Source: an uncultured Candidatus Saccharibacteria bacterium (GTDB lineage Bacteria; Patescibacteriota; Minisyncoccia; Phycocordibacterales; CAIRYW01). Taken from it: a stretch of DNA of 64,000 nucleotides. The stretch is from positions 28,731-92,730 of the forward strand of contig CAYLQP010000003.1 in the NCBI GenBank assembly GCA_964386665.1. The letters run 5' to 3'. Below, piece by piece: positions 1 through 64,000 of this stretch. The translations under genes and the position numbers were made by a program. The notes beneath the pieces are model-generated. The model was not told where the DNA came from, made no database searches, and saw only the letters and a list, made by a program, of their open reading frames with translations. Each line of letters begins with the position of its first letter. Within the stretch, counting starts at the first letter, position 1.

Positions 1-1269
1 ATCATAAGAAAAGTCGATAGTAAGTTTTGAGAGCGCGACGTTTGGAGTTACTTCTGTTACTACTGTTTGAACAAGCTCTTTCAGATCGAAATCAACGAAA
101 TCGTATTTCATTCGTCCTTGTTCAATACGTGTAATATCGAGATAATCTCCTACAATAACTACTAGCGCTTGCGTTGATTTGAAGATAGTTTCTATTGCTT
201 CTTTTAATTCTGAAGTAAGTTTACCGAAGTCTCCCTCAAGAAGCATTGAAGCATATCCCTTGATCGCTGTAAGCGGTCCTCGTAGTTGGTGAGATGCAAG
301 AGAGATGAACTCAGTCTTTTGTTCGTCGAGTTCCTTGAGTCGTCGGTTTGATTCTTCGAGTTTTTTGTTTGTTATATTTAATTCTTTTCTGGCTTCACTT
401 TCTTTTTTAATCGAACGAGTGAGAATCATTACAAAAATAATCGACATAAAGACCGTAATGACGGTCAAAACTAATCCGACAATATTTTTCGCAAAGAAAA
501 GCTCTGAAGCAACCAAAACAACAAGTACATATGCAATAAGTTGCTGTGACCACAAACGTAAATTAAATAGATTGAGACGAGAAATCGTAAATACAATAAT
601 AAGAAGGAAAACTGGTATCGCAAAGAGTCCAAAAAGCAAAATTTCATAGACACCTGTTTGACCTGCAATATAACCCGTTATTGAGAAAGTAAGTAGAAGC
701 AATAACAGACTTGAACCAATCAACAAAATTACACTCTTTTCTTTTGGCTGTTTTCTTAAAGTAAAAACAGTAGAAATAATAATCAAAAACATTATCAATA
801 TCTCTACACCTACTCTATATTTACTTAAGAAAGAACTATCTGTAGCTTCACAAACAGGATGATAAAAATCAATAATTGACAACCCTCTAATGGTTATATA
901 AAAAGCCGGCAAGGACAAAATAATAATCAACTTTTTTGCAATTTTATTGAAAGAGGGGTTATCAATAAGATTTGTAAAAAAATAAAAACTAAATAAAAAT
1001 GCAACAATCTCAAAATAATCAAGAACAGACCACCAAGCCACTATCAAATCATAATTATTAGATGCCCAAGTTACAAGATCACCAATAAGCCATAAAATTA
1101 AAAAACCAATAAAAAAAGAAAAAGAGATGTGAAGTGTTTGCTTATTTTTTTGACTAAGAACGTAAATACCTATAATTAAAAGAATAAATACAGGAACCAA
1201 GTGGGTGTAATAAGCAATAGGTCTTACTGCTGATGCGGTTGCTAAACATGTATTAATTAATTCTTGCAT
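1..1269 (-). CDS. Sensor histidine kinase, partial; the C-terminal catalytic part runs off the window edge
   Basis: Minus-strand translation from the ATG at 1269 gives about 210 aa of polytopic membrane domain, then a HisKA dimerisation/H-box (…EFISLASHQLRGPLTAIKGYASML…). It reads out of the window without a stop, so it is absent from the ORF track. The 305..649(+) and 471..668(-) ORFs lie inside it out of frame. Confidence 0.6.
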   Translation of the reverse strand, partial: MQELINTCLATASAVRPIAYYTHLVPVFILLIIGIYVLSQKNKQTLHISFSFFIGFLILWLIGDLVTWASNNYDLIVAWWSVLDYFEIVAFLFSFYFFTNLIDNPSFNKIAKKLIIILSLPAFYITIRGLSIIDFYHPVCEATDSSFLSKYRVGVEILIMFLIIISTVFTLRKQPKEKSVILLIGSSLLLLLLTFSITGYIAGQTGVYEILLFGLFAIPVFLLIIVFTISRLNLFNLRLWSQQLIAYVLVVLVASELFFAKNIVGLVLTVITVFMSIIFVMILTRSIKKESEARKELNITNKKLEESNRRLKELDEQKTEFISLASHQLRGPLTAIKGYASMLLEGDFGKLTSELKEAIETIFKSTQALVVIVGDYLDITRIEQGRMKYDFVDFDLKELVQTVVTEVTPNVALSKLTIDFSYD

Positions 1270-2104
1270 TTTTGATAGATTCTATATGATTAAATATATC
1301 ATCATTGTAACAAAACCAAAAATTCTCTCCTTCAATATCTGTGGGTTCAAGTGCAACTACGAGAGGTTTTAATTTAAATAAATTCTTAGTTTTTATAAAA
1401 TTTAATAAAAAGACCTGGTCAGTAAATCTTTTTTCTTTGCCTGTGAGGCAGAAATTTTCAAATAAAATATTATTTTGAACAAAAAGATTCATAACATAAT
1501 TATAATATTGTTCTGGTTTTTTTCCTACAATATTAAGCCAGGGTGAAATATCAAAAAAATTAGGCTGAGTATGTTTTGAATGTAATTGAAAAATTTTATG
1601 ATGAAAATCAACTAAAGATTGCCCCCACAAAGTCTCTACCTCAGATATTTTTTTACCGTCAAATTTATGAAAATCAATTACATTAATATTCCTTTTTTCT
1701 AAATTCTTTTTTTTGTAACCTAAATAAAAAGACAATCTAGCTAATGCTAATTTCATTGGGCTATTGGTTGTAAATTTATCTTCGAAATACTCTAAAAATA
1801 AATTAGAAACACCAAAACCATCTGATGCAGCTAAGAAACGTAAATTCTCAAAATTTGGAGTTGCAACCTGCCGAAACAAAACAAGTCTACCTTTGGGATC
1901 TAAAAACGGTTCTGGTATCCCAACTTTTTTAAAAAAACATTCTACTTTTTTCTTTAATCCAGAATCCTGTTGACGTTGATGGAGTTCTTTTATAGCTTGA
2001 TCAACGTCAGTATATACAAACTCATCAAATGCTTTTCGGTCATTCATTAATTTGTTTCGCCGCCAGTAGTATTCTATTGTGCTTCTAATATTATTCCAGA
2101 ACAT
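1253..2104 (-). CDS. Hypothetical protein (283 aa)
   Basis: Long AT-rich ORF with no recognisable motif. Its stop overlaps the HK start by 17 nt. Confidence 0.45.
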   Translation of the reverse strand: MFWNNIRSTIEYYWRRNKLMNDRKAFDEFVYTDVDQAIKELHQRQQDSGLKKKVECFFKKVGIPEPFLDPKGRLVLFRQVATPNFENLRFLAASDGFGVSNLFLEYFEDKFTTNSPMKLALARLSFYLGYKKKNLEKRNINVIDFHKFDGKKISEVETLWGQSLVDFHHKIFQLHSKHTQPNFFDISPWLNIVGKKPEQYYNYVMNLFVQNNILFENFCLTGKEKRFTDQVFLLNFIKTKNLFKLKPLVVALEPTDIEGENFWFCYNDDIFNHIESIKNARIN

Positions 2105-2186
2105 TTCGTATAAGAAAATAAGGCTTTTGTATATAATGACACTAAATAGTGTATCATATCTATCAAATTACAAAAACAATTTAAGA

Positions 2187-2369
2187 CTAAACTTTCTTCG
2201 CTAGAAACTTTAATATATGCCAATTTTTAAATTCACCTTTCATAGTCTTCCCTAGCCCTTTTTCTTCAGATTGCCAAAGCACACTAAATCCTGTTTTTTT
2301 AAGAAATTCAATCATCTCATTAAAATCAATTGGAGTTAAAAAATAACAAATATTATCACTATTACTCAC
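2187..2369 (-). CDS. Small hypothetical protein (60 aa)
   Basis: Short ORF only, no recognisable motif. Confidence 0.25.
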   Translation of the reverse strand: MSNSDNICYFLTPIDFNEMIEFLKKTGFSVLWQSEEKGLGKTMKGEFKNWHILKFLAKKV

Positions 2370-2445
2370 TTATATATTGACAAGTATTGTTTTTTAATGT
2401 TATTCTGTGTCCAGAATACTGTTATTTGACAACACTTTTCCTACT

Positions 2446-3015
2446 ATGATTATTTCACTCACCGGACCATCTGGTGCAGGTAAGGAGCACTTAAAAAAAG
2501 CCCTCCTGCAAAGATTTGTCACACTAAAAGAACTCTGCTGGACTACGACTCGTTCGTTACGCCCAGAGGAGTCTCAGGGTGTCACGCGTGAAAGTATTTC
2601 TAGACAAGAGTTTGATGAATTGGTGCAGGCTGACGAATTCATGTTCGTCCAGCAAGTATTCAATAATTCATATGGAATTCGTAAACATTTTTTGCGAACT
2701 GAATCAGGATTTTTCCTGACCGAATTTCATATTGAAAACCTGATACTCGCTCACTCGCAAGAGCTGTGTCCGGTAACCATCGGACTTATCCCTCAGAGCA
2801 TCGAGTTTCTGAAGGAACGGTTGAAACGAAGAGGAACGGAATCTGCGGAAGAAATTGCAGATCGCCTGTCCTCGGCCAAGAAAGAAGTCTCACTCATTAA
2901 CCAGCACAGACATTTATTCTCCCTTCTTGTAAAATTTTCGGGAGCAAACGAACACGCTGTCGCTGACATTGTCTCAGAATTCCTCAAACCTCACATCACT
3001 CCAGCAACCCCATGA
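2446..3015 (+). CDS. gmk: Guanylate kinase
   Basis: P-loop GPSGAGK directly after Met (MIISLTGPSGAGK) and a TTTRSLRPEE…G motif typical of GMP kinases. The ORF track offers an alternative GTG start at 2407. The gene lies in a GC-rich (~48%) block. Confidence 0.75.
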   Translation: MIISLTGPSGAGKEHLKKALLQRFVTLKELCWTTTRSLRPEESQGVTRESISRQEFDELVQADEFMFVQQVFNNSYGIRKHFLRTESGFFLTEFHIENLILAHSQELCPVTIGLIPQSIEFLKERLKRRGTESAEEIADRLSSAKKEVSLINQHRHLFSLLVKFSGANEHAVADIVSEFLKPHITPATP

Positions 3016-4169
3016 ACAAACTCCAAACTTCTGTTGGGGGTATCACATTTGAGACCCCGCTTCTACTCGCGTCTGGCTACATCACAGAAACACCAGACTT
3101 CTGCCTACGTTCGAAGCGATTCGGTTGTGCAGGTATGGTGACACGCTCTCTCAAGGAGCATGTGCCACCAGAACGATCACGGGTCCCATCACCACGTTAC
3201 AGCATCTTCGGTCAAACATCGATGCTCAACTGTGAATGGGGCAACGAGCATCCTTGGACCAACTGGAGAGATGGTTGGGCCGATAAAGTCAGATCTTCTG
3301 GCAATCGCCTGATTATTTCCTTCAGTGGAAGAGACATTGCAGGATGTGCAAACTTGATCGGAGCATTCGCTGAACAAGCAGATGCTTTCGAGATTAATGT
3401 GTCCTGCTCTCATTCGGGAGCTTTGCACGGTAATCTCAATCTTGACTTTGATCATCTTCGCGAACTTCTCCGAACCATCAGACCAATCACAAAAATTCCA
3501 ATCTGGCTCAAATTGTCTTACTCACCCATCGTGGTGGAGATGGCAAAAGTTGGCCAGGAGGAAGGCGCGGATGCCATAGTCTGCACCAACACGATTGGAC
3601 CTGGTCTACTCATCGATATTGAAACTGGCCTCCCAAAGGTTGGAATCAAAGGCGGTGCAGGTGGAGTTTCAGGCCCAGCGATTTTCCCAATCGCCATGCG
3701 CTGTGTCTATGAAATCAGTCAGGCAGTTACCATTCCTGTGGTTGGTGTCGGTGGCATATCCAGTGCTGAAGACGTCCTACAGATGATGATGGTTGGTGCC
3801 TCCGCTGTGCAACTTTACACATTGCCAGCACTCAAAGGTCCACGGTCGTTCAAAGCGATCAAAGAAGGTCTCATCAGTTTTCTCGATACTCACACTCAAT
3901 ACGGAAGCTTGCATGACATCGTTGGTCTAAGCCATAATAAGGCTAAGTCCCATCGGTTTATCGCACCTATTCCTACAGTATCAATCGACAAGTGCACAGG
4001 GTGTGGCATTTGTGTTTCAAGTTGTGCTTTCGATGCAATCAAACTCACCAAAGGTAGTGAGGGTCCGAAAGCAGAAATAAAAAGTAATTGCACAAGCTGT
4101 AACGCATGTCTCGGGGTATGCCCACCAGAACTTAATGCAATATCAACAACATTCACCAACCATGGCTAA
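3012..4169 (+). CDS. Dihydroorotate/dihydropyrimidine dehydrogenase family flavoprotein with C-terminal 2x[4Fe-4S] ferredoxin domain (PreA-like)
   Basis: Class-1 DHOD-like TIM-barrel motifs (…GGISSAEDVLQMMMVGASAVQLYT…) followed by two CxxCxxCxxxCP clusters (CTGCGICVSSC, CTSCNACLGVCPP). The ATGA start overlaps the gmk stop, indicating translational coupling. Confidence 0.65.
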   Translation: MNKLQTSVGGITFETPLLLASGYITETPDFCLRSKRFGCAGMVTRSLKEHVPPERSRVPSPRYSIFGQTSMLNCEWGNEHPWTNWRDGWADKVRSSGNRLIISFSGRDIAGCANLIGAFAEQADAFEINVSCSHSGALHGNLNLDFDHLRELLRTIRPITKIPIWLKLSYSPIVVEMAKVGQEEGADAIVCTNTIGPGLLIDIETGLPKVGIKGGAGGVSGPAIFPIAMRCVYEISQAVTIPVVGVGGISSAEDVLQMMMVGASAVQLYTLPALKGPRSFKAIKEGLISFLDTHTQYGSLHDIVGLSHNKAKSHRFIAPIPTVSIDKCTGCGICVSSCAFDAIKLTKGSEGPKAEIKSNCTSCNACLGVCPPELNAISTTFTNHG

Positions 4170-4422
4170 AAATAAGAAGAAAATATTCCCAATCGAGGTG
4201 TGTTGCACGGGGTGTAACTCTGTGCTTTACGAATACAACAAAGAGGGGGCCGGCTCTCTCGTGAAGTGCTTTGTGAGTGGTATCACCAAGGACCATACCA
4301 AAGGTGACCTGTGTTGTCAGAAGTGCGGAACCCAATTCTGCAGGCTCGGACAAATCGGACACCGTCCGATCCACAAAATTATCCAAGGAAAAGTGTTCAC
4401 CAAGGGCCATTGCCCGAAGTGA
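4162..4422 (+). CDS. Small Cys-rich zinc-ribbon protein
   Basis: MAKNKKK…CCTGCNS…CCQKCG: two Cys pairs typical of a zinc ribbon. A strong terminator follows. Confidence 0.4.
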   Translation: MAKNKKKIFPIEVCCTGCNSVLYEYNKEGAGSLVKCFVSGITKDHTKGDLCCQKCGTQFCRLGQIGHRPIHKIIQGKVFTKGHCPK

Positions 4423-4430
4423 TCAAGGAG

Positions 4431-4467
4431 GGTGACAGAGCAATCTGTCACCCTCTATTTTTATTTA
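4431..4467 (+). terminator. Rho-independent terminator
   Basis: Perfect 10-bp stem GGGTGACAGA/TCTGTCACCC with 4-nt loop, then a T-run (ctatttttatttat). Confidence 0.65.
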
Positions 4468-5067
4468 TAAATACCTTTTCTCTTCAAAATACCCTTTCTC
4501 AAAACTTTTGTAATCAAAGTTAATATTTGCTTCCCTGTTTAATGTATTCACATATTCAAAGAAATCATCCTTTGAGAAAACTTTTAAATTCAATTCGTCA
4601 CAAACTTGTTTGATAGATTTTTCTGCTTCGGGAGCACCTTCTGGTGAAGAAACTATCTCTGCTTCAAAAAAGAAACTATGATTTGGTACTTCTACAAGTG
4701 CAAACTCTATTCCCTTGTAATCATAGACCATACTATTACGAACACAGAGTACCCCCCTTTCATGTCCGAGCTCTCCAAACACCTTTACAAGTGATTCAAA
4801 TTTACCAGACTCTGTCTTTATTGATACCTCTTCTCTACTTTCTGTTCCACCCCATGATCCTAGCTTGAGTATTATCTCTGGTACACCGTTTGTCTCTCGT
4901 ATTCTTATGTCCTTAGTCCTGTTTTCCATTCCAGAAGAATAGTCGATAAGCACCCTCTCCTTCTTCCCTTTAAAAGTACCATTATTTGATAAAAAGGCAC
5001 TTAATCTATCCATCTCATCTTTAGTAAGAAGTCCTCTGATTTCTACTTCAATATCTTTATTACTCAT
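4465..5067 (-). CDS. CYTH-domain protein (class IV adenylate cyclase / triphosphatase-like)
   Basis: N-terminal IEVEIRGLL (ExExK/R β1 signature of CYTH) and acidic clusters later. Size (200 aa) is consistent with the family. Confidence 0.4.
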   Translation of the reverse strand: MSNKDIEVEIRGLLTKDEMDRLSAFLSNNGTFKGKKERVLIDYSSGMENRTKDIRIRETNGVPEIILKLGSWGGTESREEVSIKTESGKFESLVKVFGELGHERGVLCVRNSMVYDYKGIEFALVEVPNHSFFFEAEIVSSPEGAPEAEKSIKQVCDELNLKVFSKDDFFEYVNTLNREANINFDYKSFEKGYFEEKRYL

Positions 5068-5188
5068 AGTAATTATTCTAATGATTTATATATTAACTGT
5101 CTTATACACATACCCCTGTTTTAATTGATTCCAACACCCCTTTAGATTGTAAAAAGTCATAAAGCATAAAAACCAAAAGAAAAATGTT

Positions 5189-5575
5189 CTACTCTCCTTC
5201 TCCTCCGGAACAAACATCTCCTGCCTCAGCATTACATTTGGTTTCTTCGCAGTTTTTTGGATTGGCACAAAACTTCCCACACGTATCTTCGGGATTACAC
5301 CGTGCAAAGTCAAAACCCTTAATAACGTATCGATGATAGCTTTCAAGGCTATTTGGCGGACATTCTTCCGTTTCGCAGTCTCGAACAAAACAAGTTGAAG
5401 TAGTTGAATCACACGTAGTTTCAATAAAGATATCGTAGTTTTTTATTATAAAAAAACGAAGAAAACTCATCAGCATCACGAGAGCAAGAGAAATGAGAAA
5501 AAACTTTGAAACACGTGAGTTACTTTTTTGTAGTTCGAGGTCAGCTGGATTTTTTGTTTCTTCTACGGTTATCAT
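5189..5575 (-). CDS. Membrane-anchored cysteine-rich secreted protein
   Basis: One N-terminal TM helix followed by about 70 aa containing 10 Cys (CDSTTSTCFVRDCETEECPP…CGKFCANPKNCEETKC). Confidence 0.4.
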   Translation of the reverse strand: MITVEETKNPADLELQKSNSRVSKFFLISLALVMLMSFLRFFIIKNYDIFIETTCDSTTSTCFVRDCETEECPPNSLESYHRYVIKGFDFARCNPEDTCGKFCANPKNCEETKCNAEAGDVCSGGEGE

Positions 5576-5602
5576 ATGTTGTTTATTGTAACATACCTAA
5601 AA

Positions 5603-6514
5603 CTAATTTGTCACCAAATACACCCCAACCGCCATAATAAGAATTGAAACGAACTTAAGGGCTAAATTTTTCTTTGAGATATCTTCTTTGATAAATCGAG
5701 GAAACAAAAGAGTAAAAATAATACCAAGCAAAAAAACAAAAAGCGGTTGTACTGAATACTCAATCAAAATAATAATCGCAACAGGTGCCAACAAAATCGC
5801 ATAATTGTTTACAATAATCCCAATTGTCTCAAAAATTTGTTCAAGTATATTAACCCCTATTATGGTTTTACTGTTTTCCTTGAGAGCCTTGATGAACTGT
5901 TGTCGATATAGAGTTGATGCAAAACAAATAAGCCCAAACAAAAACATTCCAACCTGATTCCAAAATATAGAGGTCCAAAAAGAAAAATCTTCTACTGCTG
6001 CTTTTTTAAACAAAACATTACCAAGCGCTAGATAAACAGAAGATACAATCATTGTATAAAAAATCTCTTTTCGAAGTTTGAGTTTTCCATTTCTTTTTTT
6101 AAATGATAAAAGCAATGCACCAAAAAGCACAATAACTCCTCCTATAATTTTGTGTTGTTCGATTTGTTCAGACAGCAAAAACAAACCAAAAAAGTACGTA
6201 AATACTGGTGTTAATTGCCAAAACGGCACAACAAGCGATGCGTCTTCTTTCTCAAGTGCATCAAGATATAAAAGCACAGCCATGTTGTACAAGAGACCTG
6301 TTGCTAAAAGTAATGCAACATCATATATAGATACAGTAAATACATCTGGACTGAATACAAAAATAATCAACGCAAGTGGCAATGCAATTACCCCAACAAA
6401 AATCATTAGTGCACCAATACCACCTTTGAAATACTTCGACACCAAATACTTATCAACGTGATTTACAATACTCCAGATAAACGGTGCGATAAGTGCAATG
6501 ATAATCCAAGACAT
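5603..6514 (-). CDS. EamA/DMT-superfamily transporter (10 TM)
   Basis: 303 aa with ten hydrophobic helices arranged as two EamA-like halves. Confidence 0.6.
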   Translation of the reverse strand: MSWIIIALIAPFIWSIVNHVDKYLVSKYFKGGIGALMIFVGVIALPLALIIFVFSPDVFTVSIYDVALLLATGLLYNMAVLLYLDALEKEDASLVVPFWQLTPVFTYFFGLFLLSEQIEQHKIIGGVIVLFGALLLSFKKRNGKLKLRKEIFYTMIVSSVYLALGNVLFKKAAVEDFSFWTSIFWNQVGMFLFGLICFASTLYRQQFIKALKENSKTIIGVNILEQIFETIGIIVNNYAILLAPVAIIILIEYSVQPLFVFLLGIIFTLLFPRFIKEDISKKNLALKFVSILIMAVGVYLVTN

Positions 6515-6523
6515 GGTTTAGTT

Positions 6524-6566
6524 ATTAGCTGTTAGGTTATTAGGCTTTAGGCGCTAGCTTTTAGTT
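6524..6566. repeat. Short intergenic repeat (family member C, inverted relative to D/E)
   Basis: ttaggttattaggctttaggcgctagcttttag is the reverse-complement relative of the 7941..7978 copy and shares ttaggctYtRggcRctagc with copies A and B. Confidence 0.45.
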
Positions 6567-6591
6567 ACAAGTCATTAATTATGAGTTAATC

Positions 6592-7752
6592 TCATTTGAT
6601 TTTCCTAAAGAACATTTTACCTTTTTGGAGAATATCATTTGGTGCAAGAGTAAGTGCGACATCAGTGACTACTTCACCGTTTACTTTTACTCCTTTTTCT
6701 TCAATCAATCGGCGAGCCTCACCCTTGCTTGTAACAGCAGAAGTTTCGATAAGCACTGCAACAATGTTGTAATCACTTGGCGTCACTTCTTCAAGATCAT
6801 CTGGAATCTCCTTTTTTGAAAAGGTTGAAATCCAATACTGCTCCGCCTTTTCTGCATCTTGTTTTGAGTGATACATTTCAACCAAAGTTCCTGCAAGTTT
6901 CATTTTGATATCGCGAGGGTTTACCCCATCAGCCAAACTTTTTTCATAGATTGCGATTTCTTCAAGTGATAGCCGTGTAAGTAACATAAAGTATTTCACT
7001 ACAAATTCATCTTTCAGTGACATAAGCTTACCAAACATATCGTTTGGGGTATCAAACAAGTTTACTGTATTACCCCAACTTGAGCTCATCTTGCGTCCAT
7101 CGAGCCCTTCGATGATTGGACCTGTAAGAATGTCTTGTGGTTCTTGTCCGTATTCTTTTTGAAGATCACGTCCAGCAAGAAGATTGAACTTCTGATCAGT
7201 TCCTCCAAGTTCTACATCTGCTTTTACGGCGACTGAATCATACCCTTGCATCAAAGGATAAAGAAGCTCACGAAGCGACACTCGTTTTCCTTCATCGAGT
7301 CGCTTCTTGATGTTTTCTCTTGAAATAAAGTTAGAGAGTGAAAACACATCAGCATGTCGTCCGATATCTCCGTAATTCAAGGGACCAAGCCACTCTGAGT
7401 TGTATCTGATTTCGGTTTTTGCAATATCAATGATTTTGCCAGCTTGTTCAATATAGGTTTCTAAATTTTTTTTGATTGTGTCACTTTGAAGCATTGGTCG
7501 TTCACTATCCTTATCTGACGTATCTCCAACCACCCCCGTGAAGTCTCCAATAATGAGTACAACTTGATGCCCTGCTTGTTGAAAATCGCGAAGTTTAAGA
7601 AGAGGAATAGATCGACCCAAATGAATATTTGGACTTGTTGGATCAATACCAAGCTTCACTCGAAGTCTCTCTCCGTTTTGAAGTCGTTTTTCTAAGTGCT
7701 CTCGGTCAATGATTTCTTCAACCCCTCGTTCTAATATTGTTTTAATATCCAT
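6592..7752 (-). CDS. tyrS: Tyrosyl-tRNA synthetase
   Basis: HIGH-region GIDPTSPNIHLGR, KMSKS variant KMSSSWGN, GGTDQ, and a C-terminal S4-like domain (RRLIEEKGVKVNG). The probable true start is MDIKTILERG; the track start at 7788 is a TTG. Confidence 0.85.
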   Translation of the reverse strand: MDIKTILERGVEEIIDREHLEKRLQNGERLRVKLGIDPTSPNIHLGRSIPLLKLRDFQQAGHQVVLIIGDFTGVVGDTSDKDSERPMLQSDTIKKNLETYIEQAGKIIDIAKTEIRYNSEWLGPLNYGDIGRHADVFSLSNFISRENIKKRLDEGKRVSLRELLYPLMQGYDSVAVKADVELGGTDQKFNLLAGRDLQKEYGQEPQDILTGPIIEGLDGRKMSSSWGNTVNLFDTPNDMFGKLMSLKDEFVVKYFMLLTRLSLEEIAIYEKSLADGVNPRDIKMKLAGTLVEMYHSKQDAEKAEQYWISTFSKKEIPDDLEEVTPSDYNIVAVLIETSAVTSKGEARRLIEEKGVKVNGEVVTDVALTLAPNDILQKGKMFFRKIK

Positions 7753-7812
7753 ACAGACAATAGTACAATATTTTTGAGATAGGTGCAAAAAAGGTAAAAA
7801 AGTGATTAGAAA

Positions 7813-7872
7813 GTTAGGCTCTGGGCACTAGCCAGTTAAATAAACAAATAACAAGCACTAAATAACAAACAA
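7813..7872. repeat. Short intergenic repeat (family member A)
   Basis: About 60 bp, ~90% identical to 11986..12044: ttaggctctgggcactagccagtt…aataaacaaataacaagcactaaataacaaacaa. Confidence 0.6.
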
Positions 7873-7906
7873 AATTCAATGACCAATGACTAATAATGAA
7901 AAACAA

Positions 7907-7935
7907 TTCCCCACACACCAGGGGTGTGTGGGGAA
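7907..7935. repeat. Perfect GC-rich palindrome / hairpin
   Basis: ttCCCCACACACC agg GGTGTGTGGGGaa: a 13-bp stem with a 3-nt loop. Confidence 0.5.
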
Positions 7936-7940
7936 CCAAA

Positions 7941-7978
7941 ACCTAAAGCCTAAAAGCTAATGCCTAATAGCTAACCTC
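7941..7978. repeat. Short intergenic repeat (family member D)
   Basis: cctaaagcctaaaagctaatgcctaatagctaacct is related to 8507..8545 and is the inverse of 6524..6566. Confidence 0.45.
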
Positions 7979-8049
7979 GCTTCCTTGTAAAAGAATGTAT
8001 TTTAGGTAATCTAAAGGGTAGCTGCTAAACAACCCAGCTCTTTATTATT

Positions 8050-8466
8050 ATGGTAAACGACTTTCAAACATGGTGCTTAGGCCGACATATGGCACAAGCA
8101 ACCGCAATGTTGCTCACCGATTCACCAAACGAACCTCATCTCGTGCTCCTGCATGGTCAAGGCAATCCAATTCTTCCGTGGGGTGACCTCCCTGCATCGA
8201 TTCCCTACGGGTCTGTCACCATCAAACCGGATGTGAGATGGGCAATTGGGAACAGTCTGGTCAGCTTCAAAACCTTTTGGACAGAGGCAGTAGCACGACA
8301 CCATCGAGACGGTGCAGCAATACACGGCACAAAAATATCGGTTGAATTAATCGGAACGTCAATTGGGAACAGTGCAATATTAACTGCCCCTAAAACCACT
8401 GACAGTAATGGCCGCTGGACGCTCAGTGGTCATGTCGTGATCATATTAAGATCAATTGGTTACTAA
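8050..8466 (+). CDS. Hypothetical protein in a GC-rich block of foreign composition (138 aa); a non-coding alternative is not excluded
   Basis: About 50% GC against a ~35% background. ORFs are open on both strands. There is an internal 14-bp direct repeat (caattgggaacagt at ~8248 and ~8358, giving AIGNS/SIGNS at protein level). A + strand terminator lies immediately 3'. Confidence 0.35.
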   Translation: MVNDFQTWCLGRHMAQATAMLLTDSPNEPHLVLLHGQGNPILPWGDLPASIPYGSVTIKPDVRWAIGNSLVSFKTFWTEAVARHHRDGAAIHGTKISVELIGTSIGNSAILTAPKTTDSNGRWTLSGHVVIILRSIGY

Positions 8467-8490
8467 CTCGGTTCGCCGAGTTTTTTTTAT
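8465..8490 (+). terminator. Rho-independent terminator
   Basis: ctcgg-ttcg-ccgag hairpin followed by T8. Confidence 0.6.
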
Positions 8491-8506
8491 TTCCCAAAAA
8501 CTATTG

Positions 8507-8545
8507 CCTAACAACCCAAGGCCTAAAAAGTTAGTAGCTAACCTA
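8507..8545. repeat. Short intergenic repeat (family member E)
   Basis: cctaacaacccaaggcctaaaaagttagtagctaacct shares gcctaaaag.ta and tagctaacct with copy D. Confidence 0.4.
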
Positions 8546-9619
8546 CAGCCCCTCCTCTCTCAACTCCTCCACGAGCTTTCGCGATTGTTTTGAAAGTTTG
8601 TTTGGAGTTTTGATATGTATATGGATCAAGATATCTCCACGACCGTTTCCATGAGGCACTCCTTTTCCTCTTACCTTAAGCACATCGAGATGTTTGGTTC
8701 CTTCGGGAATACTCACCACTATATTGCCATCAAGTGTTTCAAGTCCTATCTCTGCCCCAAGGAGCGCGTCCGTTAGTTTGATTTCGAGAATGGTTTCAAG
8801 ATTGAAACCTGCCTTTTTAAACACCTTACTTGGTTTGACATAAATCTTGATAAATAAATCTCCATTTTGTCCTCCACGTACCGCTTCACCTCGTCCAGTT
8901 ACTCGAAGCATTTCTCCATGTTCAATCCCTGAAGGAATCTGTACTTCAATATCTTCACTTTGTTTGTGGACTCCTGCACCATGACAGACACCACACTTAT
9001 TTTTTGGAATTGCACCCACACCAAAACAACTATCACACACACGCTCACTTGCCACTTGTCCGAAGATAGATCGTTTCATTTCTCGAATGACACCCTGACC
9101 ATTACAATGTGTACACGTATTCATTTGTGAGCCAGCTTCTGCCCCGTTTCCATTACAATTCTTGCAACTTGAAACTTTGTTGAGGTGGATTTTTTTTGCG
9201 ACACCAAACACTGCGTCTTTGAAATCAAGTTCAACGTCAACTTGGATATCATTCCCCTTTTTTGTTTTTTGTCTGCGACCTCCGCCTCCGCCGAAAATAT
9301 CCCCAAAAATATCCCCAAGATCTCCCATATCAAACTGAAACCCACCACCTTGTCCTCCAAATCCACCAAAGTCAAACCCTTCGAAACCAGCTCCTCCACT
9401 CGATCCTGCTCCTGTGTCTCCAAACCGATCATACTGAGCTCGTTTTTGCGTATCAGAAAGCACAGTATATGCTTCACTTACTTCCTTGAAGCGTTTGTCA
9501 TCTCCACCCTTCTTGTCTGGATGGTGTTCGTGCGCAAGTTTTCTAAACGCTTTTTTGATTTCGTCTTGGGAAGCGTTCTTAGAAACACCTAGTATATTAT
9601 AGTAGTCTTTTTTGTTCAT
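8543..9619 (-). CDS. dnaJ: Chaperone DnaJ
   Basis: J-domain (YYNILGV…HPDK), a G/F-rich linker, and four CxxCxGxG zinc-finger repeats. Confidence 0.9.
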
Positions 9620-9678
9620 CTGTTATTTTAGTCAAAAATTAAAAGTTAAAAATCAAAATTGAATGTAAAAAGTCAAAA

Positions 9679-10047
9679 TTATAACTTTTTTAAACTCATT
9701 ACGCTTTTTCCGAGCATATTGGAAATTTGCTCCGCTTCATCAATAATCAATTCAAGATCTTTGATAGCAACTAGTTTTGAATCTTTTAAGAGATTAAGCC
9801 AATAAAGCGTTTCATTTGAGCTTTTAAGTGATATCTCATAAAACTTCTTAAATTCTAATCTCGAGCTAGAGGCTTTTGCTTCCACAATGTTCGCACCGAT
9901 TGAGGTGGCAGATCTAAGTAATTGATCACCAATGACCCAACCGGCACGTTTTTGTGGTAAAGAATCCAAAAGTCTAATGATACTTAAACTAAACTGATAA
10001 GTTCGTTGTTTGAGATCGGTTTTGAACTTTGAGTTTAAATTTTGCAT
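9679..10047 (-). CDS. Four-helix-bundle protein (23S rRNA intervening-sequence-type family)
   Basis: …GWVIGDQLLRSATSIGANIVEA… is typical of the TIGR02436-like four-helix-bundle proteins. Here it sits between dnaK and dnaJ. Confidence 0.55.
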   Translation of the reverse strand: MQNLNSKFKTDLKQRTYQFSLSIIRLLDSLPQKRAGWVIGDQLLRSATSIGANIVEAKASSSRLEFKKFYEISLKSSNETLYWLNLLKDSKLVAIKDLELIIDEAEQISNMLGKSVMSLKKL

Positions 10048-10073
10048 TTTGATTTTTGAATTCTTACTTTTAC

Positions 10074-11963
10074 CTATTTCTTCTCTTCCTCCTTAAACTC
10101 AGCTTCTTTTGGTTCTTCTTGCTTTGGAGTGTCAGCTGATGATTCAGGATTTGCTTGTTGAGATTGTTTTGCCATCTCTTCACCAATCTTTGACATCTCA
10201 GTTGAAAGTGCTTCTGTTGCTTTTTTCATTGTCTCAATATCATTTCCTTCTTTTGCTGTTTTGAGATCTGCAATCTTTGCTTCAACAGATGCTTTCAAAT
10301 CTGCACTTATCTTGTCTCCATTGTCCTTAAGAGACTTCTCAGCAGTGTAAAGTACTTGATCAGCGATATTTTTCGCTTCGATTTCAAGTTTTTTCTTCTC
10401 ATCATCTGCTGCATGCATCTCAGCATCTTTTTGCATCTTTTCGATATCTTCTTTTGAAAGTCCAGAACTTGCTTCGATTCGGATTGAGTTTTCTTTGTTC
10501 GTTGCCTTATCCTTCGCCTTCACAGAAAGAATTCCGTTTGCATCAATATCAAAGGTTACTTCCACTTGAGGTACTCCTCGAGGTGCAGGTGGGATTCCAT
10601 CAAGAATAAATCTTCCCAAACTCTTGTTGTCAGAGGCCATTGCTCGTTCTCCTTGAACGATATGAATTTCAGTTGAAGTTTGGTTATCTGTTGCGGTTGA
10701 GAATACTTGAGACTTTGAAGTTGGAATAGTTGTGTTCTTTTCAATCAATTTTGTTGCTACTCCTCCCATTGTTTCGATTCCAAGAGAAAGCGGGATTACA
10801 TCAAGAAGAAGTACATCTTTCACATCTCCTCCAAGAATTCCTCCTTGAATAGCAGCCCCAAGAGCTACTACTTCATCTGGGTTTACTCCCATATTTGGCT
10901 CTTTGTTGAAGAAGTCTTTTACCGCTTTTTGGATTGCTGGCATTCGAGTTTGTCCTCCAACCAGGATCACCTCATTGATATCTCCCACCTTAAATGGTGA
11001 TGCTTCAACCGCTCGTTTAGTAATAGACATTGCTCGGTCGATAAACTCAGAAGTCAACTCTTCGAGTTTTGCTCGAGTAAGTGTGATGAGTAAGTGACGA
11101 GGTCCTGAACTATCTGATGTAATGAACGGAATATTTACTTCTGTTTGAACTGCTGTCGAAAGCTCGATCTTGGCTTTTTCTGCCGCTTCGTCTAATCGTT
11201 GCAACGCAAGAGCATCTCCTCGAAGATCAATACCTGATTCTTTTTTGAACTCATCGGCAAGGAAGTTAATGATTTTTTGATCTAAGTCCTTTCCTCCGAG
11301 GTGTGCGTCTCCATCAGTTGATTTTACTTCTACAACATCATCCCCTACTTCAAGTACTGAGATATCAAATGTTCCTCCTCCGAAGTCGAACACTACGATC
11401 TTTTCATCTTTTTTCTTGTTGAATCCGTATGCAAGAGCAGCAGCAGTTGGTTCGTTGATGATTCGCATTACTTCAAGTCCTGCAATCTTTCCTGCATCTT
11501 TGGTTGCTTGTCGTTGTGCATCGTTGAAGTACGCAGGTACCGTAATTACTGCTTGTGTGACAGGTTCTCCTACTCGTGCTTCTGCGTCAGCTTTGAGCTT
11601 TTGGAGAATCATCGCAGAAATCTCTTCTGGACGATATTCTTTGTTCCCCATTTTTACTTCGATTCCTCCGTTTGAAGACTTTGTTATTTCGTATGGAACT
11701 GAAGCTTTGTCTTTTTGAACCGGAGCCTCATCGAAGTTATGTCCGATAAATCGCTTGATTTGATAAATTGTGTTTTTTGGGTTTGTTACTCCTTGTCGTT
11801 TTGCAAGAAGCCCTGCAAGACGTTCCCCTGTTTTACTTTCGGCAACGATCGAAGGAGTCGTTCGAGCTCCTTCTGCGTTTTCGAGAATCTTTGGACTACC
11901 TGCCTCCATTACCGCAATAGCAGAGTTAGTAGTTCCAAGGTCAATACCAATTATTTTTGACAT
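10074..11963 (-). CDS. dnaK: Chaperone DnaK (Hsp70)
   Basis: [18 protein letters not shown]…, full Hsp70 signatures (DLGGGTFD) and an acidic EEKK tail. Confidence 0.95.
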
Positions 11964-11985
11964 AAATTTTTTAGTTAGTTAGATG

Positions 11986-12044
11986 CTAGGCTTTGGGCAC
12001 TAGCTAGTTTAATAAACAAATTACAAGCACCAAATAACAAACAA
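11986..12044. repeat. Short intergenic repeat (family member B)
   Basis: ctaggctttgggcactagctagttt aataaacaaattacaagcaccaaataacaaacaa, about 90% identical to 7813..7872. It ends 22 bp upstream of the dnaK ATG. Confidence 0.6.
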
Positions 12045-12133
12045 TCCTCAAATCTTAATTTTGCAAATTCCAATCGTAGATTAATTATTGGAGTTTGAAT
12101 TTTATTTGTGATTTGGAATTTGGTTCTTGGTGA

Positions 12134-12433
12134 TTACGCTAGCGTTGGCGCACGTGGTTTAGATCCGTTGATATCAATAAGACTACTTACATAAGGAGAT
12201 TGAATCGCAAGATTAAAAGTTGAAATAAGCAAGTCATCAAATACAGAAGTACTTTGACATATAGGCAAAGCGATTGTTTCCGAAAGGTCTTCAATCTTGC
12301 CAAGAGGAATTACCTTAATAATTTCTGCCTTTACCCCATCAAGTTCATTTGAAACAGCAAAAAAGACACGGAAAATAAAGCCGTTTTTCTCGATTACTTT
12401 TTCAACTATTTGTTTTCGGGTAGTTGTAAGCAT
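12134..12433 (-). CDS. Hypothetical protein (99 aa) between grpE and dnaK
   Basis: ORF only. It occupies the position where hrcA is expected in Gram-positive-like chaperone operons but does not resemble hrcA. Confidence 0.3.
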   Translation of the reverse strand: MLTTTRKQIVEKVIEKNGFIFRVFFAVSNELDGVKAEIIKVIPLGKIEDLSETIALPICQSTSVFDDLLISTFNLAIQSPYVSSLIDINGSKPRAPTLA

Positions 12434-12485
12434 TTGTTTAATTATACCAAAACAATATCAAAACTAAAACCCCAACACAAGACCT

Positions 12486-13079
12486 TTATTTCTTCTCAAA
12501 CACCTTCACTCCTGCTGGGCGGATTTCTTTACCATTTAGTACATAGCCTTTTTGCATTACTTCTGCAACCAAACCTACTTTTGATTCATCGTCAGTTTCA
12601 ACCACTCCAACTGGATTATGTTTCATTACATCGAGCTTTTGTCCTACGGGATTTTCTTGTTTAACTCCTGCGTTTTCGAGAGTTCTAAGTATTTGATTGT
12701 AAATGTATTCAATACCGCTTCGCCATGCACTATCAACTTTTTCCCAGGCTTCTTTGTTCGCCATTGCCATATCAAAAGCATCGAGTGTTGGTAACAACTC
12801 CACAATGAAGTTTTCATTTGCATACTTAATTAGTTCAAGTCGAGACTTATCCGCTTCTTTTTGAGCGTTCACATAGTCAGCTTTTGTACGTTGCCAACCG
12901 AGAAGGTTCTCAGCACTTTCTTTTTGCAACTCTTTTATCTTTGTCTTGAGTTTTTTGATTTCAGCCCTCGCGTCTTCTTCTGAATATTCCATATCTAAAT
13001 CTGCATCTAGATCGGTGTCTGAATTTGTATTTGGCTCGATTGTTACATCGTCTTGTTCTTCTTGTTGTTGATTATCCAT
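12486..13079 (-). CDS. grpE: Nucleotide exchange factor GrpE
   Basis: Acidic N-terminus, a coiled-coil tail (…LLGWQRTKADYVNAQKEADK…), and C-terminal FDMAMA/ENPVG motifs. Confidence 0.85.
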   Translation of the reverse strand: MDNQQQEEQDDVTIEPNTNSDTDLDADLDMEYSEEDARAEIKKLKTKIKELQKESAENLLGWQRTKADYVNAQKEADKSRLELIKYANENFIVELLPTLDAFDMAMANKEAWEKVDSAWRSGIEYIYNQILRTLENAGVKQENPVGQKLDVMKHNPVGVVETDDESKVGLVAEVMQKGYVLNGKEIRPAGVKVFEKK

Positions 13080-13116
13080 AGATACATTGTATAAAAAAAG
13101 AGAGAAATTTCAACTT

Positions 13117-13150
13117 ACAAAAAACTTCGCTTTGTGGCGAAGTTTTTTTG
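13117..13150. terminator. Bidirectional terminator hairpin
   Basis: aaaaaa-cttcgc-tttgtg-gcgaag-ttttttt. Confidence 0.5.
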
Positions 13151-13317
13151 GTTTTTTGAAGTTATTGTTTTGACCATTGCGGGTCCCAGATATTTTTCTG
13201 GTGAAAAATTCCGTGACCTCGTCTCGCGCCGTCGCGCTCCGACCTTGCAGTCGGGTCCCTTTCCCGACTTCACTTTTCGCGCTCCGCCCGCAAGGCGCTA
13301 CATAGTGGTTAGTAAAG

Positions 13318-13352
13318 CAAAAAAAAATCCCCTTTCGGGGATATTTTTTATC
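13318..13352. terminator. Bidirectional terminator hairpin (rpsI terminator)
   Basis: aaaaaaaaa-tcccc-tttc-gggga-tatttttt. Confidence 0.55.
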
Positions 13353-13752
13353 GCTTTGACCACTGTGGCGCCTTGCGGGCTTTCTTGAGACCGAATTTTC
13401 GTCGTTCTTTTGCTCGGGCATCTCGCTTAAGGAGACCTTCTTTTTTGAGTGCTCCTCGAAGGTGTTTATCGTATACTGTAAGAGCTCGGGCAATTCCAAG
13501 AGATACTGCACCTGCTTGTGATGAAATTCCTCCTCCAACTACTTCAACTGAAACTTTAAATTTTTGTTCAATACCAGATTTGACAAAAGGAGCAGAAACT
13601 GTTTTTTGTAAATCAGCTGTTGGAAAATGTACTTCAAAAGCTTTTTTGTTGATTATAAAAGATGTTTTAGAATCAGGAGTAATTCGCACTCGTGCAATAG
13701 AGGTTTTTCGTCGTCCTAGCCCTTCAAAATATGTTGTATCTTTAGTCGCCAT
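13348..13752 (-). CDS. rpsI: 30S ribosomal protein S9
   Basis: C-terminal …RKFGLKKARKAPQWSKR. Confidence 0.9.
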   Translation of the reverse strand: MATKDTTYFEGLGRRKTSIARVRITPDSKTSFIINKKAFEVHFPTADLQKTVSAPFVKSGIEQKFKVSVEVVGGGISSQAGAVSLGIARALTVYDKHLRGALKKEGLLKRDARAKERRKFGLKKARKAPQWSKR

Positions 13753-13756
13753 ATAA

Positions 13757-14101
13757 TTATTCTGTTATTTTAAGATTTAAAAGCATTTTTGCTCGAAGTT
13801 TGTTTTTTGGAAGCATTCCAGAAATAGCGTGTTTGAGCACTTCACTGTATCCCTTCTTCTTTGTTACACGTTCAAGAGTTTCTTTTGTAAGTCCTCCTGG
13901 GTATCCAGAATATCGTGAGTGTGTACTTTCTTTTAGCTTCTTTTCAGTGATTGAAATAAGAGAAGCGTTTGTAATAACCACCTTTGAAACTGGCATTTTG
14001 TTTCGTGCAAAATCAACTGAATCTTTGTTCATCAAAAGATGTGCCGCCTTACTTGCGATTCGTCCTAGTTTTTGGTTTGTTGCGTCAATTGTATGTTCCA
14101 T
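13757..14101 (-). CDS. rplM: 50S ribosomal protein L13
   Basis: N-terminal …ATNQKLGRIASKAAHLL… is the L13 signature. Confidence 0.9.
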   Translation of the reverse strand: MEHTIDATNQKLGRIASKAAHLLMNKDSVDFARNKMPVSKVVITNASLISITEKKLKESTHSRYSGYPGGLTKETLERVTKKKGYSEVLKHAISGMLPKNKLRAKMLLNLKITE

Positions 14102-14108
14102 AATATTT

Positions 14109-14462
14109 TTACTTTACAAATTCTATAAATGCCATCTTACTTGCATCTTTCTGACGTCGTGGAAGTTTGATGATTCGTGTGTAACCTCCATTTACTTCTT
14201 TGAATACAGGAGCGATATCTGCAAACATTTTTGTAAGCGCAACACCATTACCGATTTTTGTTGCAACAAGTCTTCGAGATGCCACAGAGTCAACCTTAGC
14301 TTTAGTAATAAGCTTTTCAATATGAGGTCGAAGTTCTTTTGCTTTTGCTTCTGTCGTAGTGATCTTTTCTCGAGTGATAAGAGCAACAGACAATGCCTTC
14401 AAAAGCGCTTTTCTTTGATTTCGATCTCTTTTAAATTTTCGTGGTTTACTGTGGTGTCTCAT
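14109..14462 (-). CDS. rplQ: 50S ribosomal protein L17
   Basis: MRHHSKPRKFKRDRNQRKALL… and the conserved L17 core. Confidence 0.9.
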   Translation of the reverse strand: MRHHSKPRKFKRDRNQRKALLKALSVALITREKITTTEAKAKELRPHIEKLITKAKVDSVASRRLVATKIGNGVALTKMFADIAPVFKEVNGGYTRIIKLPRRQKDASKMAFIEFVK

Positions 14463-14468
14463 GGTACT

Positions 14469-15434
14469 TTATTTTAATTCGATTGAAAATTCCTTCAACA
14501 TGTTTTTGATTTCTTGTACGCCTTTTGCCCCAAGTCCATCAATTTCACCAAGATCTTTTTCTTTTTTTCGAGCAAGACCTCCTACTGTTCGGATATTTGC
14601 ATTAATAAGTGCATTGATTGTTCGTTGTGATAAATCAAGAGATTCAATTCGAGTCTTAAATACATCCTCAAGATCTTCTTTGTCTCCACTTTCTTCATCA
14701 GTAGATTCTTCAACTTCTCGTACAAGAGGAGCGTCATCTTCTTCTTTGAATCCAACAATCGCTCGGAGTTGATTGATCATTGTAGCAATTGAAGTTTCAA
14801 GAGCAGCTCGTGGAGCAATACTTCCATCAGATTCAATAGAAATCTTGAGACGGTTGAAGTCAGTTCGGTTTCCTACTCGCATATTTTCTACTTCGTAGTT
14901 CACTCGTCGAATCGGACTAAAAAGTGCATCAACTGCAATCGCACCGATTTCAACTCTTTCTCGTTGAACCATTTCTTTTGAAAGATACCCAAGTCCTTTT
15001 TGAATTTCGATTTCCATTACAAGTTCGAAGTTCTTATCAGTTACTTCACAGATGTATTGATCTCCGTTCATAATTTCTACTTGACCTGGAAGTTTGATAT
15101 CAGACGCAGTTACAACCTGAGGTCCTCTTACAGAAACAGTAACTGTTTGTGCTTCATCAGAAAGAATCTTAAACCGAAGTTTTTTCAAGTTTAAGATAAT
15201 AGTGATCACATCTTCTTTTACCCCATCAATCGTTGAGAATTCATGATTCGCTCCCTTGATTTTAAGACTTGTAACCGCAACTCCTTCAATTGAAGAAAGA
15301 ATGATTCGTCTAAGTGAGTTACCAAGCGTATGTCCATACCCTGGGTAAAGTCCATCGATTTCATACATACCAAAAGAACCTTCTTCTTTGATTATCTTTG
15401 GTTGTGAGGGCAATAGAATTTTTGTTTCTGCCAT
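14469..15434 (-). CDS. rpoA: DNA-directed RNA polymerase subunit alpha
   Basis: N-terminal assembly domain (…YGHTLGNSLRRILLSS…) and a C-terminal αCTD helix-hairpin-helix. Confidence 0.9.
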   Translation of the reverse strand: MAETKILLPSQPKIIKEEGSFGMYEIDGLYPGYGHTLGNSLRRIILSSIEGVAVTSLKIKGANHEFSTIDGVKEDVITIILNLKKLRFKILSDEAQTVTVSVRGPQVVTASDIKLPGQVEIMNGDQYICEVTDKNFELVMEIEIQKGLGYLSKEMVQRERVEIGAIAVDALFSPIRRVNYEVENMRVGNRTDFNRLKISIESDGSIAPRAALETSIATMINQLRAIVGFKEEDDAPLVREVEESTDEESGDKEDLEDVFKTRIESLDLSQRTINALINANIRTVGGLARKKEKDLGEIDGLGAKGVQEIKNMLKEFSIELK

Positions 15435-15510
15435 AATATTTAAATGTGACCTTATAATTGATTTAACTAAAAAACTTTACGATTATACCTTATTTTTTTG
15501 ATCTTAGCAA

Positions 15511-16113
15511 CTATCTTCGGTAATACTCGAACACCGCCTCCAGATCAAACATTAACTCTGTAGGTTTTGCTTTTGGAATACCAGAGACAACTCCTTCTTT
15601 TGTCTTCACATCAAATGTGATCCATTCAGGGATAGTGATGTCTTTGTATCGTGCTTCAAGGTCTTTGAAGAGTCCGGCTCCTTCACTTTCTTTTCTGATA
15701 GTTACTTTATCTCCGTTTTTTATTGCGTAAGAAGGAATAGTTACTTTTCGTCCGTTTACTTTGATGTGACCGTGAGAAACCATCTGTCGAGCTTGTCTTC
15801 GAGTAAGTGCAAATCCAAGTCGGTATGCAACGTTATCAAGTCGTCGTTCAAGTGCTTCAAAAAGTTTATCTGTTTGAGATCCTCCTTTTGATTCGAGGAT
15901 CATTTTTACATAGTTCTTAAATTGCTTTTCTGAAACTCCGTAAGTAAATCGAGCTTTTTGTTTTTCATTTAGTTGAAGACCAAAAGCACTTTTAGGTTTT
16001 CCAAAAGCTGCTTTTCTTCGCTCTTTTGAGGCAGCAAATTTAGCTGTTTGAGTTTTCTCAAATATTGGAGCTCCAAGCCGTCGTGCTAATTTGTATTTTG
16101 GTCCAAGTTTCAT
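15511..16113 (-). CDS. rpsD: 30S ribosomal protein S4
   Basis: MKLGPKYKLARRLG… and an S4 RNA-binding domain. Confidence 0.9.
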   Translation of the reverse strand: MKLGPKYKLARRLGAPIFEKTQTAKFAASKERRKAAFGKPKSAFGLQLNEKQKARFTYGVSEKQFKNYVKMILESKGGSQTDKLFEALERRLDNVAYRLGFALTRRQARQMVSHGHIKVNGRKVTIPSYAIKNGDKVTIRKESEGAGLFKDLEARYKDITIPEWITFDVKTKEGVVSGIPKAKPTELMFDLEAVFEYYRR

Positions 16114-16147
16114 AAAATGAATTCGATAATTTAAAGTTAAGTGTTAA

Positions 16148-16579
16148 TTATACTCGACGTGGTTTTGGTGGTCGAGGTCCGTTATGTGGTACTGGGGTTA
16201 CGTCTTTGATTCCAGTGATTTCAAAGTTACCTTTTGAGATAAAACCTCGAATTGATGATTCTCGTCCAGAACCAACACCGTTTACAACAACAGTAACTTG
16301 TTTTACTCCCATTGCAAGGGCTTTTGCTCCCAACGTTTCTCCGATTTTTGCAGCTGCAAATGGAGTACCTTTTTTTGCACCCTTAAATCCTAGACTTCCA
16401 CTTGAGCTCCAAGCAAGCGCATTTCCTTTCATATCAGTCAAAATAACCTTTGTGTTGTTGTATGTAGATTGGATATTTAAAATAACAGAATCTACTCTTT
16501 TCTTTGAAAGAGAAGAAGATCGAGGCTTATCATCCTCTTTTGATCCGTCCTTTTTAGTTATGATTCGTTTTTTTCCCAT
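16148..16579 (-). CDS. rpsK: 30S ribosomal protein S11
   Basis: …GFKGAKKGTPFAAAKIGE…VKGVGSGRESSIRG…. Confidence 0.9.
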   Translation of the reverse strand: MGKKRIITKKDGSKEDDKPRSSSLSKKRVDSVILNIQSTYNNTKVILTDMKGNALAWSSSGSLGFKGAKKGTPFAAAKIGETLGAKALAMGVKQVTVVVNGVGSGRESSIRGFISKGNFEITGIKDVTPVPHNGPRPPKPRRV

Positions 16580-16599
16580 TGTGTTGCCTTTGTTTATTA

Positions 16600-16977
16600 T
16601 TATTTCTTGTCAGCTTTCTTTCGTCCACTTCCCATCGTCTTTTTAACTCCTTTGAGTGTTCGAGCATTTGTCTTTGTTCTTTGCCCTCGCACTGGAAGTC
16701 TTTTCATATGACGTACTCCTCGGTAACATTTGATATCTTTGAGTCGTTTGATGTTTGAACTGATTTCTCGCTTGAGTTCACCTTCAAGTGTGAATCCTTC
16801 GATTACCTTTCGAATCTCGTTTTCTTGATCAGTTGAAAGATCTTTTCCTTTTGTTCCAGCATCTATACCTACTTGTTTAAGTATAGATTGCGCCAAAGGA
16901 CGTCCAATACCATACACGGCAGTTAAACCAATTTCTAATCTTTTTTCGTCTGGAATTGTAATACCTAATACTCGCAT
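16600..16977 (-). CDS. rpsM: 30S ribosomal protein S13
   Basis: [13 protein letters not shown]…YGIG…. Confidence 0.9.
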
Positions 16978-16996
16978 AATATATTTTTATTTAAAA

Positions 16997-17113
16997 TTAC
17001 CCTTGTCTTTGCTTATGTCGCTTATCAGCTTTGCAAATAACTCGAACAAGACCCTTCCTTCGAACGACCTCGCATTTCGGACATATTTTTTTTACTGATG
17101 CTTTTACTTTCAT
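16997..17113 (-). CDS. rpmJ: 50S ribosomal protein L36 (not in ORF track, <60 aa)
   Basis: Manual translation of the minus strand gives [38 protein letters not shown], the canonical L36 zinc ribbon, in the expected infA-rpmJ-rpsM position. Confidence 0.8.
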
Positions 17114-17179
17114 AATATTTTGACAATATACTATACTCTCCTTTTTAAGTCAAAGGAAAATATACATTTACCTCATAAT

Positions 17180-17392
17180 TTAACCTCTTCTAATGATTCT
17201 CGCCTTTCCACCATAGGGATCTATCTCCATTTCTACCTTATCCCCAATCAACACTCTAATCCGATTTAACCTCATTTTTCCTGAAAGAAAAGCTAAAATA
17301 ACCTCACCATCTTCTTTCTCAACTTTAAAAAGAGTATTCGGTAACGCCTCTAAAACAACTCCATTTTCGGTCGGCTTTTTTTTTGTATCCAT
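17180..17392 (-). CDS. infA: Translation initiation factor IF-1
   Basis: 70-aa S1-like OB fold …[15 protein letters not shown]…[16 protein letters not shown]…. Confidence 0.9.
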
Positions 17393-17488
17393 TTACAATT
17401 TATGTACTTTTTATTATGTGTAAATTATAACTAATCTCATATCACAAGTCAAATAAACCTCTTTTTAAAGTTCTTGGGCTAGAGGCTT

Positions 17489-18832
17489 TTATTGATTCCC
17501 TAGACTGTTTTTTGTAATGTTGATCTTAGATGTGTTTGATGTGACGCTCGAAAACCAAAATGGAGTGACTATTACTTGGGCTTTTTCGATAATAGGAAAT
17601 TGTGTAAGAATCTTTGGTATTTCTTTCTTTTTTTGACCTACAATTGCGGTTTTTAGCTTCTCATCGTCTAAATGATAGGTAAACCGAACTGTCCCATTAA
17701 ATCCAAACGTAGCGCGTGTTCCCTCTTCTGTAATCGAGACAATCTGCAAACTAGCAAAATCTGGGTTAGTATTAAATCCTTCTTCCAAAGGTATTTGTTT
17801 TTCTTTTGCAAGGACCGCGAGTAGTTCCGTAGCCTTGAATGTAAATGCCTTGATGGTTGCTTTCATCGTTATTTTTGCTTTATCACCTTCATTTACACTT
17901 GAAACTGGCTCAAAGGCTATACGATAAGCACCTTCGAGAAGAATAAATTCTTTTGGTAGTTCAGCTCGCACTTTTGCAATAATTGCTGTTTCGAGCTCTT
18001 TTTTCATTTCTGTTTCAAGTCCCAAAAGAGCTTCTGCTTCAATGACAGGTACTGTACCTTCCATACCTCCAAGCATTAACGTCTTTGATCGAGCATAAAA
18101 CCCATTAAACTTTGGTGTACCTTTAAATCCAGGGATTGTAAAATCAGAAAGAGGTATATTAAAACGAGCACCAGCTTCATCCGCAGTTACAGCCACCTCA
18201 ACACTTCCTGGAACAATTTTACCAGAAACAGTCTTCTTACCAGGAACTATGACTGATTTATCGATTCTAAATATATGTCCATTTTGATCTTCTAGTCTCG
18301 TTCCAGCAACGAGTTGTTGTGTAGCTGTACTGAAGTTATTGAATACAACAACGGTTCCTTTTGCTTTGGCAGAGACTTCTTTTTGACCCTTGGCTTCAAC
18401 CACCTTTGAAACTTCGTCACTAAGCTCCACGGTATTGAACCGGAAAGAAGCTTCTTGGTTCGAATCACTTTCAGCAAAAAAAGATTCATTTTCAATTGTA
18501 AATGTTGCTTTTTTTAGATCGATAACAACTTCGGTTTTAGAAAACAACCATAATAACGTCCCAACCAAGAGCACCAATGCTGAAAAAGCGACGAGCCACA
18601 TTGTTTTGCCAGATGTTTGGTTTTGTTTTTTGAAAGATGAGACAGACTCGGTATCAGTAAAGACATCCTCATCAGGCGTATCAAATACTTCTTCTTTTGT
18701 AAGTTTTCTTCTTGGTTTTGAAACTCGTTCGTTTACATCAGATGCTTCAACATTGAGTCGTTTATGAGATAACGGAATATCTCGTATTGAGCGTTTTTCT
18801 GATGGGATAATATCTCTTAGTGAACTTTTCAT
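17489..18832 (-). CDS. Bitopic membrane protein with large extracytoplasmic domain (hypothetical)
   Basis: About 75-aa cytoplasmic N-terminus, one TM helix (MWLVAFSALVLLVGTLLWLF), then a ~350-aa soluble domain. Confidence 0.45.
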   Translation of the reverse strand: MKSSLRDIIPSEKRSIRDIPLSHKRLNVEASDVNERVSKPRRKLTKEEVFDTPDEDVFTDTESVSSFKKQNQTSGKTMWLVAFSALVLLVGTLLWLFSKTEVVIDLKKATFTIENESFFAESDSNQEASFRFNTVELSDEVSKVVEAKGQKEVSAKAKGTVVVFNNFSTATQQLVAGTRLEDQNGHIFRIDKSVIVPGKKTVSGKIVPGSVEVAVTADEAGARFNIPLSDFTIPGFKGTPKFNGFYARSKTLMLGGMEGTVPVIEAEALLGLETEMKKELETAIIAKVRAELPKEFILLEGAYRIAFEPVSSVNEGDKAKITMKATIKAFTFKATELLAVLAKEKQIPLEEGFNTNPDFASLQIVSITEEGTRATFGFNGTVRFTYHLDDEKLKTAIVGQKKKEIPKILTQFPIIEKAQVIVTPFWFSSVTSNTSKINITKNSLGNQ

Positions 18833-18882
18833 ATTTGTGTCATTATACCTAAAAAAAAATTTTAATTCTACTGTGGAAAGAT

Positions 18883-20055
18883 TTATAACATCTGAATATA
18901 CAAAACCGAAGTTGCAAGGACTGTCTCAAGAGATGAATTGTGGACAGTCTCCTCATATGTGACAAACTGTTCAAGATCTTTGTGTGTGAAAAATAATCCC
19001 TTAAATCCATCAGTAGTGAAAGTGTGGTTTATGTATTCTTCCGACAAGAACCATTTGGCAAGTAGATGTGTCTCAAAACTATTATCTGCAAATATAACCG
19101 TGTTTGGTAATAAAATGTTTTTGTTTAAATGCTGAAATGCTTGTCCCAAAAGTTCCTTGAGTACGTGTTGTGCCTCAGCAAAAAGCTTCAAGAGCTCGGA
19201 TTTCTTTTGATCAGTAAGCCCATTAGTTCGATACAGTTTAAGAAAACTGTATGCTTCTGTCTTTGAACAATCAAATCTCTTCATTATTAGTTCAAGTATG
19301 TACTGTTTTCCATATGGCACCGATACACTTGATTCAATAGAACCATTTGAGATATGGATCATCTCAATAACATGAGCTTCTGGTAATATCAGAATATAGT
19401 CTTTCTCTTTGATATACTCTGACATTACTGAAAAAGTTGATAATGAATATGTGTGAACAAAGATTTCAAAGTTAGGTAAAAAGATACTGATTGTTTCGGT
19501 AAGTTGCTTGTACAAATCTTCTTCAACTACCGATACAAATCCTTTATATTCGAGTGATGAAACCCTTCGTCCAATCGGATCTTTGATGATATAACCATTA
19601 GCCTTAATAGAAACAACCTTTTTTTCGATATGAATACCATTTACAAGCACCTGATCAAATAGTTTTTCGGATTGTTGTTCAAGTATTTCTGGTGTCAGTA
19701 CAAATGAAGTAGTATCAGTGAACACGTGTGTTGTGGTTTTAGATAGGTACCAAGGAACCCCTAAAAACACATGGGTATACTTGAGATTAATATCTTCCTT
19801 CATTGTCTGAATATGCACAAGTCCTTCTTGCATAATAAGTTCGGCACTACGTTTGAGTACAACAAGCATTCGAGGAACTAAATGGGATCTGTCGAGCTCA
19901 TTGTGAACTGGTATAGACATTCGATGAACAAAGAGAACGTGAGGGAGTTTACCTGTTTCAAATTTTACAATGGCCGAAATAATTTCCCCACTTTCAATAC
20001 AAAAAATAACTGAGGTTTCGTCTTTAATGATTTTTTTTTGAAACAAATGTAACAC
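18883..20055 (-). CDS. Hypothetical protein, possibly a divergent actin-like (ASKHA, FtsA/PilM-like) fold
   Basis: N-terminal VIFCIESGEIISAIVKF (phosphate-1-like) and a later IHISNGSIESSVSVPYG (phosphate-2-like), but the catalytic Asp residues are not conserved. Confidence 0.35.
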   Translation of the reverse strand: MLHLFQKKIIKDETSVIFCIESGEIISAIVKFETGKLPHVLFVHRMSIPVHNELDRSHLVPRMLVVLKRSAELIMQEGLVHIQTMKEDINLKYTHVFLGVPWYLSKTTTHVFTDTTSFVLTPEILEQQSEKLFDQVLVNGIHIEKKVVSIKANGYIIKDPIGRRVSSLEYKGFVSVVEEDLYKQLTETISIFLPNFEIFVHTYSLSTFSVMSEYIKEKDYILILPEAHVIEMIHISNGSIESSVSVPYGKQYILELIMKRFDCSKTEAYSFLKLYRTNGLTDQKKSELLKLFAEAQHVLKELLGQAFQHLNKNILLPNTVIFADNSFETHLLAKWFLSEEYINHTFTTDGFKGLFFTHKDLEQFVTYEETVHNSSLETVLATSVLYIQML

Positions 20056-20213
20056 AGTAGTTTAATTATAAACTAACCTGTCGAATAACCAAATCACAAA
20101 AAACAAAAACTAAATAAGTTCAAGGATCAATGCTTTACACTTCAATGTTGAGTATTGAGAAATCAAGCGCTGTTTGTAGTTTGTTGTTTGGTTACCAAAT
20201 ACTTAGTGATAAG

Positions 20214-22091
20214 TTATTCGAGCACGGCTTTAATCCGTCTTACACCTGCTGAAACTGCCTCTTCTTTCTGAATCTTGAATGTTCCTTTGAGTTCTGAAGT
20301 GTTTTTGACGTGAGGACCTCCACAAAATTCTTTTGAAAATGCGTCTGCAATAGTGTCTCCAATGTAATACACAGAGACTTGATCACCGTATTTTTCTCCG
20401 AAGAAGTGAAGTGCTCCTGTTTCTTCTGCATCTTGCTTTGGCATAATTTTGTTTTGAACAGGGAGAGCTTCTCTAATCTTTTCATTTACGATATCTTCAA
20501 CTCTTTTCTTTTCTTCATCAGTCATTTTGCGTTCAAAAGAAAAATCGAACCGAAGGCGTTCTGGTGTGATGTTACTTCCCTTTTGACCAACAGTGCTTCC
20601 AAGCACATCTCGAAGAGCTTTGTGAAGTAAGTGGGTTGCGGTGTGGTATTGGAGAGACTTTTCACTCGTATCTCCAAGACCTCCTTTGAATTTTTGTTCA
20701 CTTCCAGCACGAGATAGGTCTTTGTGTTTTTTAAATTCAGATTCAAATGCTTCTTTATCTATTGCAATTCCTTTTTCTTTGGCAATCTCTTCGGTAATTT
20801 CAATAGGAAACCCGTACGTTGAAAACAAAATAAAAGCATCTTCCCCAGAAAGACTTCCTTTCTCAACTTGTTTTAAAAGCTCTTTATTTCCATCTTTAAG
20901 TGTCTTTCGAAACTTCTCTTCCTCACGCTTTATTTCTTCAGCAATAAAATCCAACTTTGCAAAAGTTTCTGGGAAGGCTTCTTTATAAAAAGAAAGCAGA
21001 GGTGACACAAGTGTACTGATTCCTGCATCTTGTATTCCAAGCTTATCCCAAAACCGAATCGCTCGTCTGAGAAGTCTTCTTACAAAGTATCCTTGCTCGC
21101 TATTTGTTGGCACTACCCCATCACCAATAAGAAAAACTGATGAACGAATATGATCTGCCACCACACGGAAAGTAGCTGTGAATTCTGTATCACTGTATTT
21201 TTTGCCTGATAATTTCTCGAGAGTATCAACAATACCGCCAAGCGTATCGATCAAGAACACATCACTCTTGTCTTCTGAGACCGCAACGATTCTTTCAAGT
21301 CCTCCTCCGAAATCTACGTTTTTTTGTGGCAATTTTTCAAAACCTGAAGCCGTGCGCCAATATTCCATAAACACAGAGTTTCCAATCTCAAGAAACCGTC
21401 CACAGTCGCAGTTAGGATGGCAATGTTCACCGAACTTCTTGTCATGTGTTACCGAATCAAATTCATAGAAGAGTTCTGAATCTGGGCCTCCTGGTTCTCC
21501 TTCTGGCATTTTTGAAGGCACACCACTTCGACTCCACCAGTTTTTCTTGACATCATAAGCAAAAATTTTCTCACCTTCTTTTATACCCCGCTTTCCAGCT
21601 TCTTCTTCGCTTATCATATCGGCATCAAGAGCATTGTCGATTCCTGCTTCTTTAAAAAGACTTTTCCATAGAGCAATCGCCTCATTGTCTTTAGCAATAC
21701 CCGTTTGCTCATCTCCACGAAATACAGTGACAAAAAGCTTTTCTGGCTTTATACCAATCTCTTTTGTTAAAAATTCGAATACAAATGGAAGTTGTTCATT
21801 CTTGAAATAATCACCAAGTGACCAGTTTCCAAGCATTTCAAAAAATGTTGTATGACGATTGTCTCCTATATCATCGATATCTTGAGAACGGAAACACTTT
21901 TGACTGTTGGTAAGTCTTACTCCTTCTGGGTGCTTTTCACCAAGCAAAAATGGTACAAGAGGTTGCATACCTGAGCCCGTAAAAAGCGTTGTAGGGTCGT
22001 TTTCTGGTACGAGTCGAGCCGAAGGAATGATAGTGTGCCCTTTTGATTTAAAAAATTCTAAGTATTTTTTTCTTACTTCTGCGGTTGTCAT
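20214..22091 (-). CDS. alaS: Alanyl-tRNA synthetase (short form: catalytic + editing domains, no C-Ala domain)
   Basis: N-terminal RKKYLEFFKSKGH…PSARLVP…DPTTLFTGSGM and the editing-domain HxxxH (HTATHLLHKAL). Confidence 0.85.
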   Translation of the reverse strand: MTTAEVRKKYLEFFKSKGHTIIPSARLVPENDPTTLFTGSGMQPLVPFLLGEKHPEGVRLTNSQKCFRSQDIDDIGDNRHTTFFEMLGNWSLGDYFKNEQLPFVFEFLTKEIGIKPEKLFVTVFRGDEQTGIAKDNEAIALWKSLFKEAGIDNALDADMISEEEAGKRGIKEGEKIFAYDVKKNWWSRSGVPSKMPEGEPGGPDSELFYEFDSVTHDKKFGEHCHPNCDCGRFLEIGNSVFMEYWRTASGFEKLPQKNVDFGGGLERIVAVSEDKSDVFLIDTLGGIVDTLEKLSGKKYSDTEFTATFRVVADHIRSSVFLIGDGVVPTNSEQGYFVRRLLRRAIRFWDKLGIQDAGISTLVSPLLSFYKEAFPETFAKLDFIAEEIKREEEKFRKTLKDGNKELLKQVEKGSLSGEDAFILFSTYGFPIEITEEIAKEKGIAIDKEAFESEFKKHKDLSRAGSEQKFKGGLGDTSEKSLQYHTATHLLHKALRDVLGSTVGQKGSNITPERLRFDFSFERKMTDEEKKRVEDIVNEKIREALPVQNKIMPKQDAEETGALHFFGEKYGDQVSVYYIGDTIADAFSKEFCGGPHVKNTSELKGTFKIQKEEAVSAGVRRIKAVLE

Positions 22092-22624
22092 ATATGAGGC
22101 ATAGTATAGCGCAGAGTAATCAAAAATAAAAATACCTCCCCTAACTTGTGGGAGAGGCGGGTAGTGTTTGAGCAGGTAGTCTTAGTAAGGGGATGAAAAG
22201 TTCTATTCCCCAGACATAGATCCTAACTGCGTTATCTACTACAGAAGAACTTATACCGCCAAAGAATTCTAGTGGTGAGTCTTTCGCATAACAAATTATT
22301 TCTGAAACGCGAACGGTTCGACACCTAGAGCGATGTTTGTAAGTTAGAAATATCCCAATCACACTTCCCGTTTCTCGCACCGCTTCAATGGTCCACCAAA
22401 TTCTTCTTCTCCTTAGATGTATTGACAGAAGGATTACAGAGGGTCCACACAAATCTGGAGTTTTCATTTTCTAATAAATAATAGTACACAAAAAATTGAT
22501 TATGTACAGTTTCTTTGATACGATAAAATTATAGATAGGAAACTTGAACTAATACAAACATGGGTTCTGATCTTCGTAACCCTCCTCTTACTTGTCACCA
22601 GTGGAGAATTCTCCAAGTTTGACT

Positions 22625-22650
22625 AAAACTTCCTTGTGAAGTTTTTTTTG
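22625..22650 (+). terminator. Rho-independent terminator (+ strand) just upstream of the next CDS
   Basis: aacttc-cttgtg-gaagtt + T8. Confidence 0.5.
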
Positions 22651-22665
22651 TGTTAGAATTTTCTT

Positions 22666-23304
22666 ATGAAGGCATTAAAAAATATTTTATCTCCAAAAGA
22701 ATTTCAATTACTAAAAAAACTCAACACTCCAATCAAGATTCAAAACTTTCTTGATACACTCCCTATCAACTTTGAAAAGAAAGCTGAAACGTATATGTCA
22801 CCTCGTCGGGTCCTTCAAGAAAAAAAAGCAATGTGTATTGAAGGTGCAATGCTTGCGGGAGTATGCTTGTGGCTACAAGGAGAAGAACCACTTCTCCTTG
22901 ACCTCAAGAGTTATAACGGTGATGATCACGTTGTTGCTATCTACAAACAAAATGGCTATTTCGGTGCTATCAGCAAGACGAACCACGCCACCCTTCGATT
23001 CCGTGATCCTGTGTACAAAACAATTCGAGAGTTGGCGACATCATACTTCCACGAATACTTTGATGTGAAAACAGGAGAAAAGATCCTTCGAAGCTTCTCT
23101 AAACCCTTTAACCTTCGAAAGAAATACGGTACAACGTGGATTACTCGAATGGATGAAATGTTCGATGTAGCAAATGATTTAGATACGTCTCCTCATATTA
23201 TGTTTACCTGCAAAGCCAACCTAAAACACCTTCGCTCTGCCGACAAAATGGAACTAAAGGCAGGCAACATTCTAGAATGGAAGAAAACCAACAAAAGAAC
23301 GTGA
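22666..23304 (+). CDS. Hypothetical protein, possible papain-like/transglutaminase-like Cys-His peptidase
   Basis: Candidate nucleophile Cys in KKAMCIEGAMLAG and a downstream His in DDHVVAIY. The motif-level resemblance is weak. Confidence 0.35.
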   Translation: MKALKNILSPKEFQLLKKLNTPIKIQNFLDTLPINFEKKAETYMSPRRVLQEKKAMCIEGAMLAGVCLWLQGEEPLLLDLKSYNGDDHVVAIYKQNGYFGAISKTNHATLRFRDPVYKTIRELATSYFHEYFDVKTGEKILRSFSKPFNLRKKYGTTWITRMDEMFDVANDLDTSPHIMFTCKANLKHLRSADKMELKAGNILEWKKTNKRT

Positions 23305-23323
23305 TTATGCTACAATAAAGCCC

Positions 23324-24202
23324 ATGACGAAACGAGAACATATATTTATTAATTTATTTGCAATACTTGTCTTGCTATCACTTGCTTCCTTTGGAATATA
23401 CAAATACTACCTACTAACACTTCAAAACAAAGCACAGACGCAAACAATACAAACTCTAGAGCAAAAGATCGCTCGCTTTGAAGAAGATATTACCAAGCGA
23501 GAAGAAGAAAAAAACAGCCTTGTGAATTCACTCCTTGCCGAACAGGAAAAGGTAAATCAGATTGGAAGTGAATTTGAAAAAATAGCTGATACAGTAAACA
23601 CACTCGAAAAGTTATCAAAAACAGATAAAGAGCTTCTACAAAAATACTCAAAAATATACTTCCTCAATGAGCACTATATTCCAGAAAAACTTACCCTTAT
23701 TGACCAAGACCTTTTGGCCACAGGTAGAAAAGAAATATACATCCACTCAAAGGTTAACTCTTATCTTGAAAAAATGTTTGAAGACGCACAAGATGACGGG
23801 ATTGATTTACGTGTTATATCTGGATACCGATCATTTGAAACTCAAAAAGCACTAAAAAGTGCTTACAGTGTCAATTATGGAAAAGGTGCAAATACGTTTT
23901 CTGCTGATCAGGGGTTTTCGGAACATCAACTGGGAACAACGCTTGATTTCACTACTAAGCAACTTGGCCAAAGTTTCGCTTCATTTGAACAAACAAAAGC
24001 TTACCAATGGTTAAATGAAAACGCACATCGTTATGGCTTCACTCTGTCATATCCAAAAGGAAACACGTTCTATATCTTTGAACCGTGGCACTGGCGGTTT
24101 GTTGGATTAGAACTTGCAGGAGACTTGCACGAAGATGGAAAACATTTCTATGATCTTGAACAACGTGAGATTGATACGTATTTAGTAAATATTTTTGATT
24201 AA
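23324..24202 (+). CDS. VanY-type D-alanyl-D-alanine carboxypeptidase (peptidase M15B) with N-terminal TM and coiled coil
   Basis: SGYRSFETQ, SEHQLGTTLD and EPWHWRF are the Zn-ligand motifs of VanY/M15. Confidence 0.7.
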   Translation: MTKREHIFINLFAILVLLSLASFGIYKYYLLTLQNKAQTQTIQTLEQKIARFEEDITKREEEKNSLVNSLLAEQEKVNQIGSEFEKIADTVNTLEKLSKTDKELLQKYSKIYFLNEHYIPEKLTLIDQDLLATGRKEIYIHSKVNSYLEKMFEDAQDDGIDLRVISGYRSFETQKALKSAYSVNYGKGANTFSADQGFSEHQLGTTLDFTTKQLGQSFASFEQTKAYQWLNENAHRYGFTLSYPKGNTFYIFEPWHWRFVGLELAGDLHEDGKHFYDLEQREIDTYLVNIFD

Positions 24203-24204
24203 TT

Positions 24205-25902
24205 CTACAAAAAGTATCTTGTCTTTATAGCGAGTAAATGTCGAGCACGATGTTTTTCGTAACTGCTTTGATCAAACACTGATTTTTTGATCATATCTCC
24301 AATATGTTTTGCACCAATATAATGCGGTACTGCCACATACGTTGCACCCGCTTCATATAATGCATCTGCTTCTTTTGAATCATGAGAAAGCAATATCACC
24401 ACAGCGTCTGGATTCTTACCTTTGGTATAGGTAACCAAAAGCATATTGGTGTCAAAATCTGGAATTGTTGAAACAACCAAAGATGTGTCTTTTAAATTGA
24501 GCTCATCAAGAAACTCGACATCCTCTGCATCACCAAATCGATGTGGAATATTTCTCTGTTTCAAGTCTTTGAGAGTGACAGGGTTAAAATCAACAATCAA
24601 AAATGTTTTGTGAATTGATTGAAACACTTTCACAAAATCCATCCCCACTCTTCCAAAACCAAACAACACAACATCGTATTTCACATCGGTATTATGTTCA
24701 TTACGAACACGTGTTTTGGTTGGAAATATTTTTTTTATAAATGGCTCACAAATATAAAACAACTTATCTGAGTACATAATCAAATACGATGAACCTGCAA
24801 TCGTAATCATCCCAACAACAGTCACGAGAGATAACACTTCAGTTGTAATAAATCCAAATGAATGTGAAAGTGCCATCAATATCAGCGAGAACTCGCTAAT
24901 CTGAGCTACGGTAAGTCCGGTTTGAAAGGAAGTTTTGTGTTTAAACTTCAACATATACATCAAAACAAACACAATAATCGGATTACCAATCAACACAAAA
25001 AGTGACAACATCACCCCATCAAAAACCAAACTCGATACATCAGTCACTACAAGACTCACTCCAAGCAAAATAAAGAAAAGTAAGACAAAGAAATCTCTGA
25101 GTGGCTTAAGTCTCGAACTAATTTCATACGCAAACGGAGACGCAGCGAGCGTTACTCCAGCAATAAGGGCTCCAATCTCGATTGAAAAGCCAACAAATGC
25201 AAAGATTGAAGAAATCCCAAATCCCCAAGCAAGCGAAAATATAAACAAAAACTCTTGATTTGAAGCAATGAAGCTCGTGAACTTGGATACAACCTTTGTA
25301 CTCAACAAATACAAAAAGACTGTGAGCAACACCCCTTGGACAACAAGAAACAAAATATGAAATCCGATAGAATTGTCAGTTGTCTGATGAGCTCCAAGGG
25401 TAGAGATCACCATCAAAATAATCGTTGCAACAACATCTTGTACCAAGAGCAGTCCTAAGGCTACTTTACCATACAGTTTTGTTAGGTCACCTTTGTCCGA
25501 AAGGAGCTTAAGAATAATGATTGTGCTACTAAGTGTGAGAGCAAGACTCACGAGGATTGCAGGTACGACCGCAAGACCAAGTGCAAGACAAATAAAAAAC
25601 CCTATAACCGACGTAAATACTACTTGCCCAAGCCCTGTGACAAAAGAAACCTTTCCCACTTCTTTTATAATATGAGGTGAAAGAGAAAGTCCGACAATAA
25701 AAAGAAGAATACTGATTCCTATTTTTGAAAACACTTCAATATGTTCAACTGATTCGATAACATTAAAAAAATAAGGACCAAGCAAAATACCCGAAAGAAT
25801 GTATCCAACAACAAGAGGTTGTTTCAAGAATCTCATTACAAAAGAAACGCATGTTGCAATGATCAAAATTATACTTAGTTCTAAAAAGATACTCATTTGC
25901 AC
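24205..25902 (-). CDS. CPA2-family monovalent cation:proton antiporter with C-terminal TrkA-N (Kef-type)
   Basis: About 12 TM helices of the Na+/H+ exchanger fold, then a Rossmann motif VVLFGFGRVGMDF. Confidence 0.75.
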   Translation of the reverse strand: MQMSIFLELSIILIIATCVSFVMRFLKQPLVVGYILSGILLGPYFFNVIESVEHIEVFSKIGISILLFIVGLSLSPHIIKEVGKVSFVTGLGQVVFTSVIGFFICLALGLAVVPAILVSLALTLSSTIIILKLLSDKGDLTKLYGKVALGLLLVQDVVATIILMVISTLGAHQTTDNSIGFHILFLVVQGVLLTVFLYLLSTKVVSKFTSFIASNQEFLFIFSLAWGFGISSIFAFVGFSIEIGALIAGVTLAASPFAYEISSRLKPLRDFFVLLFFILLGVSLVVTDVSSLVFDGVMLSLFVLIGNPIIVFVLMYMLKFKHKTSFQTGLTVAQISEFSLILMALSHSFGFITTEVLSLVTVVGMITIAGSSYLIMYSDKLFYICEPFIKKIFPTKTRVRNEHNTDVKYDVVLFGFGRVGMDFVKVFQSIHKTFLIVDFNPVTLKDLKQRNIPHRFGDAEDVEFLDELNLKDTSLVVSTIPDFDTNMLLVTYTKGKNPDAVVILLSHDSKEADALYEAGATYVAVPHYIGAKHIGDMIKKSVFDQSSYEKHRARHLLAIKTRYFL

Positions 25903-25941
25903 TTATTATATAATAATTTTTTCAAAAAAGAAAAATATAGT

Positions 25942-26298
25942 ATGATACATTTTATGAGAAATGTAATGAAAAGTTTTAGATGGGCGGTTAATGGCCTCAA
26001 GACAGTTTGGCGCGAAGAAAGAAACTTTCGTATTGAAGTGGTTATCGCCTGTATCGTTGTGAGTTATGGATGTCTCAAGGACCTTTCCGCATATTCCTGG
26101 GCGCTCTTATGTGTAGCTATCACTCTTGTACTTACCGCAGAGATTGTAAACACAGCAGTTGAAGATATATGCAACAAAATAGAACCAAAACAGGATAGTA
26201 CTATTGGTAAAATAAAAGACATTATGGCAGGATTTGTTCTCCTTGCTTCAATCTGCGCAACACTGCTTGGAATGATTATTTTTGAGATAGGTTTCTAA
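25942..26298 (+). CDS. dgkA: Diacylglycerol kinase-family (DgkA / undecaprenol kinase-like) membrane protein
   Basis: …RNFRIE…TAEIVNTAVEDICNK… is the prokaryotic DAGK signature, with 3 TM helices. Confidence 0.6.
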   Translation: MIHFMRNVMKSFRWAVNGLKTVWREERNFRIEVVIACIVVSYGCLKDLSAYSWALLCVAITLVLTAEIVNTAVEDICNKIEPKQDSTIGKIKDIMAGFVLLASICATLLGMIIFEIGF

Positions 26299-26301
26299 CA
26301 T

Positions 26302-27567
26302 ATGACACAAATACACATTGATGGCTTTCATACTGACGGATCAGGCATGACAAAGAAAGATGATTATACGTATCACATCTGGAACGGACTTCCTGGTGAA
26401 GATGTAGAAATTGAAATATCAAAAAAGAAACGACGTCATATCGAAGCTCTTGCAACAAACATACTTAATCCATCTCCAGTTCGAATCGAACCACTCGAAA
26501 AGGACTTTGTTTCTTCGAGTCCGTGGCAAATTATTGAGCTTGAAACAGAACTTCTCTTCAAGCGAAGCATCACCACCGAAGTATTCAAACAACTCCCTGA
26601 CATCATCGAGTTGTTTGCAAAAGAAAAGGTGTTTACAGATAGCACCCGTCTGCACTACCGACACAAGATGGAGTATCATATTTATACCGATGAAGAAAAT
26701 AACTTCCATCTTGGTATCTTTGGACGAACCGAAAAGAAAAAGATTCCTATCCCGCCAAGTATCCTCGCAACCGACGCACTCAATCTCACAGCATCAAAGA
26801 TCATTACATGGCTTGATGAAGTTAAATTCCCTCGCCCACTACTTAAAACCATTATCATTCGAAGTAATACAAAAGGAGAAACTGTTGCAGGGCTTTTTGT
26901 AAAAACACACGAAATCGAACAACTTCGCACTAACCCCTTTGATAACCTCACTATTTATTATTCAGAGCCCAAGAGCCCCGCTTCTGTTGCAACAGAACTT
27001 CTTGTTGAAGCAAAGAAACATACACTTACGCAGTCACTTCTTGGTATGCCGTTTACGTATGGGCTTATGAGTTTTTTTCAGATAAATCCTTCTGTGTTTG
27101 AAGCAACCCTTCGAGACATAGAACAGTTTATCGAAGCAGGTTCTTCAGTTGTGGACTTTTATTCTGGAGTTGGAACCATAGGACTTTCTCTTCGCAAGAT
27201 CGCAAAAGATATCGTTTTGGTAGAAGAAAACAGTGATGCAGTTACGTTTGCAAAACAAAATATCGAAAACAACAACATACAAAACGCGCAGGCGTTTTTG
27301 GGTCAAGCGCATACACTTCGAGAATACATCAATGCCGAAAGCATTCTTATCGTCGATCCACCACGAGGAGGACTTCATCCCAAGGTGATCAAAAAAATCA
27401 TCGAAACACTTCCTCCAAAACTCATTTATCTTTCTTGTAATATCGAAAGCCAAGCCCGTGATCTCCAAGACATCCTTCCTTTTTACAAACCAGTTTTTGC
27501 CAAGCTATACAACTACTTCCCTATGACTCCACATGTTGAGAGTTTGATTGTGTTGGAGAGAAAATAA
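26302..27567 (+). CDS. RNA (uracil-5)-methyltransferase, RlmD/RumA/TrmA family
   Basis: SAM-MTase motifs …DFYSGVGTIGL…, VDPPRGG and the catalytic LSCNIESQARDL. Confidence 0.75.
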   Translation: MTQIHIDGFHTDGSGMTKKDDYTYHIWNGLPGEDVEIEISKKKRRHIEALATNILNPSPVRIEPLEKDFVSSSPWQIIELETELLFKRSITTEVFKQLPDIIELFAKEKVFTDSTRLHYRHKMEYHIYTDEENNFHLGIFGRTEKKKIPIPPSILATDALNLTASKIITWLDEVKFPRPLLKTIIIRSNTKGETVAGLFVKTHEIEQLRTNPFDNLTIYYSEPKSPASVATELLVEAKKHTLTQSLLGMPFTYGLMSFFQINPSVFEATLRDIEQFIEAGSSVVDFYSGVGTIGLSLRKIAKDIVLVEENSDAVTFAKQNIENNNIQNAQAFLGQAHTLREYINAESILIVDPPRGGLHPKVIKKIIETLPPKLIYLSCNIESQARDLQDILPFYKPVFAKLYNYFPMTPHVESLIVLERK

Positions 27568-27676
27568 GTTTAGTTTTTTTAAAAAAATAATATTAAATGA
27601 ATAAGAATTGATTGTACACTTTTTTATTATAAAAAAGGGCGTCAACTACATAGCCAACACCTTAAATTGAAACGAA

Positions 27677-27859
27677 TTAACTTTTTTTACACCATACAAT
27701 AAGAGCACTACCACAGCTCCCAAAAATCATAAAACCTGCCTTATGTATGATTTGTGATTGCATACTCACTTGAGTGAAATTAATTCCAAGCAAGTGATCG
27801 ATAATTGTTAGCACCCATGCACCAGCAAGAAGGAACGCAATAAGAATAAAGATTTTCAT
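27677..27859 (-). CDS. Small membrane protein (60 aa)
   Basis: Two hydrophobic segments, ORF only. Confidence 0.25.
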   Translation of the reverse strand: MKIFILIAFLLAGAWVLTIIDHLLGINFTQVSMQSQIIHKAGFMIFGSCGSALIVWCKKS

Positions 27860-27958
27860 TTGTGTTTTTTTGTCCAGTGGTAAATATACAAGACAATAAA
27901 TAATATGTCAAACCACTTGAAATCTTTTTTTAAAACAATCTATCTATTACAAAACAGC

Positions 27959-28930
27959 TTATTCCTTGAGTTTAGATACATACTCTCTCAAAATCCCCAT
28001 CGCTTCTTTTGCATTTGGTGCATCCATTAGCGCGATCCGTAGATCGCTTGCGTTTTCGAAGCTTTGGATATAACTTTTGAAATGTTTTTTCATAAGGGCA
28101 AAGTTTTTTGTCGTCCCTAAAATCTCATCAAAAAGTTCTATATGAAGAAGAAGTGCTTCAAGCTGAGATTTGAGATCCTTTGCTTTGCCTTCTTTGCTAA
28201 ATAGAAATGGATTTCCAAATATTCCACGTCCTATCATCACTCCATCACATCCGGTTTCTTTGACTCGTTCTCGTGCTTCATCGAGGTTTTTGACATCTCC
28301 GTTACCGAGAATAAGTGTTTGTGGTGCTAATTCATCTCGAAGACCTACTACTTGTTTTACAAACTCCCAGCGTGCAGGAACTTTGGACATTTCTTTGCGT
28401 GTTCGAGCATGGATGGTTAATGCCTGAATGTCTGCTTTAAGTAAAATTGGAATCCATTTTTCAATCTCAACTGTGTTGTAACCAATTCGAGTTTTGACAG
28501 ATAAAGGAAGAGTTGGCGCACCACGTTTTGCCGCTTCGATTACACTGAGCGCAAGTTCTGGATTTTTTATCATTGCAGAACCGCTTTTTTGTTTTTCGAT
28601 ACTTTTGTCAGGACAACCCATATTGATATCAATTCCATCAAACCCGAGTTTCTCTACAAGAGCCGCTGCAATCTCCATATGTTCTGGATTTGAGCCAAAA
28701 AGTTGAGCGACAATTGGTCTTTCGCTTTCATCGTATTCGAGGTCTTTGAGAAGCTTTTTCTTCCCTTCTTCGGTTGCACGTACAAGCCCGTCCGCTGAAA
28801 CAAATTCAGTCCACGTGACGTCTGGCTTACCGTATGTGGCAATCACTTTTCGAAAAGACGCATCTGTCACATCCGCCATCGGCGCAAGGACAAAAAAAGG
28901 TTTTTTTAATTTTGACCAAAAGTTTTTCAT
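27959..28930 (-). CDS. dus: tRNA-dihydrouridine synthase
   Basis: …VLAPMADVTD…RKV… and the TIM-barrel Dus signature. Confidence 0.85.
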   Translation of the reverse strand: MKNFWSKLKKPFFVLAPMADVTDASFRKVIATYGKPDVTWTEFVSADGLVRATEEGKKKLLKDLEYDESERPIVAQLFGSNPEHMEIAAALVEKLGFDGIDINMGCPDKSIEKQKSGSAMIKNPELALSVIEAAKRGAPTLPLSVKTRIGYNTVEIEKWIPILLKADIQALTIHARTRKEMSKVPARWEFVKQVVGLRDELAPQTLILGNGDVKNLDEARERVKETGCDGVMIGRGIFGNPFLFSKEGKAKDLKSQLEALLLHIELFDEILGTTKNFALMKKHFKSYIQSFENASDLRIALMDAPNAKEAMGILREYVSKLKE

Positions 28931-28951
28931 ATCATCTGCAATATACCAAAT

Positions 28952-30094
28952 CTACTGCGTATTACCAGGGAGCGGAAATTCAACCTCCAAATCTGAGATT
29001 TTTTGAAAACCAATGTTTTGTTCAACGTATCGAAGGAGTCGATCCAAGTCACCATCACGATCACTGCTTTTTAGTACAACAATTGCAATCCGTCTTTTTT
29101 GTTTTTCTTTTTCTCCTGGAACCGTTAGTGCAACGTCATAGAGTGACACAGAAGTTTTGAGCGCCTCATCAGTAAAGCCATTCTTACCTCCTACAAAAGA
29201 AGCTCGCCGAAGTTGGTTGTTACCATTTTGCCACTTATGAGTTCGGATTGCGTATTCTTTTACCCGAGTGATATCCCAAAGCTCTGGATATGATGCGTCA
29301 ATGAACTGAGCAAGTCTAAACAAATCTCTCGCGGTCGAAACGTTTTTGTGAGATAGTCCACTTGGATCAGTAAAGGATGTATCCACCATCAAAATATCAG
29401 AAGCTTTTTCATTGATTCTTTTCATAAAAGTGTCGCGACCAAGTCCACTTGCAACTACCTCTGCTGCATCGTTTGACGATTCGATAAGGAGTGGGTAGAA
29501 CAAATCAGTCAAAGCTATTTTTTCTCCTGCAAAAAGCCCACCCGATGTGCCATATGTATTTATTGAAGAACGACTTACCGTAATCACCTTATGAAGATCA
29601 ATTTCTTCCTTGGCAACAACCGCAGTAAGAAGTTTTGAGATTGATGCGATTGGAAGAACCATATCTCCATTTTTCTCTAGAATAATGTTACCTGTTGCCA
29701 CGTCACCTACCAAAAAGCTCAATCCTCGTGTTTGTGGTAGTGCTAGTTTTTTGTTCAAGGTCAGATAATCCACGTCTTCTTCTGTTGAAGAAACCACATC
29801 ATCTGATCCAAGAAGCTTTTCTTCAGTTGTTGTTGCAACCTGGTAGACTACGACCTGTTTGGTACTAAAGACTTCTTTAAGTGCAAGAAGTGATTTTTCT
29901 GAAACTTGTGCAACACTGCCAAACAAAATAAATCCCGAAAAAAAAGCCATCAAAACCCATACAAATGTTGTATGTTTGAATGTTGGGGGTTCTTTCAGCA
30001 ACTCAAAGACTCTCTGACGATGTGGTCCGAGTGTTGTAGGAGTTACATATACCTTTGGCTGTTTGTATGCAAACGGATTTTTGGGATCAATCAT
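28952..30094 (-). CDS. Serine-type D-Ala-D-Ala carboxypeptidase (PBP5/6, peptidase S11)
   Basis: SxxK motif ASISKLLTAVVA, a TM anchor, and an S11 domain. Confidence 0.7.
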   Translation of the reverse strand: MIDPKNPFAYKQPKVYVTPTTLGPHRQRVFELLKEPPTFKHTTFVWVLMAFFSGFILFGSVAQVSEKSLLALKEVFSTKQVVVYQVATTTEEKLLGSDDVVSSTEEDVDYLTLNKKLALPQTRGLSFLVGDVATGNIILEKNGDMVLPIASISKLLTAVVAKEEIDLHKVITVSRSSINTYGTSGGLFAGEKIALTDLFYPLLIESSNDAAEVVASGLGRDTFMKRINEKASDILMVDTSFTDPSGLSHKNVSTARDLFRLAQFIDASYPELWDITRVKEYAIRTHKWQNGNNQLRRASFVGGKNGFTDEALKTSVSLYDVALTVPGEKEKQKRRIAIVVLKSSDRDGDLDRLLRYVEQNIGFQKISDLEVEFPLPGNTQ

Positions 30095-32493
30095 ACTATC
30101 TTTATATCAAGGGTTTTATTATCTTTCAAGAAGAATGTCACTCGAGATCCAGAAGAAATGTCTCCTGCAATCATTCGCTCTGCAATAATCTGTTCTACTT
30201 CGTTTTGAATCGCTCGATTCATTGGTCGAGCTCCGAACTTAGGATCAGTTCCTTGAGATACAAGATAGTTAACAAGATCCTCACTTTGTTCAAGAATGAC
30301 ACTTTTTTCACGCATTCTTTTTGCAAGTCTTTCTACCAAAAGTTTTGCAATATCTTTGAGATGAGTTTCGGTTAATGGATGGAACAAAATAATAGCATCA
30401 AAACGGTTAAGTAATTCTGGTTTAAAGATTCCTGCATTGATAATAGATTCAACCACTTCATCTTTTTTTGTATTAATATCTTCTCCCTTGAGTGCATACT
30501 CAAAGAGCATTTCGCTTCCCGCGTTAGAAGTAGCAATAAATATATTGTTTTTTGCATTAATACTTCGTCCTGCCGAATCACTAAACTGTCCTTCATCAAG
30601 CACCTGCAAAAAGAGATTGAGTACATCTTTATTTGTCTTTTCGAACTCATCCAACAACACCACTCCATAGGGACGTTCTTTTATTTTGCGCACCAAAACC
30701 CCTTGTTCTTCACTTCCAAAATATCCAATCAGTTTCGAAAGTGCATCCGCACCATTGTATTCACTCATATCAAAACGAGAAATATTTTCTTCAGATCCAA
30801 AAAAGATATCAGCGAGAGCCTTAGTTGTTTCTGTCTTCCCTACTCCTGTAGGACCAAGGAAAAGAAAAGAACCTATCGGTCTATCAGGATTTCGAACTCC
30901 TGAACGACTTCGCCTGAGTGCATTACTAATCACTTTGACCGCTTCATCTTGTCCAACCACTCGTTTATGAAGCGTATCTTCGAGGTGTAACAGAAGTGCT
31001 TTTTCTTCACCCTTAGGAGCTTCTGTTGGCATCCCTGTTTTTGATCCAATCAGTTTCAGTATAGTTTCTCTTGTGATGACATATGAGCCCAGTGAAGCAC
31101 TAAATGGAACTGATTCAGTGATAATATCTTTTGCTTTATCTGCAACACCATATGCATCAAAATATCTGCGAACTCCATCACGGATAGTTTCAAGAGCCAA
31201 AAACGTAAAGAAAAACCGACTTTCGTTTTCTATTTTTTCGGCCTCAGTTTCAAGTAAAGAAAGAATTCCTCTCGCATCACTTATCTCTGTTTGAATAACT
31301 TCAAAGTTCTCCATAATCGATGCGTTGTGTGATATATGACTTGTAAACATCTCTTTCGAATCAAGAGCAATGATTTGAAGTGTTGGTGCTAAAAAGAAGG
31401 GTCGAATAATCGAAAGCGCATCTGATCCAATCGCTTTTGCACTTTCAAGAAAACTAGAAAAATAAGGAATTACTACAATCACATTCAGTGCTTTCATTGC
31501 CTCAACAAGCAAATCTTCTAGATTGCGCTCAAAAGAGATTTTGTCAGTTGCACTTTCAACCAATAAGTTTGTTTCAATCACAAACACTCTTTTTTTTGAA
31601 AGTGGAGAAAGCACTTTTCCTTGACCAATCTTTCGAGCAAGCATTGTCACCACATCCATTCGACTCGCCTCATCATCAGATACAACAAGAGCGTTCCCTC
31701 CTTTGCTTTTTGCGAGAACCGATTCGAGGCGACTCACGGTTGCTTTATGCATACTTTGATACGCCTCAAAATGAGATGACTGAATATGCGTAATATCTCG
31801 TCCATAACGCTCCAAGGTAAACGTTTCTCCATAAGACCAGTTTTTTCCAATACCTTCGATACGAGAAAGTTTCTCTTTTGACCAAAAACGTTCTTCTTGA
31901 ATCTCATCTTCGTTTTTCTTCAATACCCACAAAAAGGCGCCCTCAAAATCATTGAAAGAAACATTCTTCTTCAAAAGCAATTCTTGTAACCCATTGTCAC
32001 TTTCATACAGTGTTTTAACATAAAGCAGGAAATTTATTTCCTTTGGAAAAAGTGATCCGAGGCTTTTTGTGATCAGTGTTCTTGATTGAATAAACTCTTT
32101 GATTTCGTCTTCGGTAAATTCAAGCCTCTTGAATACTTCGTCTCCCAAACTTGAAATCAAAAAACCCTGAGTGAGATCTCCTCCTTCACTATAATAAAGC
32201 ATTCTTGCTACTTCAAATGGTATATTTGGAACCTCGTCTTGTGAATATTCATACAAAGAATAAAAATAAGCATCAATACAAAATAACCAAAGCCAAAAAA
32301 AGAAACTAAACGCAAACACTCCTTTGATTTGAGCGACGCCCGTATCAACAAACAAACTTGCAATAAAAGTAAGGAGTGCAATACTTCCAAAAAGTTTTTT
32401 TAGAACCATTCTTGTGTTATGCGAAACCAGGTCTTCAAGTACAAGAAGTGGATATATAGAGCTTAATGTCTTTTTTAAGAAAGGATTGTTCAT
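30091..32493 (-). CDS. ClpA/ClpB-family AAA+ ATPase with N-terminal TM helices and a degenerate first AAA module
   Basis: The second module is intact (GPTGVGKTETTKALA…LLDEFEKT…, sensor motifs). The first has neither Walker A (…VVSDDEASRMDV…) nor Walker B. Two hydrophobic helices precede a Clp_N-like repeat. Confidence 0.7.
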   Translation of the reverse strand: MNNPFLKKTLSSIYPLLVLEDLVSHNTRMVLKKLFGSIALLTFIASLFVDTGVAQIKGVFAFSFFFWLWLFCIDAYFYSLYEYSQDEVPNIPFEVARMLYYSEGGDLTQGFLISSLGDEVFKRLEFTEDEIKEFIQSRTLITKSLGSLFPKEINFLLYVKTLYESDNGLQELLLKKNVSFNDFEGAFLWVLKKNEDEIQEERFWSKEKLSRIEGIGKNWSYGETFTLERYGRDITHIQSSHFEAYQSMHKATVSRLESVLAKSKGGNALVVSDDEASRMDVVTMLARKIGQGKVLSPLSKKRVFVIETNLLVESATDKISFERNLEDLLVEAMKALNVIVVIPYFSSFLESAKAIGSDALSIIRPFFLAPTLQIIALDSKEMFTSHISHNASIMENFEVIQTEISDARGILSLLETEAEKIENESRFFFTFLALETIRDGVRRYFDAYGVADKAKDIITESVPFSASLGSYVITRETILKLIGSKTGMPTEAPKGEEKALLLHLEDTLHKRVVGQDEAVKVISNALRRSRSGVRNPDRPIGSFLFLGPTGVGKTETTKALADIFFGSEENISRFDMSEYNGADALSKLIGYFGSEEQGVLVRKIKERPYGVVLLDEFEKTNKDVLNLFLQVLDEGQFSDSAGRSINAKNNIFIATSNAGSEMLFEYALKGEDINTKKDEVVESIINAGIFKPELLNRFDAIILFHPLTETHLKDIAKLLVERLAKRMREKSVILEQSEDLVNYLVSQGTDPKFGARPMNRAIQNEVEQIIAERMIAGDISSGSRVTFFLKDNKTLDIKIV

Positions 32494-32879
32494 ATTCTAT
32501 GAAGAAAAAGTTTAATAGATGATACAAAAAGAAATACGAGAATCACTGGAATCAATGTCCACACTACAAAGACTGCACCGAACACGACAACTGCAAACAC
32601 GACACAACATAGACCTATCAGAATAACAATGCTTCGTGCAAAAAACCCTACTCCTCGCATTAACACATTGATTGCAACTGACGCAAACCATTCTCCTATA
32701 TGAAACCCTCCTCGGTATCTTTCACCAAGTCTCTGCCAAGGCGCAAACAACGTTCGTATTAAATCTTTGATTGAAAAGAGATGGAACAAAAACCAAACCG
32801 TGTTTTTAAGCAACGTAAAAATTTCTTTGTAGGCTTTTGTGTAATGCCAAATGATCCCAGAAAAAAAAAGTTGTAACAT
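32490..32879 (-). CDS. Membrane protein (129 aa); its stop overlaps the start of the Clp-like ATPase gene by 4 nt (ATGA)
   Basis: Hydrophobic helices. The 4-nt overlap indicates translational coupling. Confidence 0.45.
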   Translation of the reverse strand: MLQLFFSGIIWHYTKAYKEIFTLLKNTVWFLFHLFSIKDLIRTLFAPWQRLGERYRGGFHIGEWFASVAINVLMRGVGFFARSIVILIGLCCVVFAVVVFGAVFVVWTLIPVILVFLFVSSIKLFLHRI

Positions 32880-32911
32880 ACTCTTTTAGTATACAATAAA
32901 GCAGACAGAGT

Positions 32912-33769
32912 TTAAAATGCAGATGTGGAAACACTTTTCATTACTCCCGAAGATGTGTGTTTCTGTTTAAAAAAAACTTTTGTTCCGAAACGAACATCGA
33001 TATATTCAAGAGAAGACGGGTTCGGAGACACTTTTTTAAATTCATTTGATGCAAAAAGGGTCTTTATCACCTTGATTGTTTCCTCTGATTTTTTTGTGAG
33101 ATCAACCTTGATTTTGAGTCCACCAGAAAGAGTAAGAATAGTCTCCCGCAAAGTAACAACATCAATACGTTCTGTTACAAGCGTATACTGCAAAAGAGCT
33201 TCGGTTATACGAAAAACTTCTTTTAAAAGAGCTTCATCCAAAAAGGTCTTTCCAAGAGGATTAGCATCAGTAATAATCCCTGTGAATATCTGATACACCC
33301 CACCAGAAAAGACAGGGGCCTGCGAAAATACGAGCCCAGCCGCATCAATAAAAAAACATTCTTTTTCTGTCTGACACCACAGCGCATAACTCCCTCGTTC
33401 TTTTATCTTGATTTCAAGGGTGTTTTTGTTAACCTGCATCTGCAATTCTTCTACCCGGCCAAATTCTTTTTGAATGGCATTTGTTAGTTCACCTTCTGGG
33501 TAGACTAATCTATTTTTTTTAGGAATAACAAACAAGTACTCTGACTCAAGGGTTTTGTGTACGAGTTCTTTGATGTGTTCCGCTTCAATAATCTGATTAC
33601 CAGAAACAGACACATCAGTGATATACAAAAACGGCGCCCGAAATACAAAAAATAAAATAAGTACGCACACAACGCACACAGAAAAAAATATTGAAAGAAA
33701 AATAATTCGTTTTCTTTTTTTCTCTTTTATTAGTTTTGAAGAAACAAGGGGGGTGCGTCGAGACTGCAT
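32912..33769 (-). CDS. ftsQ: FtsQ/DivIB-like cell-division protein (POTRA domain)
   Basis: Basic cytoplasmic N-terminus, one TM helix (IIFLSIFFSVCVVCVLILFFVF), then a POTRA-like …YITDVSVSGNQII…. The start is placed at the internal Met to avoid overlap with serS. Confidence 0.5.
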   Translation of the reverse strand: MQSRRTPLVSSKLIKEKKRKRIIFLSIFFSVCVVCVLILFFVFRAPFLYITDVSVSGNQIIEAEHIKELVHKTLESEYLFVIPKKNRLVYPEGELTNAIQKEFGRVEELQMQVNKNTLEIKIKERGSYALWCQTEKECFFIDAAGLVFSQAPVFSGGVYQIFTGIITDANPLGKTFLDEALLKEVFRITEALLQYTLVTERIDVVTLRETILTLSGGLKIKVDLTKKSEETIKVIKTLFASNEFKKVSPNPSSLEYIDVRFGTKVFFKQKHTSSGVMKSVSTSAF

Positions 33770-33785
33770 ACAAGTTTTTTTTGAG

Positions 33786-35069
33786 CTAGGTTCTCGTGAT
33801 TTTTGTTTTTCCAAACATCCACTTTTGAAGAACATCAGGAATAAGAATACTTCCATCTGCTTGCTGATAATTTTCCATAATAGCAATTAGAGTCCGTCCA
33901 ACCGCAACTACTGTTGCATCATTCATATGAACACTTTCAAGTCTTCCATCAGATCGTTTCACTCTTGTACCGAGACGGCGTGGTTGAAATCCTCCAATAC
34001 AATCAGCACTGTGTGTTTCTCGATACTTATCTTGTCCTGGCATCCACGTCTCAATATCGATTTGTCTATAATCAGGAAATCCCATATCTCCAGTACACAC
34101 CGCAACTACCTGATAAGGCAGTTTTAGACTACGAAGAATATATTCTTGTATTGCAACAAGAAACTCTTGTTCAGAGAGAGAATGTTCAGGAAGAGAAAAC
34201 ACTTCTGCCTCTAGTTTATCGAACTGATGCACTCGAAGTATTCCTTTTGTGTCTTTTCCGTAGCTTCCTGCTTCACGTCTAAATGCAGTTGAATATCCAG
34301 CATAACGAATCGGTAAATCTTTTTCATCAAATATCTCATCCATATGCATTGGACCAAGAGCATGTTCCGCAGAACCAACAAGCATTAAGTCGTCTTCTGG
34401 AAACATATAGTGTTCTTCAGGGGTAAGGAAGCGTGCCATTCGGTTTTGCACTGCTGGTTTTACAAACACAGGTGGAATAACAGGAATAAATGGATTTACA
34501 TCAAGAGTCACTCCCGCATCAGTTGCAATCTTTTGAAGTGTTTCTTTGTTTACCAATGTTTCAAGACAAAACTGCAACAATGCAAATTGAAGCAATGCTA
34601 AATCTCCTTTCAAATATCCAAACCGACTTCCCGCTACTTCGGTTGCAGTTTCAATGTCTAAAATATCCAAATCAGCACCAAGTTCAAAATGTTCTTTTGG
34701 AGTAAAGCTAAACGTTGGTTTCTCACCCCACTGTCGAATGATTTTGTTTTCAGTATCATCTTTTCCTATTGGAGTATCAGGTGAAGGAATATTTGGAACT
34801 TTGAGCATAAGTGCCATAAAGGTTTTATCAGCTTCTTTAAATTGTGCTTCAAGAGACTCGCTTTCGGCTTTGAGTTTTTGACCTAGTTCAACATCTCTGT
34901 TTTGTTGAGCGAGATTTCTTTTGCTATTGAGCTCATCGAGCTGTGTTCGTAAATCTTTTTTCTTTTCAAACAAAGTAAGCAACTCATCGATACTAATATC
35001 GCGGTTTTTGTTCTTGCAGGCAAGTTCTACAATTTCTTTATTTTCTTTTATAAATTTAATGTCGAGCAT
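33786..35069 (-). CDS. serS: Seryl-tRNA synthetase
   Basis: N-terminal coiled-coil arm and class II motifs (…TAFRREAGS…, …GFPDYRQIDIETWMPG…). Confidence 0.9.
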   Translation of the reverse strand: MLDIKFIKENKEIVELACKNKNRDISIDELLTLFEKKKDLRTQLDELNSKRNLAQQNRDVELGQKLKAESESLEAQFKEADKTFMALMLKVPNIPSPDTPIGKDDTENKIIRQWGEKPTFSFTPKEHFELGADLDILDIETATEVAGSRFGYLKGDLALLQFALLQFCLETLVNKETLQKIATDAGVTLDVNPFIPVIPPVFVKPAVQNRMARFLTPEEHYMFPEDDLMLVGSAEHALGPMHMDEIFDEKDLPIRYAGYSTAFRREAGSYGKDTKGILRVHQFDKLEAEVFSLPEHSLSEQEFLVAIQEYILRSLKLPYQVVAVCTGDMGFPDYRQIDIETWMPGQDKYRETHSADCIGGFQPRRLGTRVKRSDGRLESVHMNDATVVAVGRTLIAIMENYQQADGSILIPDVLQKWMFGKTKITRT

Positions 35070-35335
35070 ACAAAAAAGTATAACATATTATATAAAATTT
35101 GAAAAAATCGATTTATAGAAATGAGTAAGGTCCGGATTGCTTTCGCAAACCGGACCTAAGAAAATTTTAGTTAATCCCCTGATCTAGGAGAAAAACAAAG
35201 AACCAACCTCGCTTCCAACCAAGAAGCATCCTTACATACCATTCAAACCAAGAGCTTACACTCACAATATCTCGAAGTTAATCAAGATGTTATCTCGTTT
35301 TCACGAGATCTGCTCCTTTCTTTCCTTAAGAAGCT

Positions 35336-35617
35336 TCAATCTTTGATAAGCTGATAATGAATCATCTCACTTCCTCCATCCGATGATTCAGCCATAGTGT
35401 AAAGATCACGTTTTATAATCTTACCCTTGTTGCTTCTGTACACAAAAATATAATCCCATTCACTCTGGAATTCCTGCTGTTCTTCTGACAAACTCACAAT
35501 TGTCCAATGACCCGGAAGCAACTCAGATTCTGTAGGCAAACGGGCATTGCACCTTTTTGCCTCACTCTCCAGGTCTTGTTTAGTTAAGACTTCGGCCGTC
35601 GAGAGTATTATATTCAT
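35336..35617 (-). CDS. Hypothetical protein (93 aa)
   Basis: ORF only. Confidence 0.3.
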   Translation of the reverse strand: MNIILSTAEVLTKQDLESEAKRCNARLPTESELLPGHWTIVSLSEEQQEFQSEWDYIFVYRSNKGKIIKRDLYTMAESSDGGSEMIHYQLIKD

Positions 35618-35626
35618 TTTTAAGTA

Positions 35627-35693
35627 CCGTGAGGGTAATTATTCACGGCTTTAAACATTTAAAATATTTAAAGGCTTAAAGCCGTGAATAAAT
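35627..35693. promoter_or_regulatory. Operator-like near-perfect palindrome in a divergent promoter region
   Basis: Perfect 16-bp inverted repeat ATTATTCACGGCTTTAA … TTAAAGCCGTGAATAA separated by a 22-bp AT spacer that is itself near-palindromic. A third half-site ccgtga lies at 35627. Confidence 0.45.
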
Positions 35694-35793
35694 CTTGGTT
35701 TTTATGATGTAAATGTAATTTTTACTGTACATATTATATCATAATATACTAAATTGTCAAGTATATTATCCTTATCTAAAAAGAGTTAAGATA

Positions 35794-36672
35794 GTGTATA
35801 TGCTCTCTTCCTTCCCTATCAAAAAACTCACTCCTGAAGAATTCCCTCAAGCGCTTTTGGAAATCCCACAGGTTCCTAAACAATTATTTATTCGTGGTAC
35901 GTTTCCAAAAGATCTCGTAATGCTCGCAGTTGTTGGTACTCGCAAATATACTCCTTATGGTAAAGAAGTATGCAAAAAACTCATCGCAGGACTACAAGGG
36001 TATCCGATCTGTATTGTTTCAGGTCTTGCTCTTGGAATCGATGCGATTGCTCATGAAGCAGCCTTGAACTCAAAACTTGCCACTCTTGCAGTTCCAGGTT
36101 CAGGGCTAGATAGCAGTGTGATCTACCCTCGAAGTAATCTTTCACTTGCCGAAAGAATCCTGAACACAGGAGGATGTCTTCTTTCAGAATTTCTTCCAAC
36201 CGAAAAGGCAGCTCTTTGGACCTTCCCACAAAGAAATCGCATTATGGCAGGGCTTGCAAAAGCCGTACTTATTATTGAAGCAGAAGAAAAAAGCGGCACA
36301 CTCATCACTGCTCGGCTTGCAATAGAATATAACCGAGATGTACTCACTGTTCCCGGATCGATCTTTTCACCTACTAGTTCTGGACCCGCCCTTCTCCTTC
36401 GTCTTGGTGCAACTCCTATTACAAAAAGTGAAGATATTCTTGAAGCACTTGGTTTTTCAAAAGAAACAAAACAAAATATAGCTGATACTCTTTTTGATGA
36501 TTTGAATGAAGAAGAAAAACAAATTGTTATGTTACTTAAAGAATCTCCTTACAGTCGTGAAGACCTCGCAACAAAAAGTAATTTTGATATTTCAAAACTA
36601 AATACAATCCTTATGATGCTTGAAATCAAAGGAGTTACAAATGAGTTACTTGGTAAAATTATTTTGCGTTAA
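35794..36672 (+). CDS. dprA: DNA processing protein DprA (Smf)
   Basis: …VVGTRKYTPYGKEV…SGLALGIDAIAHEAAL… Rossmann-like DprA core. Confidence 0.8.
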   Translation: MYMLSSFPIKKLTPEEFPQALLEIPQVPKQLFIRGTFPKDLVMLAVVGTRKYTPYGKEVCKKLIAGLQGYPICIVSGLALGIDAIAHEAALNSKLATLAVPGSGLDSSVIYPRSNLSLAERILNTGGCLLSEFLPTEKAALWTFPQRNRIMAGLAKAVLIIEAEEKSGTLITARLAIEYNRDVLTVPGSIFSPTSSGPALLLRLGATPITKSEDILEALGFSKETKQNIADTLFDDLNEEEKQIVMLLKESPYSREDLATKSNFDISKLNTILMMLEIKGVTNELLGKIILR

Positions 36673-36714
36673 TATTTGCCAAAAAATACATTTACATATA
36701 TGTTATAGAAATAT

Positions 36715-38985
36715 ATGTCACATACATCAAAAAAACTTCTCATCGTCGAGTCCCCTGCAAAAGCAAAAACAATCGAGAAATATCTCGAAGGTGCTTATAC
36801 TGTGCGCGCTTCCATTGGGCACGTTCGTGATCTTCCCTCTTCAAACAAAAAAGCAATTGATATAGAAGCAGGATTTGTTCCCCATTATGAAATTTCAAAA
36901 GGAAAAGAAAAAGTAATCGACGAACTCAAATCAATCGCAAAAAAATCAGACACAATCCTCCTTGCAACTGACCCCGACCGAGAAGGAGAAGCTATCGCTT
37001 GGCATTTAAGTGAATTACTTAAAACATCTACAAAAGGCAAAGAAGTTCACCGAGTGACATATCACGAAATCACCAAAGAAGCGATAGAAGAAGCCTTGAA
37101 ACATCCGCGTCCAATTGACCAACATCTACGCCAAGCTCAAGAAGCTCGTCGTGTGCTTGACCGTCTGGTTGGATACGATCTCTCAGGTATCATCTGGAAA
37201 AAAGTTCGTTATGGACTCTCAGCAGGACGAGTTCAATCTCCAGCACTGCGTATACTTATGGAACGAGAACGAGAAATTCGCAGTTTCACCCCTGAACAAT
37301 ACTTTGTCATTTCTGGTCTTTTTGAAACACAAAAAAAAGATACACTAACACTTACTTGTGCAATCGAGCCAAAGGAAGCAGTAGAAGCAAAACGAATCGT
37401 TGATCTTGCAAATGCACATCCGTGGCATATTGTTGATATTGAACATACTGAAGTCAAACGTGCACCAAAAGCTCCATTTACTACTTCTACTCTCCAACAA
37501 TCAGCTTCGACACGATACGGATTCTCTCCTTCAAACACAATGCGAATAGCTCAAAAGCTTTATGAACAAGGACATATCACCTATATGCGAACAGACAGTA
37601 CAAACCTTGCAGAAAGTGCTTTGAAAACAATCGCACAAACAATAAAAGAAATGTACGGAAATAACTATCTTGAACATCGAACATTCAAGGCGAAATCAAA
37701 AAATGCTCAAGAAGCTCACGAAGCAATCCGTCCAACCCATATCGAAAAGACATCACTTGGCAACACCGAAGAAGAAAAGAAACTTTATCGACTTATTTGG
37801 GCACGAACGATTGCAAGTCAAATGAGTGATGCAAAAATGTCTCGAACAAAAATCATTGCAAACATTGCTACTGCAAACCAAATCCCTGACTTTTCTGCCA
37901 CTGGTTCAACTATTGCATTTGATGGGTGGCTTCGAGGAGATCCTGATGCAAAAGGAGAAGAAAACATTTTGCCTCAAGTTGCAAAAAACGAAACACTCAA
38001 ACTCCTTGAAATCCAAAACGAAGCCAAGCAAACTCTTCCTCCAAACCGTTACAGTGAAGCAGGACTTATCAAAGAACTTGAAAAACGTGGAATTGGAAGA
38101 CCTTCTACCTATGCTGCAATCATTAGAACACTTGAGGAACGCGAGTACGTCACAAAAGAAAACAAAGCACTAAAACCAACAGACACAGGAGATGTTGTTT
38201 CAACTTTTCTTGAAGAAAACTTTGCCAATTATATTAGTGATACATTTACCGCAGAAATGGAAGATGAACTCGATGAAATCGCCAACGGTACTAGAGAATA
38301 CGAAAAAACACTACGAGACTTTTATACTCCGTTTACAAAAGAGCTCAAAGAAAAAGACAAGCTCGCCAAAGCAACGACGTTTGGCGAAGCAGACAGTAAA
38401 CACAGATGTCCAAAATGTGGAAGTGGAATGCTTATCAAACTTTCACGAGGTGGTAAGTTTCTTAGTTGTGAAAAATTTCCAGACTGTACTGGGGCACTCA
38501 CTCTCGAAGGACTTGAAATCAAAAGTGATGAACCAATTGGAATTGACCCAGTAAGTGGGCTTCCTATCTTTGTAAAAACAGGACGTTTTGGACCATATGT
38601 ACAACTTGGAATACAAATTAAAAAAACAAAGGCAAAAACAAAAAAGAAAAAAGAAGGTACAGCAGAAACAGCTGAAGAGCCAAAAGGTACTGTAACCAAA
38701 GCTCGAATGGCTTCAATTCCAAAAGAAGTCAATCCAAACGATGTCACAGTTCCAATGGCAATGAAATATCTGTCCCTTCCACGAGTTCTTGGAACACACC
38801 CTCAAAGTGGGAAAGAAATTCTTGCAAACAAAGGACGGTTTGGTCCTTATATTGTGCACGATGGAGATTTCCGATCACTAAAAAAAGATGATGTGTTTGA
38901 AATCACACTTGAGCGCGCACTTGAAATCCTCAGTGAAGAAAAGAAAGTAGGTCGTGGACGATTTACAAAAAAGAAAAAAGAATAA
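36715..38985 (+). CDS. topA: DNA topoisomerase I
   Basis: TOPRIM (KKLLIVESPAKAKTI), the catalytic Tyr region, and a C-terminal C4 zinc ribbon (CPKCGSGM…CEKFPDC). Confidence 0.9.
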   Translation: MSHTSKKLLIVESPAKAKTIEKYLEGAYTVRASIGHVRDLPSSNKKAIDIEAGFVPHYEISKGKEKVIDELKSIAKKSDTILLATDPDREGEAIAWHLSELLKTSTKGKEVHRVTYHEITKEAIEEALKHPRPIDQHLRQAQEARRVLDRLVGYDLSGIIWKKVRYGLSAGRVQSPALRILMEREREIRSFTPEQYFVISGLFETQKKDTLTLTCAIEPKEAVEAKRIVDLANAHPWHIVDIEHTEVKRAPKAPFTTSTLQQSASTRYGFSPSNTMRIAQKLYEQGHITYMRTDSTNLAESALKTIAQTIKEMYGNNYLEHRTFKAKSKNAQEAHEAIRPTHIEKTSLGNTEEEKKLYRLIWARTIASQMSDAKMSRTKIIANIATANQIPDFSATGSTIAFDGWLRGDPDAKGEENILPQVAKNETLKLLEIQNEAKQTLPPNRYSEAGLIKELEKRGIGRPSTYAAIIRTLEEREYVTKENKALKPTDTGDVVSTFLEENFANYISDTFTAEMEDELDEIANGTREYEKTLRDFYTPFTKELKEKDKLAKATTFGEADSKHRCPKCGSGMLIKLSRGGKFLSCEKFPDCTGALTLEGLEIKSDEPIGIDPVSGLPIFVKTGRFGPYVQLGIQIKKTKAKTKKKKEGTAETAEEPKGTVTKARMASIPKEVNPNDVTVPMAMKYLSLPRVLGTHPQSGKEILANKGRFGPYIVHDGDFRSLKKDDVFEITLERALEILSEEKKVGRGRFTKKKKE

Positions 38986-39140
38986 AATTTTTCCTCGTCC
39001 GTATACCCACTAGCTTGCTGTCCCCCTCGTTTCACTCGGCGGGGTATTATACGAGGAATCAGGGAAAATTTTGTTTGTAGAGAGTTTCTACGCAAACTCT
39101 GTTATCATCTCCTCGTGAGCTCGCTCCGAGGTATTTCAAG

Positions 39141-39169
39141 AATAAAAAAAGCTTGTCATCACGACAAGC
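39141..39169 (-). terminator. Rho-independent terminator (minus strand)
   Basis: Read on the minus strand: gcttgtc-gtgat-gacaagc + T8. Confidence 0.55.
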
Positions 39170-39171
39170 AA

Positions 39172-39339
39172 TTAATCTTCATCTTCATCATCTAGACCCT
39201 CTTCAACACTAGCTTCATCAGGATCATCCTCACAGTCTGTTGAGGGACCACCCTCTATATGAACCTTTATTTCTCGTTCTAACTGAGTTGCAGGATCATA
39301 ATATCCAGGAGGTATGCTGTCAAAAGAATAACGTTCCAT
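39172..39339 (-). CDS. Small acidic protein (55 aa; not in ORF track)
   Basis: Manual translation gives MERYSFDSIPPGYYDPATQLEREIKVHIEGGPSTDCEDDPDEASVEEGLDDEDED*. It lies directly downstream of parB and ahead of the terminator. Confidence 0.3.
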   Translation of the reverse strand: MERYSFDSIPPGYYDPATQLEREIKVHIEGGPSTDCEDDPDEASVEEGLDDEDED

Positions 39340-39366
39340 AACTAAATCAAGTCTATCAAACCAGTT

Positions 39367-40407
39367 CTAAACAGTAAAGTTATCAAGGTTATAAAACTCT
39401 TCTTCCTCAAATTTTTTCTTCTCTTCATTACTTCGATCATCGAGCGTAACCGCTGGTTTTTCTTCTGCGTCAGATCCACCATCGGTTACCTCCGATGCAA
39501 GATCAATTGGTGTTGCAGAGGTAAGCACCTGTGCTTCAGTTTGTGTGGAAGCAGGCAAATCAACGTCCGCCAACTTTTTCTGAAATCCATCTTTGATACG
39601 TTCCAAGATATCTCGAAGATCTGATTCGTTGAAATAATCGATATGGATTTTTCCTCCTTGAAGCTTCTTTTCAATTGACACTCGTGTACCAAGTACTTCG
39701 GTGAGCTTTTCTTCTATATCAACAATTTCTGGATGAGCCATCTTGTCGTGACGACGAACCTTTTCAAATGCAATTTTACGAGCAATCCCTTCTGTCTCTC
39801 GAACCGTCATTCGTTTGAGCATAATCTCCTTAAACAACACTAACTGTTCTTCAGGACGATCAATAAGCATAAGAAGCGGACGCGTATGTCCTTCCGAAAT
39901 CTTTTCTTCCGAAAGCGCTATTTGCATCTCTTCTGGCATTAACAAAAGCCGAATACTATTTGAAACATACTCTCGACTCTTTCCCACTTTCTTGCCGATT
40001 TCACCATGCTTAAGATTGAATTCATCTGCAAGTTTTTTGAATGCTTTTGCTCTATCGATTGGGTTTAAATCTTCTCGTTGAAGATTTTCGATGATTGCAA
40101 GTTCGAGTTTGAGTTTGTCGCTTTGATCCCCTGTTTTAATAATTGCAGGAACTTGAGTGAGCCCAGCAATCTTTGATGCTCGAAGTCGTCGTTCTCCAGA
40201 AATAAGTTCGTATTCAACTGCAAGACCTCCTTCTGGCTTTTCTACTTCACGACGTGTAACAACAAGCGGTTGAAGGATTCCATACTGACGAATCGAAAGC
40301 GCCAAGTCATTAAGACGAGCTGTATCAAATTCAATACGAGGTTGAAAAGGGTTTGGTTTGATTTTTTCGACTTCGATCCAGAAAATTGAGTTATTATAAA
40401 ATTCCAT
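39367..40407 (-). CDS. parB: Chromosome partitioning protein ParB/Spo0J
   Basis: ParB box …LQPLVVT… and the GERR motif (ISGERRLRASKIAG) with an HTH. Confidence 0.85.
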   Translation of the reverse strand: MEFYNNSIFWIEVEKIKPNPFQPRIEFDTARLNDLALSIRQYGILQPLVVTRREVEKPEGGLAVEYELISGERRLRASKIAGLTQVPAIIKTGDQSDKLKLELAIIENLQREDLNPIDRAKAFKKLADEFNLKHGEIGKKVGKSREYVSNSIRLLLMPEEMQIALSEEKISEGHTRPLLMLIDRPEEQLVLFKEIMLKRMTVRETEGIARKIAFEKVRRHDKMAHPEIVDIEEKLTEVLGTRVSIEKKLQGGKIHIDYFNESDLRDILERIKDGFQKKLADVDLPASTQTEAQVLTSATPIDLASEVTDGGSDAEEKPAVTLDDRSNEEKKKFEEEEFYNLDNFTV

Positions 40408-40498
40408 ATTCTAATATTAATTAATTATGTAGATGATTATATCAAAAAAGCATCATTTTAAAAAATAAAAAAGTGTGTTACATTAGTATCGTTCCTTT

Positions 40499-40579
40499 GC
40501 CGGAGTGGCGTAATGGTAGCCGCGCTCGACTCAAAATCGAGTCTCGCAAGGGGTGAGAGTTCGAGTCTCTCCTCCGGCA
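40499..40579 (+). tRNA. tRNA-Leu (anticodon CAA)
   Basis: Acceptor stem GCCGGAG/CTCCGGC, anticodon arm ctcga-CTCAAAA-tcgag, long variable arm, T-arm gagag-TTCGAGT-ctctc and discriminator A. A small hairpin (aaaaatgt-gca-acattttt) follows. Confidence 0.85.
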
Positions 40580-40585
40580 CAAAAA
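40566..40585 (+). repeat. 20-bp direct repeat, copy 1 (3' end of tRNA-Leu)
   Basis: tctctcctccggcacaaaaa recurs exactly at 40746..40765. Confidence 0.7.
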
Positions 40586-40745
40586 TAACAAAAAAAATGT
40601 GCAACATTTTTGAAGTATTTTTTTTAGACAAGGAGGAGGGGTGAGAAAGACGGAGCCAGTATACAAGCGAACGAAGTGAGGCTTGTCGGCGAGTCGGGGT
40701 CGCGGGGCTTTTTGAAAAAAATAACCTGTGACCGAATCTCTCCTC

Positions 40746-40765
40746 CGGCACAAAAAGCGAAGCGG
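40746..40765 (+). repeat. 20-bp direct repeat, copy 2 (att-like duplicate of the tRNA 3' end)
   Basis: Exact copy of tctctcctccggcacaaaaa, 180 bp downstream of the tRNA. Confidence 0.7.
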
Positions 40766-40820
40766 TTTTTTGTACCTGAAAGAAAGTTGCATATAATTTA
40801 GCGGTCGGGTAACTAAACAC

Positions 40821-41747
40821 ATGACACAAAATTCAAAACCAAAAATAATTGTTATCCTTGGACCAACTGCCAGTGGAAAAAGTGATTTAGCTGTGCATAT
40901 TGCAAAGCAATGTAACGGTGAAGTTATTTCTGCTGATTCAAGACAAGTATATAAAGGCCTTGATATTGGGAGTGGTAAAATCACAAAAAAAGAAATGCAA
41001 GGTGTCCCCCATCACTTACTTGATGTTGTGTCACCTAAACAAATCTTTTCTGTTGAAGATTTTAAGATCAAAGCACAAGAAGCGATACAGACTATTTTAA
41101 ATAAAGGAAAAGTTCCAATCATCTGCGGAGGGACTGGTTTTTATATTGATACACTGGTCAAGAATCTGGTTTTTCCTGAAGTCAAACCAAATCCAGCATT
41201 TAGAACAAAGAATCTAGAATTTACTGCTGAGAAACTTTACAAAAAATTACAAAAACTTGATCCAAAACGAGCAAAAACAATAGACCCTCAAAACAAAGTC
41301 CGCCTTATCAGAGCGCTTGAGATTGCAATCTCCCTTGGTAAGGTTCCAAAAATAACTTCAAAGCCGCTCTATGATCCACTTTATATTGGGATCAGTTGGG
41401 AAAAAGATGCGTTACAAAAACGTATTGAAAAAAGACTTCTCTCACGCCTTAAACAAGGAATGATAACAGAAGCTAAACATCTCCATGCAAAAGGACTTTC
41501 CTTTAAACGTATGGAAGCTCTTGGGCTTGAATATCGATACCTTGCAAGATATCTCAAAAAAGAAATAACAAAAAAAGAGTTAATCACAGAACTGACCCTT
41601 AAGATTTATCAGTATGCAAAACGCCAAATACAATGGTTTAAACGAGATACTGACATACACTGGTTTACAAGTAATGAACTCGATAATGTGCCCACCATCA
41701 TAACAACATTCCTAAAGTCTAATAGTGAGAAACCAAGCCTATTCTAA
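40821..41747 (+). CDS. miaA: tRNA dimethylallyltransferase
   Basis: P-loop ILGPTASGKS…ISADSRQVYKGLDIGSGK…. Confidence 0.85.
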   Translation: MTQNSKPKIIVILGPTASGKSDLAVHIAKQCNGEVISADSRQVYKGLDIGSGKITKKEMQGVPHHLLDVVSPKQIFSVEDFKIKAQEAIQTILNKGKVPIICGGTGFYIDTLVKNLVFPEVKPNPAFRTKNLEFTAEKLYKKLQKLDPKRAKTIDPQNKVRLIRALEIAISLGKVPKITSKPLYDPLYIGISWEKDALQKRIEKRLLSRLKQGMITEAKHLHAKGLSFKRMEALGLEYRYLARYLKKEITKKELITELTLKIYQYAKRQIQWFKRDTDIHWFTSNELDNVPTIITTFLKSNSEKPSLF

Positions 41748-42140
41748 TCCCTTACAATTGCTCGCAGGAGTATATCCAGCACGCCTTGCCTCCTCTGTCG
41801 AATTGAAAGTTATCTTGTTTTTTTCGGCTATCTGTTTAGCACCAGCACACCAAGGAAAGTGGTATTTCTTGCCACTTTTAGAGGCAACAACCACTGAGGC
41901 AACATTGGTAGATTGAGTAGGTACAGTTATCTCTGAAACTTGCTTTGAGGGAGAACTTGATGCTGATGAGGCCTTTATAATATCGATTCGAGCATCTTGA
42001 GCTTGGTTTGCACTTAGTTTTCCAAGCCCGTAAGAACCAAATCCAACCAGTATTATAATGAGTGTAACTAAAACCTCTTCTTTTACCGAAGCAAAAAAGA
42101 CCTTGATTTTTATTAAAAGATGCTTTATACTTTGAAACAT
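41739..42140 (-). CDS. Membrane-anchored protein with C-terminal Ada-type metal-binding-like domain
   Basis: N-terminal TM helix. The C-terminal KYHFPWC…N.ITF.STEEARRAGYTP…C resembles the Cys-containing Ada N-terminal zinc domain. Confidence 0.35.
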   Translation of the reverse strand: MFQSIKHLLIKIKVFFASVKEEVLVTLIIILVGFGSYGLGKLSANQAQDARIDIIKASSASSSPSKQVSEITVPTQSTNVASVVVASKSGKKYHFPWCAGAKQIAEKNKITFNSTEEARRAGYTPASNCKGLE

Positions 42141-42183
42141 AAACGTAAATACAGCTTAATTATAACCTAAAAATACAAAATAT

Positions 42184-42456
42184 ATGTCAACCAAAAAAGC
42201 CGGTGGAGTAGCCAAAAACCTGACCGATTCAAAACCAAAATTCCTTGGAGTTAAACTCTATGAAGGGCAAACTGCAAAAACAGGTTCTATTATTGTACGT
42301 CAAAGAGGAACACGAGTACTTCCAGGAACAAACGTAGCAGTAGGAAAAGACCACACTCTCTTTGCTCTCAAGGACGGTGTTGTAGAATTTGGAGAAAAAC
42401 GAAAGAAAAACTTCGACGGAACTTCTACAGTACGAAAGATTGTCCACGTAAAATAA
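42184..42456 (+). CDS. rpmA: 50S ribosomal protein L27
   Basis: …[13 protein letters not shown]…[13 protein letters not shown]…DHTLFAL…. Confidence 0.9.
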
Positions 42457-42508
42457 CCCATCAAACAAAAAACACTCGCTTCAAGCGAGTGTTTTTTGTT
42501 TGATGGGT
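42456..42508. terminator. Bidirectional terminator shared by rpmA (+) and rplI (-)
   Basis: About 20-bp palindrome acccatcaaacaaaaaacactcgc-ttca-agcgagtgttttttgtttgatgggt. Confidence 0.6.
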
Positions 42509-42957
42509 TATTTCTTTGCGGGAGTGATGATAAGTTTAACCTCTGCTTTATGAGTATGTGCTTTTACAACAATAGTGTATTCCCCTACTTCTTTAATTGG
42601 TTTTTCAAGTTCAATAAAATCTGGACTGATTGAAGAATGGATCTTTGAAGACAAGATTTCTGCAATTTGTTCTTTATGAAGACCTGCAAAAAGATGCCCT
42701 TTGTCATTTGCTTTTTCTTCAATTTCAACCACCTTTTCGTTGATTTCATTTATACTCTTTGCAAGCAAGTCTTCCTGAACTTTCATATCATCTCGAGCAA
42801 GTGCTTTCAGTGCCTCAACTTTTTCTAACGCATCTTTTGTTGCACTTTTTGCTTTTCCTTGTGGAATCAAAAAGTTAAATGCAAAACCGTCTGAAACGTC
42901 TTTTACATCAAATTTTTTTCCCACTTTCGCCACATCTTTAAGAAGAATTACTTTCAT
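42508..42957 (-). CDS. rplI: 50S ribosomal protein L9
   Basis: MKVILLKDVAKVGKKFDVKDVSDGFAFNFLIP…. Confidence 0.85.
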   Translation of the reverse strand: MKVILLKDVAKVGKKFDVKDVSDGFAFNFLIPQGKAKSATKDALEKVEALKALARDDMKVQEDLLAKSINEINEKVVEIEEKANDKGHLFAGLHKEQIAEILSSKIHSSISPDFIELEKPIKEVGEYTIVVKAHTHKAEVKLIITPAKK

Positions 42958-43044
42958 AGTATCGAATATATTTACATTAATAAGTTTCTGCCATTATAGC
43001 CTAAAAATCGTTTTTGTCTATATAACCTCTCAAAAGGTCACGCA

Positions 43045-44259
43045 TTATTTTAAGACCTGAACCGCTTTTTCTAGTTGTACATCTTTGCCACTTTTTTGTT
43101 CTTCAAGAGTCGGTTTCACTACGAATTTTGGAGTAATTCCTACCTTTGAAATATAGGCACCCTTTGGGAGAAGCCATCGTGCTACTGTTAGTTTAAGTGA
43201 CGTATCTTTTGTTACCGAAATCAATTCTTGAACAGATCCTTTTCCAAAACTAGTCTCTCCTACAAGTGTAGCAATACCGTAATCATTTAATGCTCCGGCA
43301 AGAATTTCTGATGCAGAAGCCGAACCACCATTTATCAAGATAACCATTTTTGCATTAGATTTGAATGTATTGTATCCAAGGCTTCGATGTACTTGAGCTT
43401 CTTTCTTATTACCATAATCTTCAGTTACAATTACTTTTCCTTGTGGCAAGAAATAACTCGCCATTTCAACTGCTGATTCAAGGTATCCTCCTGGATTATT
43501 TCGAAGATCAAGAATGAGTTTTTTGTAATTTCCTTGATTGAACTTTTGCATAGCATCTTTAAACAACGAAACTGAAAGAGCATTAAATTCAAAAAGCTTT
43601 ATTTTGTAGATTCCTCCTTCAAGGACTTCTGTTTCAAGAGTTGGCACAAGAATCTTGTCTCGAATAATTGAAATTTCAATTGGTTCTGGTTCTCCTTTGC
43701 GAATCAATGAGAGAGTTACTTTTGTTCCTTTTTTCCCTTTGATCCGTTTAACGGCTTCAGAAACTGTCATTGAAACTGATTCTGTACCATCAATTTTGTA
43801 GATAATATCTCCTGCTTTTACACCCGCTTTATCTGCTGGAGAATCTTTGATAGGTGAAATTGCCGTCAATACATCATCACGAATACCAACCACTACTCCA
43901 ATCCCCTCCAAACTTCCAGAAAGTTCTTCATCAAATAGATTCTTTTCTTCTGCAGGAAGATATTCAGAATATGGATCACCAAGTGCAGCAACCAACCCTT
44001 TGATTGCGCCGTCAATCTTGTCACTATCCGGTGTACTTGAAGCAGTGCCAGAATATACATATCTCTTATCCATCAAATCCCATACTTTCCAGAAATCACT
44101 TAGATCAAGTTTCTGTGAGACTTCAAGTTTTTTCGAATTCAAAAGTCTATCTTCTGCTGTTGCAAATTCAGACTTAACAAGCAATCCTGCAAAGAAAGAA
44201 ATACCAACAAGAAAACAGAGTGCAATAATAATGTGTATCTTTTTGTGTAATGTAATCAT
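43045..44259 (-). CDS. ctpA: Carboxyl-terminal processing protease (S41, PDZ)
   Basis: PDZ domain (…GIGVVVG…) and S41 catalytic region (…LINGGSASASEILAGAL…). Confidence 0.8.
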   Translation of the reverse strand: MITLHKKIHIIIALCFLVGISFFAGLLVKSEFATAEDRLLNSKKLEVSQKLDLSDFWKVWDLMDKRYVYSGTASSTPDSDKIDGAIKGLVAALGDPYSEYLPAEEKNLFDEELSGSLEGIGVVVGIRDDVLTAISPIKDSPADKAGVKAGDIIYKIDGTESVSMTVSEAVKRIKGKKGTKVTLSLIRKGEPEPIEISIIRDKILVPTLETEVLEGGIYKIKLFEFNALSVSLFKDAMQKFNQGNYKKLILDLRNNPGGYLESAVEMASYFLPQGKVIVTEDYGNKKEAQVHRSLGYNTFKSNAKMVILINGGSASASEILAGALNDYGIATLVGETSFGKGSVQELISVTKDTSLKLTVARWLLPKGAYISKVGITPKFVVKPTLEEQKSGKDVQLEKAVQVLK

Positions 44260-44292
44260 ATATGTTTTATTATATCACCCTATAAAAAAATA

Positions 44293-45609
44293 TCATCTTT
44301 GTTGCCACTCCTCTTCTTGTCGCACCAAAAGCTTCTTTTGTTTTAGCCTATCTTGCAAAAGCGTTTCAACTACTCGCTCCATTCGTGCCCCTTGAGAACC
44401 TTTTATATAGACGACATCTCCTTCTTTTAAAATAGAATCTATTTTTTCTTTTGCTTCCAAAGAAGACTCAAACCAGTGCAAATTCTTCTTATCCATTTTT
44501 TTAATTTCGGCACCATCCAAAAAATCTTGTGCTCTCATTCCCACTGCCACAATTACATCAAATACACTTGCACCAAGTTCTCCCAAACGCAGATGTTCAG
44601 CAACAGAGTGACGCCCGAGCTCAAGCATATCTCCAAGAATAGCAATTTTTCTATGTTTTGTTTTGATGGTTTTTACAAGCTCCATACCTTCTTCAACCGC
44701 TAAAGGAGAGGCATTGTATGTATCATCGATAAGCACCATCTGGTTTTTTCCGGGAATAATATTCATTCGTCCAGGAGCGCATTGATGTTCACCAAATGCC
44801 AAAGATACATTTATAAGGTTAATTTCGAGATGCTTTGCAACACAAAAAGATGCGAGTACAGGATAAATATGCTGAGGTCCAAGCGCTTGTTTTAACATTA
44901 CAGGAAAACTACTTCCTTCTACATCGATTTTAACTGACATACCTTTTGGTACATCATCCTCATACACAATACTCGGATACGACGCTCCGACATCAGCCTT
45001 GGATTTAAGACCGAAGGTGATATGTTGATGTTTTTTATTTTCTTTTAGTAGCAACAAATCAGAATCATCTTGATTCAATACGATTACTCCGTTTCGTTTT
45101 AGTCCATTCAAAAGATTTGATTTTTCTTTGACCACATCTGCAACCGATGGATAAAACTCAACGTGCACTGGCACCTTTCCAATCCGAGTAAATACTGCAA
45201 TATCAATTTTGAGCCACGACATTACTCGAGCAATATCCCCTGGTCGATCTGCACCGATTTCAAGAACAAGCCAAGCTGGATATTCTGTTTTTTGAAACAA
45301 AACCTTTAGTCCTTTTATAATATTTAAAAACCACGTTTTAGGATCGTTCCACCCATTTGGTAATCCCAAGATTGTAAGGGGAATTCCTATTTCACTATTA
45401 AAACTTTTTTCAGTTTTACGAACAAAGTACGTTGTTTGAAGTGCAGTAAAAATAGCATCTTTTGTTGATGTCTTACCAACACTACCTGTAATACCAATAA
45501 CACGCGGTTTGTATTTTTTGAGTACTAATTTCGCTTCGAGCGTGAGAATAAATATAATTATTTTTTTTAGTATATGTTTCATTTTTTTAGTCATTAACTT
45601 GCAAATCAA
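44293..45609 (-). CDS. murF: UDP-MurNAc-tripeptide--D-Ala-D-Ala ligase
   Basis: Mur ligase P-loop GITGSVGKTSTK and C-terminal domain. Confidence 0.8.
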   Translation of the reverse strand: MICKLMTKKMKHILKKIIIFILTLEAKLVLKKYKPRVIGITGSVGKTSTKDAIFTALQTTYFVRKTEKSFNSEIGIPLTILGLPNGWNDPKTWFLNIIKGLKVLFQKTEYPAWLVLEIGADRPGDIARVMSWLKIDIAVFTRIGKVPVHVEFYPSVADVVKEKSNLLNGLKRNGVIVLNQDDSDLLLLKENKKHQHITFGLKSKADVGASYPSIVYEDDVPKGMSVKIDVEGSSFPVMLKQALGPQHIYPVLASFCVAKHLEINLINVSLAFGEHQCAPGRMNIIPGKNQMVLIDDTYNASPLAVEEGMELVKTIKTKHRKIAILGDMLELGRHSVAEHLRLGELGASVFDVIVAVGMRAQDFLDGAEIKKMDKKNLHWFESSLEAKEKIDSILKEGDVVYIKGSQGARMERVVETLLQDRLKQKKLLVRQEEEWQQR

Positions 45610-45615
45610 TCTATC

Positions 45616-47319
45616 CTATCTATCCGGCGGAATCTCATAATAATTCACTAAAAACTTACTTATATCAAGAAATGGTTCTGTAAGTGTATTTGATGCATAG
45701 GTCACCCCTTTTGGATAAACGGTATACAAGAATACAATAAACTTTGGATTATATGCTGGAAAATAACCAAAAAATGAGTGCAAATATCTATCTTCAAAAT
45801 ACCCACCACCGTTTGGATTAGCAATCTGCGCTGTTCCTGTTTTTGCGGCAACTGAATAATGAGGGTTTTTGGCTCTTCCATCAAGAAGTGATTCGTCCAC
45901 AACTTTTACAAGCATTCGTGTAATTTCATTTGAACTTTCTTCTGAAATAACCCGACGAACTGGATCTGGATCAATGTTTTTATGAAGCCCAGTTCGATAA
46001 TTAATCCGCTTGATCAAATGCGGTATGACTAGATTACCACCGTTTCCAAGGGTTGCAAGTGCACGAGTAATTGACACAGGAGTAAGTGCAATTCCTTGTC
46101 CAAACGATGCGGTAGCATATTCAATATCACGCGGACTTTTAAGGTTCCCAACAATGTTTGACACTTCATTTGGCAAATCAATCCCTGTCTTTTCTCCAAA
46201 CCCAAAGTCCATAAAATACTTCTTAAATTTTTCTTTTCCGAGCTTTTGATAAATGTACACCATTCCCGTATTGAGCGATTTACTCAGTGCTGTCTGCATC
46301 GGAATCTGTCCTCTTCCTTTTTTATCAAAGTTATAAATCGTCTCCGTATCAAGAGTAATTGATCCCTTGTCAAAATAAGTACTCTCCGCACCAATCACAC
46401 CCGCATCAAGTCCCGCTGCAACAGTAAGGGGCTTCACAATTGAACCCATTTCACGCACCTCCTCTACAAGTGGATTACCGAACACCGCAACGTTTGTTTC
46501 TTTTTGAAAATTATTTGGATCAAAGTTTGGAACACTCGCCATACCAACAATTTCTCCAGTCATAGGATCCATTATGATTCCTCCTGTCTCAGTTGAAGAC
46601 CATTTCGCATTAATACCCGCAACCGCTTCAGACAAATGCGCCTGTACAACAGGTTCAATAGTAGAAATAATATCGCCTTCAAGCACATCTTCTTTTGAAA
46701 CTGTTTTTTTAATATTTGAAAATACTTCAACAAAAAAGTTGGCATACAAATCACTTCCTTTTCGAGAAAGTGTTTTTTCATAAAAACGTTCTAACCCGTA
46801 ACGCCCAGATAATTCATCACCCTTAAACGCAATGAACCCAAGTACATTTGAAGCTTCATTTCCCCCAGGATAAAACCGCCATTGCTCTTTGTACAAACGA
46901 ACTCCTGAAATCTTGAGTGCTTCAATTGCCTTTCCTTTGTCCTCTGGAACTCGTTTTGCAACCTCTTCGTAAGGATCATTTTTTTTCATTGCCTTGGCCA
47001 AAAAAGCTTCACGGTCAAGATCAATGATTGTATGTAACTTTTCAAATACCTCTTCTTCATTGGTGAGAATCTTTGGATTAATTGCAACAATAAAACCTGT
47101 TTTAAGGGTTGCAGCAGAAATAAGTCTTTTGTCTCTTGTCTCAAAAAAAATAGATCCTCGAGAAAAAATCGAGTTGTTAGGTTTCGAATATTGACGATCG
47201 GCATTTAAGACAAACTCATCGTGTTTTACAATTTGAAGAAAATATAACTTTCCTACAATTACAAACGCAACTGCAAGAATCACGGCTCCGATAATTCTGA
47301 TGCGTTTTTCAGCAATCAT
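45616..47319 (-). CDS. ftsI: Penicillin-binding protein 2 / FtsI (class B transpeptidase)
   Basis: N-terminal TM, dimerisation domain, and transpeptidase motifs (…TGEIVGMAS… / …SFGQGIALTP… / KTGTA). Confidence 0.8.
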   Translation of the reverse strand: MIAEKRIRIIGAVILAVAFVIVGKLYFLQIVKHDEFVLNADRQYSKPNNSIFSRGSIFFETRDKRLISAATLKTGFIVAINPKILTNEEEVFEKLHTIIDLDREAFLAKAMKKNDPYEEVAKRVPEDKGKAIEALKISGVRLYKEQWRFYPGGNEASNVLGFIAFKGDELSGRYGLERFYEKTLSRKGSDLYANFFVEVFSNIKKTVSKEDVLEGDIISTIEPVVQAHLSEAVAGINAKWSSTETGGIIMDPMTGEIVGMASVPNFDPNNFQKETNVAVFGNPLVEEVREMGSIVKPLTVAAGLDAGVIGAESTYFDKGSITLDTETIYNFDKKGRGQIPMQTALSKSLNTGMVYIYQKLGKEKFKKYFMDFGFGEKTGIDLPNEVSNIVGNLKSPRDIEYATASFGQGIALTPVSITRALATLGNGGNLVIPHLIKRINYRTGLHKNIDPDPVRRVISEESSNEITRMLVKVVDESLLDGRAKNPHYSVAAKTGTAQIANPNGGGYFEDRYLHSFFGYFPAYNPKFIVFLYTVYPKGVTYASNTLTEPFLDISKFLVNYYEIPPDR

Positions 47320-47615
47320 CGAGAAAATGCAACATTGTCATTTCGTGCGACCGAAAAATGAGAAACTTCCACGAAACCAAGCGTCTTTGCTTTTTCGAGT
47401 GTAATATCTGATGTAACATTAACGTATGCAAATTCGAGCTCACTCACTGTTGTCTGCAAACGAACCAACTCTTGTTCAGCTTGTTGTCTCGCAAGCGTAT
47501 TTGAAACAGTAAATCCAACAAGAAACATATATGAAGCAATCAGTAATCCACAACAACTTGCAAGTATAAAAAATGTTTTTTGATTTGTGTATGAAAATGT
47601 TTTAGTGTTATACAT
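47316..47615 (-). CDS. ftsL: Cell division protein FtsL-like
   Basis: 99 aa with a single TM and coiled coil, in the rsmH-ftsL-ftsI position. Confidence 0.5.
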   Translation of the reverse strand: MYNTKTFSYTNQKTFFILASCCGLLIASYMFLVGFTVSNTLARQQAEQELVRLQTTVSELEFAYVNVTSDITLEKAKTLGFVEVSHFSVARNDNVAFSR

Positions 47616-48516
47616 TGTTGTGTTTTTCTATAATACGCAATTTTGCACTGCGTGATCTTGGATTTGCTAATAATTCTTCTCTTGTTGGAACAATTGGTTT
47701 TTTGTTGATAAGCTCTGCTTTCCCTTCATCTTTGAGTGTTCGAAACAGACGCTTTACCACCCTATCTTCAAGACTATGAAATGTTATAACTGCGATACGT
47801 CCGCCAAGATGCAAAATTTCGAAGGCATCCTTAAGGGTAGTTTCAAGAACTTCTAACTCATTGTTAACCGCCATACGGATTGCTTGGAATGTTTTTGTTG
47901 CTGGATGAATCTTGCCTTTCCGATAGAAAGTTGGTACTGCACCACTTACGATATCTGCAAGTTCTTTTGAGGTCATAATACGCTTTTCTTCTCGAGCAAG
48001 AACAATGGCACTGGCGATTCGTCTGGCAAACTTCTCTTCACCAAATCCTTTAATGATTGAGAAAAGGTTTTCTTCTTCAAATTCGTTTACCACATACTCT
48101 GCAGTTAGTTCATCTTTGGTTGGATGTTTACTGAAGGTCATAAGAAGTGGCTCATCTTTGCGAAATGTAAATCCCCTTCCTGAAGTTTCTAGTTGATCAC
48201 TACTAAGTCCAAGATCAAAAATAAACTTATCAACCTCTGTTACCCCCTTTTCCTTCAAAACAGTTTTAAGATTTTTGAAGTTAGAAAGAATGTATGTCAC
48301 ATTTGCCTCAAGTCCCTGAAGTGAAAATTCAGCTCGGATAAGCGCATCAGCATCAGCATCAATACCATAGATAGTAACCTTGTCTTTGTGACGCCTGATC
48401 ACTTCCTTGGTATGCCCCGCAGCATTGAATGTTGCATCAACAACAACATCTCCTGAAGAAATATTGAGTCCGTCAATTGTTTCGTGTAAAAGAACTGTTT
48501 TATGAACTGTTTTCAT
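47608..48516 (-). CDS. rsmH: 16S rRNA (cytosine1402-N4)-methyltransferase
   Basis: MraW signature …VDATFNAAGHT… and DLGLSSDQL. Confidence 0.9.
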   Translation of the reverse strand: MKTVHKTVLLHETIDGLNISSGDVVVDATFNAAGHTKEVIRRHKDKVTIYGIDADADALIRAEFSLQGLEANVTYILSNFKNLKTVLKEKGVTEVDKFIFDLGLSSDQLETSGRGFTFRKDEPLLMTFSKHPTKDELTAEYVVNEFEEENLFSIIKGFGEEKFARRIASAIVLAREEKRIMTSKELADIVSGAVPTFYRKGKIHPATKTFQAIRMAVNNELEVLETTLKDAFEILHLGGRIAVITFHSLEDRVVKRLFRTLKDEGKAELINKKPIVPTREELLANPRSRSAKLRIIEKHNNV

Positions 48517-48521
48517 CTTGA

Positions 48522-48956
48522 TTAAAATGCGCCGGTTTGACTAAGTTTTTCTGCCAAGCTATCTGCCTGCTTAACAATCTTTTGTTTGTAGTCTCCCCAT
48601 TTCTTTTCGTTCCACATTTCAATCCGTTTGTGCACTCCAATAAAGACACATTTGTCTTTAAGCGTTGCATACTCTCGTAAATACTCAGGAATCAAAAGAC
48701 GACCAAGAGAGTCTATTTCGATTTCAACAGCTCCACCAAACATAAAGCGGTTAAATTCTCGGGTGTCTGATCGCATCATTCCAAGTTTTGCGATTTCTTC
48801 GGAGATTTTTTCCCATTCCTTCACTGTGTACAAGAACAGACATTGTTCAAGTCCATAAGTGGCAACAATTTTTTTTCCAACTTCTTTTCGAAATTTCGAA
48901 GGAAGTGAAATTCTTTTTTTGTCGTCGATTGTATGAGTAAATTCTCCGATTAACAT
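48522..48956 (-). CDS. mraZ: Transcriptional regulator MraZ
   Basis: Starts MLIGEFTHTIDDKKRISLP, with a second DxxxR repeat (…EIEIDSLGRLLIP…). The track start at 49049 is upstream and out of family. Confidence 0.8.
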   Translation of the reverse strand: MLIGEFTHTIDDKKRISLPSKFRKEVGKKIVATYGLEQCLFLYTVKEWEKISEEIAKLGMMRSDTREFNRFMFGGAVEIEIDSLGRLLIPEYLREYATLKDKCVFIGVHKRIEMWNEKKWGDYKQKIVKQADSLAEKLSQTGAF

Positions 48957-49194
48957 ATGTTTTTGTGATACAAAATGATTTACCACTTCATACCACTTAC
49001 ATAACATTATATCCCACTTCAACCCATATGCAAACAAAGTTTTCCACAATTATGGCGCTCAATTTTGGTTTCTTCGAAACCAAAATTTAGCGCCATACCG
49101 CCCCCCCCCATATTTTACAAAAAAAGACATTTAATATATAAAAAGTAAATATATTTCACACGGACACGGACACCAAAAACATACAGAACCCCCA

Positions 49195-49278
49195 GTGTTA
49201 GCAGCACTGCTCATTGTGTTAACCTTACTTGCCTGCGCATTGTATTGCGCATGGAAAGCAGGCTTACTCACCTTCTAA
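49195..49278 (+). CDS. Candidate 27-aa hydrophobic peptide gene (GTG start)
   Basis: Reads VLAALLIVLTLLACALYCAWKAGLLTF*. It is preceded by a σ70-like tttaca-17-atataa and followed directly by a strong terminator. Confidence 0.25.
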   Translation: MLAALLIVLTLLACALYCAWKAGLLTF

Positions 49279-49281
49279 CGA

Positions 49282-49311
49282 CGAAATCCTTCACAGGATT
49301 CGTCTTTTTTT
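49282..49311 (+). terminator. Rho-independent terminator
   Basis: gacgaaatcc-ttcaca-ggattcgtc + T9. Confidence 0.6.
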
Positions 49312-49602
49312 TATGCGCGACATAAAGTGAATGAAATACAGAAGTGATCTTTCTTATTTCTGAGCCAAGGGACTAATCGGGTAACAACCCCGATACCCTG
49401 CGTCGAGGCTGTTGATTTAAAAACCATTATGTTATAAACGTTTTTCTTCAAAACACAACAAAAACACAAATTTGACTACTTAACAAATAAATAGTATAAT
49501 AAGTCCAGTCCAAAAGAGTGTCTTTGTGTTGCCTTCCTGGCACCACATCGTAACAACTTACGCTCTTTGACACACTACTCAACGAAAAAACCAACTCGTC
49601 AC

Positions 49603-50886
49603 ATGAAAATTATCTTCTACCTCCTCTTTGCAGCCATCGTGCTGCTTCTAGGAACGACTCTTAGTCTGCTCATTTGGGCAGGCATGTACGTCTTCCGTAC
49701 CTCAACTTCAATGGGGTTTACATACCTCATAGGAGTAACGATCTCCGCAACATTCCTCATTATCCTCGGATGGTGGTGGTATAAAACGGAGCTGCCAAAA
49801 ATTTGGCGCTCCCTTGCCGAGAAAGAAAAGTTCATCACACTGGCTCCAGAAAAACATTTCGTCCCAATTGAAAGAGCGGGTCGGTTTGTTTGGGGATTCA
49901 AATGTGAAGGAGGACTAATCATTCTCCTAATTCCACGCCCCTCAAGACAAGCAGGAGACCCTTGCTTGATAACTGTAATGCCAGAAAATATCTTTTCCGG
50001 GCTTGACTTAATCTTGTACCACTATTTCGTGGGACAGGGTTACGTCTGGCTAGGTTTTGATGCAAGTTCACAGGGGACAACTCGTGTAGGATCTCTTGCA
50101 ATACCCAAGGCAAGGTTGCAAAAAAGAGAGGGTCTTGATGAAGTTCAGATCAAAGTGGAGCCCATCAAGGCTCTTCGACTCACCTTCCAACGGTACGTCG
50201 TTGTGTCTGAAATCGAAACCACTGACGGACACAAGCTTCGTCTTTTGGCCCTTGCTATAGTAACTGTCACGGACCCCTACCTTGCTTGGTATGGTCTTGG
50301 AGGGAAAGCATACGAAACCCTCGATACGATAGTGGCAACACTAATTCGTACAGAGGGGGAAAAACACTCACTCGTCTCGATGTATCAGTCTGGTGCAAAC
50401 GGACAGGATGAAATCGAAGAGGAGATAAAAGAAGGATCCATAGAGACTGAAAGAAAATTAGGAATGAAGATCACTCTTACCATTGAAGAATGGGAAGATG
50501 ATGCTGGTCCTGGATTTCGAATCTTCATTGGTCGGGTCCAAACCGCTCAACAAGAGACGGCTAACCAGATCGCAGAGATGGAAATGCGAATCCGTATCGC
50601 AGAAAAGAAGGGAGATGAGCTCGCAGCCCAAGCACTCCTTGAAGTGGAACGAGCAAAGCTTGAAATACAGCGAAAGCTCGCAAACGAAGAGGAATACAAG
50701 GCTCTTCTTGCCCTCGCAGGAGGAAAAGAAGATGCTGTCATACACATAGTTCTCAAACAACAGCTTGGAGACGATCTCTACAAGAAGTATGTCGACGCTG
50801 ATGCACTAAAGCACACAAAGGTGCAAGTGCTTGGCACTAACGCAACCCCACTCATTAACCTACCACAACCACCAACTCAACCATGA
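49603..50886 (+). CDS. SPFH/band-7 (flotillin/stomatin-like) membrane protein
   Basis: Two N-terminal TM helices, an SPFH core (…LAIVTVTDPYLAWYGLG…) and a C-terminal EA-rich coiled coil (…AEMEMRIRIAEKKGDELAAQALLEVERAKLEIQ…). The region is GC-rich (~50%). Confidence 0.55.
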   Translation: MKIIFYLLFAAIVLLLGTTLSLLIWAGMYVFRTSTSMGFTYLIGVTISATFLIILGWWWYKTELPKIWRSLAEKEKFITLAPEKHFVPIERAGRFVWGFKCEGGLIILLIPRPSRQAGDPCLITVMPENIFSGLDLILYHYFVGQGYVWLGFDASSQGTTRVGSLAIPKARLQKREGLDEVQIKVEPIKALRLTFQRYVVVSEIETTDGHKLRLLALAIVTVTDPYLAWYGLGGKAYETLDTIVATLIRTEGEKHSLVSMYQSGANGQDEIEEEIKEGSIETERKLGMKITLTIEEWEDDAGPGFRIFIGRVQTAQQETANQIAEMEMRIRIAEKKGDELAAQALLEVERAKLEIQRKLANEEEYKALLALAGGKEDAVIHIVLKQQLGDDLYKKYVDADALKHTKVQVLGTNATPLINLPQPPTQP

Positions 50887-51704
50887 ATCCAGTCGTAATA
50901 ACCATTCTTGCATTCGCAGTGCCACTTCTGGTGGTACTGTGGTTTGCAATAAAATGGTTCAGAGGCCTTACATACCGCTCTTCCTCTGGAGCTGGTAACA
51001 GGTCCAAATGGACCATCCTGTCCATCGCGACCCTTGTGCTGGCGACGGCCTTTGGCGGATGGATAGGGCTTAGCCTTTCGGGGCTGGCATTGTCCTTTGT
51101 GTGGATGCACTTTATGCCAGGGCAAACCTGGTTCAAGTGGTCGACAGCAGCTTGCGGACTCATACTGCTTATGTCTCTAGTGCTCAACCAAAGCGCCAAG
51201 ACCAAAGCAGCGAAAGAAACGCGGATAGCGGAGGCAAGCCAAGGCTTCCGCAAGTCTGAGCTTATCGCTCGTGCGAAGGCACGAGGCAAGATAGTGAACG
51301 AGGACGCTGCCATCTGGGAAGGCACCTTAGAGACGTTTGATGTGGCAACACATCGATACGTTCCAGGATGGTCTGGGCAAGAGGTGGAAATCCTTGTCTG
51401 GGAAGAAGATGAATTCATCCTGCAGATGGAAATGCAGGATGGAAGCATACTCCACTTGGAGTATGACGAAGCATCCATTGGTCCCCAAAAGGGCGAGTGG
51501 ACGTGGTCATCGAGGATCCGGAGAGAGGAAGGAAGGTTTAGCCTCTCGACCGTATTGTCCGGACCGGCGTCGAGCAAGGGATTTGGTGGGATCATCACAG
51601 GTCTCCCACTCCCTAAAGGTCAAACAGGGGTGTTCCCGCCCCTGGAGTTCCGGTTCATCCCTAACCGGACACTTGCGGATGTAATCCGCAAGTTCGTTGA
51701 GTAG
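50883..51704 (+). CDS. Polytopic membrane protein translationally coupled to the SPFH gene (possible NfeD-like partner)
   Basis: ATGA overlap with the upstream stop. 3-4 N-terminal TM helices, then a ~170-aa soluble domain. Confidence 0.45.
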   Translation: MNPVVITILAFAVPLLVVLWFAIKWFRGLTYRSSSGAGNRSKWTILSIATLVLATAFGGWIGLSLSGLALSFVWMHFMPGQTWFKWSTAACGLILLMSLVLNQSAKTKAAKETRIAEASQGFRKSELIARAKARGKIVNEDAAIWEGTLETFDVATHRYVPGWSGQEVEILVWEEDEFILQMEMQDGSILHLEYDEASIGPQKGEWTWSSRIRREEGRFSLSTVLSGPASSKGFGGIITGLPLPKGQTGVFPPLEFRFIPNRTLADVIRKFVE

Positions 51705-51716
51705 TGTCCCACGCAA

Positions 51717-51748
51717 GCGGAGGATCCCCTGGATCCTCCGCTTTTTTA
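51717..51748 (+). terminator. Rho-independent terminator
   Basis: gcggaggatcc-cctg-ggatcctccgc + T6. Confidence 0.65.
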
Positions 51749-51798
51749 ATATTCAAAAAAATGCCTCGTTCGTATTATAAACAATCATATTTAACACC

Positions 51799-51830
51799 TC
51801 TCCAAACACAAAACACCACGCTCGCGCGTG
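51799..51830. terminator. Bidirectional terminator between convergent units
   Basis: aaacaccacgc-tcgc-gcgtggtgttt with an A-run 5' and a T-run 3'. Confidence 0.55.
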
Positions 51831-51848
51831 GTGTTTTGAAAGTTGTTT

Positions 51849-52169
51849 TTATTGACGAGGCAAGATTTTATCCACGTTTTGTATAGTACTTGGATCACTA
51901 CTGATTCCGAATGTATTGAGTACGATTCGAACAATCGTAAATGTCATCATCATAATAGCCATTCCAATAATACCCCACATAATCTGATTGGCTCCTTTTT
52001 GTCTTACCTCTTCATTATCTGCTCCAGAAATATAACCACGAACTCCCCAAAGAAAAACAAACAACGCAACAACGAACATTACGACAATAAGCGGATTTAC
52101 GATAGCTCCATTGAGCTTCAAGATAAATTCGGTTACTGGTGTTGCAGCTGCTGCGATGTTTTGTTCCAT
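51849..52169 (-). CDS. VirB2/TrbC-like two-helix hairpin membrane protein, paralog 1 (no signal peptide)
   Basis: Conserved module …IVNPLIVVMFVVALFVFLWGV-RGYISGADNEEVRQKG-ANQIMWGIIGMAIMMMTF…. Confidence 0.5.
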   Translation of the reverse strand: MEQNIAAAATPVTEFILKLNGAIVNPLIVVMFVVALFVFLWGVRGYISGADNEEVRQKGANQIMWGIIGMAIMMMTFTIVRIVLNTFGISSDPSTIQNVDKILPRQ

Positions 52170-52179
52170 TCTATGAAGG

Positions 52180-52533
52180 TTAGTTAGGGATGATAACTCG
52201 TGGAAGATCAGGAGAAGTAGTCACATCTCCAGAACCGAAGATTGAACTTCGAAGGATATTTACAAATCCCCATACAGCTGTCATCACAAAGAGTGCAATG
52301 ATACCAAAGATAATCATTCCTCGTGCTGCTGCTCGCGCTTCTTCGTCTCCTCCTGCTGTTACATACTTAAGTACCCCCACCAAGAAAAGAAGAAGTGCTA
52401 TTCCAACAATAAGTGGAATAAGTCTATCAATAATACCTGCAAGCGAACTAATTCCCGCTTCGATATTTGAAAAATCCGCCGCCATTGAAAGACCTGGCAC
52501 AAGCGCTACGACTGCTAACAAAAATTTTTTCAT
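52180..52533 (-). CDS. VirB2/TrbC-like secreted membrane protein, paralog 2
   Basis: Signal peptide MKKFLLAVVALVPGLSMA|AD, then LIPLIVGIALLLFLVGVL-KYVTAGGDEEARAAARG-MIIFGIIALFVMTAVWGF. Confidence 0.55.
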   Translation of the reverse strand: MKKFLLAVVALVPGLSMAADFSNIEAGISSLAGIIDRLIPLIVGIALLLFLVGVLKYVTAGGDEEARAAARGMIIFGIIALFVMTAVWGFVNILRSSIFGSGDVTTSPDLPRVIIPN

Positions 52534-52567
52534 TTTTAATTTGATTAATCTAATAATTTTGATTTAT

Positions 52568-52585
52568 TCTGTTTAAGAACAGAAA
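52568..52585 (-). promoter_or_regulatory. Hairpin plus TACAAT-containing promoter-like region in the only gap of the array
   Basis: ttctgtt-ctta-aacagaa, with tttttgttgctacaatat about 30 bp upstream of paralog 2. Confidence 0.3.
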
Positions 52586-52657
52586 TCACTAATACATATA
52601 TTGTAGCAACAAAAAAACGAAATTGCTATGCACCAAATACAAAACTGTGGATTACAG

Positions 52658-53050
52658 TTATTGACAAGTAGCCTTGAAACTACCTCCCTGTGCTGCAAAC
52701 TGTGGTACTCCAAATGAATCGCCGAGACCAAAACTTGCAACAAAAATTTTGAGTATTCCCCAAATAGACACCATAAAGAAAAATCCAACGATTCCATAAA
52801 TCATCATTTTGTTTCCGGCTGACCGTTTTTCTTCATTATCTCCGTGACTAACATATTTGATAAGTCCCGTCAAAAACGCTCCAACTGCAATCACAACAAC
52901 AAAAGGAATAAAATCAAGAACAATTTTAACAAAAATACAAATAATCTCCTTAAAACTTGTTGGCGCAGCTGGCTTCCCTGTACTTTGAGCAAAAAGTAAA
53001 ACAGGAAGTGTTAGAAGTGTAATAATGAATGAAAAGAATATATGTTTCAT
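52658..53050 (-). CDS. VirB2/TrbC-like secreted membrane protein, paralog 3
   Basis: Start taken at the internal MKHIFF. Signal peptide …LLFA|QS, then …FIPFVVVIAVGAFLTGLI-KYVSHGDNEEKRSAGNK-MMIYGIVGFFFMVSIWGI…. Confidence 0.55.
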   Translation of the reverse strand: MKHIFFSFIITLLTLPVLLFAQSTGKPAAPTSFKEIICIFVKIVLDFIPFVVVIAVGAFLTGLIKYVSHGDNEEKRSAGNKMMIYGIVGFFFMVSIWGILKIFVASFGLGDSFGVPQFAAQGGSFKATCQ

Positions 53051-53051
53051 A

Positions 53052-53429
53052 TTATTTAAGTGGGAGATAGTTAGGGATAGCAGTATCAGTTGAAAAGAAA
53101 GTTCGAACCACCAGATTAGTAATCCCCCAGAAAGCAACCATCACAAACAATACAACGAGTCCATAGATCATCACGTGACGACCATTTTGCCTTGCTTCTT
53201 CGTCATCTCCCGATTTTATAAACTTAATAACACCAGCAAGAAATGTTAAAAGAGCCACTGCAATAAGGGCAGGAATAAACCCTTTCATATTCCCCCATGC
53301 GAAGGTAAAAAACACATCACTGATAGTTTCTGGTGTTGTGGGAGGAGTATAGTTTGGACCCACTGCACATGTAAGCAGAGGTGTTAAGAAAAATGTAAAT
53401 ACTAGTATGTGACTAAAATATTTTTGCAT
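53052..53429 (-). CDS. VirB2/TrbC-like secreted membrane protein, paralog 4 (possible lipoprotein signal LLTC)
   Basis: Start MQKYFSHIL; …FIPALIAVALLTFLAGVI-KFIKSGDDEEARQNGRH-VMIYGLVVLFVMVAFWGI…. Confidence 0.55.
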   Translation of the reverse strand: MQKYFSHILVFTFFLTPLLTCAVGPNYTPPTTPETISDVFFTFAWGNMKGFIPALIAVALLTFLAGVIKFIKSGDDEEARQNGRHVMIYGLVVLFVMVAFWGITNLVVRTFFSTDTAIPNYLPLK

Positions 53430-53430
53430 A

Positions 53431-53844
53431 TTATTTGAATGGTGTTGTTGATTGTGGTGGAAGTGCTGGCATTTCAAATGAAGAGGCTGGGAAAATAGTT
53501 GAGTACAAAATCTTTACCAGTCCCCACACCGACGTCATTACAAAAAGTGCAATAATTCCAAAAAGCATAAGTCCTCTTCCTGCTTCTCTCGCTTCTTCGT
53601 TATCCCCACTTTTGACATATTTGAGAACCCCTACAATAAACATCACAAGAGCAAGCGCAAACAAGAAAGGAATAACGTATTTAGAAATAAGACAGATAGA
53701 AAACGTAAATAGTTGTCCAATGTCATTTGGTTGTCTACACGCAGATGCTGCAGGGGCAGATGTCGGATTCTGTGCTGATACAAACAAAGGAAGAATGACT
53801 AATGTGGCTGTAAAGAAAATAGATAACAATGTTTTTTTGTGCAT
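53431..53844 (-). CDS. VirB2/TrbC-like secreted membrane protein, paralog 5
   Basis: Signal peptide …LFVSA|QN, then …VIPFLFALALVMFIVGVL-KYVKSGDNEEAREAGRG-LMLFGIIALFVMTSVWGL…. Confidence 0.55.
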   Translation of the reverse strand: MHKKTLLSIFFTATLVILPLFVSAQNPTSAPAASACRQPNDIGQLFTFSICLISKYVIPFLFALALVMFIVGVLKYVKSGDNEEAREAGRGLMLFGIIALFVMTSVWGLVKILYSTIFPASSFEMPALPPQSTTPFK

Positions 53845-53849
53845 ATAGA

Positions 53850-54218
53850 TTATGTTAATTGATTAACTGTTCCTTCGATAATTTTGAAGATAACCTTTGC
53901 TCCAAGAAGGACTGCGGTTCCTACCATCGCCCAGGTAATAGTTTTGCGTCCATTTGAAACCTTCTCTTCATCTCCTGCTGCAGTCACCAAAAGAAATCCT
54001 CCGTACATTATACCCAACACCGAGACAATAACTCCGAGTTGAATAAGTCCATCAACAATAGATGCAAAGAACCCTGAAAGACTAGTGGCTTCAATTGGAT
54101 TTTGGATTGTATTTGAATTTTTGCCCCCAGATGCTTCCGCTAATACAAACAAAGGAAAAACCCACAAGGTCAAAATTATAAATGATTTATTTTTAAAAAA
54201 TGTGAGTGTTTTTTTCAT
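53850..54218 (-). CDS. VirB2/TrbC-like secreted membrane protein, paralog 6
   Basis: Start MKKTLTFF. Signal peptide …FVLA|EA, then …LIQLGVIVSVLGIMYGGFLLV-TAAGDEEKVSNGRK-TITWAMVGTAVLLGAKVI…. Confidence 0.5.
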   Translation of the reverse strand: MKKTLTFFKNKSFIILTLWVFPLFVLAEASGGKNSNTIQNPIEATSLSGFFASIVDGLIQLGVIVSVLGIMYGGFLLVTAAGDEEKVSNGRKTITWAMVGTAVLLGAKVIFKIIEGTVNQLT

Positions 54219-54228
54219 ACGTATTTCA

Positions 54229-54972
54229 TTAACCCAATAAACTAAATCCTTCTTTTGCCCCAAGAACCGTAAGTAATGTTTTTACAAGAAGCCATCCCAT
54301 AAGCACAAACAAGATTCCCATAAACGTTTTACTAAAAATGCCGTGGGCTTGCTCTATTTTACCACCATTTCCAAAAGCTGTCATATAAAGAAAACCTGCA
54401 TACGCAAACGCAATGGCTGACAATGATGCAGCAATATAAACCAAAAATTCAATAATACGGTTTATTAAAATAATAATATCTCTCCAACCACATCCTCCAG
54501 CATCTTTCCCAAACGTTGGATTATCTACGCAGTTTGGGGGTACTATCTGGAAATTTTCGTTCACAGGATCTCCTGTATTTTTGATATCAAGCTCTATTCG
54601 ATCTTCTTGAGAGAGACCTGGTACAAATGAAGGATCAGTTAATTCTTCATCCGCATAACTACTAAATTCATTTATAAAATCTTCTCTAAATCCTGCGTTA
54701 CTTTCATACAAACCATCAAGTTCGTCTGGATCATATTGACTATAATCATCGTGTGAATTAATAAAATCAATTAATAATTCACGAATAAGCGCTCCTTGCG
54801 GATCAGTTGGCTCATCTCCAAATGAATAATTTTCAAAATACCAAAGAACAGTTTCTTGAGGAAGTGTAGAGATTTGTTGTGCCTTTATATGAGACGAAAC
54901 TACTCCTCCTCCAACAAAAAAGAGGGTTGCAAAAAAAATGGAATATATCTTTTTATTTATTGTATTCATCAA
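54229..54972 (-). CDS. Larger secreted acidic protein carrying the same C-terminal two-helix hairpin module, paralog 7
   Basis: Signal peptide, a ~150-aa D/E-rich ectodomain, then …IEFLVYIAASLSAIAFAYAGFLYM-TAFGNGGKIEQAHG-IFSKTFMGILFVLMGWLLV…. Confidence 0.5.
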   Translation of the reverse strand: MMNTINKKIYSIFFATLFFVGGGVVSSHIKAQQISTLPQETVLWYFENYSFGDEPTDPQGALIRELLIDFINSHDDYSQYDPDELDGLYESNAGFREDFINEFSSYADEELTDPSFVPGLSQEDRIELDIKNTGDPVNENFQIVPPNCVDNPTFGKDAGGCGWRDIIILINRIIEFLVYIAASLSAIAFAYAGFLYMTAFGNGGKIEQAHGIFSKTFMGILFVLMGWLLVKTLLTVLGAKEGFSLLG

Positions 54973-56266
54973 GTATTTCTTTTAATTCTTTTTGGAATTG
55001 GACAACTGCACCCAACACTAATTCTTTTCCACTTGTTACTGATTCTATCATACTCTTAAATAAATTTGCGGTAGTAGCATAATCAGGATCAAGCCAAGAC
55101 TTTGACCATAATGCTGATTTCCAGACCACATCAAGTACCCCACTTCCAGGTGGGTTAGCAAGCATATCACGACGGACTGGTGCCATTTTGTTTACATCAG
55201 AGAACTTTTCTTGAAAAGTAGTGTTTGTAAGAACAAAAGCGGTATTAAGCATTGCAGCTTTGTTTGGTGATGCATCAACAATTGCGATTCCATACACATT
55301 ACCAAAAGTAACTTTCTTAGCTGCTCCGGTTGCTTGTGGGAGAAATGCAATATCAAGGTTAAGGTTTGGATTTTTTGACCGGAGTGTCGCAGCTTCTGAT
55401 CCAAAACCAATATACATCGCACTATCTGATCCCAAAAACATAGTAAGCGCATCTGGCAAAGCTCTTGACCAACTAAACAAAGGAGAGGCCGGATCAGCAA
55501 ACTCCGTGAAGTATGTAAGCACTGTTTGAAGTGGACTTACTTCAAGTCCAGTAAGAGTTTCGAGAACATCTTCTTGAAATTTATTTTCTTTTTGAAGGAC
55601 TATTTTGCCTCCTGATTGAAGTGTCATAGCACCAATAATTTCTTTTGCACGTGGAATGTTTTGATATTCCCCAAGTGCAATAGCATTTTTTGCGATACTC
55701 TTATCTTCTTTTTTTTCAGTAAATATAGGCACAAGCTTTGTGAGCTCTTCCCAAGTTTCTGGAGTCTTTGTAATCAGTTTTGAATTAAACATATCTCTGT
55801 TCCAATACAACACCAACGGATCAATCAAAAACGGTATTGCATAAGTACCTGACGGTGCAAAAAATATTTCACCAGCTTCACTATACGTATCTTTGAGTGT
55901 TCGCTCTGAAACAGCAGTCCAAGAAATAAGTGTGAGGCGCTTTTGAAGTTTCATCAACAATCTATCAGGAATAATAAGGCCGTCAGGAATACCTGATTTA
56001 TCGAGAAGTGCAGTAACCAAATCTTGTTCAAGTTCTTCTTCGCTTTGCTTCTCAACGTATTCAAGATTGGTTGTTCCTGGAGCTCCAATGTTCGCTTCTT
56101 CTACTATTGGAGTGAATTTATTTTTTTCGATAAGTCCCCAAATAACAACACGAGGGTTTTCTACAGCACCTTTTTTAGTACTTGAAACAGAAAACAAAAT
56201 CACCCCGACAACAGCAAAAAAAATAAATACTCCAGTGACTATGATTTGTATGTTTTCTGATTTCAT
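54953..56266 (-). CDS. Membrane-anchored extracellular solute-binding-protein-like (SBP family 1/MalE-like fold) protein
   Basis: N-terminal TM anchor, then a ~400-aa periplasmic-binding-protein-like domain. Its stop overlaps the start of paralog 7 by 20 nt. No permease or ATPase lies nearby. Confidence 0.45.
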   Translation of the reverse strand: MKSENIQIIVTGVFIFFAVVGVILFSVSSTKKGAVENPRVVIWGLIEKNKFTPIVEEANIGAPGTTNLEYVEKQSEEELEQDLVTALLDKSGIPDGLIIPDRLLMKLQKRLTLISWTAVSERTLKDTYSEAGEIFFAPSGTYAIPFLIDPLVLYWNRDMFNSKLITKTPETWEELTKLVPIFTEKKEDKSIAKNAIALGEYQNIPRAKEIIGAMTLQSGGKIVLQKENKFQEDVLETLTGLEVSPLQTVLTYFTEFADPASPLFSWSRALPDALTMFLGSDSAMYIGFGSEAATLRSKNPNLNLDIAFLPQATGAAKKVTFGNVYGIAIVDASPNKAAMLNTAFVLTNTTFQEKFSDVNKMAPVRRDMLANPPGSGVLDVVWKSALWSKSWLDPDYATTANLFKSMIESVTSGKELVLGAVVQFQKELKEILDEYNK

Positions 56267-56325
56267 TATTTTTGAAATAGGTTCTTTCTATTTTATACGA
56301 GAGTATCCAAAATAGAAAGCGAGTT

Positions 56326-56853
56326 TTACACTTTTTTAAATATGAGCGCATAATGATATCGATGTGCATCAATCTCTTTTTGCAACTCAAATGATTCTGC
56401 TTCAAATAATTTGATTGCATCAGATTGAAATACAATATGTTCTGACTTTGGACCAATACCTCCAAACGAATCAAGCCACTCAACAAATAGCACTCTTCCT
56501 CCTTTTTTTAACAAACGAAAAGCTTCCTTGATAGTTTGTTGCTTCTGTTCAATGGTAAAAAACACATTTGCCATCACCACAAGATCAAGTGATCCGTCTC
56601 GAAGAGGAGTTCCATTGTATGTTTCGATATTACCTGACAAAATCTCGACAGTATGTAACGCTTGTGCGGTAATATCATTAAATATCTTTTTTAATAAGTC
56701 TTTATTACTTCCAATACAAAATAACTTACCATCATCACGAAGGGTTCGAGCTATCTCAAGAGGAAAAAAAGATTCATATGCCTCAAAAACTCCGATATAC
56801 ATTCCAGGTGAAATGTGTGTGTGAGCTATAATTTGTTTTGGATTTAAGAACAT
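56326..56853 (-). CDS. Class I SAM-dependent methyltransferase
   Basis: …LFCIGSNKDLL… glycine-rich motif I and …LLKKGGRVLFVEW… motif. The track start at 56922 would run into the terminator palindrome, so a later Met is preferred. Confidence 0.55.
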   Translation of the reverse strand: MFLNPKQIIAHTHISPGMYIGVFEAYESFFPLEIARTLRDDGKLFCIGSNKDLLKKIFNDITAQALHTVEILSGNIETYNGTPLRDGSLDLVVMANVFFTIEQKQQTIKEAFRLLKKGGRVLFVEWLDSFGGIGPKSEHIVFQSDAIKLFEAESFELQKEIDAHRYHYALIFKKV

Positions 56854-56895
56854 AAAATATGTACCTTCAATTATATAATGAAAAGAGAATAAATA

Positions 56896-56950
56896 AAAAT
56901 GCCGTGTTTTTTGTTTGACCAATAGTCAAACAAAAAACACGGCATTTTTA
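56896..56950. terminator. Bidirectional terminator (22-bp perfect palindrome) downstream of gyrA
   Basis: aatgccgtgttttttgtttgac-caata-gtcaaacaaaaaacacggcatt flanked by A and T runs. Confidence 0.6.
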
Positions 56951-56985
56951 TTTTAAAATTTTAAAACAGAATCAAAACCTACTTT

Positions 56986-59463
56986 TTATAAACAAATCAG
57001 TGAAGCAAGTGAATCTCCTTCCCGAAGTTTCATAATCCGCACTCCCTGTGTATCTCTTCCAAGTGAAGGAATCTCTGTGAGACCACATCGTATTACCTGA
57101 CTTTTCTTTGAGATAGCAATTACCTCTTCAATTTCTGGGTATACAATTTTTGCAGCAATAAGGTTACCTGTTTTTGTAGTAGTCTTAACACATTTCACTC
57201 CTGAACCTCCTCGTCCTTGAATCTTGTATTCAGATACTGATGTTTTTTTACCATATCCATTTGAAGACATCACAAACACCTCTGCGTCTTTTATTCCTTT
57301 TTTGATACAATCAGCTCCGACAACACTTCCCCCTTTACTTAGTTTCATTACTCGTACACCTCCTGCGTTTCTTCCCATCTCTCTTACTTCTCCTGCTTCA
57401 AATCGGATTGATTGACCATCACTTGAAACAAGCATCACCGTATCGTCTTTTGTCACAAAAGATGCTGAAACAAGCTCATCACCTTTATCAAGTCCAATCG
57501 CGATAATTCCACTGCGGCGCACATCATGGAAACTTTCTGCTGCAACTCGTTTACCTGTTCCTTGTTTTGTCACCAAGAAGAGTGAAAGATCACTTCCCTT
57601 CTTTACATCTTTTGGCATCGGTAGAATTGAAGTAATTTTTTCGTCATTTTGAATTGCAAGGAAATTCATAATCGACTTTCCTCTAGTTGCTCGTTTTCCT
57701 TCTGGAATTTCATACATCTTAATTTGATATACCTTACCTTTGTCAGTAAAGAAAAGTAATTCTGAATGATTTGTAGTAGTAATCAAGTGAGTAATGAAAT
57801 CCTCTTCTTTTGTATCAATATCAATCACACCAACTCCACCACGTTTTTGTTTTTTGAATTCATCGGGATGAGTTCGTTTGATGTAGCCTCCTGATGTGTA
57901 CACAAGTACGCTTTCTTCATCGGGAATCACATCTTCAATTGAAAACGATTTCGCCTCGTGTGCAAACACCTTTGTACGTCTTTCGTCAGCAAATTTTTCT
58001 CGAATAGCAACCAGCTCGTCTTTGATGATTTTTGGAATTCGTTTTGGGTTTTCGAGGATATCTCTAAGGTCCTTAATAAGCTCTCGAATAGCATCGAGTT
58101 CGTCTTCGATTTTCTTTCGTTCAAGACCCGCGAGTTTTTGGAGTCGCATTTCAAGAATTGCGTTTGCCTGTCGTTCTGAAAACTTAAACTCTTTTATAAG
58201 TCCTGCTCTTGCTTCATCTACTGTTTTTGATTTTTTGATAAGTTTAATAATCTCATCAATATGATCTAACGCTTTTTTAAGTCCAGCAAGAATATGTTCT
58301 CGATCAAGTGCTTTTGCAAGATCAAATTCTGTTCTTCTTTTGATAACATCTTTTCTGTGTTTTACAAACTCTTCAAGGAAACTTTTGAGTCCAAGTGTTT
58401 GAGGAACCCCATCTACAAGGGCTACAAGGTTAAAGTGAAATGGTTCTTCAAGTCTAGTATGTTTATACAAAAAGTTAAGTACATTTTGAGCGTAGGCACC
58501 TTTTTTAAGTTCAATAACAATACGAATATCTTTTGTTGATTCATCTCGCAAGTCTTTGATACCTTCAAGTTTCTTGTCTCGAACAAGATCTGCAATCGAC
58601 ATAATGAGTTCCGCCTTGTTTACTCGAAACGGAATAGAGCTCACAATAATAGTTGAATACCCTGCTTTATCTTCAACAATCTCTGCCTCTCCTCGCACTA
58701 CTACTCCACCTCGTCCTGTTGTATAAGCTTGAACTAAATCTTTTTTACCAAAAATAATTCCACCTGTTGGAAAGTCTGGTGCCTTAATAAACTGAAGAAG
58801 GTCCTCTGTTGTTGCGTCTTTGTTATCTACCAAATGCACAGTCGCATCAATAAGCTCTCCAAGGTTATGAGGAGGAATGTTTGTTGCCATTCCAACTGCA
58901 ATTCCAAGCGTTCCATTCAAAAGCAAGTTAGGAAGAGCCGCTGGAAGTACCTTTGGTTCTTTTCGTGTGTTTTCATAGTTTGGTTGCCAATCAACAGAAT
59001 CTTTTTCAATATCTCGAAGCATCTCAAGAGACACTTTAGACATTTTTGCTTCTGTATATCTGTCTGCCGCTGGAGGGTCACCATCGATTGATCCGAAGTT
59101 TCCTTGACCGATTGCAAGTGGATATCGCATCGTGAAATCTTGGGCAAGCTTCACAAGTGCTTCATATGCCGCGACAGTTCCGTGTGGGTGATAGTTACCT
59201 GTTACGTCTCCAATGATCTTTGCACTTTTTCGAGTCTTCCCCCCAGGATTTAGTCCAAGTTCATACATAGTGTACAAGATTCTTCGGTGTACTGGCTTAA
59301 GCCCATCACGAATATCAGGAAGTGCACGATCAGTAATCACTGACATTGCATAGTCAATGTAACTTTCACGCATTTCGGAAACAAGACTTCGTGGCACAAC
59401 ATTGATATGTGCTGGTTTTTCTTCCGGAACTGGAGATTCTTGTTTTTTAGGGTTTTTTGCCAT
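56986..59463 (-). CDS. gyrA: DNA gyrase subunit A
   Basis: …[12 protein letters not shown]… around the active-site Tyr, a QRDR-like region (…[14 protein letters not shown]…), and a GyrA-box-like QKRGGVG in the C-terminal β-pinwheel. Confidence 0.9.
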
Positions 59464-59489
59464 TGTATGATTAATTAATTTCTAAATAT

Positions 59490-59834
59490 TTAGTTATGTG
59501 ATGATGTGTGTACTGTATCTGTTGTCGAAGCAGGAACTATTGTATCAGATTTCTTTTCTTCTTTTAAGATGTCGGTATTTGTAATAATGGCAGAAGTAAA
59601 ATCTTTGACTTCACCAACAATATGTTTAAACCCAACAAACGCCCCTGACATCTGTTCACCAAACTGACTAAAAAAAGCACTTCCTTTCTCTTTTGTTTCA
59701 GTTGCAACTGCTTTTGTCTCAAAAAAGTTTTGTTGTACCCATACTACCAAAAGTCCCATCGAAAAAAATCCAGCAAAGAATATAGCAACACTCTTTTTGA
59801 AACTATCATCTTTTTCTCGTAACTTTGAAAACAT
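59490..59834 (-). CDS. Membrane protein (114 aa), hypothetical
   Basis: One TM helix and a Thr-rich tail, ORF only. Confidence 0.35.
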   Translation of the reverse strand: MFSKLREKDDSFKKSVAIFFAGFFSMGLLVVWVQQNFFETKAVATETKEKGSAFFSQFGEQMSGAFVGFKHIVGEVKDFTSAIITNTDILKEEKKSDTIVPASTTDTVHTSSHN

Positions 59835-59846
59835 CAGGTTCTTGGT

Positions 59847-60470
59847 TTAGTTTGTAAGAAGTACGATCTCAGCAACTTTACCTTCTACGTCTTTTTTCTT
59901 GAGAGTAAGCTTTTCAAGTTCTTCTGGCTTCTTTCCCCCCGCTTCTTTTACAAAAAGCTTTATTTCTTCTTCGTCTCCAAGAGGAATAATCATATGAGGC
60001 TCAAGAGATACCGCAAGCTTGTGAGCATCGTTACTTCTGAGCATATCTTTTGAAAGAGGTACAAAAAGAATATCAATATCCGTAAGTGATTCAGATGCTT
60101 CATCACTTAGTTTTGTATCACTAATTGCTCCGAGAATACAAATATGAAGTCCATCCATAGTGACTGAAAAAACCGTATTAACATATTCTCCATCATCATA
60201 TGTAGAACCCGACAGAAATCCTTTGATAAAAGTCCCTTTCACCTCAAACTCACCTGGAGTATTGATCACAAAAGGCACCTTTTCACCGAAGGTCATATCT
60301 GATGCCCCGTTGAAGTCTGGATGGTTAATAGAAACCAAAGCAACATCTGCACCAAACTTACTTGATTTGAGAGATGACTCTTTAGAAATGGGATTTACAG
60401 CAAAAACCGTATCCCCTGTTTGAAGCTTAATAGAATGATGTCCGTTTGATGTAATAATCATAGGAAACAT
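59847..60470 (-). CDS. Metallo-β-lactamase-fold hydrolase (UPF0173-like)
   Basis: 207 aa; …HPDFNG…D… and H-rich motifs consistent with an MBL fold. Confidence 0.45.
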   Translation of the reverse strand: MFPMIITSNGHHSIKLQTGDTVFAVNPISKESSLKSSKFGADVALVSINHPDFNGASDMTFGEKVPFVINTPGEFEVKGTFIKGFLSGSTYDDGEYVNTVFSVTMDGLHICILGAISDTKLSDEASESLTDIDILFVPLSKDMLRSNDAHKLAVSLEPHMIIPLGDEEEIKLFVKEAGGKKPEELEKLTLKKKDVEGKVAEIVLLTN

Positions 60471-60663
60471 TGTATCACAGACGAAATGATTTTCAATTTA
60501 AACCTAGTTTTGTAAACTCAGGATCTTGTGGTATAGTATCCCTGTTCATTTAATAGCCGTTTTGTTGTATTAACCTCGTCTTGTGAAGTTGCTTATGGGT
60601 TGGATTCTTCCGCCTGTATTATGAGAAATTCAGACGAACTACAACAAAACCATTTATCAAAAA

Positions 60664-61797
60664 ATGACAAAAGCAAAAAGTGCTTCTGCATTAACCGCAG
60701 AAGAAGAAATTATTAGTGAAGAAATTGCAAAGCAAAATCCAGTAATGGATAAAGTGCTCGCTGATTCTGCAACCCCTCCTTCTATGGGAGATCTTGTAGA
60801 AGGACCTGTTGTTGCAATCGAACGAGGAGCGGTATATATCGACCTTCGACCGTTTGGAACTGGAATTATCTTTGGACGAGAATACATCGCTGTTCGAGAT
60901 ATCATCCGAAAGATAAATATTGGAGATACTGTTGCAGCAAAGATTGTTGATAACAAGAGTAAAGAAGGTTACATCGAACTTTCACTCAAAGAAGCAAAAC
61001 AAGCACTTGTATGGAGTGAAGCTGAAAAAGCAATCAAAGAAAAGAAAGTCTTTGAAATCGCTCCAACAGAAGCAAACAAAGGAGGACTCATTATGAACTG
61101 GCAAGGAATTCAAGGATTTCTTCCTGCAAGTCAACTTAAGAGTGAACACTACCCACGAGTAATGGACGGTGACAAAGACCGAATTCTTGATGAACTTCGA
61201 AAACTTCTGAGTGAAAAGCTCGCAGTATGTATCATCGGAGCAGATCCAAAAACAGGAAAACTCATCTTCTCTGAAAAGAACCAAGGAGAAAAAGAGCGAG
61301 AAAAAGTTGTTAACAAATACAATGTAGGAGATGTAATGAATGGTGAAGTAACTGGTATCGTTGACTTCGGAGTGTTTGTTAAGGTTGAAGAAGGACTTGA
61401 AGGACTTGTTCACATTTCAGAAATCGACTGGGGACTTGTTGAAGATCCACGAGCACTCTTCAAAGTTGGAGACAAAGTAAAAGTAAAAGTAATTGAAGTA
61501 AAAGATGGTAAAATCTCTCTTTCTATCAAAGCCCTCAAAGACAATCCTTGGGTTGAAGCTTCAAAGAAATACAAAAAAGATGATGTAGTACAAGGTGTTG
61601 TAATCAAATTCAATCGACACGGAGCGCTTGCTTCTATCGAAGAAGGAGTTGCAGGACTTGTTCATATTTCTGACTTTGGAAACGAAGATAAGCTTCGAGG
61701 AAGTCTAGAACTTGGAAAGAGTTACTCATTCAAGATCACTCTCTTTGATCCAAAAGATCAAAAAATGGCATTGTCATTTCAAGGAGACAAGAAGTAG
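60664..61797 (+). CDS. rpsA: 30S ribosomal protein S1 (four S1 domains)
   Basis: Repeated S1 OB-fold motifs (…GDLVEGPVVAIERGAVYIDL…, …VGDVMNGEVTGIVDFGVFVKV…). Confidence 0.8.
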   Translation: MTKAKSASALTAEEEIISEEIAKQNPVMDKVLADSATPPSMGDLVEGPVVAIERGAVYIDLRPFGTGIIFGREYIAVRDIIRKINIGDTVAAKIVDNKSKEGYIELSLKEAKQALVWSEAEKAIKEKKVFEIAPTEANKGGLIMNWQGIQGFLPASQLKSEHYPRVMDGDKDRILDELRKLLSEKLAVCIIGADPKTGKLIFSEKNQGEKEREKVVNKYNVGDVMNGEVTGIVDFGVFVKVEEGLEGLVHISEIDWGLVEDPRALFKVGDKVKVKVIEVKDGKISLSIKALKDNPWVEASKKYKKDDVVQGVVIKFNRHGALASIEEGVAGLVHISDFGNEDKLRGSLELGKSYSFKITLFDPKDQKMALSFQGDKK

Positions 61798-61827
61798 AAA
61801 AGAGTTTTTAGATTGTAGTTAAAACAA

Positions 61828-61862
61828 AAAAGCCGCGCCCTCCGGGCGCGGCTTTTTTGTTT
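61828..61862. terminator. Bidirectional terminator (rpsA/pth)
   Basis: aaaaaa-gccgcgccc-tcc-gggcgcggc-tttttt. Confidence 0.65.
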
Positions 61863-61901
61863 TATTCTCTTACATTCAACAATCTACATTCCAGATTCAA
61901 T

Positions 61902-62486
61902 CTAATTAAATCTGTTCTCTGCCTTCACTCTCCCTAGACTTACAATCACTTCCATTACTTCAAAAATCTTTTTGGTTACTTTTTTTATTTCCTCTTCTTC
62001 ACTCTTCTTAAATCCACTTATAATAAAATCTGGATTTTCTTTCATATCTGGCTTCTTGAGCTTGCCTGTAGGTGTCACAGGACATACCCCAATCCGAATC
62101 CGAATAAATCCTTCTGATTTCAAAGCTTTTTTAATTGATTCAACCCCTTTGTGTCCCCCACTCCCACGATTACAAACAATCTTGATTGCTCCAACAGGTA
62201 AATCAATATCATCATGAAGTACAACGAGCTCATCAAGTTTTTTTGGATTAACCTTAAGTGCTGAAACTGTCTTTCCTGAAAGATTCATAAATGTTTGCGG
62301 GAACAAACATTGAATCTGTTTTCCTCCAATTTCTAATTTTGTTTTAAGTGCCTGTAACACCTTATCACTTTTCCATTGTGCATTTTGTTTTTTTGCACAC
62401 GCCAGCAACACATCTGCACCAATGTTATGTCTTGTACCAATATATTCTTCTCCAGGATTTCCAAGTCCGACAAATATGTAACTCAT
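61902..62486 (-). CDS. pth: Peptidyl-tRNA hydrolase
   Basis: MSYIFVGLGNPGEEYIGTRHNIG…. Confidence 0.9.
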   Translation of the reverse strand: MSYIFVGLGNPGEEYIGTRHNIGADVLLACAKKQNAQWKSDKVLQALKTKLEIGGKQIQCLFPQTFMNLSGKTVSALKVNPKKLDELVVLHDDIDLPVGAIKIVCNRGSGGHKGVESIKKALKSEGFIRIRIGVCPVTPTGKLKKPDMKENPDFIISGFKKSEEEEIKKVTKKIFEVMEVIVSLGRVKAENRFN

Positions 62487-62549
62487 ATAATTAAAAAATT
62501 TTTATTAGCTTGCGTCAATAAGCATCACTATAATATCATACGGTAACAA

Positions 62550-63119
62550 ATGGAACAAAAAGAAACTGTAACAAAACAAAAAAGTTTTTTTAGAGAACTA
62601 ATAGAAATAATATTTTTTGTTGCAGTAATCGTCATTCCAATCCAAACTTTTGTCGGACGAACATTTATTGTTATCGGCAACTCAATGTTTCCAACATTTG
62701 AAAACAAAGATTATCTCATAGTTGATAAACTAACGTACCACTTCAAAGCCCCTTCTCGTGGAGATGTTATTGTATTCCACCCTCCTATCAATGAAAAAAC
62801 ATACTACATCAAACGCGTTATCGGACTTCCCGGTGAAACGGTCATTGTCAAAAAAAATGAAGTCACCATTATCAACGAAGCATTTCCAGAAGGTGTCACG
62901 CTTGAACAACCATACGCATCTTCTCTAGGCGAATCAGAATCAAATCTCACATTAAAGGCAGATGAATACTTCGTAATGGGAGATAACCGTGCAGTGAGTT
63001 CGGATTCACGAGTATGGGGTATTCTTCCAAAAGAAAATATTTCTGGACGCGCATTTATGAGACTCTATCCATTTACAAAGATAGACATATGGCCAGGAGC
63101 ATTAGAACAATCAATATAA
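62550..63119 (+). CDS. lepB: Signal peptidase I
   Basis: Box B GNSMFPTF (catalytic Ser), box D KRVIGLPGE, box E GDNRAVSSDSR. Confidence 0.85.
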   Translation: MEQKETVTKQKSFFRELIEIIFFVAVIVIPIQTFVGRTFIVIGNSMFPTFENKDYLIVDKLTYHFKAPSRGDVIVFHPPINEKTYYIKRVIGLPGETVIVKKNEVTIINEAFPEGVTLEQPYASSLGESESNLTLKADEYFVMGDNRAVSSDSRVWGILPKENISGRAFMRLYPFTKIDIWPGALEQSI

Positions 63120-63121
63120 CT

Positions 63122-64000
63122 ATGCCAAACAAACCAAAAGAAAAAGGAAAGAAAATTTCCCCAGAAATAGAAAAGGCGGTCACAATTGCATCTCATTATG
63201 GATTCTCTCCTCTCCCTGAAACACTAATTGAAAAGGAAGACATCAATCACGCAAAAAAATTTCACGAATCTCATCTCAAAATCCTTCATCCATTCAAAGA
63301 AAAGACACACCGATTTTCTGGGTATCTTGAAGAAAAGATTTCCCTCCTTCGTCATTTTCTGACAAAAAAATATATCGATATGCCTCAACCACTCACCGCA
63401 TGCTACACAGGACCTCTTAAAGGCAATCCCCATATTAAGGAACATACCGATGAAGAAAGTTTCAATCTTGAAATTATCGGATCAAACAAAAGTATCAGTG
63501 ATGCAACAATTATCGAAACGACACTCGTCATCCTCAAAGACCGTTATCCAGGTGAAACATTCAACGTTGAAATCAACACTATTGGAGACAAAGATGCGAG
63601 TATAAAATTTGCAAAAGAACTTTCAACTTTTGTAAAAAAAGAGTCAAGTAAACTCAACAAGACCTGCAAAGAACTCATAAAAAAAGATATCTATAACCTC
63701 TTTTCTTGTAACCATGCCACCTGTATTGAAATACAACAGAAGGCACCCAAATCTCTCACGTATCTTTCAGAATCAAGTCGATCACATTTCAAAGAGGTTC
63801 TTGAATATCTTGAATCACTCGATATTGCCTACTCTATCAACCACTCACTCATCGGAAGTCGCAGCTACTGTACAGATACTATTTTTGAAATTTATAGTAC
63901 AAAGAAAAACGGTACAACTTCTATAGTAGCTATAGGTGAACGTTACAACCATCTCGCAAAAAAGATTTGGGGTAAACGAGAAATTCCTGCTATTGGAGTA
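63122..64000 (+). CDS. hisS: Histidyl-tRNA synthetase-like protein, partial (runs off the window); motif 2 degenerate
   Basis: Manual translation from the ATG at 63122. …LESLDIAYSINHSLIGSRSYCTDTIFEIY…AIGERYNHLAKKIWGKREIPAIGV aligns with the HisRS GGRYDGL…PAVGF region, but motif 2 reads YTGPLKGNPH in place of the conserved arginines (FRxE/RxxQF). Confidence 0.55.
   Translation, partial: MPNKPKEKGKKISPEIEKAVTIASHYGFSPLPETLIEKEDINHAKKFHESHLKILHPFKEKTHRFSGYLEEKISLLRHFLTKKYIDMPQPLTACYTGPLKGNPHIKEHTDEESFNLEIIGSNKSISDATIIETTLVILKDRYPGETFNVEINTIGDKDASIKFAKELSTFVKKESSKLNKTCKELIKKDIYNLFSCNHATCIEIQQKAPKSLTYLSESSRSHFKEVLEYLESLDIAYSINHSLIGSRSYCTDTIFEIYSTKKNGTTSIVAIGERYNHLAKKIWGKREIPAIGV

Follow-up and report, generated by a model that had tools for sequence, protein, structure and literature searches.

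The segment at positions 2446-4422 of the window (the whole 64,000-nucleotide stretch of DNA analysed here) is best read as a vertically inherited operon specific to Patescibacteria. Its three products, a guanylate kinase (Gmk)-like protein, a DPD/PreA-like flavoprotein and a zinc mini-protein, would form one complex for redox chemistry on a uracil-type ring, and the reading as a whole is given a probability of about one half. Patescibacteria, also termed CPR, account for a large share of bacterial diversity. To our knowledge, these organisms cannot make nucleotides, and how they acquire and process them is poorly understood. No description of the module was found in literature searches.

The three plus-strand genes are tightly coupled, and a strong terminator closes the block (Table 1). 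The open reading frames match those of an earlier sequence-only reading of this DNA, including the length of the flavoprotein and the small Cys-rich frame that follows it. The stop codon of the kinase-like gene overlaps the start of the flavoprotein gene in an ATGA at 3012-3015. That reading had begun the kinase at GTG 2407; the public gene call and the homologues favour ATG 2446, from which the protein begins MIISLTGPSGAGK... For the mini-protein, ATG 4162 is the most likely start, giving an 8-nt overlap with the flavoprotein stop.

Table 1. Features of the operon and its immediate surroundings (window positions)
Feature	Position	Strand	Details
Promoter-like site (candidate)	2377..2406	+	TTGACA, 18-nt spacer, TG-extended TATTCT; 10/12 matches in consensus scan
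Leader motif TTGACAAC	2426..2433	+	Family pattern TT[GC]A[CA]AAC; 20 nt 5ʹ of the start codon
Guanylate-kinase-fold P-loop kinase-like protein, 189 aa	2446..3015	+	Pfam, TIGR03263, motifs, public gene call
DPD/PreA-like flavoprotein, 385 aa	3012..4169	+	DHO_dh TIM barrel (FMN) and C-terminal 2x[4Fe-4S] ferredoxin domain
Zn mini-protein, 86 aa	4162..4422	+	Two CxxC knuckles, fifth invariant Cys, NRP[AI]HKII.GKV motif
Intrinsic terminator	4427..4466	+	13-bp stem, 4-nt loop, T-run
CYTH-like protein (triphosphate tunnel metalloenzyme family)	4465..5067	-	Convergent conserved neighbour; GC3 0.284
283-aa protein, family unassigned	1253..2104	-	Recurs within ~3 kb of the cassette

Upstream of the operon, the TTGACA boxes to which the sequence-only reading had drawn attention are both present, at 2377 and 2426, but the second lies too near the ATG to serve as a -35 box and is instead a piece of a leader motif conserved across loci. 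The first belongs to a plausible promoter for the operon. It is no more than a candidate, since promoter-like matches number 23 where shuffles predict 23.8. The leader pattern, which was defined after the data were seen, occurs exactly in 7/33 cassette leaders versus 0/253 control upstream regions, and with one mismatch allowed in 18/33 versus 20/253; it may act as an operator or within the mRNA. A riboswitch was rejected, as the leaders are short, have no Rfam match and show this short box alone. A conserved RNA inside the operon was likewise rejected: Rfam gave terminator-like noise only, and synonymous sites show no more conservation than those of the neighbours. Downstream, the strong terminator claimed earlier is borne out by a hairpin at 4427-4456 whose 13-bp stem has 7 GC pairs and is followed by ATTTTTATTT.

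The three-gene operon was present in 35/35 Patescibacteria loci examined. In every locus with sequence at these places, the kinase-like gene is directly upstream and the mini-protein gene directly downstream of the flavoprotein gene, with median gaps of 1 nt and 8 nt. Gene order is the same across several Patescibacteria classes, and in most cases a TruD/CYTH gene pair lies convergent to the cassette. Named sources comprise Paceibacterota, Uhrbacteria, Kerfeld-, Kaiser- and Taylorbacteria and Saccharibacteria/Nanosyncoccaceae; named close homologues all come from Patescibacteria, and the operon appears to be restricted to this group. The flavoprotein of the window is 55-70% identical to those of loci labelled as several candidate phyla (Paceibacterota, Uhrbacteria, Saccharibacteria and others) and is more conserved than the products of the neighbouring TruD and CYTH genes. 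The only recurrent neighbours are CYTH, TruD, X277 and a histidine kinase. CYTH adjoins the cassette in 30 loci, and the copy in the window is 61% identical to that of locus L007; assignment to the family is based on Pfam CYTH scores of 19-26 bits on homologues and a weak TIGR00318 match. The 283-aa protein, which has no Pfam or PADLOC match, is found near the cassette in four other loci (five including the window), a weak association.

The block stands out by its base composition. Its GC content is 0.473 versus 0.379 for the window, so that the GC-rich block described by the sequence-only reading is real (47%), but its background is 38% for the window and not about 35%. In 200-nt windows, GC steps sharply at ~2400 and ~4440, from 27-34% outside to 41-53% inside. 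The excess is also synonymous: GC3 is 0.426, 0.440 and 0.609 for the kinase-like protein, the flavoprotein and the mini-protein, respectively, which lie at z scores of +4.1, +4.5 and +9.2 relative to 23 Pfam-confirmed host genes (0.280 +/- 0.036, maximum 0.353). The codon-usage and GC check proposed with the earlier reading found that core genes are not GC-rich; the first observation that could have overturned that reading, core genes as GC-rich as the block, was thus not made. Expression-linked codon bias was rejected as the cause because the rpoA, S4, S13, L9, S1, dnaK and aaRS genes have the lowest GC3 (0.22-0.29 for rpoA, S4, S13, L9 and dnaK). Amino-acid composition alone was rejected because GC3 is itself raised and usage in almost every synonymous family moves towards codons that end in C or G. 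A second pair of genes with high GC3 is located at 49567-51704 of the window.

From its composition the block had been taken for a horizontal acquisition, that is, a recent foreign island carrying the GC content of a GC-richer donor. The sharp borders and raised GC3 agree with such an origin, as does the existence of other compositional outliers in the genome, such as the second gene pair. However, of the usual marks of a foreign island, atypical composition is the one observed, whereas divergence discordant with the flanks, mobility genes and patchy presence are not. The same cassette recurs in the same order with the same neighbours across classes and diverges together with its AT-rich neighbours. 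Pairwise identities of the flavoprotein correlate with those of CYTH (Pearson 0.89) and TruD (0.86), the window's nearest relatives are the same for the cassette and the CYTH gene, and nearest-neighbour concordance (top-1-in-top-3) is 15/24 versus 3.1 expected by chance. Synonymous-codon identity is 0.59-0.62 for the cassette and 0.60-0.63 for the neighbours, indicating normal turnover. Moreover, cassette GC3 exceeds that of the AT-rich neighbours in 29/30 and 28/28 loci; the excess over these co-inherited genes is steady at about 0.15-0.19 and tracks host GC3 at a constant offset. A GC excess over the neighbours that recurs in nearly all genomes cannot be explained by transfer events. No integrase, transposase, other mobility gene or tRNA gene lies at the cassette borders, the only tRNA in the window being at 40.5 kb. 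The cassette was on no viral contig searched, so phage carriage was rejected, and a defence system was rejected since PADLOC gave no matches. The operon is vertically inherited and not a foreign island, an origin that is largely refuted and retains very little probability. A sharp GC and GC3 island can therefore be a stable vertical trait of one operon across a whole phylum, and composition alone is a poor indicator of horizontal transfer here.

The flavoprotein belongs to the DHO_dh family (Pfam 136 bits, versus 16 bits for Dus). It is equidistant from pig DPD and class-1 DHOD, which also give the best PDB matches of its profile (pig DPD, 116.6 bits; DHOD 1B, 111 bits). The invariant residues N73, E75, N129, S131, C132, H134, K167 and N193 align with DPD N609, E611, N668, S670, C671, H673, K709 and N736, respectively. 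Among these we take N609, N668 and N736, together with T737, to be pyrimidine contacts of DPD, and C671 to be its catalytic Cys. T737 aligns with position 194, which is Ser in the family consensus and Thr in the window and is outside the conserved list. DPD K574, presumably the FMN-site Lys, is replaced by R45. The motif LNCEWGNE aligns with LNIELISE at the substrate site of DPD. At the C-terminus, which matches Pfam Fer4 families and aligns with DPD residues 919-1003, eight invariant Fe-S Cys (C328, C331, C334, C338, C360, C363, C366 and C370) form two CxxCxxCxxxC motifs. Scores fall from 587 bits within the family to 414 bits or less beyond it, and the protein forms a distinct and tight clade of the DHOD/DPD family.

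Assignment as a canonical class-1B dihydroorotate dehydrogenase (PyrD) of de novo pyrimidine synthesis would fit the DHO_dh score and the best NCBIfam matches by E-value, which are PyrD subfamily 1 models, but is scarcely tenable. The flavoprotein falls below every NCBIfam PyrD cutoff (TIGR01037, 178.6 vs 270; NF005574, 172.8 vs 269; NF041011, 149.5 vs 330), its substrate-site motif aligns with that of DPD, and a C-terminal 2x[4Fe-4S] domain stands in place of a PyrK partner, none being found among the recurrent cassette neighbours. A check for pyr genes found none in the 64-kb window and none among the recurrent neighbours, and among the CPR classes Microgenomatia alone encode UMP synthesis (PMC9166423). 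The earlier doubt that this protein is a canonical PyrD is thus upheld. The PreA model NF006183 is the NCBIfam model that spans the full length (residues 1-373), and here too the score is below the cutoff (154.5 vs 335). No PreT (GltD-like NAD(P)H/FAD) partner occurs among the recurrent neighbours in 36 loci, and among the called genes of L001-L005, none next to the cassette is PreT-like.

The relation of the flavoprotein to TruD and CYTH raises another reading, in which it would be a non-Dus dihydrouridine synthase acting on tRNA or rRNA, the zinc and kinase-like subunits would bind RNA or its 5ʹ end, and the resulting uridine-modifying complex would work with TruD and the CYTH phosphohydrolase. 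The conserved convergent neighbourhood speaks for it: TruD is well identified (Pfam 142 bits), and in locus L006 the TruD/CYTH pair is rearranged, yet adjacency to the cassette is kept. Some members of the flavoprotein family additionally show faint Pfam Dus similarity. However, no TruD gene was found in the 64-kb window, the flavoprotein has no recognisable RNA-binding domain, and its active-site motifs fit DPD/DHOD far better than Dus. The window already carries a canonical Dus gene (27959-28930, 221 bits), and replacement of Dus was rejected accordingly. Action at the RNA level is improbable, and the TruD/CYTH link may be conserved synteny without shared function.

The kinase-like protein is a member of the Gmk fold family with a remodelled base pocket. 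It passes the Pfam Guanylate_kin gathering cutoff (PF00625, 61.1 vs 25.2 bits), although many members of its family have no precomputed PF00625 match, and the best PDB matches to its profile are all guanylate kinases (E about 3e-21). The P-loop GPSGxGK, the phosphate-binding motif TTRxxR and the LID arginines are kept; K13, R36, R39, R125 and R140 are invariant and R129 nearly so. In contrast, the protein fails the Gmk equivalog TIGR03263 (90.8 vs 160.45 bits) and scores 73 bits against a cutoff of 263 with NF011325. What we take to be the Gmk signature (PROSITE pattern T-[ST]-R-x2-[KR]-x2-[DE]-x2-G-x2-Y-x-[FY]-[LIVMK]) matches 0/26 family members and 0/3 fusions, whereas S. aureus Gmk matches; the Tyr of the signature is an invariant Arg in this family. 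The base-pocket residues S, Y, F, E and T, which four true Gmks have in common (2j41, 3tr0, 7u5f and the first GK domain of FAP42), are W, R, V/I, hydrophobic and L/I in this family, with W32 and R48 as family-specific invariant residues. The label gmk given by the sequence-only reading is therefore right as to fold family but not as to equivalog or base pocket. That reading also held the pairing with a reductase to be unusual; it proves to be conserved, and in three proteins of different build the kinase and the flavoprotein are fused. In P0030 the fusion is a read-through, in P0175 a linker of about 60 aa joins the two halves, and P0189 is from a distant lineage. P0030 reflects a simple stop-codon loss and could be an assembly error; in its structural model the kinase domain has pLDDT 86-98, whereas the flavoprotein half is poor (pTM 0.52), and docking of the two halves cannot be read from it.

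These observations bear on whether the transcript simply carries two ordinary salvage functions, a divergent genuine Gmk and a ferredoxin-dependent PreA-type DPD that would use free uracil or thymine in catabolism or to dispose of electrons, with the zinc protein as an accessory or electron-transfer partner. The uniformly Gmk-like PDB matches and the Pfam score are compatible with this, as is the retention of all residues aligned with the free-base contacts of DPD. In addition, neither the 64-kb window nor the loci showed a second Gmk-like gene, and the kinase-like protein could itself be the genuine Gmk of the cell; in KEGG-style surveys, most CPR classes are credited with a 'guanylate kinase' (PMC9166423). 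The failed equivalog cutoff, the absent signature and the invariant W32 and R48 in the pocket argue against it. Three differently built fusions would be unexpected for unrelated functions, and strict conservation of three genes across classes is at odds with a chance pairing. Two separate salvage functions are consequently rather unlikely.

The zinc mini-protein has only five family-invariant Cys (C15, C18, C36, C52 and C55), the doubled 'CC' being specific to the lineage of the window. In a structural model, it is a 7-strand all-beta domain in which C15-x2-C18 lies between strands 8-14 and 21-28 and C52-x2-C55 precedes strand 60-65, so that the two CxxC motifs would form a putative apical zinc site on beta-hairpins. 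'Zn-ribbon', as it had been called, is fair for the two knuckles but not for this model, whose best, weak matches are beta-tent proteins; Foldseek against the PDB found nothing significant. Beta-tent fold zinc proteins include cereblon CULT, Yippee/Mis18, MsrB, GFA and the RIG-I C-terminal domain (PMC4287342). A rubredoxin-type electron carrier is less likely because the 7-strand model resembles these ligand-binding proteins.

In the preferred reading, a single uracil-ring redox complex, the three products would act together to reduce or oxidise a uracil-type ring at its C5=C6 bond. By way of the Fe-S clusters and FMN, the flavoprotein would shuttle two electrons between this bond and a low-potential partner, either donor or acceptor. 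The electron partner is probably ferredoxin, a guess made because no NAD(P)H-binding partner is encoded. The Gmk-derived subunit, with ATP and phosphate binding kept and a new base pocket, would bind or phosphorylate the substrate, which would then probably be a pyrimidine nucleotide rather than the free base; it is solely the partnership with the kinase-like protein that points to the nucleotide level, and the DPD-type pocket, known for free bases, counts against it. The mini-protein may serve as a ligand- or partner-binding adaptor and not as an electron carrier. The likely role would be salvage or recycling of pyrimidine nucleotides in organisms unable to make them. A more specific version is possible but tentative: a previously unrecognised three-subunit enzyme for pyrimidine nucleotides, in which a Gmk-derived nucleotide-binding kinase and a new zinc protein of beta-tent-like type accompany a DPD-type FMN/[4Fe-4S] reductase. 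It would interconvert, for example, UMP or UDP and their 5,6-dihydro forms to recycle modified nucleotides scavenged from host RNA, and would be tied in function to the adjacent TruD/CYTH pair, while selection or biased gene conversion would keep its transcription unit at an equilibrium richer in GC than the rest of the genome.

An operon of this kind would couple pyrimidine-ring redox chemistry to a repurposed nucleotide kinase. In public records its products are named "4Fe-4S binding protein", "dihydroorotate dehydrogenase", "guanylate kinase" or "hypothetical", so metabolic reconstructions may miscount the operon as pyrD and gmk. It offers a concrete, expressible target for pyrimidine salvage or redox balance in Patescibacteria.

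Among known systems, domains IV-V of mammalian DPD and bacterial PreA (YeiA, of the PreT-PreA enzyme) have the same FMN TIM barrel and 2x[4Fe-4S] domain. Unlike these, the flavoprotein lacks N-terminal Fe-S domains and a PreT or GltD-like partner, and its partners are a Gmk-like kinase and a zinc mini-protein. With class 1 DHOD (PyrD 1A/1B; PDB matches of 100-111 bits), it shares the DHO_dh domain, the active-site-loop Cys and the substrate-pocket Asn; it differs by its fused ferredoxin domain and by the absence of PyrK and a pyr operon, and its substrate-loop motifs (SC-x-H, LN-x-E) are nearer to DPD. Dus is also an FMN TIM-barrel enzyme that reduces C5=C6 of the uracil ring, and the cassette adjoins TruD; however, the flavoprotein has no helical tRNA-binding domain, and Dus, unlike the flavoprotein, is not known to carry Fe-S clusters. 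Finally, the kinase-like protein resembles Gmk (EC 2.7.4.8) in fold family, P-loop, TTRxxR and LID arginines, but unlike that of Gmk, its gene is always encoded with the flavoprotein and is sometimes fused to it.

The block near the start of the window is a cassette of three genes that recurs across Patescibacteria. All three forward-strand ORFs claimed for it by the sequence-only reading are present, as are the ATGA overlap joining the first ORF's stop to the second's start and the strong terminator downstream, a GC-rich 13-bp hairpin followed by a T-run. The first, kinase-like gene exists, but instead of the start proposed at 2407, ATG 2446 (189 aa) is most likely, since a public gene call on an identical contig and the homologues agree on it. 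ATG 4162 is the likeliest start of the small third gene, which overlaps the TAA (4167-4169) of the second.

Coordinates of the cassette and other features in the window
Feature	Position	Strand	Remark
Gene of a 277-283-aa family	1253-2104	-	GC 0.28, lowest of region
Leader box, TT[GC]A[CA]AAC	2426-2433
Leader with CTTTTYC tract	2430-2446
Kinase-like gene	2446-3015	+
ATGA overlap	3012-3015
Flavoprotein gene	3012-4169	+	385 aa
Zinc mini-protein gene	4162-4422	+
Terminator	4427-4466
CYTH-family gene	4465-5067	-
TrmA/RlmD-like uracil-5 methyltransferase	26302-27567	+
Canonical tRNA-dihydrouridine synthase (Dus)	27959-28930	-	221 bits
MiaA	40821-41747	+
Second GC3-rich pair of overlapping ORFs	49567-51704	+	439 aa, 273 aa
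Two small ORFs, Pfam type IV secretion system pilin family	52658-53137, 53850-54263	-	30-33 bits

The flavoprotein has >2,600 homologues, hundreds of them ~382 aa long with 55-65% identity, and the informative source names are all Patescibacteria. A scan of species-representative genomes yielded 36 loci, including one archaeal DHOD outgroup, from Paceibacterota, Uhrbacteria, Kerfeld-, Kaiser- and Taylorbacteria, and Saccharibacteria/Nanosyncoccaceae. L030 and L031 are Nanosyncoccaceae loci. Two cassette-bearing contigs of ~4 kb from non-Patescibacteria bins (L011, labeled Iainarchaeum, and L034, labeled Gammaproteobacteria) have AT-rich flanks and a TruD gene beside the cassette, with CYTH too in L011, and are probably misbinned Patescibacteria contigs. 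In all Patescibacteria loci with sequence at these places, a kinase-like gene (31-58% identity) lies directly upstream of the flavoprotein gene and a mini-protein gene (44-72% identity) directly downstream. The genes are closely coupled, with gaps of median 1 nt (≤10 nt in 31/32) and 8 nt (≤30 nt in 30/31), and homologous proteins show three forms of kinase-flavoprotein fusion: a read-through (P0030), a ~60-aa linker (P0175) and a distant lineage (P0189, 246 bits). The predicted model of a fusion gave no docking information. The pairing of gmk with a PreA-like protein, previously called unusual, is conserved across loci and sometimes fused; the "gmk" falls below the Gmk equivalog cutoff. In L033 (5471-7130), L040 (6001-7138) and L036 (6001-7131), a split or an in-frame stop affects the flavoprotein or kinase-like gene; frameshifts, pseudogenes or misassembly could be the reason.

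Among the genes of the window is an ordinary core set of an AT-rich Patescibacteria-type genome, including rpoA, ribosomal proteins S4, S13, L9 and S1, dnaK, dnaJ, grpE, clpB, gyrA, topA, the Ala-, Ser- and Tyr-tRNA synthetases and a cell-division/cell-wall (dcw) cluster. Host core genes have a GC3 of 0.22-0.35, so the GC-rich island is real; its presumed background of ~35% GC is not, the window having ~38%. GC jumps from 27-29% to 41-53% at ~2400 and drops back to 31-34% at ~4440 (0.473 for the module vs 0.379 for the window). GC3 of the three cassette genes is 0.426, 0.440 and 0.609 (z = +4.1, +4.5 and +9.2 against 23 Pfam-confirmed host genes, 0.280 ± 0.036, maximum 0.353), and the excess is synonymous too. 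The sharp step and the synonymous excess confirm the observation, with small corrections. Classic expression-linked codon bias is rejected as the cause, since ribosomal genes are lowest in GC3.

A second GC3-rich ORF pair (0.44 and 0.59; z = +4.4 and +8.7) sits immediately upstream of the mraZ-mraW dcw cluster. Pfam and PADLOC gave no match for either ORF, nor did viral contigs for the 439-aa product. As read from the translations, both have long hydrophobic N-terminal stretches resembling transmembrane helices.

Horizontal acquisition, the explanation first given for the cassette's composition, ranks third in likelihood among the alternatives and does not survive the comparison of loci, in which the cassette is conserved across Patescibacteria, matches its neighbors' history and bears a recurrent GC offset. 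Cassette GC exceeds that of the flanks in 33/35 loci, by a mean of 7.7 points (10.6 points for GC3), and in GC3 the flavoprotein gene surpasses the CYTH gene next to it in 29/30 loci (mean +0.19) and TruD in 28/28 (+0.17). Pairwise flavoprotein identity correlates as closely with that of CYTH (Pearson 0.89) and TruD (0.86) as with that of the cassette's own kinase (0.90). L033 and L007 are the window's nearest relatives by cassette and by CYTH alike; more widely, the flavoprotein's nearest neighbor is within the neighbors' top three in 15/24 loci vs 3.1 expected, comparable to CYTH against TruD (17/24). Among close relatives, synonymous-codon identity is 0.59-0.62 for cassette genes and 0.60-0.63 for neighbors. 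Cassette GC3 follows 0.28 + 0.70 × neighbor GC3 (r = 0.69), with 24/24 pairs positive (Wilcoxon p = 2e-5), and C- and G-ending codons are both elevated in nearly all synonymous families. Unameliorated foreign DNA is therefore rejected, as the cassette co-diverges with its neighbors and its GC3 tracks the host. Moreover, no mobility genes border the cassette, no tRNA is close by, no copy was found on viral contigs and no defense system matched it. The cassette is a vertically inherited transcription unit with a steady-state compositional offset, an unusual composition kept throughout a phylum.

Downstream of the cassette and convergent to it, ~25 loci carry TruD-family (Pfam 142 bits) and CYTH-family (19-26 bits) genes. 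On these neighbors bears the second likeliest alternative, in which the cassette would encode an RNA-level uridine reductase partnering TruD. In L006 (7487-9325), all five genes are co-directional, with CYTH before TruD, and both still adjoin the cassette. The two are adjacent or overlapping in most loci (e.g., L016 ORFs 8073-9143 and 7456-8073), which suggests a separate operon of their own. In the window, CYTH is kept and no TruD occurs within 64 kb. The host owns standard uridine-modifying enzymes besides the cassette, as is evident from the Dus, TrmA/RlmD-like and MiaA genes. The window, L015, L023, L026 and L038 also share a 277-283-aa family without a Pfam match, encoded at most ~3 kb from the cassette.

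The window and L007, L008, L011, L012, L016, L018-L021, L023, L033, L038 and L039 have a TT[GC]A[CA]AAC box (e.g., TTTGACAAC) 20-36 nt before the start codon of the kinase-like gene; exact matches occur in 7/33 cassette leaders vs 0/253 control upstream regions. The box is too near the ATG for a -35 element, a role that is rejected, and so may be an operator or mRNA element. A strong AAAGGAGG Shine-Dalgarno precedes the kinase-like gene in most other loci; in the window and its three closest relatives, L006, L007 and L033, a pyrimidine-rich CTTTTYC tract takes its place, which suggests that this lineage initiates translation in another way. Neither a riboswitch nor an embedded RNA was found in the cassette.

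The likeliest alternative is that a divergent but genuine gmk shares its transcript with a ferredoxin-dependent reductase of free uracil/thymine. The top PDB matches of the kinase-like family are guanylate kinases throughout (E ~3e-21), the window protein passes the Pfam Guanylate_kin cutoff and, like Gmk, the family retains the P-loop (GPSGxGK), TTRxxR and the LID arginines. However, the protein fails the Gmk equivalog model (90.8 vs 160.45), and many family members lack the Pfam hit entirely. At positions common to four true Gmks (S-x-TTR, G-x-x-Y-x-F, [IL]-E-x-A and YG-T), the Gmk residues S, Y, F, E and T are replaced by invariant W32, invariant R48, V/I, a hydrophobic residue and L/I. The Gmk signature matches S. 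aureus Gmk, 0/26 family members and 0/3 fusions. No second Gmk-like sequence was found in the parts of these genomes searched, the window and the loci. By pathway annotation, a freshwater CPR survey lists guanylate kinase as part of the purine pathway for ABY1, Gracilibacteria and Paceibacteria and does not report it for Microgenomatia (PMC9166423).

The mini-protein matches no Pfam or NCBIfam family, and the only names it carries in sources are generic zinc-finger ones. Its invariants include C15, C18, C36, C52 and C55 and an NRP[AI]HKII.G[KR]V motif. AlphaFold predicts a seven-stranded, all-beta domain (pLDDT 82.9) whose two CxxC knuckles lie on hairpins, a fold assignment that is suggestive.

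The flavoprotein matches Pfam DHO_dh (136 bits) and 4Fe-4S dicluster families, and its two CxxCxxCxxxC motifs are invariant. The best match of the family profile is pig DPD (116.6 bits; FMN domain 533-848, Fe-S domain 919-1003), with DHOD 1B (111 bits) and 1A (100 bits) close behind. With DPD numbering verified against the aligned sequence, N609/N668/S670/C671/K709/N736 align with N73/N129/S131/C132/K167/N193, all invariant in the family alignment; T737 aligns with position 194 (Ser in the consensus, Thr in the window), and K574 becomes invariant R45. In DPD, N609, N668, S670, C671, N736 and T737 are pyrimidine contacts or catalytic. The clade is tight and separate: among 1.84 billion representatives searched, one full-length representative scores 587 bits, followed by 414, 350, 280 and 267, below which generic DHOD-plus-ferredoxin proteins form a continuum (150-220 bits). 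Near the cassette there is no gene for a PreT- or PyrK-like NAD(P)H/FAD partner, so the redox partner is likely a low-potential carrier such as ferredoxin. The protein scores 154.5 against the PreA NCBIfam model (cutoff 335). A canonical PyrD, the least likely alternative, had already been doubted, rightly, as the protein is below all curated NCBIfam cutoffs (PyrD subfamily 1, 178.6 vs 270). The 64-kb window contains no pyrimidine-biosynthesis or salvage genes, and the freshwater CPR survey assigns UMP synthesis to Microgenomatia and to none of the other CPR classes (PMC9166423).

The best-supported reading of this three-gene module, on which literature searches found no paper, is that its products form one dedicated complex. 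The DPD-type FMN/[4Fe-4S] subunit would reduce or oxidize the C5=C6 bond of a uracil-type ring, the Gmk-derived subunit, whose base pocket is new, would bind or phosphorylate the substrate, and the zinc protein would serve as a binding adaptor. Because a Gmk-derived subunit would handle it, the substrate is probably a nucleotide, and the module probably serves to salvage or recycle pyrimidines. The data show conservation, coupling, fusions, retained catalytic motifs and vertical inheritance; complex, substrate class, redox partner and physiological role are inferred from these. The DHOD/DPD-family kind of enzyme is known; its conserved partners are new.

Follow-up and report, generated by a model that had tools for sequence, protein, structure and literature searches.

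Gene context and start signals

The window, that is the whole 64,000-nt stretch of DNA analysed here, has a GC content of 38% and a background G frequency of 21%, and belongs to the genome of an uncultured, low-GC Patescibacteria of the Parcubacteria type. The five intergenic elements under study (A to E) all lie in one gene string, grpE-hyp99-dnaK-IVP-dnaJ / ORF138 / tyrS-EamA. The identities of tyrS, dnaJ, dnaK and grpE are confirmed with Pfam, in agreement with the names given to the first three in a first-pass annotation, and all five elements described there are found again, at or a few bases off their initial coordinates. Three assemblies of the host strain are identical, without any array length polymorphism among them.

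Judging from its start-codon contexts, the genome appears essentially Shine-Dalgarno-free and largely leaderless: a TATAAT box (at least 5/6 match) ends 4-12 nt 5' of the start in 19 of 46 genes, versus 5% of random positions, and a Shine-Dalgarno core is present in a single gene of the 46, versus 9% at random positions. Promoter and transcription start positions are, throughout, guesses from consensus match; in a promoter scan of the window, promoter-like sites are no commoner than in shuffles and nothing is detected at the A, B and C cores. The features of the string are the following.

6515-6566, minus strand: element C, a heptamer array filling the tyrS-EamA spacer and ending 3 nt before the EamA ATG
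7760-7788, minus strand: candidate tyrS core promoter of leaderless type, TTGCAC-17-TACTAT, ending 7 nt before the ATG
7815-7879, minus strand: element A, 65 nt long and a partial copy of the spacer upstream of dnaK (B)
7904-7938, minus strand: GC-rich perfect hairpin of 16 pairs with a T-run (tail TTTTTCATTA), between D and A
7941-7978, plus strand: element D, array CTAAagc CTAAaag CTAAtgc CTAAtag CTAAcct
8050-8490, plus strand: ORF138 (8050-8466) and its own terminator (8465-8490), convergent with dnaJ
8507-8545, plus strand: element E, a looser CTAA tract overlapping the dnaJ stop codon
11964-12133, minus strand: hyp99-dnaK spacer, a conserved 170-nt island of which B (11987-12051) is the 3' part

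One duplicate pair and three heptamer tracts

A and B are the sole long direct repeat of the window. They are 88% identical over 65 nt without gap (repeat search) and 91% identical over 58 nt by BLAST (E 1e-15), which bears out the initial estimate of ~90% over ~58 bp. In Smith-Waterman alignment the pair scores 91, the null maximum obtained with random intergenic 50-mers being 31. Their position upstream of minus-strand genes is likewise confirmed, with 23 nt between the end of B and the dnaK ATG, and 62 nt between that of A and the tyrS ATG. The grouping of all five elements as one related family is only partly right. C, D and E are CTAA-heptamer tracts and not copies of A/B: C-D (inverted; 31, p~3e-4), C-B (29, p~7e-4) and D-E (24, p~3e-3) reach modest Smith-Waterman scores above chance, whereas A-D, A-E, B-D and B-E align at chance level. 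The sequence modules previously quoted for C, D and E are nevertheless real, with CCTAAAGCCTAA at 7942(+) and 6540(-), CTAAAAGCTA at 7950(+) and 6555(-), and TAGCTAACCT, within the window, at 7968 and 8535 only. C and D do flank tyrS in inverted orientation, as had been proposed, but D and E are in direct orientation around the GC-rich ORF.

A 19-nt core, GCTAGYGCCYARAGCCTAR, is common to A (7814-7832), B (11986-12004) and C (6540-6558). It is foldable as a small hairpin (UAG-N-GC / 5-nt loop / GC-CUA) and has 3 copies in 64 kb versus 0.02 expected, for a pattern derived from the very three copies counted; all are on the minus strand, upstream of tyrS, dnaK and EamA, respectively, and oriented toward that downstream gene. 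Through this core, element C connects the A/B pair with the heptamer tracts.

A 7-nt periodicity in the five elements and in relatives

The feature unifying all five elements, absent from the first-pass annotation, is a 7-nt periodicity. Elements C, D and E, like the 3' ends of A and B, repeat the unit CTA[A/G]NNN; in the 5' part of A and B the unit is TTNTTTG. Element C reads CTAAaag CTAGcgc CTAAagc CTAAtaac CTAAcag CTAAtaa CTAAacc ATG, with a CTA[AG] spacing of 7,7,7,8,7,7; the spacing is 7,7,7,7 in D, 15,15 in E, 14,8 in the A tail and 4,14,7,4,4 in the B tail. From 6.4 to 12.2 kb, each of the five spacers has an elevated lag-7 autocorrelation (z = +2.0 to +4.9), with flat neighbouring lags, as compared with a mean z of 0.59 in the other spacers of the window, among which 2 of 38 exceed 2.5. 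D is the strongest lag-7 hot spot of the window, C reaches +4.7 to +4.8 and the hyp99-dnaK spacer +4.9 to +5.5. Clusters of 5-6 [GC]CTA[AG] per 50 nt are found in C and D alone in the window; besides these two, only E, B and 1691-1787 have clusters of 3 or more.

Altogether, 7 of 43 spacers of the window are periodic, including the following tracts outside the five elements.

9629-9680, no strand assigned: heptad tract of NTNAAAA units downstream of the 23S_rRNA_IVP gene, lag-7 z +3.5 to +3.6
10025-10076, no strand assigned: heptad tract upstream of the same gene, inverted partner of 9629-9680
20056-20213, minus strand: heptad spacer downstream of alaS (Pfam), lag-7 z +5.3, fold z -2.1
61798-61901, no strand assigned: heptad spacer between rpsA-like and pth, lag-7 z +4.4

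The two tracts around the 23S_rRNA_IVP gene form an inverted pair with 52-nt arms that are 71% complementary, and flanks resembling them are found in the relatives L090 and L095. The alaS spacer is a further one of the same architecture: its CAAAC-type and GTTTG-type heptads make up a long imperfect hairpin, which ends just before a TATAAT leaderless promoter. In the rpsA-like/pth spacer, ACATTCA-type units stand next to a bidirectional terminator. The hairpins predicted for inverted arrays have fold z-scores of -2.1 to -3.9.

Lag-7 periodic spacers recur among Patescibacteria relatives. Among relatives whose dnaK upstream spacer is unalignable with B, most show the periodicity there as well: the lag-7 z-scores are +3.6 to +4.2 in L083, L089, L090 and L092, and weaker (+1.7 to +2.0) in L088 and L095. 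In low-GC loci, 26 of 417 spacers show z>3 at lag 7, versus 3, 3, 3 and 9 at lags 5, 6, 8 and 9, respectively; in high-GC loci, 4 of 275 spacers do so at lag 7, both sets of spacers being derived from crude ORF calling.

Conservation and variation of the individual elements

The 170-nt hyp99-dnaK spacer includes the strand predicted to form the 3' side of a long stem, as well as the 19-nt hairpin core and a tail reading CTAGcat CTAACTAACTAA AAAATTT ATG. It is 90% identical to that of L084 without any indel (94% for B itself), whereas the 4-fold sites of the flanking genes are saturated (39-57% identical) and the hyp99 protein is 51% identical at the amino-acid level; along the identity profile, the spacer is at 85-95%, hyp99 at 47-65% and dnaK at 68-88%. 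Its RNA fold z-score is -2.5 in the window and -3.9 in L084. Fourteen of the 17 substitutions between the two are in unpaired columns and 3 in stems, where a wobble pair is retained each time on the dnaK-sense strand. As B occupies the same position in L084, it is native rather than inserted, and the spacer is much more conserved than neutral sites. L083, the closest relative (TyrS 93% identical), lacks the B element and has 49 nt in place of the 170-nt spacer.

A is not present in L083, L084, L085 or L086. Its 5' part consists of the heptads TTGTTTG TTATTTA GTGCTTG TTATTTG and its 3' part of the hairpin core and a CTAA tail, and covariance model R1 scores it at 40 bits (E 2e-4). At the four sites where the B of the window differs from that of L084, A has the window state at three and matches neither at the fourth. 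A is a 65-nt copy of B confined to the window lineage. It lies upstream of the candidate tyrS promoter, which is itself read from consensus; the motif TTGCAN-17-TAnnnT is also found directly 5' of the tyrS ATG in L083, L084, L085 and L086 (at 7 nt; 15 nt in L085). The GC-rich hairpin at 7904-7938 is an intrinsic-terminator-like site.

CTAA-rich EamA leaders, like element C, are also observed in the orthologues of L083, L084, L085 and L088, and in L084 this is so although the gene upstream of EamA differs. G is scarce before the two starts reached by arrays, with 2 of the 35 preceding nt for EamA and 3 of 35 for dnaK, versus the 21% background.

In the dnaJ-tyrS spacer, D runs in the direction of ORF138, whose ATG follows ~72 nt downstream. 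In the predicted fold of 7753-7985 (minus-strand RNA), D pairs with the A core, UUAGGCUUUAGG with CCCAGAGCCUAA (z -2.6). E is, on the dnaJ strand, a TTAG tract immediately 3' of the stop; it has GGGTTGTTAG in common with the tract 3' of the dnaJ stop in L084, and shares its 10-mer TAGCTAACCT with the end of D. This 10-mer could be either a target duplication or two pieces of one pre-existing array. ORF138, with a GC content of 47-52% versus 38% for the window, has no Pfam, NCBIfam or PHROG match and one homologue only (80% identity) among 5.8 billion proteins. The spacer varies from 85 to 790 nt among relatives; ORF138 is not found in that of L083, L084 or L086, and a different, 182-aa ORF occupies it in L085. 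This comparison supports the earlier suggestion that the GC-rich ORF is an insertion, and ORF138 is a lineage-specific inserted orphan gene.

Probable origin and possible roles of the elements

On balance, we take the five elements to be pieces of degenerate tandem heptanucleotide arrays occupying the spacers along one gene string, to which a single local segmental duplication has been added. The arrays would be born and turned over via slippage or unequal recombination of 7-nt units and then decay by point mutation, so that they would be kept in position yet be fluid in sequence among relatives. As the arrays are degenerate and keep the CTAA tetramer alone, slippage is deduced and not observed. 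In A, the strand that forms the 5' side of B's long stem is missing and the candidate promoter hexamers have substitutions; A would most likely be a decaying by-product of local recombination, and not a second regulated promoter.

We infer two functions, a G-poor start-codon leader and a hairpin insulator. The sense tract right before the EamA and dnaK starts, G-poor, CUAA-rich, without stable structure and with stops in all three frames, could constitute an open, Shine-Dalgarno-independent landing or re-initiation zone for non-leaderless genes, while the small hairpin just 5' of it might leave the tract accessible or make the 5' end more stable. The inverted pairs (D with the A core, the hyp99-dnaK arms, the alaS arms and the IVP flanks) could form long imperfect hairpins between transcription units and, like REP, serve in termination or in protecting mRNA ends. 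Of the three roles first proposed for the repeats, that of promoter/5'-UTR cassettes is the best for B and C, which both reach a start codon. As C and the B tail alone abut starts, D and the A tail lying upstream of predicted -35 boxes and E having no downstream gene on its own strand, a single translational role cannot cover all five elements. Furthermore, the 90% conservation of the whole 170-nt spacer, predicted loops included, fits poorly with a simple open leader and is rather a sign of a more specific function, at the RNA level or in protein binding, or of a lateral exchange that took place recently.

As a separate observation, the lack of the B element in L083, the closest relative, counts against the heptamer-array explanation.

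The same spacer is the starting point of an alternative that we consider unlikely without neglecting it, in which the 170-nt segment including B would be a structured RNA acting in cis on the regulation or processing of the dnaK message, such as a thermosensor, a scaffold for a standby site or an RNase III site, with A as a truncated copy of it and the heptads incidental. The sharp conservation island next to saturated 4-fold sites, the fold z-scores of -2.5 and -3.9, the unpaired dnaK initiation region and the distribution of substitutions (14 of 17 unpaired, the three stem changes being C-to-U or A-to-G with G-U kept only in the dnaK sense) are all in agreement with it. Nevertheless, the structure is predicted from two sequences only, which show no double compensatory change; no Rfam family matches, even at E<=5; in seven further relatives, the covariance model detects no homologue 5' of dnaK; L083, in spite of its 93% identical TyrS, is without the spacer element; and an identity of 90% that is uniform, loops too, could as easily result from recent recombination. 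Improbable, in our view, is a DNA operator or promoter cassette, namely the 19-nt core or the 65-nt unit, recognised by one regulator or alternative sigma factor and placing dnaK, tyrS and EamA in a stress regulon. Three gene-oriented copies do precede three consecutive transcription units, the heat-shock operon included, B is highly conserved, and there is no CIRCE element competing for the role; in L017, GCTAG-N10-CTAGC, then AACTAACTAAAAA and an ATG, make up a similar cassette ahead of a gene that is unrelated, but this match is weak (E 0.055). Moreover, the core-to-start distance varies (23, 62 and about 25 nt), the GCTAG/CTAGC palindrome is intact in B only, no canonical A2/T6 -35/-10 pair is kept by eye in all copies, the promoter scan gives nothing at A, B or C, the element is missing from L083, and A lies upstream of a complete, conserved candidate tyrS promoter of sigma-70 and leaderless type.

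It is highly doubtful that the segments with TTAG/CTAA arms are non-autonomous elements of the miniature mobile or REP-like kind, inserting in spacers, and that ORF138 came with or into one of them. Such an origin could account for the ~115 extra nt of L084, whose inverted TTAG/CTAA arms form a closed stem (z -2.5) and which L086, 97% identical in tyrS, lacks, for the 15-nt identity between C and the L084 arm, for the variable length of the dnaJ-tyrS spacer, and for the 10-mer TAGCTAACCT, unique in the window to the ends of D and E that bracket the ORF138 cassette. The L084/L086 indel is, however, not clean, with rearranged flanks and no target duplication, and matches between tracts are short, as expected for arrays of one heptamer. 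Tracts occur at orthologous positions in several relatives (after the dnaJ stop, before the tyrS promoter and before EamA), which fits in-situ array turnover better than transposition. The family label of REP/MITE first applied to these repeats is therefore not supported: the window contains only 2 A/B copies and 3 core copies in 64 kb, the orthologous B of L084, at the same position, is the sole further copy in ~1.4 Mb of related loci, no match is found in JGI metagenomes or IMG/VR, and neither terminal inverted repeats nor target-site duplications are noted around A/B. Finally, that the five elements are a chance similarity of AT-rich, low-complexity intergenic DNA is hardly conceivable. The tracts are compositionally simple and A-D, A-E, B-D and B-E align no better than chance, but the A-B score far exceeds the null maximum (91 versus 31), the p values of C-D, C-B and D-E range from 3e-4 to 3e-3, lag-7 z goes up to +5.5, and [GC]CTAA, under-represented in the window (52 copies versus ~138 expected from base composition), reaches 5-6 per 50 nt here. 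Chance similarity is refuted for A/B and for the periodicity.

Comparison with known systems

B has in common with the CIRCE/HrcA operator a partial palindrome and a location 5' of dnaK. No site of the window matches CIRCE (TTAGCACTC-N9-GAGTGCTAA), however, even when 3 mismatches are allowed, and grpE follows here a ribosomal S9 gene, with no hrcA called between them. The elements are in the size range of MITEs (40-150 nt), and that of L084 shares with them inverted arms and a presence/absence difference from L086, but for A/B neither terminal inverted repeats nor target-site duplications can be defined, and they do not belong to a multi-copy family. Like REP sequences, the window elements are extragenic, and hairpins between transcription units can arise from the inverted arrays as well as from the 19-nt core, which makes a role in termination or mRNA-end protection plausible; in contrast to REP, no conserved palindrome occurs at high copy number (the core has 3 copies in 64 kb and none in relatives), and the tracts are conserved in position and not dispersed.

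Heptameric arrays are closer. Heptameric simple sequence repeats are over-represented in bacteria, and their length and sequence vary widely between the same genes of close relatives, a variation attributed to polymerase slippage (Rehm et al., 2015, PMC4692102). In Nostoc, recF/recO heptamers are reported to have effects on transcription or translation near promoters and start codons (10.1101/2022.06.06.494920). The Xanthomonas (GGGANTN)n repeats and the Nostoc/Calothrix STRR-type repeats are, like the window arrays, intergenic, with a unit only partly conserved, sometimes arranged as stem-loop-capable inverted repeats, and with a proposed slippage origin. Their units are G-rich and G-quadruplex-prone, whereas the window arrays are G-poor and should be unstructured.

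The nearest parallels known are heptameric repeats of intergenic DNA, among them TAACTGA and the heptamers of cyanobacteria. TAACTGA direct repeats occur in marine Beggiatoaceae, cyanobacteria and some Bacteroidetes, directly upstream of start codons in Shine-Dalgarno-poor intergenic regions, and provide stops in all frames; their function is unproven, a translational role having been proposed, and a Beggiatoa genome contains 169 sets (MacGregor, 2015, PMC4679880). The window units differ from them in being degenerate (CTAA and three variable bases) instead of exact and in their core sequence; besides, only 2 of the 5 tracts reach a start codon, the genome is that of a Patescibacteria, and 7 of 43 spacers are concerned, versus 169 sets. 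Both are nevertheless tandem 7-nt intergenic units, mostly forward and a few nt from a start codon, without Shine-Dalgarno sites, with stops in all frames and with no predicted RNA structure on their own, a description that fits element C before EamA and the B tail before dnaK.

Genomic context of the elements

The five short intergenic repeats considered here (elements A to E) are distributed along a string of chaperone and neighbouring genes, in a part of the genome where the GC content is 38%. Gene families were assigned with Pfam, except for two genes without any family match:

5603-6514, minus strand, EamA transporter gene (Pfam)
6592-7752, minus strand, tyrS (Pfam)
8050-8466, plus strand, ORF138, a 138-aa ORF of 47-52% GC with its own terminator, without family match
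8543-9619, minus strand, dnaJ (Pfam)
9679-10047, minus strand, 23S_rRNA_IVP-family gene, hereafter IVP gene (Pfam)
10074-11963, minus strand, dnaK (Pfam)
12134-12433, minus strand, hyp99, the gene of a 99-aa protein, without family match
12486-13079, minus strand, grpE (Pfam)

TyrS is at most 66% identical to that of any GTDB species representative, the nearest ones being Parcubacteria/Patescibacteria MAGs, and the 80 loci retrieved by a scan of GTDB genomes with TyrS contain no DNA similar to the elements. The region is present on two Logan contigs, whose queried segments are 100% identical to the window. Closer relatives were found by searches with TyrS and the 99-aa protein; among them, L083 is the closest (TyrS 93% identical), and L084 is used below as a second reference (TyrS 82%).

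Heptad periodicity of the intergenic tracts

On the strand of the downstream gene, element C reads CTAAaag CTAGcgc CTAAagc CTAAtaac CTAAcag CTAAtaa CTAAacc and is then followed by the ATG of EamA, while element D reads CTAAagc CTAAaag CTAAtgc CTAAtag CTAAcct. The 3' third of A and B is written CTAGtgc CC(A/G)Aagc CTA(G/A)... and their 5' part TTGTTTG TTATTTG GTGCTTG TAATTTG. The spacing of CTA[AG] is 7,7,7,8,7,7 in C and 7,7,7,7 in D, that is, a head-to-tail period of 7 nt. The units are not near-identical, as CTAA or CTAG alone is kept and the remaining three positions vary, and a repeat search of the window finds no perfect tandem array. The tracts are decayed or heterogeneous arrays.

The autocorrelation at a lag of 7 nt is significant in all five spacers of the 6.4-12.2 kb region, with z-scores from +2.0 to +4.9 (up to +5.5 when both calculations are considered), lags 5, 6, 8 and 9 being flat, and its z-score exceeds 2.5 in only two of the 38 other spacers of the window, at 20056-20213 (downstream of alaS) and 61798-61901. 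The alaS spacer (minus strand; lag-7 z of +5.3) is made of CAAAC-type and GTTTG-type heptad arms forming a long imperfect hairpin, which extends as far as a TATAAT box located 9 nt upstream of a GTG start codon; its layout matches that of the hyp99-dnaK spacer. Every tract lies between genes. An ATG follows at 3 nt from the end of C and at 9 nt from that of the B tail; D and the A tail are located 72 and 45 nt upstream of the start, respectively, and E has no downstream gene.

Upstream of dnaK, the spacers of relatives are mostly 7-periodic too, with different units, even though no alignment with B is possible.

Heptad units upstream of dnaK in related loci
L083: ATTCGTA
L090 and L092: ATTACTN
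L089: CAATTNN

When all fetched low-GC loci are taken together, 26 of 417 spacers, crudely delimited, have a z-score above 3 at lag 7 (3, 3, 3 and 9 spacers at lags 5, 6, 8 and 9, respectively); the corresponding lag-7 figure for high-GC loci is 4 of 275 spacers, equally crude. Periodicity in relatives' spacers and in low-GC loci indicates that the five elements are local cases of a clade-wide habit rather than a private repeat family. Tract content and spacer length vary among relatives, and strain-level assemblies are identical.

Relationships among the elements

The first-pass annotation had gathered the five elements into one related family. This holds for A and B, which are a genuine duplicate: A (7815-7879) and B (11987-12051) are 88% identical over 65 nt without any gap, and no other direct repeat in 64 kb comes close to this pair. 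Their Smith-Waterman score is 91, whereas random intergenic 50-mers, used as the null, reach 31 at most. Scores are modest for C-D (inverted, 31), C-B (29) and D-E (24), with p between 3e-4 and 3e-3, and A or B aligned with D or E scores at chance level. The short modules quoted for C, D and E are all found exactly in the sequence; their inverted flanking arrangement has to be corrected for D and E, which surround the GC-rich ORF138 as direct repeats. The repeats are real and non-random. No other cluster of [GC]CTA[AG] occurs in the window, where the pentamer [GC]CTAA is under-represented overall (52 copies).

A 19-nt core common to A, B and C, GCTAGYGCCYARAGCCTAR, lies on the minus strand at 6540-6558, 7814-7832 and 11986-12004, upstream of EamA, tyrS and dnaK, respectively. 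No fourth match is found in the window even at 3 mismatches (0.02 expected); as the pattern was derived from these three copies, this count shows the absence of others and not an independent enrichment. According to fold prediction and reading of the sequence, the core would form a bulged hairpin of 5-7 bp in B, and a weaker one in A and C; the CTAA tracts by themselves are not palindromic.

A is not found in any relative compared. At the four sites where the B elements of the window and L084 differ, A carries the state of the window at three and matches neither at the fourth, which shows A to be a copy of the window's own B.

The dnaJ-tyrS spacer and neighbouring cassettes

The dnaJ-tyrS spacer is 85 nt long in L083, 86 nt in L086, 200 nt in L084 and about 790 nt in both the window and L085. 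Elements A, D and E, ORF138 and the IVP gene are all missing from L083. ORF138 has a single homologue (P0144, 80% identical) among 5.8 billion proteins and is absent from the same spacer in L083, L084 and L086; relative to these three loci it is a real insertion, which supports the earlier suggestion about the GC-rich ORF. The small opposite-strand ORFs found in this spacer in the window and L085 are unrelated to each other, that of L085 (3254-3802, minus strand) encoding an acidic protein of 182 aa, and no such ORF is found there in L083, L084 and L086; the spacer is a hot spot for opposite-strand small orphan genes. L084 and L086, whose tyrS genes are 97% identical, differ by about 115 nt in this spacer, and the extra segment of L084 contains inverted TTAG and CTAA arms predicted to close into a stem. 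In the predicted fold of the minus-strand RNA of the window, the terminator hairpin is enclosed by a pairing between D and the core of A. A pairing between D' and C across tyrS, and a 5'-3' pairing of the operon ends, were also considered and rejected, the orientations of the tracts being inconsistent across units.

The IVP gene is present between dnaK and dnaJ in the window (region 9620-10076), L090 (12288-12730) and L095 (8275-8716), and absent in L083, L084, L088, L089 and L092. Inverted tracts of GTCAAAA-type heptads flank this gene, with 52-nt arms that are 71% complementary; gene and flanks together may represent either a cassette of patchy distribution, possibly mobile, or a stem of the RNase III type. 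A CtsR operator does not account for these GTCAAA-type heptads, whose spacing is 7 or 14 nt instead of the 10 nt of CtsR operators. The dnaK-dnaJ spacers devoid of IVP gene in L083 (2419-2496) and L084 (4036-4110) carry a conserved GC-rich hairpin, GGCGCGAAAACG...CGTTTTCGCGCC, which is lacking in the window.

No support for a mobile-element origin

The elements had been labelled as REP- or MITE-like. The 65-nt unit is present in two copies and the core in three in 64 kb, in contrast to REP elements, of which a genome has tens to hundreds of scattered, near-identical extragenic copies; apart from the orthologous B, no extra copy of A/B is found in about 1.4 Mb of related loci, and the two-box motif TTATTTNGTGCTTGTN{18,28}CTAGTGCCC has no match in either JGI metagenomes or IMG/VR. 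Outside this gene string and its orthologous spacers, the searches brought up nothing, neither copies inserted elsewhere, as expected of a MITE, nor an autonomous relative. As to the RAYT (Y1 transposase) gene that accompanies REP elements, no transposase is detected with Pfam among the 10 genes surrounding the elements. The ends of A and B have no inverted arms among the 25 longest pairs listed, and no target duplication was noted. The only mobile-like signals are the indel between L084 and L086, which has neither clean ends nor duplication, and the 10-mer TAGCTAACCT, which terminates both D and E, is found nowhere else and brackets the ORF138 cassette as the sole candidate target-site duplication. 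The REP/MITE label is not supported, and these repeats should not be annotated under either name.

The conserved hyp99-dnaK spacer

The 170-nt spacer between hyp99 and dnaK, which contains B, aligns in L084 to 11964-12133 of the window without any indel and with 90% identity (94% in the B part). The four-fold degenerate sites of grpE, hyp99, dnaK, dnaJ and tyrS are only 39-57% identical between the same two loci, and the hyp99 proteins 51%. This comparison indicates that B is native to the position upstream of dnaK; judging from these alignments, it would be either strongly constrained or recently exchanged between the two lineages. In L083, the 170 nt are replaced by 49 nt. The spacer is therefore conserved far above synonymous sites, yet absent from the closest relative, and it is the single item that we consider worth further work.

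One interesting possibility is that the spacer acts as a structured RNA. Its predicted folds are more stable than those of shuffled sequences (z of -2.5 in the window and -3.9 in L084), 14 of the 17 substitutions fall in unpaired positions of the consensus structure, and the three stem substitutions are transitions, with G-U pairs preserved on the dnaK-sense strand only. Based on two sequences and no double compensatory change, these predictions are suggestive of such a role. A covariance model built from the two spacers matches A at 40 bits and finds no orthologue upstream of dnaK in relatives other than L084. It also weakly matches L017, a relative with a 62% identical TyrS (E 0.055), where the ATG of an unrelated gene comes after a GCTAG-N10-CTAGC hairpin and AACTAACTAAAAA. 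The arrangement at L017 10216-10283, where ACAACTAACTAAAAACTATTT and the ATG of an unrelated 199-aa gene come after a hairpin of 9 bp (TGCTAGTTT ctaa AAACTAGCA), resembles the 3' end of B. At gathering score, the sole Rfam match in the window is a tRNA-Leu, and even at E<=5 the interval 6400-12300 has none. The elements contain no fragment of a tRNA or rRNA. As to known operators and promoters, the CIRCE/HrcA operator TTAGCACTC-N9-GAGTGCTAA, an inverted repeat found upstream of dnaK or groE, has no match in the window at up to 3 mismatches, the key bases or spacing in A and B are unfit for sigma-54 and sigma-32 promoters (both strands, by eye), and sigma-70 promoter sites are no commoner than in shuffled sequences, with none within A or B.

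Translation of the spacer was also considered. Read-through from hyp99 can be rejected, as the extended frame meets a stop at its codon 7 in L084. A TTG-initiated frame of 33 codons (11975-12076, minus strand) extends across B and terminates 11 nt upstream of the dnaK ATG; L084 retains it at the same place, where 3 synonymous and 5 non-synonymous differences are seen. This frame does not convince as a coding sequence, and it is possible that it acts as an upstream ORF coupled to dnaK. The 170-nt spacer lends itself to study as a candidate new cis-regulatory RNA of a chaperone operon.

The adjacent 99-aa protein is always encoded between grpE and dnaK (window, L083, L084, L088-L096) and has only 22 homologues among 5.8 billion proteins, every one in this clade. 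Its N-terminus, MLTTxRKQIVEK, is invariant; its C-terminus, SPYSSLIFVNGSKPRAPT, is conserved, predicted to be disordered, and looks like a hydrophobic-basic Hsp70-binding peptide. A role of hyp99 as a regulator was considered and not retained: the protein has no Pfam, PDB or NCBIfam match, and its AlphaFold model, with a pLDDT of 65, is of insufficient quality for a fold search.

Expression signals and possible role of the tracts

In 19 of 46 genes, at least five of the six bases of TATAAT are found in a box whose end lies 4-12 nt upstream of the start codon (5% at random positions; examples at 12434-12450, 17393-17410, 18833-18850 and 43045-44270), and a Shine-Dalgarno (SD) core is found at -18 to -4 in one of 46 (9% at random positions). 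The organism is thus leaderless for the most part and essentially SD-free. Near their starts, dnaK and EamA have the small hairpin and a CTAA tract poor in G instead of such a -10 box; the 35 nt before the start contain 3 G in dnaK and 2 in EamA (background 21%). The EamA leader is CTAA-rich in L083, L084, L085 and L088, even though EamA follows different genes in L084. tyrS has a complete candidate sigma-70-type promoter, TTGCAN-17-TAnnnT, ending 7 nt before the ATG (15 nt in L085), kept in all relatives, and A lies upstream of it. Elsewhere in the window, two perfect palindromes of 29-31 bp (42451-42513 and 56891-56953) are bidirectional-terminator-like and have the string GTGTTTTTTGTTTGA in common, for which their A/T-tract composition may account.

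The structural description, namely degenerate heptamer arrays plus one local 65-nt copy of the conserved dnaK spacer, is well supported. By analogy with heptameric simple sequence repeats (SSRs), the arrays might arise by slippage or unequal recombination. Sense-oriented, G-poor CUAA tracts could then serve as open, SD-independent leaders with stops in all frames for genes that are not leaderless, and inverted arrays as hairpin insulators. This functional proposal is inferred from the sequences. The leader-cassette idea of the first-pass annotation is partly supported: the CTAA-rich EamA leaders and the hairpin and G-poor tract at the dnaK and EamA starts speak for it. Neither D and E nor the very strong conservation of the whole spacer is accounted for in this way, and a specific function of B as an RNA or an operator is therefore a serious rival. 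A far bolder and, in our opinion, improbable extension is that the SD-free and largely leaderless Patescibacteria of this clade use heptad arrays generally, as signals recognised by an RNA-binding factor of periodic structure, e.g., S1 or a cold-shock-type protein. In such a system, G-poor CUAA-type sense arrays would recruit ribosomes to internal starts, inverted arrays would insulate transcription units, and the 170-nt spacer, as a specialised member under strong constraint, would control the chaperone operon, perhaps together with the clade-specific 99-aa protein.

If functional, the G-poor CTAA heptamer leaders and inverted-array hairpins would provide concrete sequence elements for the study of how ribosomes find internal starts in bacteria without Shine-Dalgarno pairing and of gene expression signals in Patescibacteria, as well as a reason for the excess of heptameric repeats in bacterial spacers.

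The tracts belong with intergenic heptameric repeats, of which no description in this lineage was found in the literature searched. Heptameric SSRs are over-represented in bacteria and, between the same genes, differ from one close relative to another (PMC4692102). The leader proposal is in agreement with the TAACTGA heptamer repeats located directly upstream of start codons in SD-poor spacers (PMC4679880), and it also fits the work on Nostoc heptamers.

Follow-up and report, generated by a model that had tools for sequence, protein, structure and literature searches.

Small single-pass membrane proteins such as KdpF, AcrZ and MgtS accompany membrane complexes. Membrane scaffold proteins of the SPFH type also have linked small partners, among them the NfeD-type proteins of the YbbJ-QmcA and YuaF-FloT pairs, which carry a soluble OB-fold domain and are co-transcribed with the SPFH gene. 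Small membrane proteins are systematically missed in annotation, above all in the genomes of uncultured CPR bacteria and Saccharibacteria. Leaderless genes for small proteins have been described in mycobacteria (PMC4633059), and pairing between the 5′ and 3′ untranslated regions of a single mRNA in icaR (PMC3868564).

Here a mini-gene of this general kind was analyzed in a stretch of 64,000 nucleotides of DNA from an uncultured Candidatus Saccharibacteria bacterium, referred to throughout as the window. An earlier note, made from the letters of the window, had proposed a self-contained unit of promoter, hydrophobic open reading frame (ORF) and terminator beside an SPFH operon, encoding either a toxin or a small membrane regulator.

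Genomic setting and the SPFH-type operon

The mini-gene is located in a gap of 646 nt between mraZ and a two-gene operon (49603-51704), beyond which lies an array of pilin genes:
49603-50886, plus strand: SPFH-type membrane protein of 427 amino acids, in which a divergent SPFH domain is predicted between two N-terminal transmembrane (TM) helices and a long C-terminal helix
50883-51704, plus strand: polytopic membrane partner of 273 amino acids, whose start overlaps the SPFH stop by 4 nt
51849-54263, minus strand: array of five to seven T4SS_pilin (PF18895) genes, also found in L005, L008, L012, L013, L015, L016 and L017

The name SPFH operon in the earlier note was correct in substance but needed support from outside the window, as the 427-residue protein itself gave no match in Pfam. 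Three of four close family members matched Band_7 (best E 1.6e-4), and weak Band_7/SPFH matches were present in two distant members (P0014 and P0017). The AlphaFold model (AF2) of the window protein was of low confidence (pLDDT 50); the top 40 PDB matches to it in Foldseek were nevertheless all prohibitin, HflK/C, flotillin and stomatin, plus one major vault protein, with E values down to 7e-6. The predicted layout is that of SPFH proteins: after two TM helices at the N-terminus comes a beta/alpha domain, and then a helix of 58 residues (303-360). A sequence search of the PDB with the SPFH-family profile returned nothing. Judged on the model together with the family matches, the protein is taken to be a divergent SPFH protein. 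The 273-residue partner is poorly conserved and has no Pfam family; an NfeD identity was considered for it and rejected, there being no support in Pfam.

Close relatives of the 427-residue protein (~49% identity) numbered three among 5.8 billion proteins, and 28 representatives were recovered at E < 1e-3 among 1.84 billion. A phage origin was discarded, with no relatives among viral contigs. One relative (L018) is annotated as Candidatus Saccharibacteria. The GC content of the operon is 47-53% compared to 38% for the window. The operon is convergent with the pilin array in the window and in L005, L012, L013, L015, L016 and L017, and an SBP_bac_1 gene follows the array wherever the contig reaches that far (window, L008 and L012). 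This synteny is kept down to ~25% protein identity and thus the operon is no recent island despite its higher GC content. The earlier picture of a mini-gene at the edge of a GC-rich island was abandoned accordingly: the operon is GC-richer, yet its synteny with the pilin array is conserved and the SPFH gene is served by a conserved promoter and leader of its own. Membrane organization beside a pilin gene array may matter for host contact.

On the other side of the gap, mraZ is encoded on the minus strand with its ATG at 48956 (Pfam MraZ, E 2e-37) and heads a series mraZ-rsmH-ftsL-ftsI. Three direct AAGTGG repeats on the minus strand (49019-49014, 48998-48993 and 48988-48983; spacings of 21 and 10 nt) lie on either side of the -10 box of mraZ (49011-49006), within 48983-49019. 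The repeats resemble operator boxes of MraZ, which binds GTGG-type repeats. In several relatives the module is preceded instead by tRNA-Leu(TAG) (L015 41-324; L012 3386-3560; L016 655-790; L003 239-323; L017 17-99). After this tRNA, the relatives have repeated pieces of its 3′ end in direct and inverted orientation, at the place that mraZ occupies in the window; the pieces resemble the scars that successive integrations at a tRNA would leave.

Promoter and terminator of the mini-gene

The signals that bound the transcription unit are:
49114-49142, plus strand: sigma-70-like promoter read from the sequence, with -35 box TTTACA (49114-49119), 17 nt, and -10 box TATAAA (49137-49142)
49280-49312, plus strand: intrinsic terminator, with a hairpin at 49280-49304 (10-bp stem, one bulge) followed by T8 at 49305-49312

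The promoter matches the consensus at 10 of 12 positions. The TTTACA box and 17-nt spacer of the earlier proposal are both present, but the -10 box lacks the final T (position 6), which is why a consensus scan skipped this promoter. L001, which is another assembly of this organism, has TTGACA as its -35 box. The terminator has a dG of -11.3 kcal/mol and a z-score of -4.06, and none of 200 shuffles folded as well. It is present as the earlier note had stated, although its stem begins 1 nt rather than 3 nt after the stop codon. On the plus strand an A-run precedes and a T-run follows the hairpin, and hence the terminator acts on plus-strand transcripts only. The distance from the terminator to the operon promoter is 160 nt in the window. 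No Rfam match to the mini-transcript was found at gathering or permissive thresholds.

The reading frame of the proposed small protein

Two nested versions of the frame were compared:
49195-49278, plus strand: 27-codon frame starting with GTG, the sole frame with a canonical start codon in the window version
49153-49278, plus strand: probable full frame of the small protein, 41 codons, starting with ATG in L001 and ATT in the window

The GTG frame is present with the translation that the earlier note gave for it, VLAALLIVLTLLACALYCAWKAGLLTF*, and is unusual for its composition: a plus-strand ORF of at least 27 codons that is equally hydrophobic occurred in 0.16% of Markov randomizations of the 646-nt intergenic region. 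As a gene boundary, however, the 27-residue form is probably wrong. The frame upstream of the GTG is open from 49135, and both the sibling assembly and a homologue in a relative (L003) start with ATG-Ser and a polar head, giving products of 41 and 37 amino acids, respectively. The L001 product is MSHGHGHENHTEPPVLAALLIVLTLLACALYCAWKAGLLTF, laid out as MSHGHGHENHTEPP, one TM helix and CAWKAGLLTF. The TM segment comprises residues 15-33 of the 41-codon frame, with a mean Kyte-Doolittle value of 2.71 over 19 residues, making the peptide a single-TM protein of <50 amino acids. ATG-initiated ORFs of such length and hydrophobicity arose by chance in 0 of 5000 randomizations for L001 and in 1.4% for L003. 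A gene caller reported the 41-residue product on the L001 contig. The small frame was called in this one raw assembly only, the window version being under the usual length limit of gene callers. Within the 41-codon frame the window and L001 differ in the first codon (ATT in the window) and in residues Q8 and K9, such that three of three differences inside the extended frame are amino acid changes. Irrespective of which allele this strain truly carries, the functional form is the one given by the L001 allele and its L003 homologue.

The position of the ATG also bears on how translation would begin. The GTG at 49195 lies 52 nt into the transcript without a ribosome-binding signal, whereas the L001 ATG at 49153 lies 10 nt past the -10 box and would thus leave an mRNA leader of just 3-4 nt. 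In the genome at large, a Shine-Dalgarno-like core was found in 3 of 43 long ORFs, and TATAAT-like boxes are enriched 6-11 nt upstream of ATGs. A leaderless start fits with this scarcity of Shine-Dalgarno sites and with -10 boxes so close to many ATGs. Thus, the 5′ untranslated region of ~50 nt that had been proposed gives way to a leaderless or nearly leaderless arrangement, the ATG following the -10 box by 10 nt in L001 and by 6 nt in L003.

Database searches placed the peptide in no named family. The best Pfam match, to DUF4750, fell below threshold (16.4 bits against a cut-off of 27), and among 5.8 billion predicted proteins the L001 call was the sole homologue, ORFs so short being rarely called. 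PADLOC and PHROGs, applied to the three proteins, gave nothing useful and nothing above threshold. With both peptides as queries, tblastn found no further copies in the window or in any of the fetched loci; a weak match in the L016 partner protein, to a segment rich in His and Gly, was dismissed as low complexity (E 0.04 in a tiny database).

The 3′ end of the mini-ORF resembles part of the SPFH gene. The last codons, CTC ACC TTC TAA (LTF*), together with half of the terminator (49266-49308), align with 50178-50246 when two gaps are allowed. The counterpart in the SPFH gene is CTC ACC TTC CAA, which forms part of a conserved RLTFQRY motif. An origin of the mini-ORF as a duplicated fragment of the SPFH gene was rejected, as the similarity is marginal in the window (local-alignment p ~0.007) and absent in L003; it is either chance or the relic of a small duplication.

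Conservation of the mini-gene in relatives

The same unit is present upstream of the orthologous operon in L003, where the SPFH protein is 49% identical to that of the window. There the promoter TTTACA-17-TATACT (10 of 12 matches) is followed after 6 nt by the ATG, and the terminator, 10 nt past the stop codon, gives way directly to the operon promoter. The 37-residue L003 product is MSAHSDETKPRPVVLVIIITLAWGVYYLLRCWGINIL. A third contig (L002) starts inside the ORF and reads ...ALLFFIIKG*, its stop overlapping a strong terminator with a gap of 0 nt. The full peptides of L001 and L003 share a Met-Ser start, a polar head, a proline-containing junction and one TM helix, and Lys or Arg stands directly after the hydrophobic stretch in all three peptides, including the C-terminal fragment from L002. 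The self-contained unit described in the earlier note for a one-helix peptide next to the SPFH-type operon was thus borne out by the similar architecture in related loci.

Global alignment of the L001 and L003 peptides scored 37 against -14 ± 9 for shuffled sequences, with 0 of 2000 shuffles reaching 37, a score that largely reflects the shared architecture which shuffling destroys. Identity between the peptides is low, at ~11 of 41 residues, and the small ORF is present in three loci only, one of them partial; both points count against the small-membrane-protein reading. The upstream neighbor is tRNA-Leu(TAG) in L003 and mraZ in the window, which indicates that the peptide gene travels with the operon. 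Linkage to the operon was seen in three of three close-clade loci in which the region is visible and in two upstream contexts, a small number of loci. No upstream counterpart was found in five distant relatives of 20-30% identity (L012/L013, L015, L016, L017 and L011), so that the peptide appears to be specific to the clade. Moreover, the mini-gene is a transcription unit separate from the SPFH operon, which counts against a link to the SPFH module through co-regulation.

A variable patch and palindrome upstream of the mini-gene

The L001 sequence, a Logan assembly of run SRR12762291 (9314 nt), is identical to the window over 9.3 kb save for 16 positions, all of which fall within 49073-49179 (L001 6590-6696). 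This patch begins inside a palindrome:
49051-49097, no strand: palindrome with 22-bp arms around a 3-nt loop, flanked by the divergent promoters of mraZ and the mini-gene

The palindrome occurs once in the window. Its arms have one mismatch in the window and are perfect in L001, where the loop is flipped; the dG is -28.5 in the window and -34.9 in L001, with z-scores of -9 to -10. No Rfam match was obtained at gathering or permissive thresholds. The palindrome may be an operator or hairpin-prone DNA. An unrelated palindrome with 12-bp arms (345-376) spans the -35 box of the mini-gene in L003, and L012 has one with 21-bp arms (~3695-3745) upstream of the operon promoter.

An exact flip of the 3-nt loop (TTC/GAA) accounts for three of the 16 differences, and each of the remaining 13 is a transversion. 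At 10 of these 13 positions the window repeats the base on its 5′ side, compared to 0 of 13 for L001, and homopolymers in the window thereby grow to C9 and A7. Yet another assembly, that of SRR12762304, breaks off at 49071, 1 base before the first difference. The pattern looks like dephasing-type sequencing error past a very stable hairpin that was taken into the deposited consensus; a true two-allele polymorphism of an ON/OFF kind is the alternative. The window copy, with its ATT codon and weakened -35 box, would be either mis-assembled or an inactive allele. A practical lesson is that the deposited sequence of this region may hold an error cluster right past a strong hairpin, which removes the start codon. 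Two other sources of the patch were rejected. The changes are not adenine-specific and no template copy is present in the window, which makes a diversity-generating retroelement or mechanism of that type unlikely. Gene conversion from a weakly similar promoter at 36672-36722 was set aside because both alleles are equally similar to that promoter.

Promoter, leader and end-to-end complementarity of the SPFH operon

Downstream of the mini-gene terminator, the operon has control elements of its own:
49472-49500, plus strand: SPFH operon promoter, TTGACT-17-TATAAT (11 of 12 matches), kept in 10 of 10 related loci
49501-49602, plus strand: structured operon leader, in which the invariant box CTTTGACA at 49565-49572 pairs as 3′ strand with 49508-49522 to form a closing stem
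51693-51707, plus strand: 15 nt spanning the second-gene stop codon, a perfect complement of leader positions 49572-49586
~51717-51747: SPFH operon terminator, downstream of 51693-51707

Promoters and leaders were compared among the window (49472-49602), L002, L003, L004, L010, L011, L012, L015, L016 and L017. The promoter often carries a TTGAC-N-GTCAA palindrome. The leader is 100-130 nt long and has an invariant G-Y-Y-CTTTGACA box in all ten loci. In every minimum-energy fold this box closes a stem around one or two hairpins; its partner is a purine-rich 5′ segment, GUY-N-ARAGRG, and a three-way junction forms in several loci. Fold z-scores were -2.5 to -5.5 in eight of ten loci. The leader matched no Rfam family at gathering or permissive thresholds. 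TTGACA in the leader box was considered as a second promoter and rejected, as no locus has a -10 box at a workable distance. An extra hairpin with the conserved loop UUUAGAAAGG directly precedes the SPFH start codon in L012 (3971-3991) and L016 (976-994), with covariation in the stem (CCCG/CGGG versus CGUCG/CGAC).

The 9-15 nt that follow the leader box are perfectly complementary to a segment ≤13 nt from the stop codon of the second gene and before the terminator. This complementarity was present in all six loci for which both ends are available, with a different sequence in each:
window: 49572-49586/51693-51707
L002: 174/2270
L012: 3955/6130
L015: 531/2431
L016: 954/3038
L017: 307/2462

In 2.4-12 kb per locus, no stretch complements the leader segment better than this segment at the 3′ end, and in one locus another stretch ties with it. 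Pairing of the mRNA ends, maintained by compensatory change, is the likely explanation on this comparative pattern, and the extension of the L012 duplex through a G:U pair speaks for pairing in RNA. Alternatively, the two segments may be inverted repeats that bound an invertible stretch of DNA; no inverted orientation was found among three assemblies of one relative. The mini-transcript was tried as a small RNA acting on the SPFH leader or on the 3′ end of the operon and was rejected, since RNAduplex energies were no better than those of shuffles. End-to-end mRNA pairing across relatives that are 20-50% identical would be a rare and directly testable bacterial case, and the conserved leader and end complementarity of the operon may outrank the mini-gene in wider interest.

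Interpretation

The best explanation of the hydrophobic frame is that it is a genuine gene with a transcript of its own, encoding a small single-pass membrane protein, likely an accessory component or modulator of the SPFH module in one sub-clade; we put the probability of this reading at about 0.55. It is an ordinary kind of gene, for a new, orphan small membrane protein. Transcription would start 3-4 nt before the ATG in the window clade, or 0 nt before it in L003, and would end at the intrinsic terminator, which starts 0-10 nt past the stop codon. Translation, which we infer, would yield a product of 37-41 amino acids with a polar N-terminal head (His-rich in the window clade), a proline-containing junction, a TM helix, a basic residue and a short tail. 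Once inserted into the membrane, the protein is predicted by the positive-inside rule to adopt an N-out, C-in topology and may act with or on the SPFH protein and its membrane partner. The place upstream of the SPFH operon is fixed despite the changed neighbor, so that a role as an accessory component or modulator of this module is most likely. The putative small membrane regulator is the better half of the proposal in the earlier note, compared to the toxin.

Alternatively, the promoter and terminator may be real and the ORF untranslated here, the element being decayed or non-functional as an off-allele, a pseudogene or the by-product of a non-coding transcript. The ATT codon at 49153, the TTTACA box and the replacement character of all three differences in the extended frame are in keeping with decay, as is the weak likeness of the ORF 3′ end and terminator to an internal segment of the SPFH gene (p ~0.007). 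Furthermore, terminator-like hairpins stand just upstream of the SPFH promoter in L011, L017 and L016, which have no ORF, and thus insulation of this promoter needs no peptide gene. Nevertheless, a similar hydrophobic ATG frame is kept in L001 and L003 despite ~50% divergence of the neighboring protein, and the copying of 5′ neighbors by the window bases, absent from L001, looks technical and not evolutionary. Decay is therefore regarded as unlikely. The population switch that the alternative interpretation of the patch would entail is a highly speculative extension: the peptide would serve an SPFH cage specific to Saccharibacteria as its dedicated small subunit or gatekeeper, and control-region alleles in the ~100-nt patch would turn it ON or OFF in the population. 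One allele would combine TTGACA, ATG and the perfect palindrome, and the other TTTACA, ATT and the imperfect palindrome with flipped loop, upstream of an operon whose mRNA 5′ leader would pair with its own 3′ end.

The closeness of stop codon and terminator stem, at 1 nt in the window, 10 nt in L003 and 0 nt in L002, with the operon on the same strand, would also suit a leader peptide. Translation up to a stop abutting the stem would hinder the hairpin, and read-through would couple the SPFH operon to translation or membrane insertion of the peptide. Attenuation of this kind is improbable, however, because the operon has its own strong promoter in 10 of 10 loci and a conserved leader past the terminator, the window has 160 nt between terminator and operon promoter, the fold offers no alternative antiterminator pairing (z only -1.8) and relatives do without the ORF. 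Still less is to be said for a type I toxin, that is, a membrane-depolarizing peptide checked by an antisense or overlapping small RNA, although a small hydrophobic one-helix peptide with its own promoter and terminator is what such a system would comprise. A consensus scan of the window, L001 and L003, which may miss weak promoters, detected no minus-strand promoter within or just downstream of the ORF; nearby, that strand has only the mraZ promoter and a weak match (9 of 12) overlapping the SPFH promoter. The terminator is one-directional, and so the antisense RNA over the ORF for which the earlier note had suggested a search has neither promoter nor terminator signals in these sequences. 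The mRNA is leaderless and has no long structured 5′ untranslated region, and nothing rose above threshold in Pfam, PADLOC, PHROGs or Rfam. The gene keeps its place beside one operon although the genomic context differs, which points to a functional partner instead of an addiction module. For these reasons the toxin reading was dropped as very improbable, and the preferred reading is retained of a small membrane protein that accompanies the SPFH module.

Comparison with known systems

The peptide shares with Hok, Fst and TisB its size, hydrophobic helix and monocistronic unit with an intrinsic terminator, but differs from these toxins in having no antisense RNA signals, structured leader or homology, and in its conserved linkage to one operon. 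As in the mycobacterial leaderless genes (PMC4633059), the ATG is at or a few nucleotides from the predicted transcription start, there is no Shine-Dalgarno sequence and the product is very short; the phylum is different, and the start here is predicted from promoter geometry. The candidate pairing of the operon mRNA resembles that of icaR in joining 5′ and 3′ ends, but here it would span a two-gene operon and be kept by compensatory change.

The proposed small protein is closest in kind to KdpF, AcrZ and MgtS, with <50 amino acids, one TM helix, no enzymatic domain and a gene beside the presumed partner membrane machinery, although it has no sequence relationship to them. KdpF is co-transcribed with its pump, whereas the mini-gene has its own promoter and terminator. 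A literature search found no SPFH-associated peptide of similar kind. As in the NfeD-type pairs, a gene for a small membrane protein is linked to that of an SPFH scaffold, but neither the peptide nor the 273-residue partner matches NfeD in Pfam and the mini-gene forms a transcription unit separate from that of the SPFH gene. Should the peptide act together with the SPFH pair, a bacterial SPFH scaffold in an episymbiotic lineage would have an accessory factor unlike NfeD.
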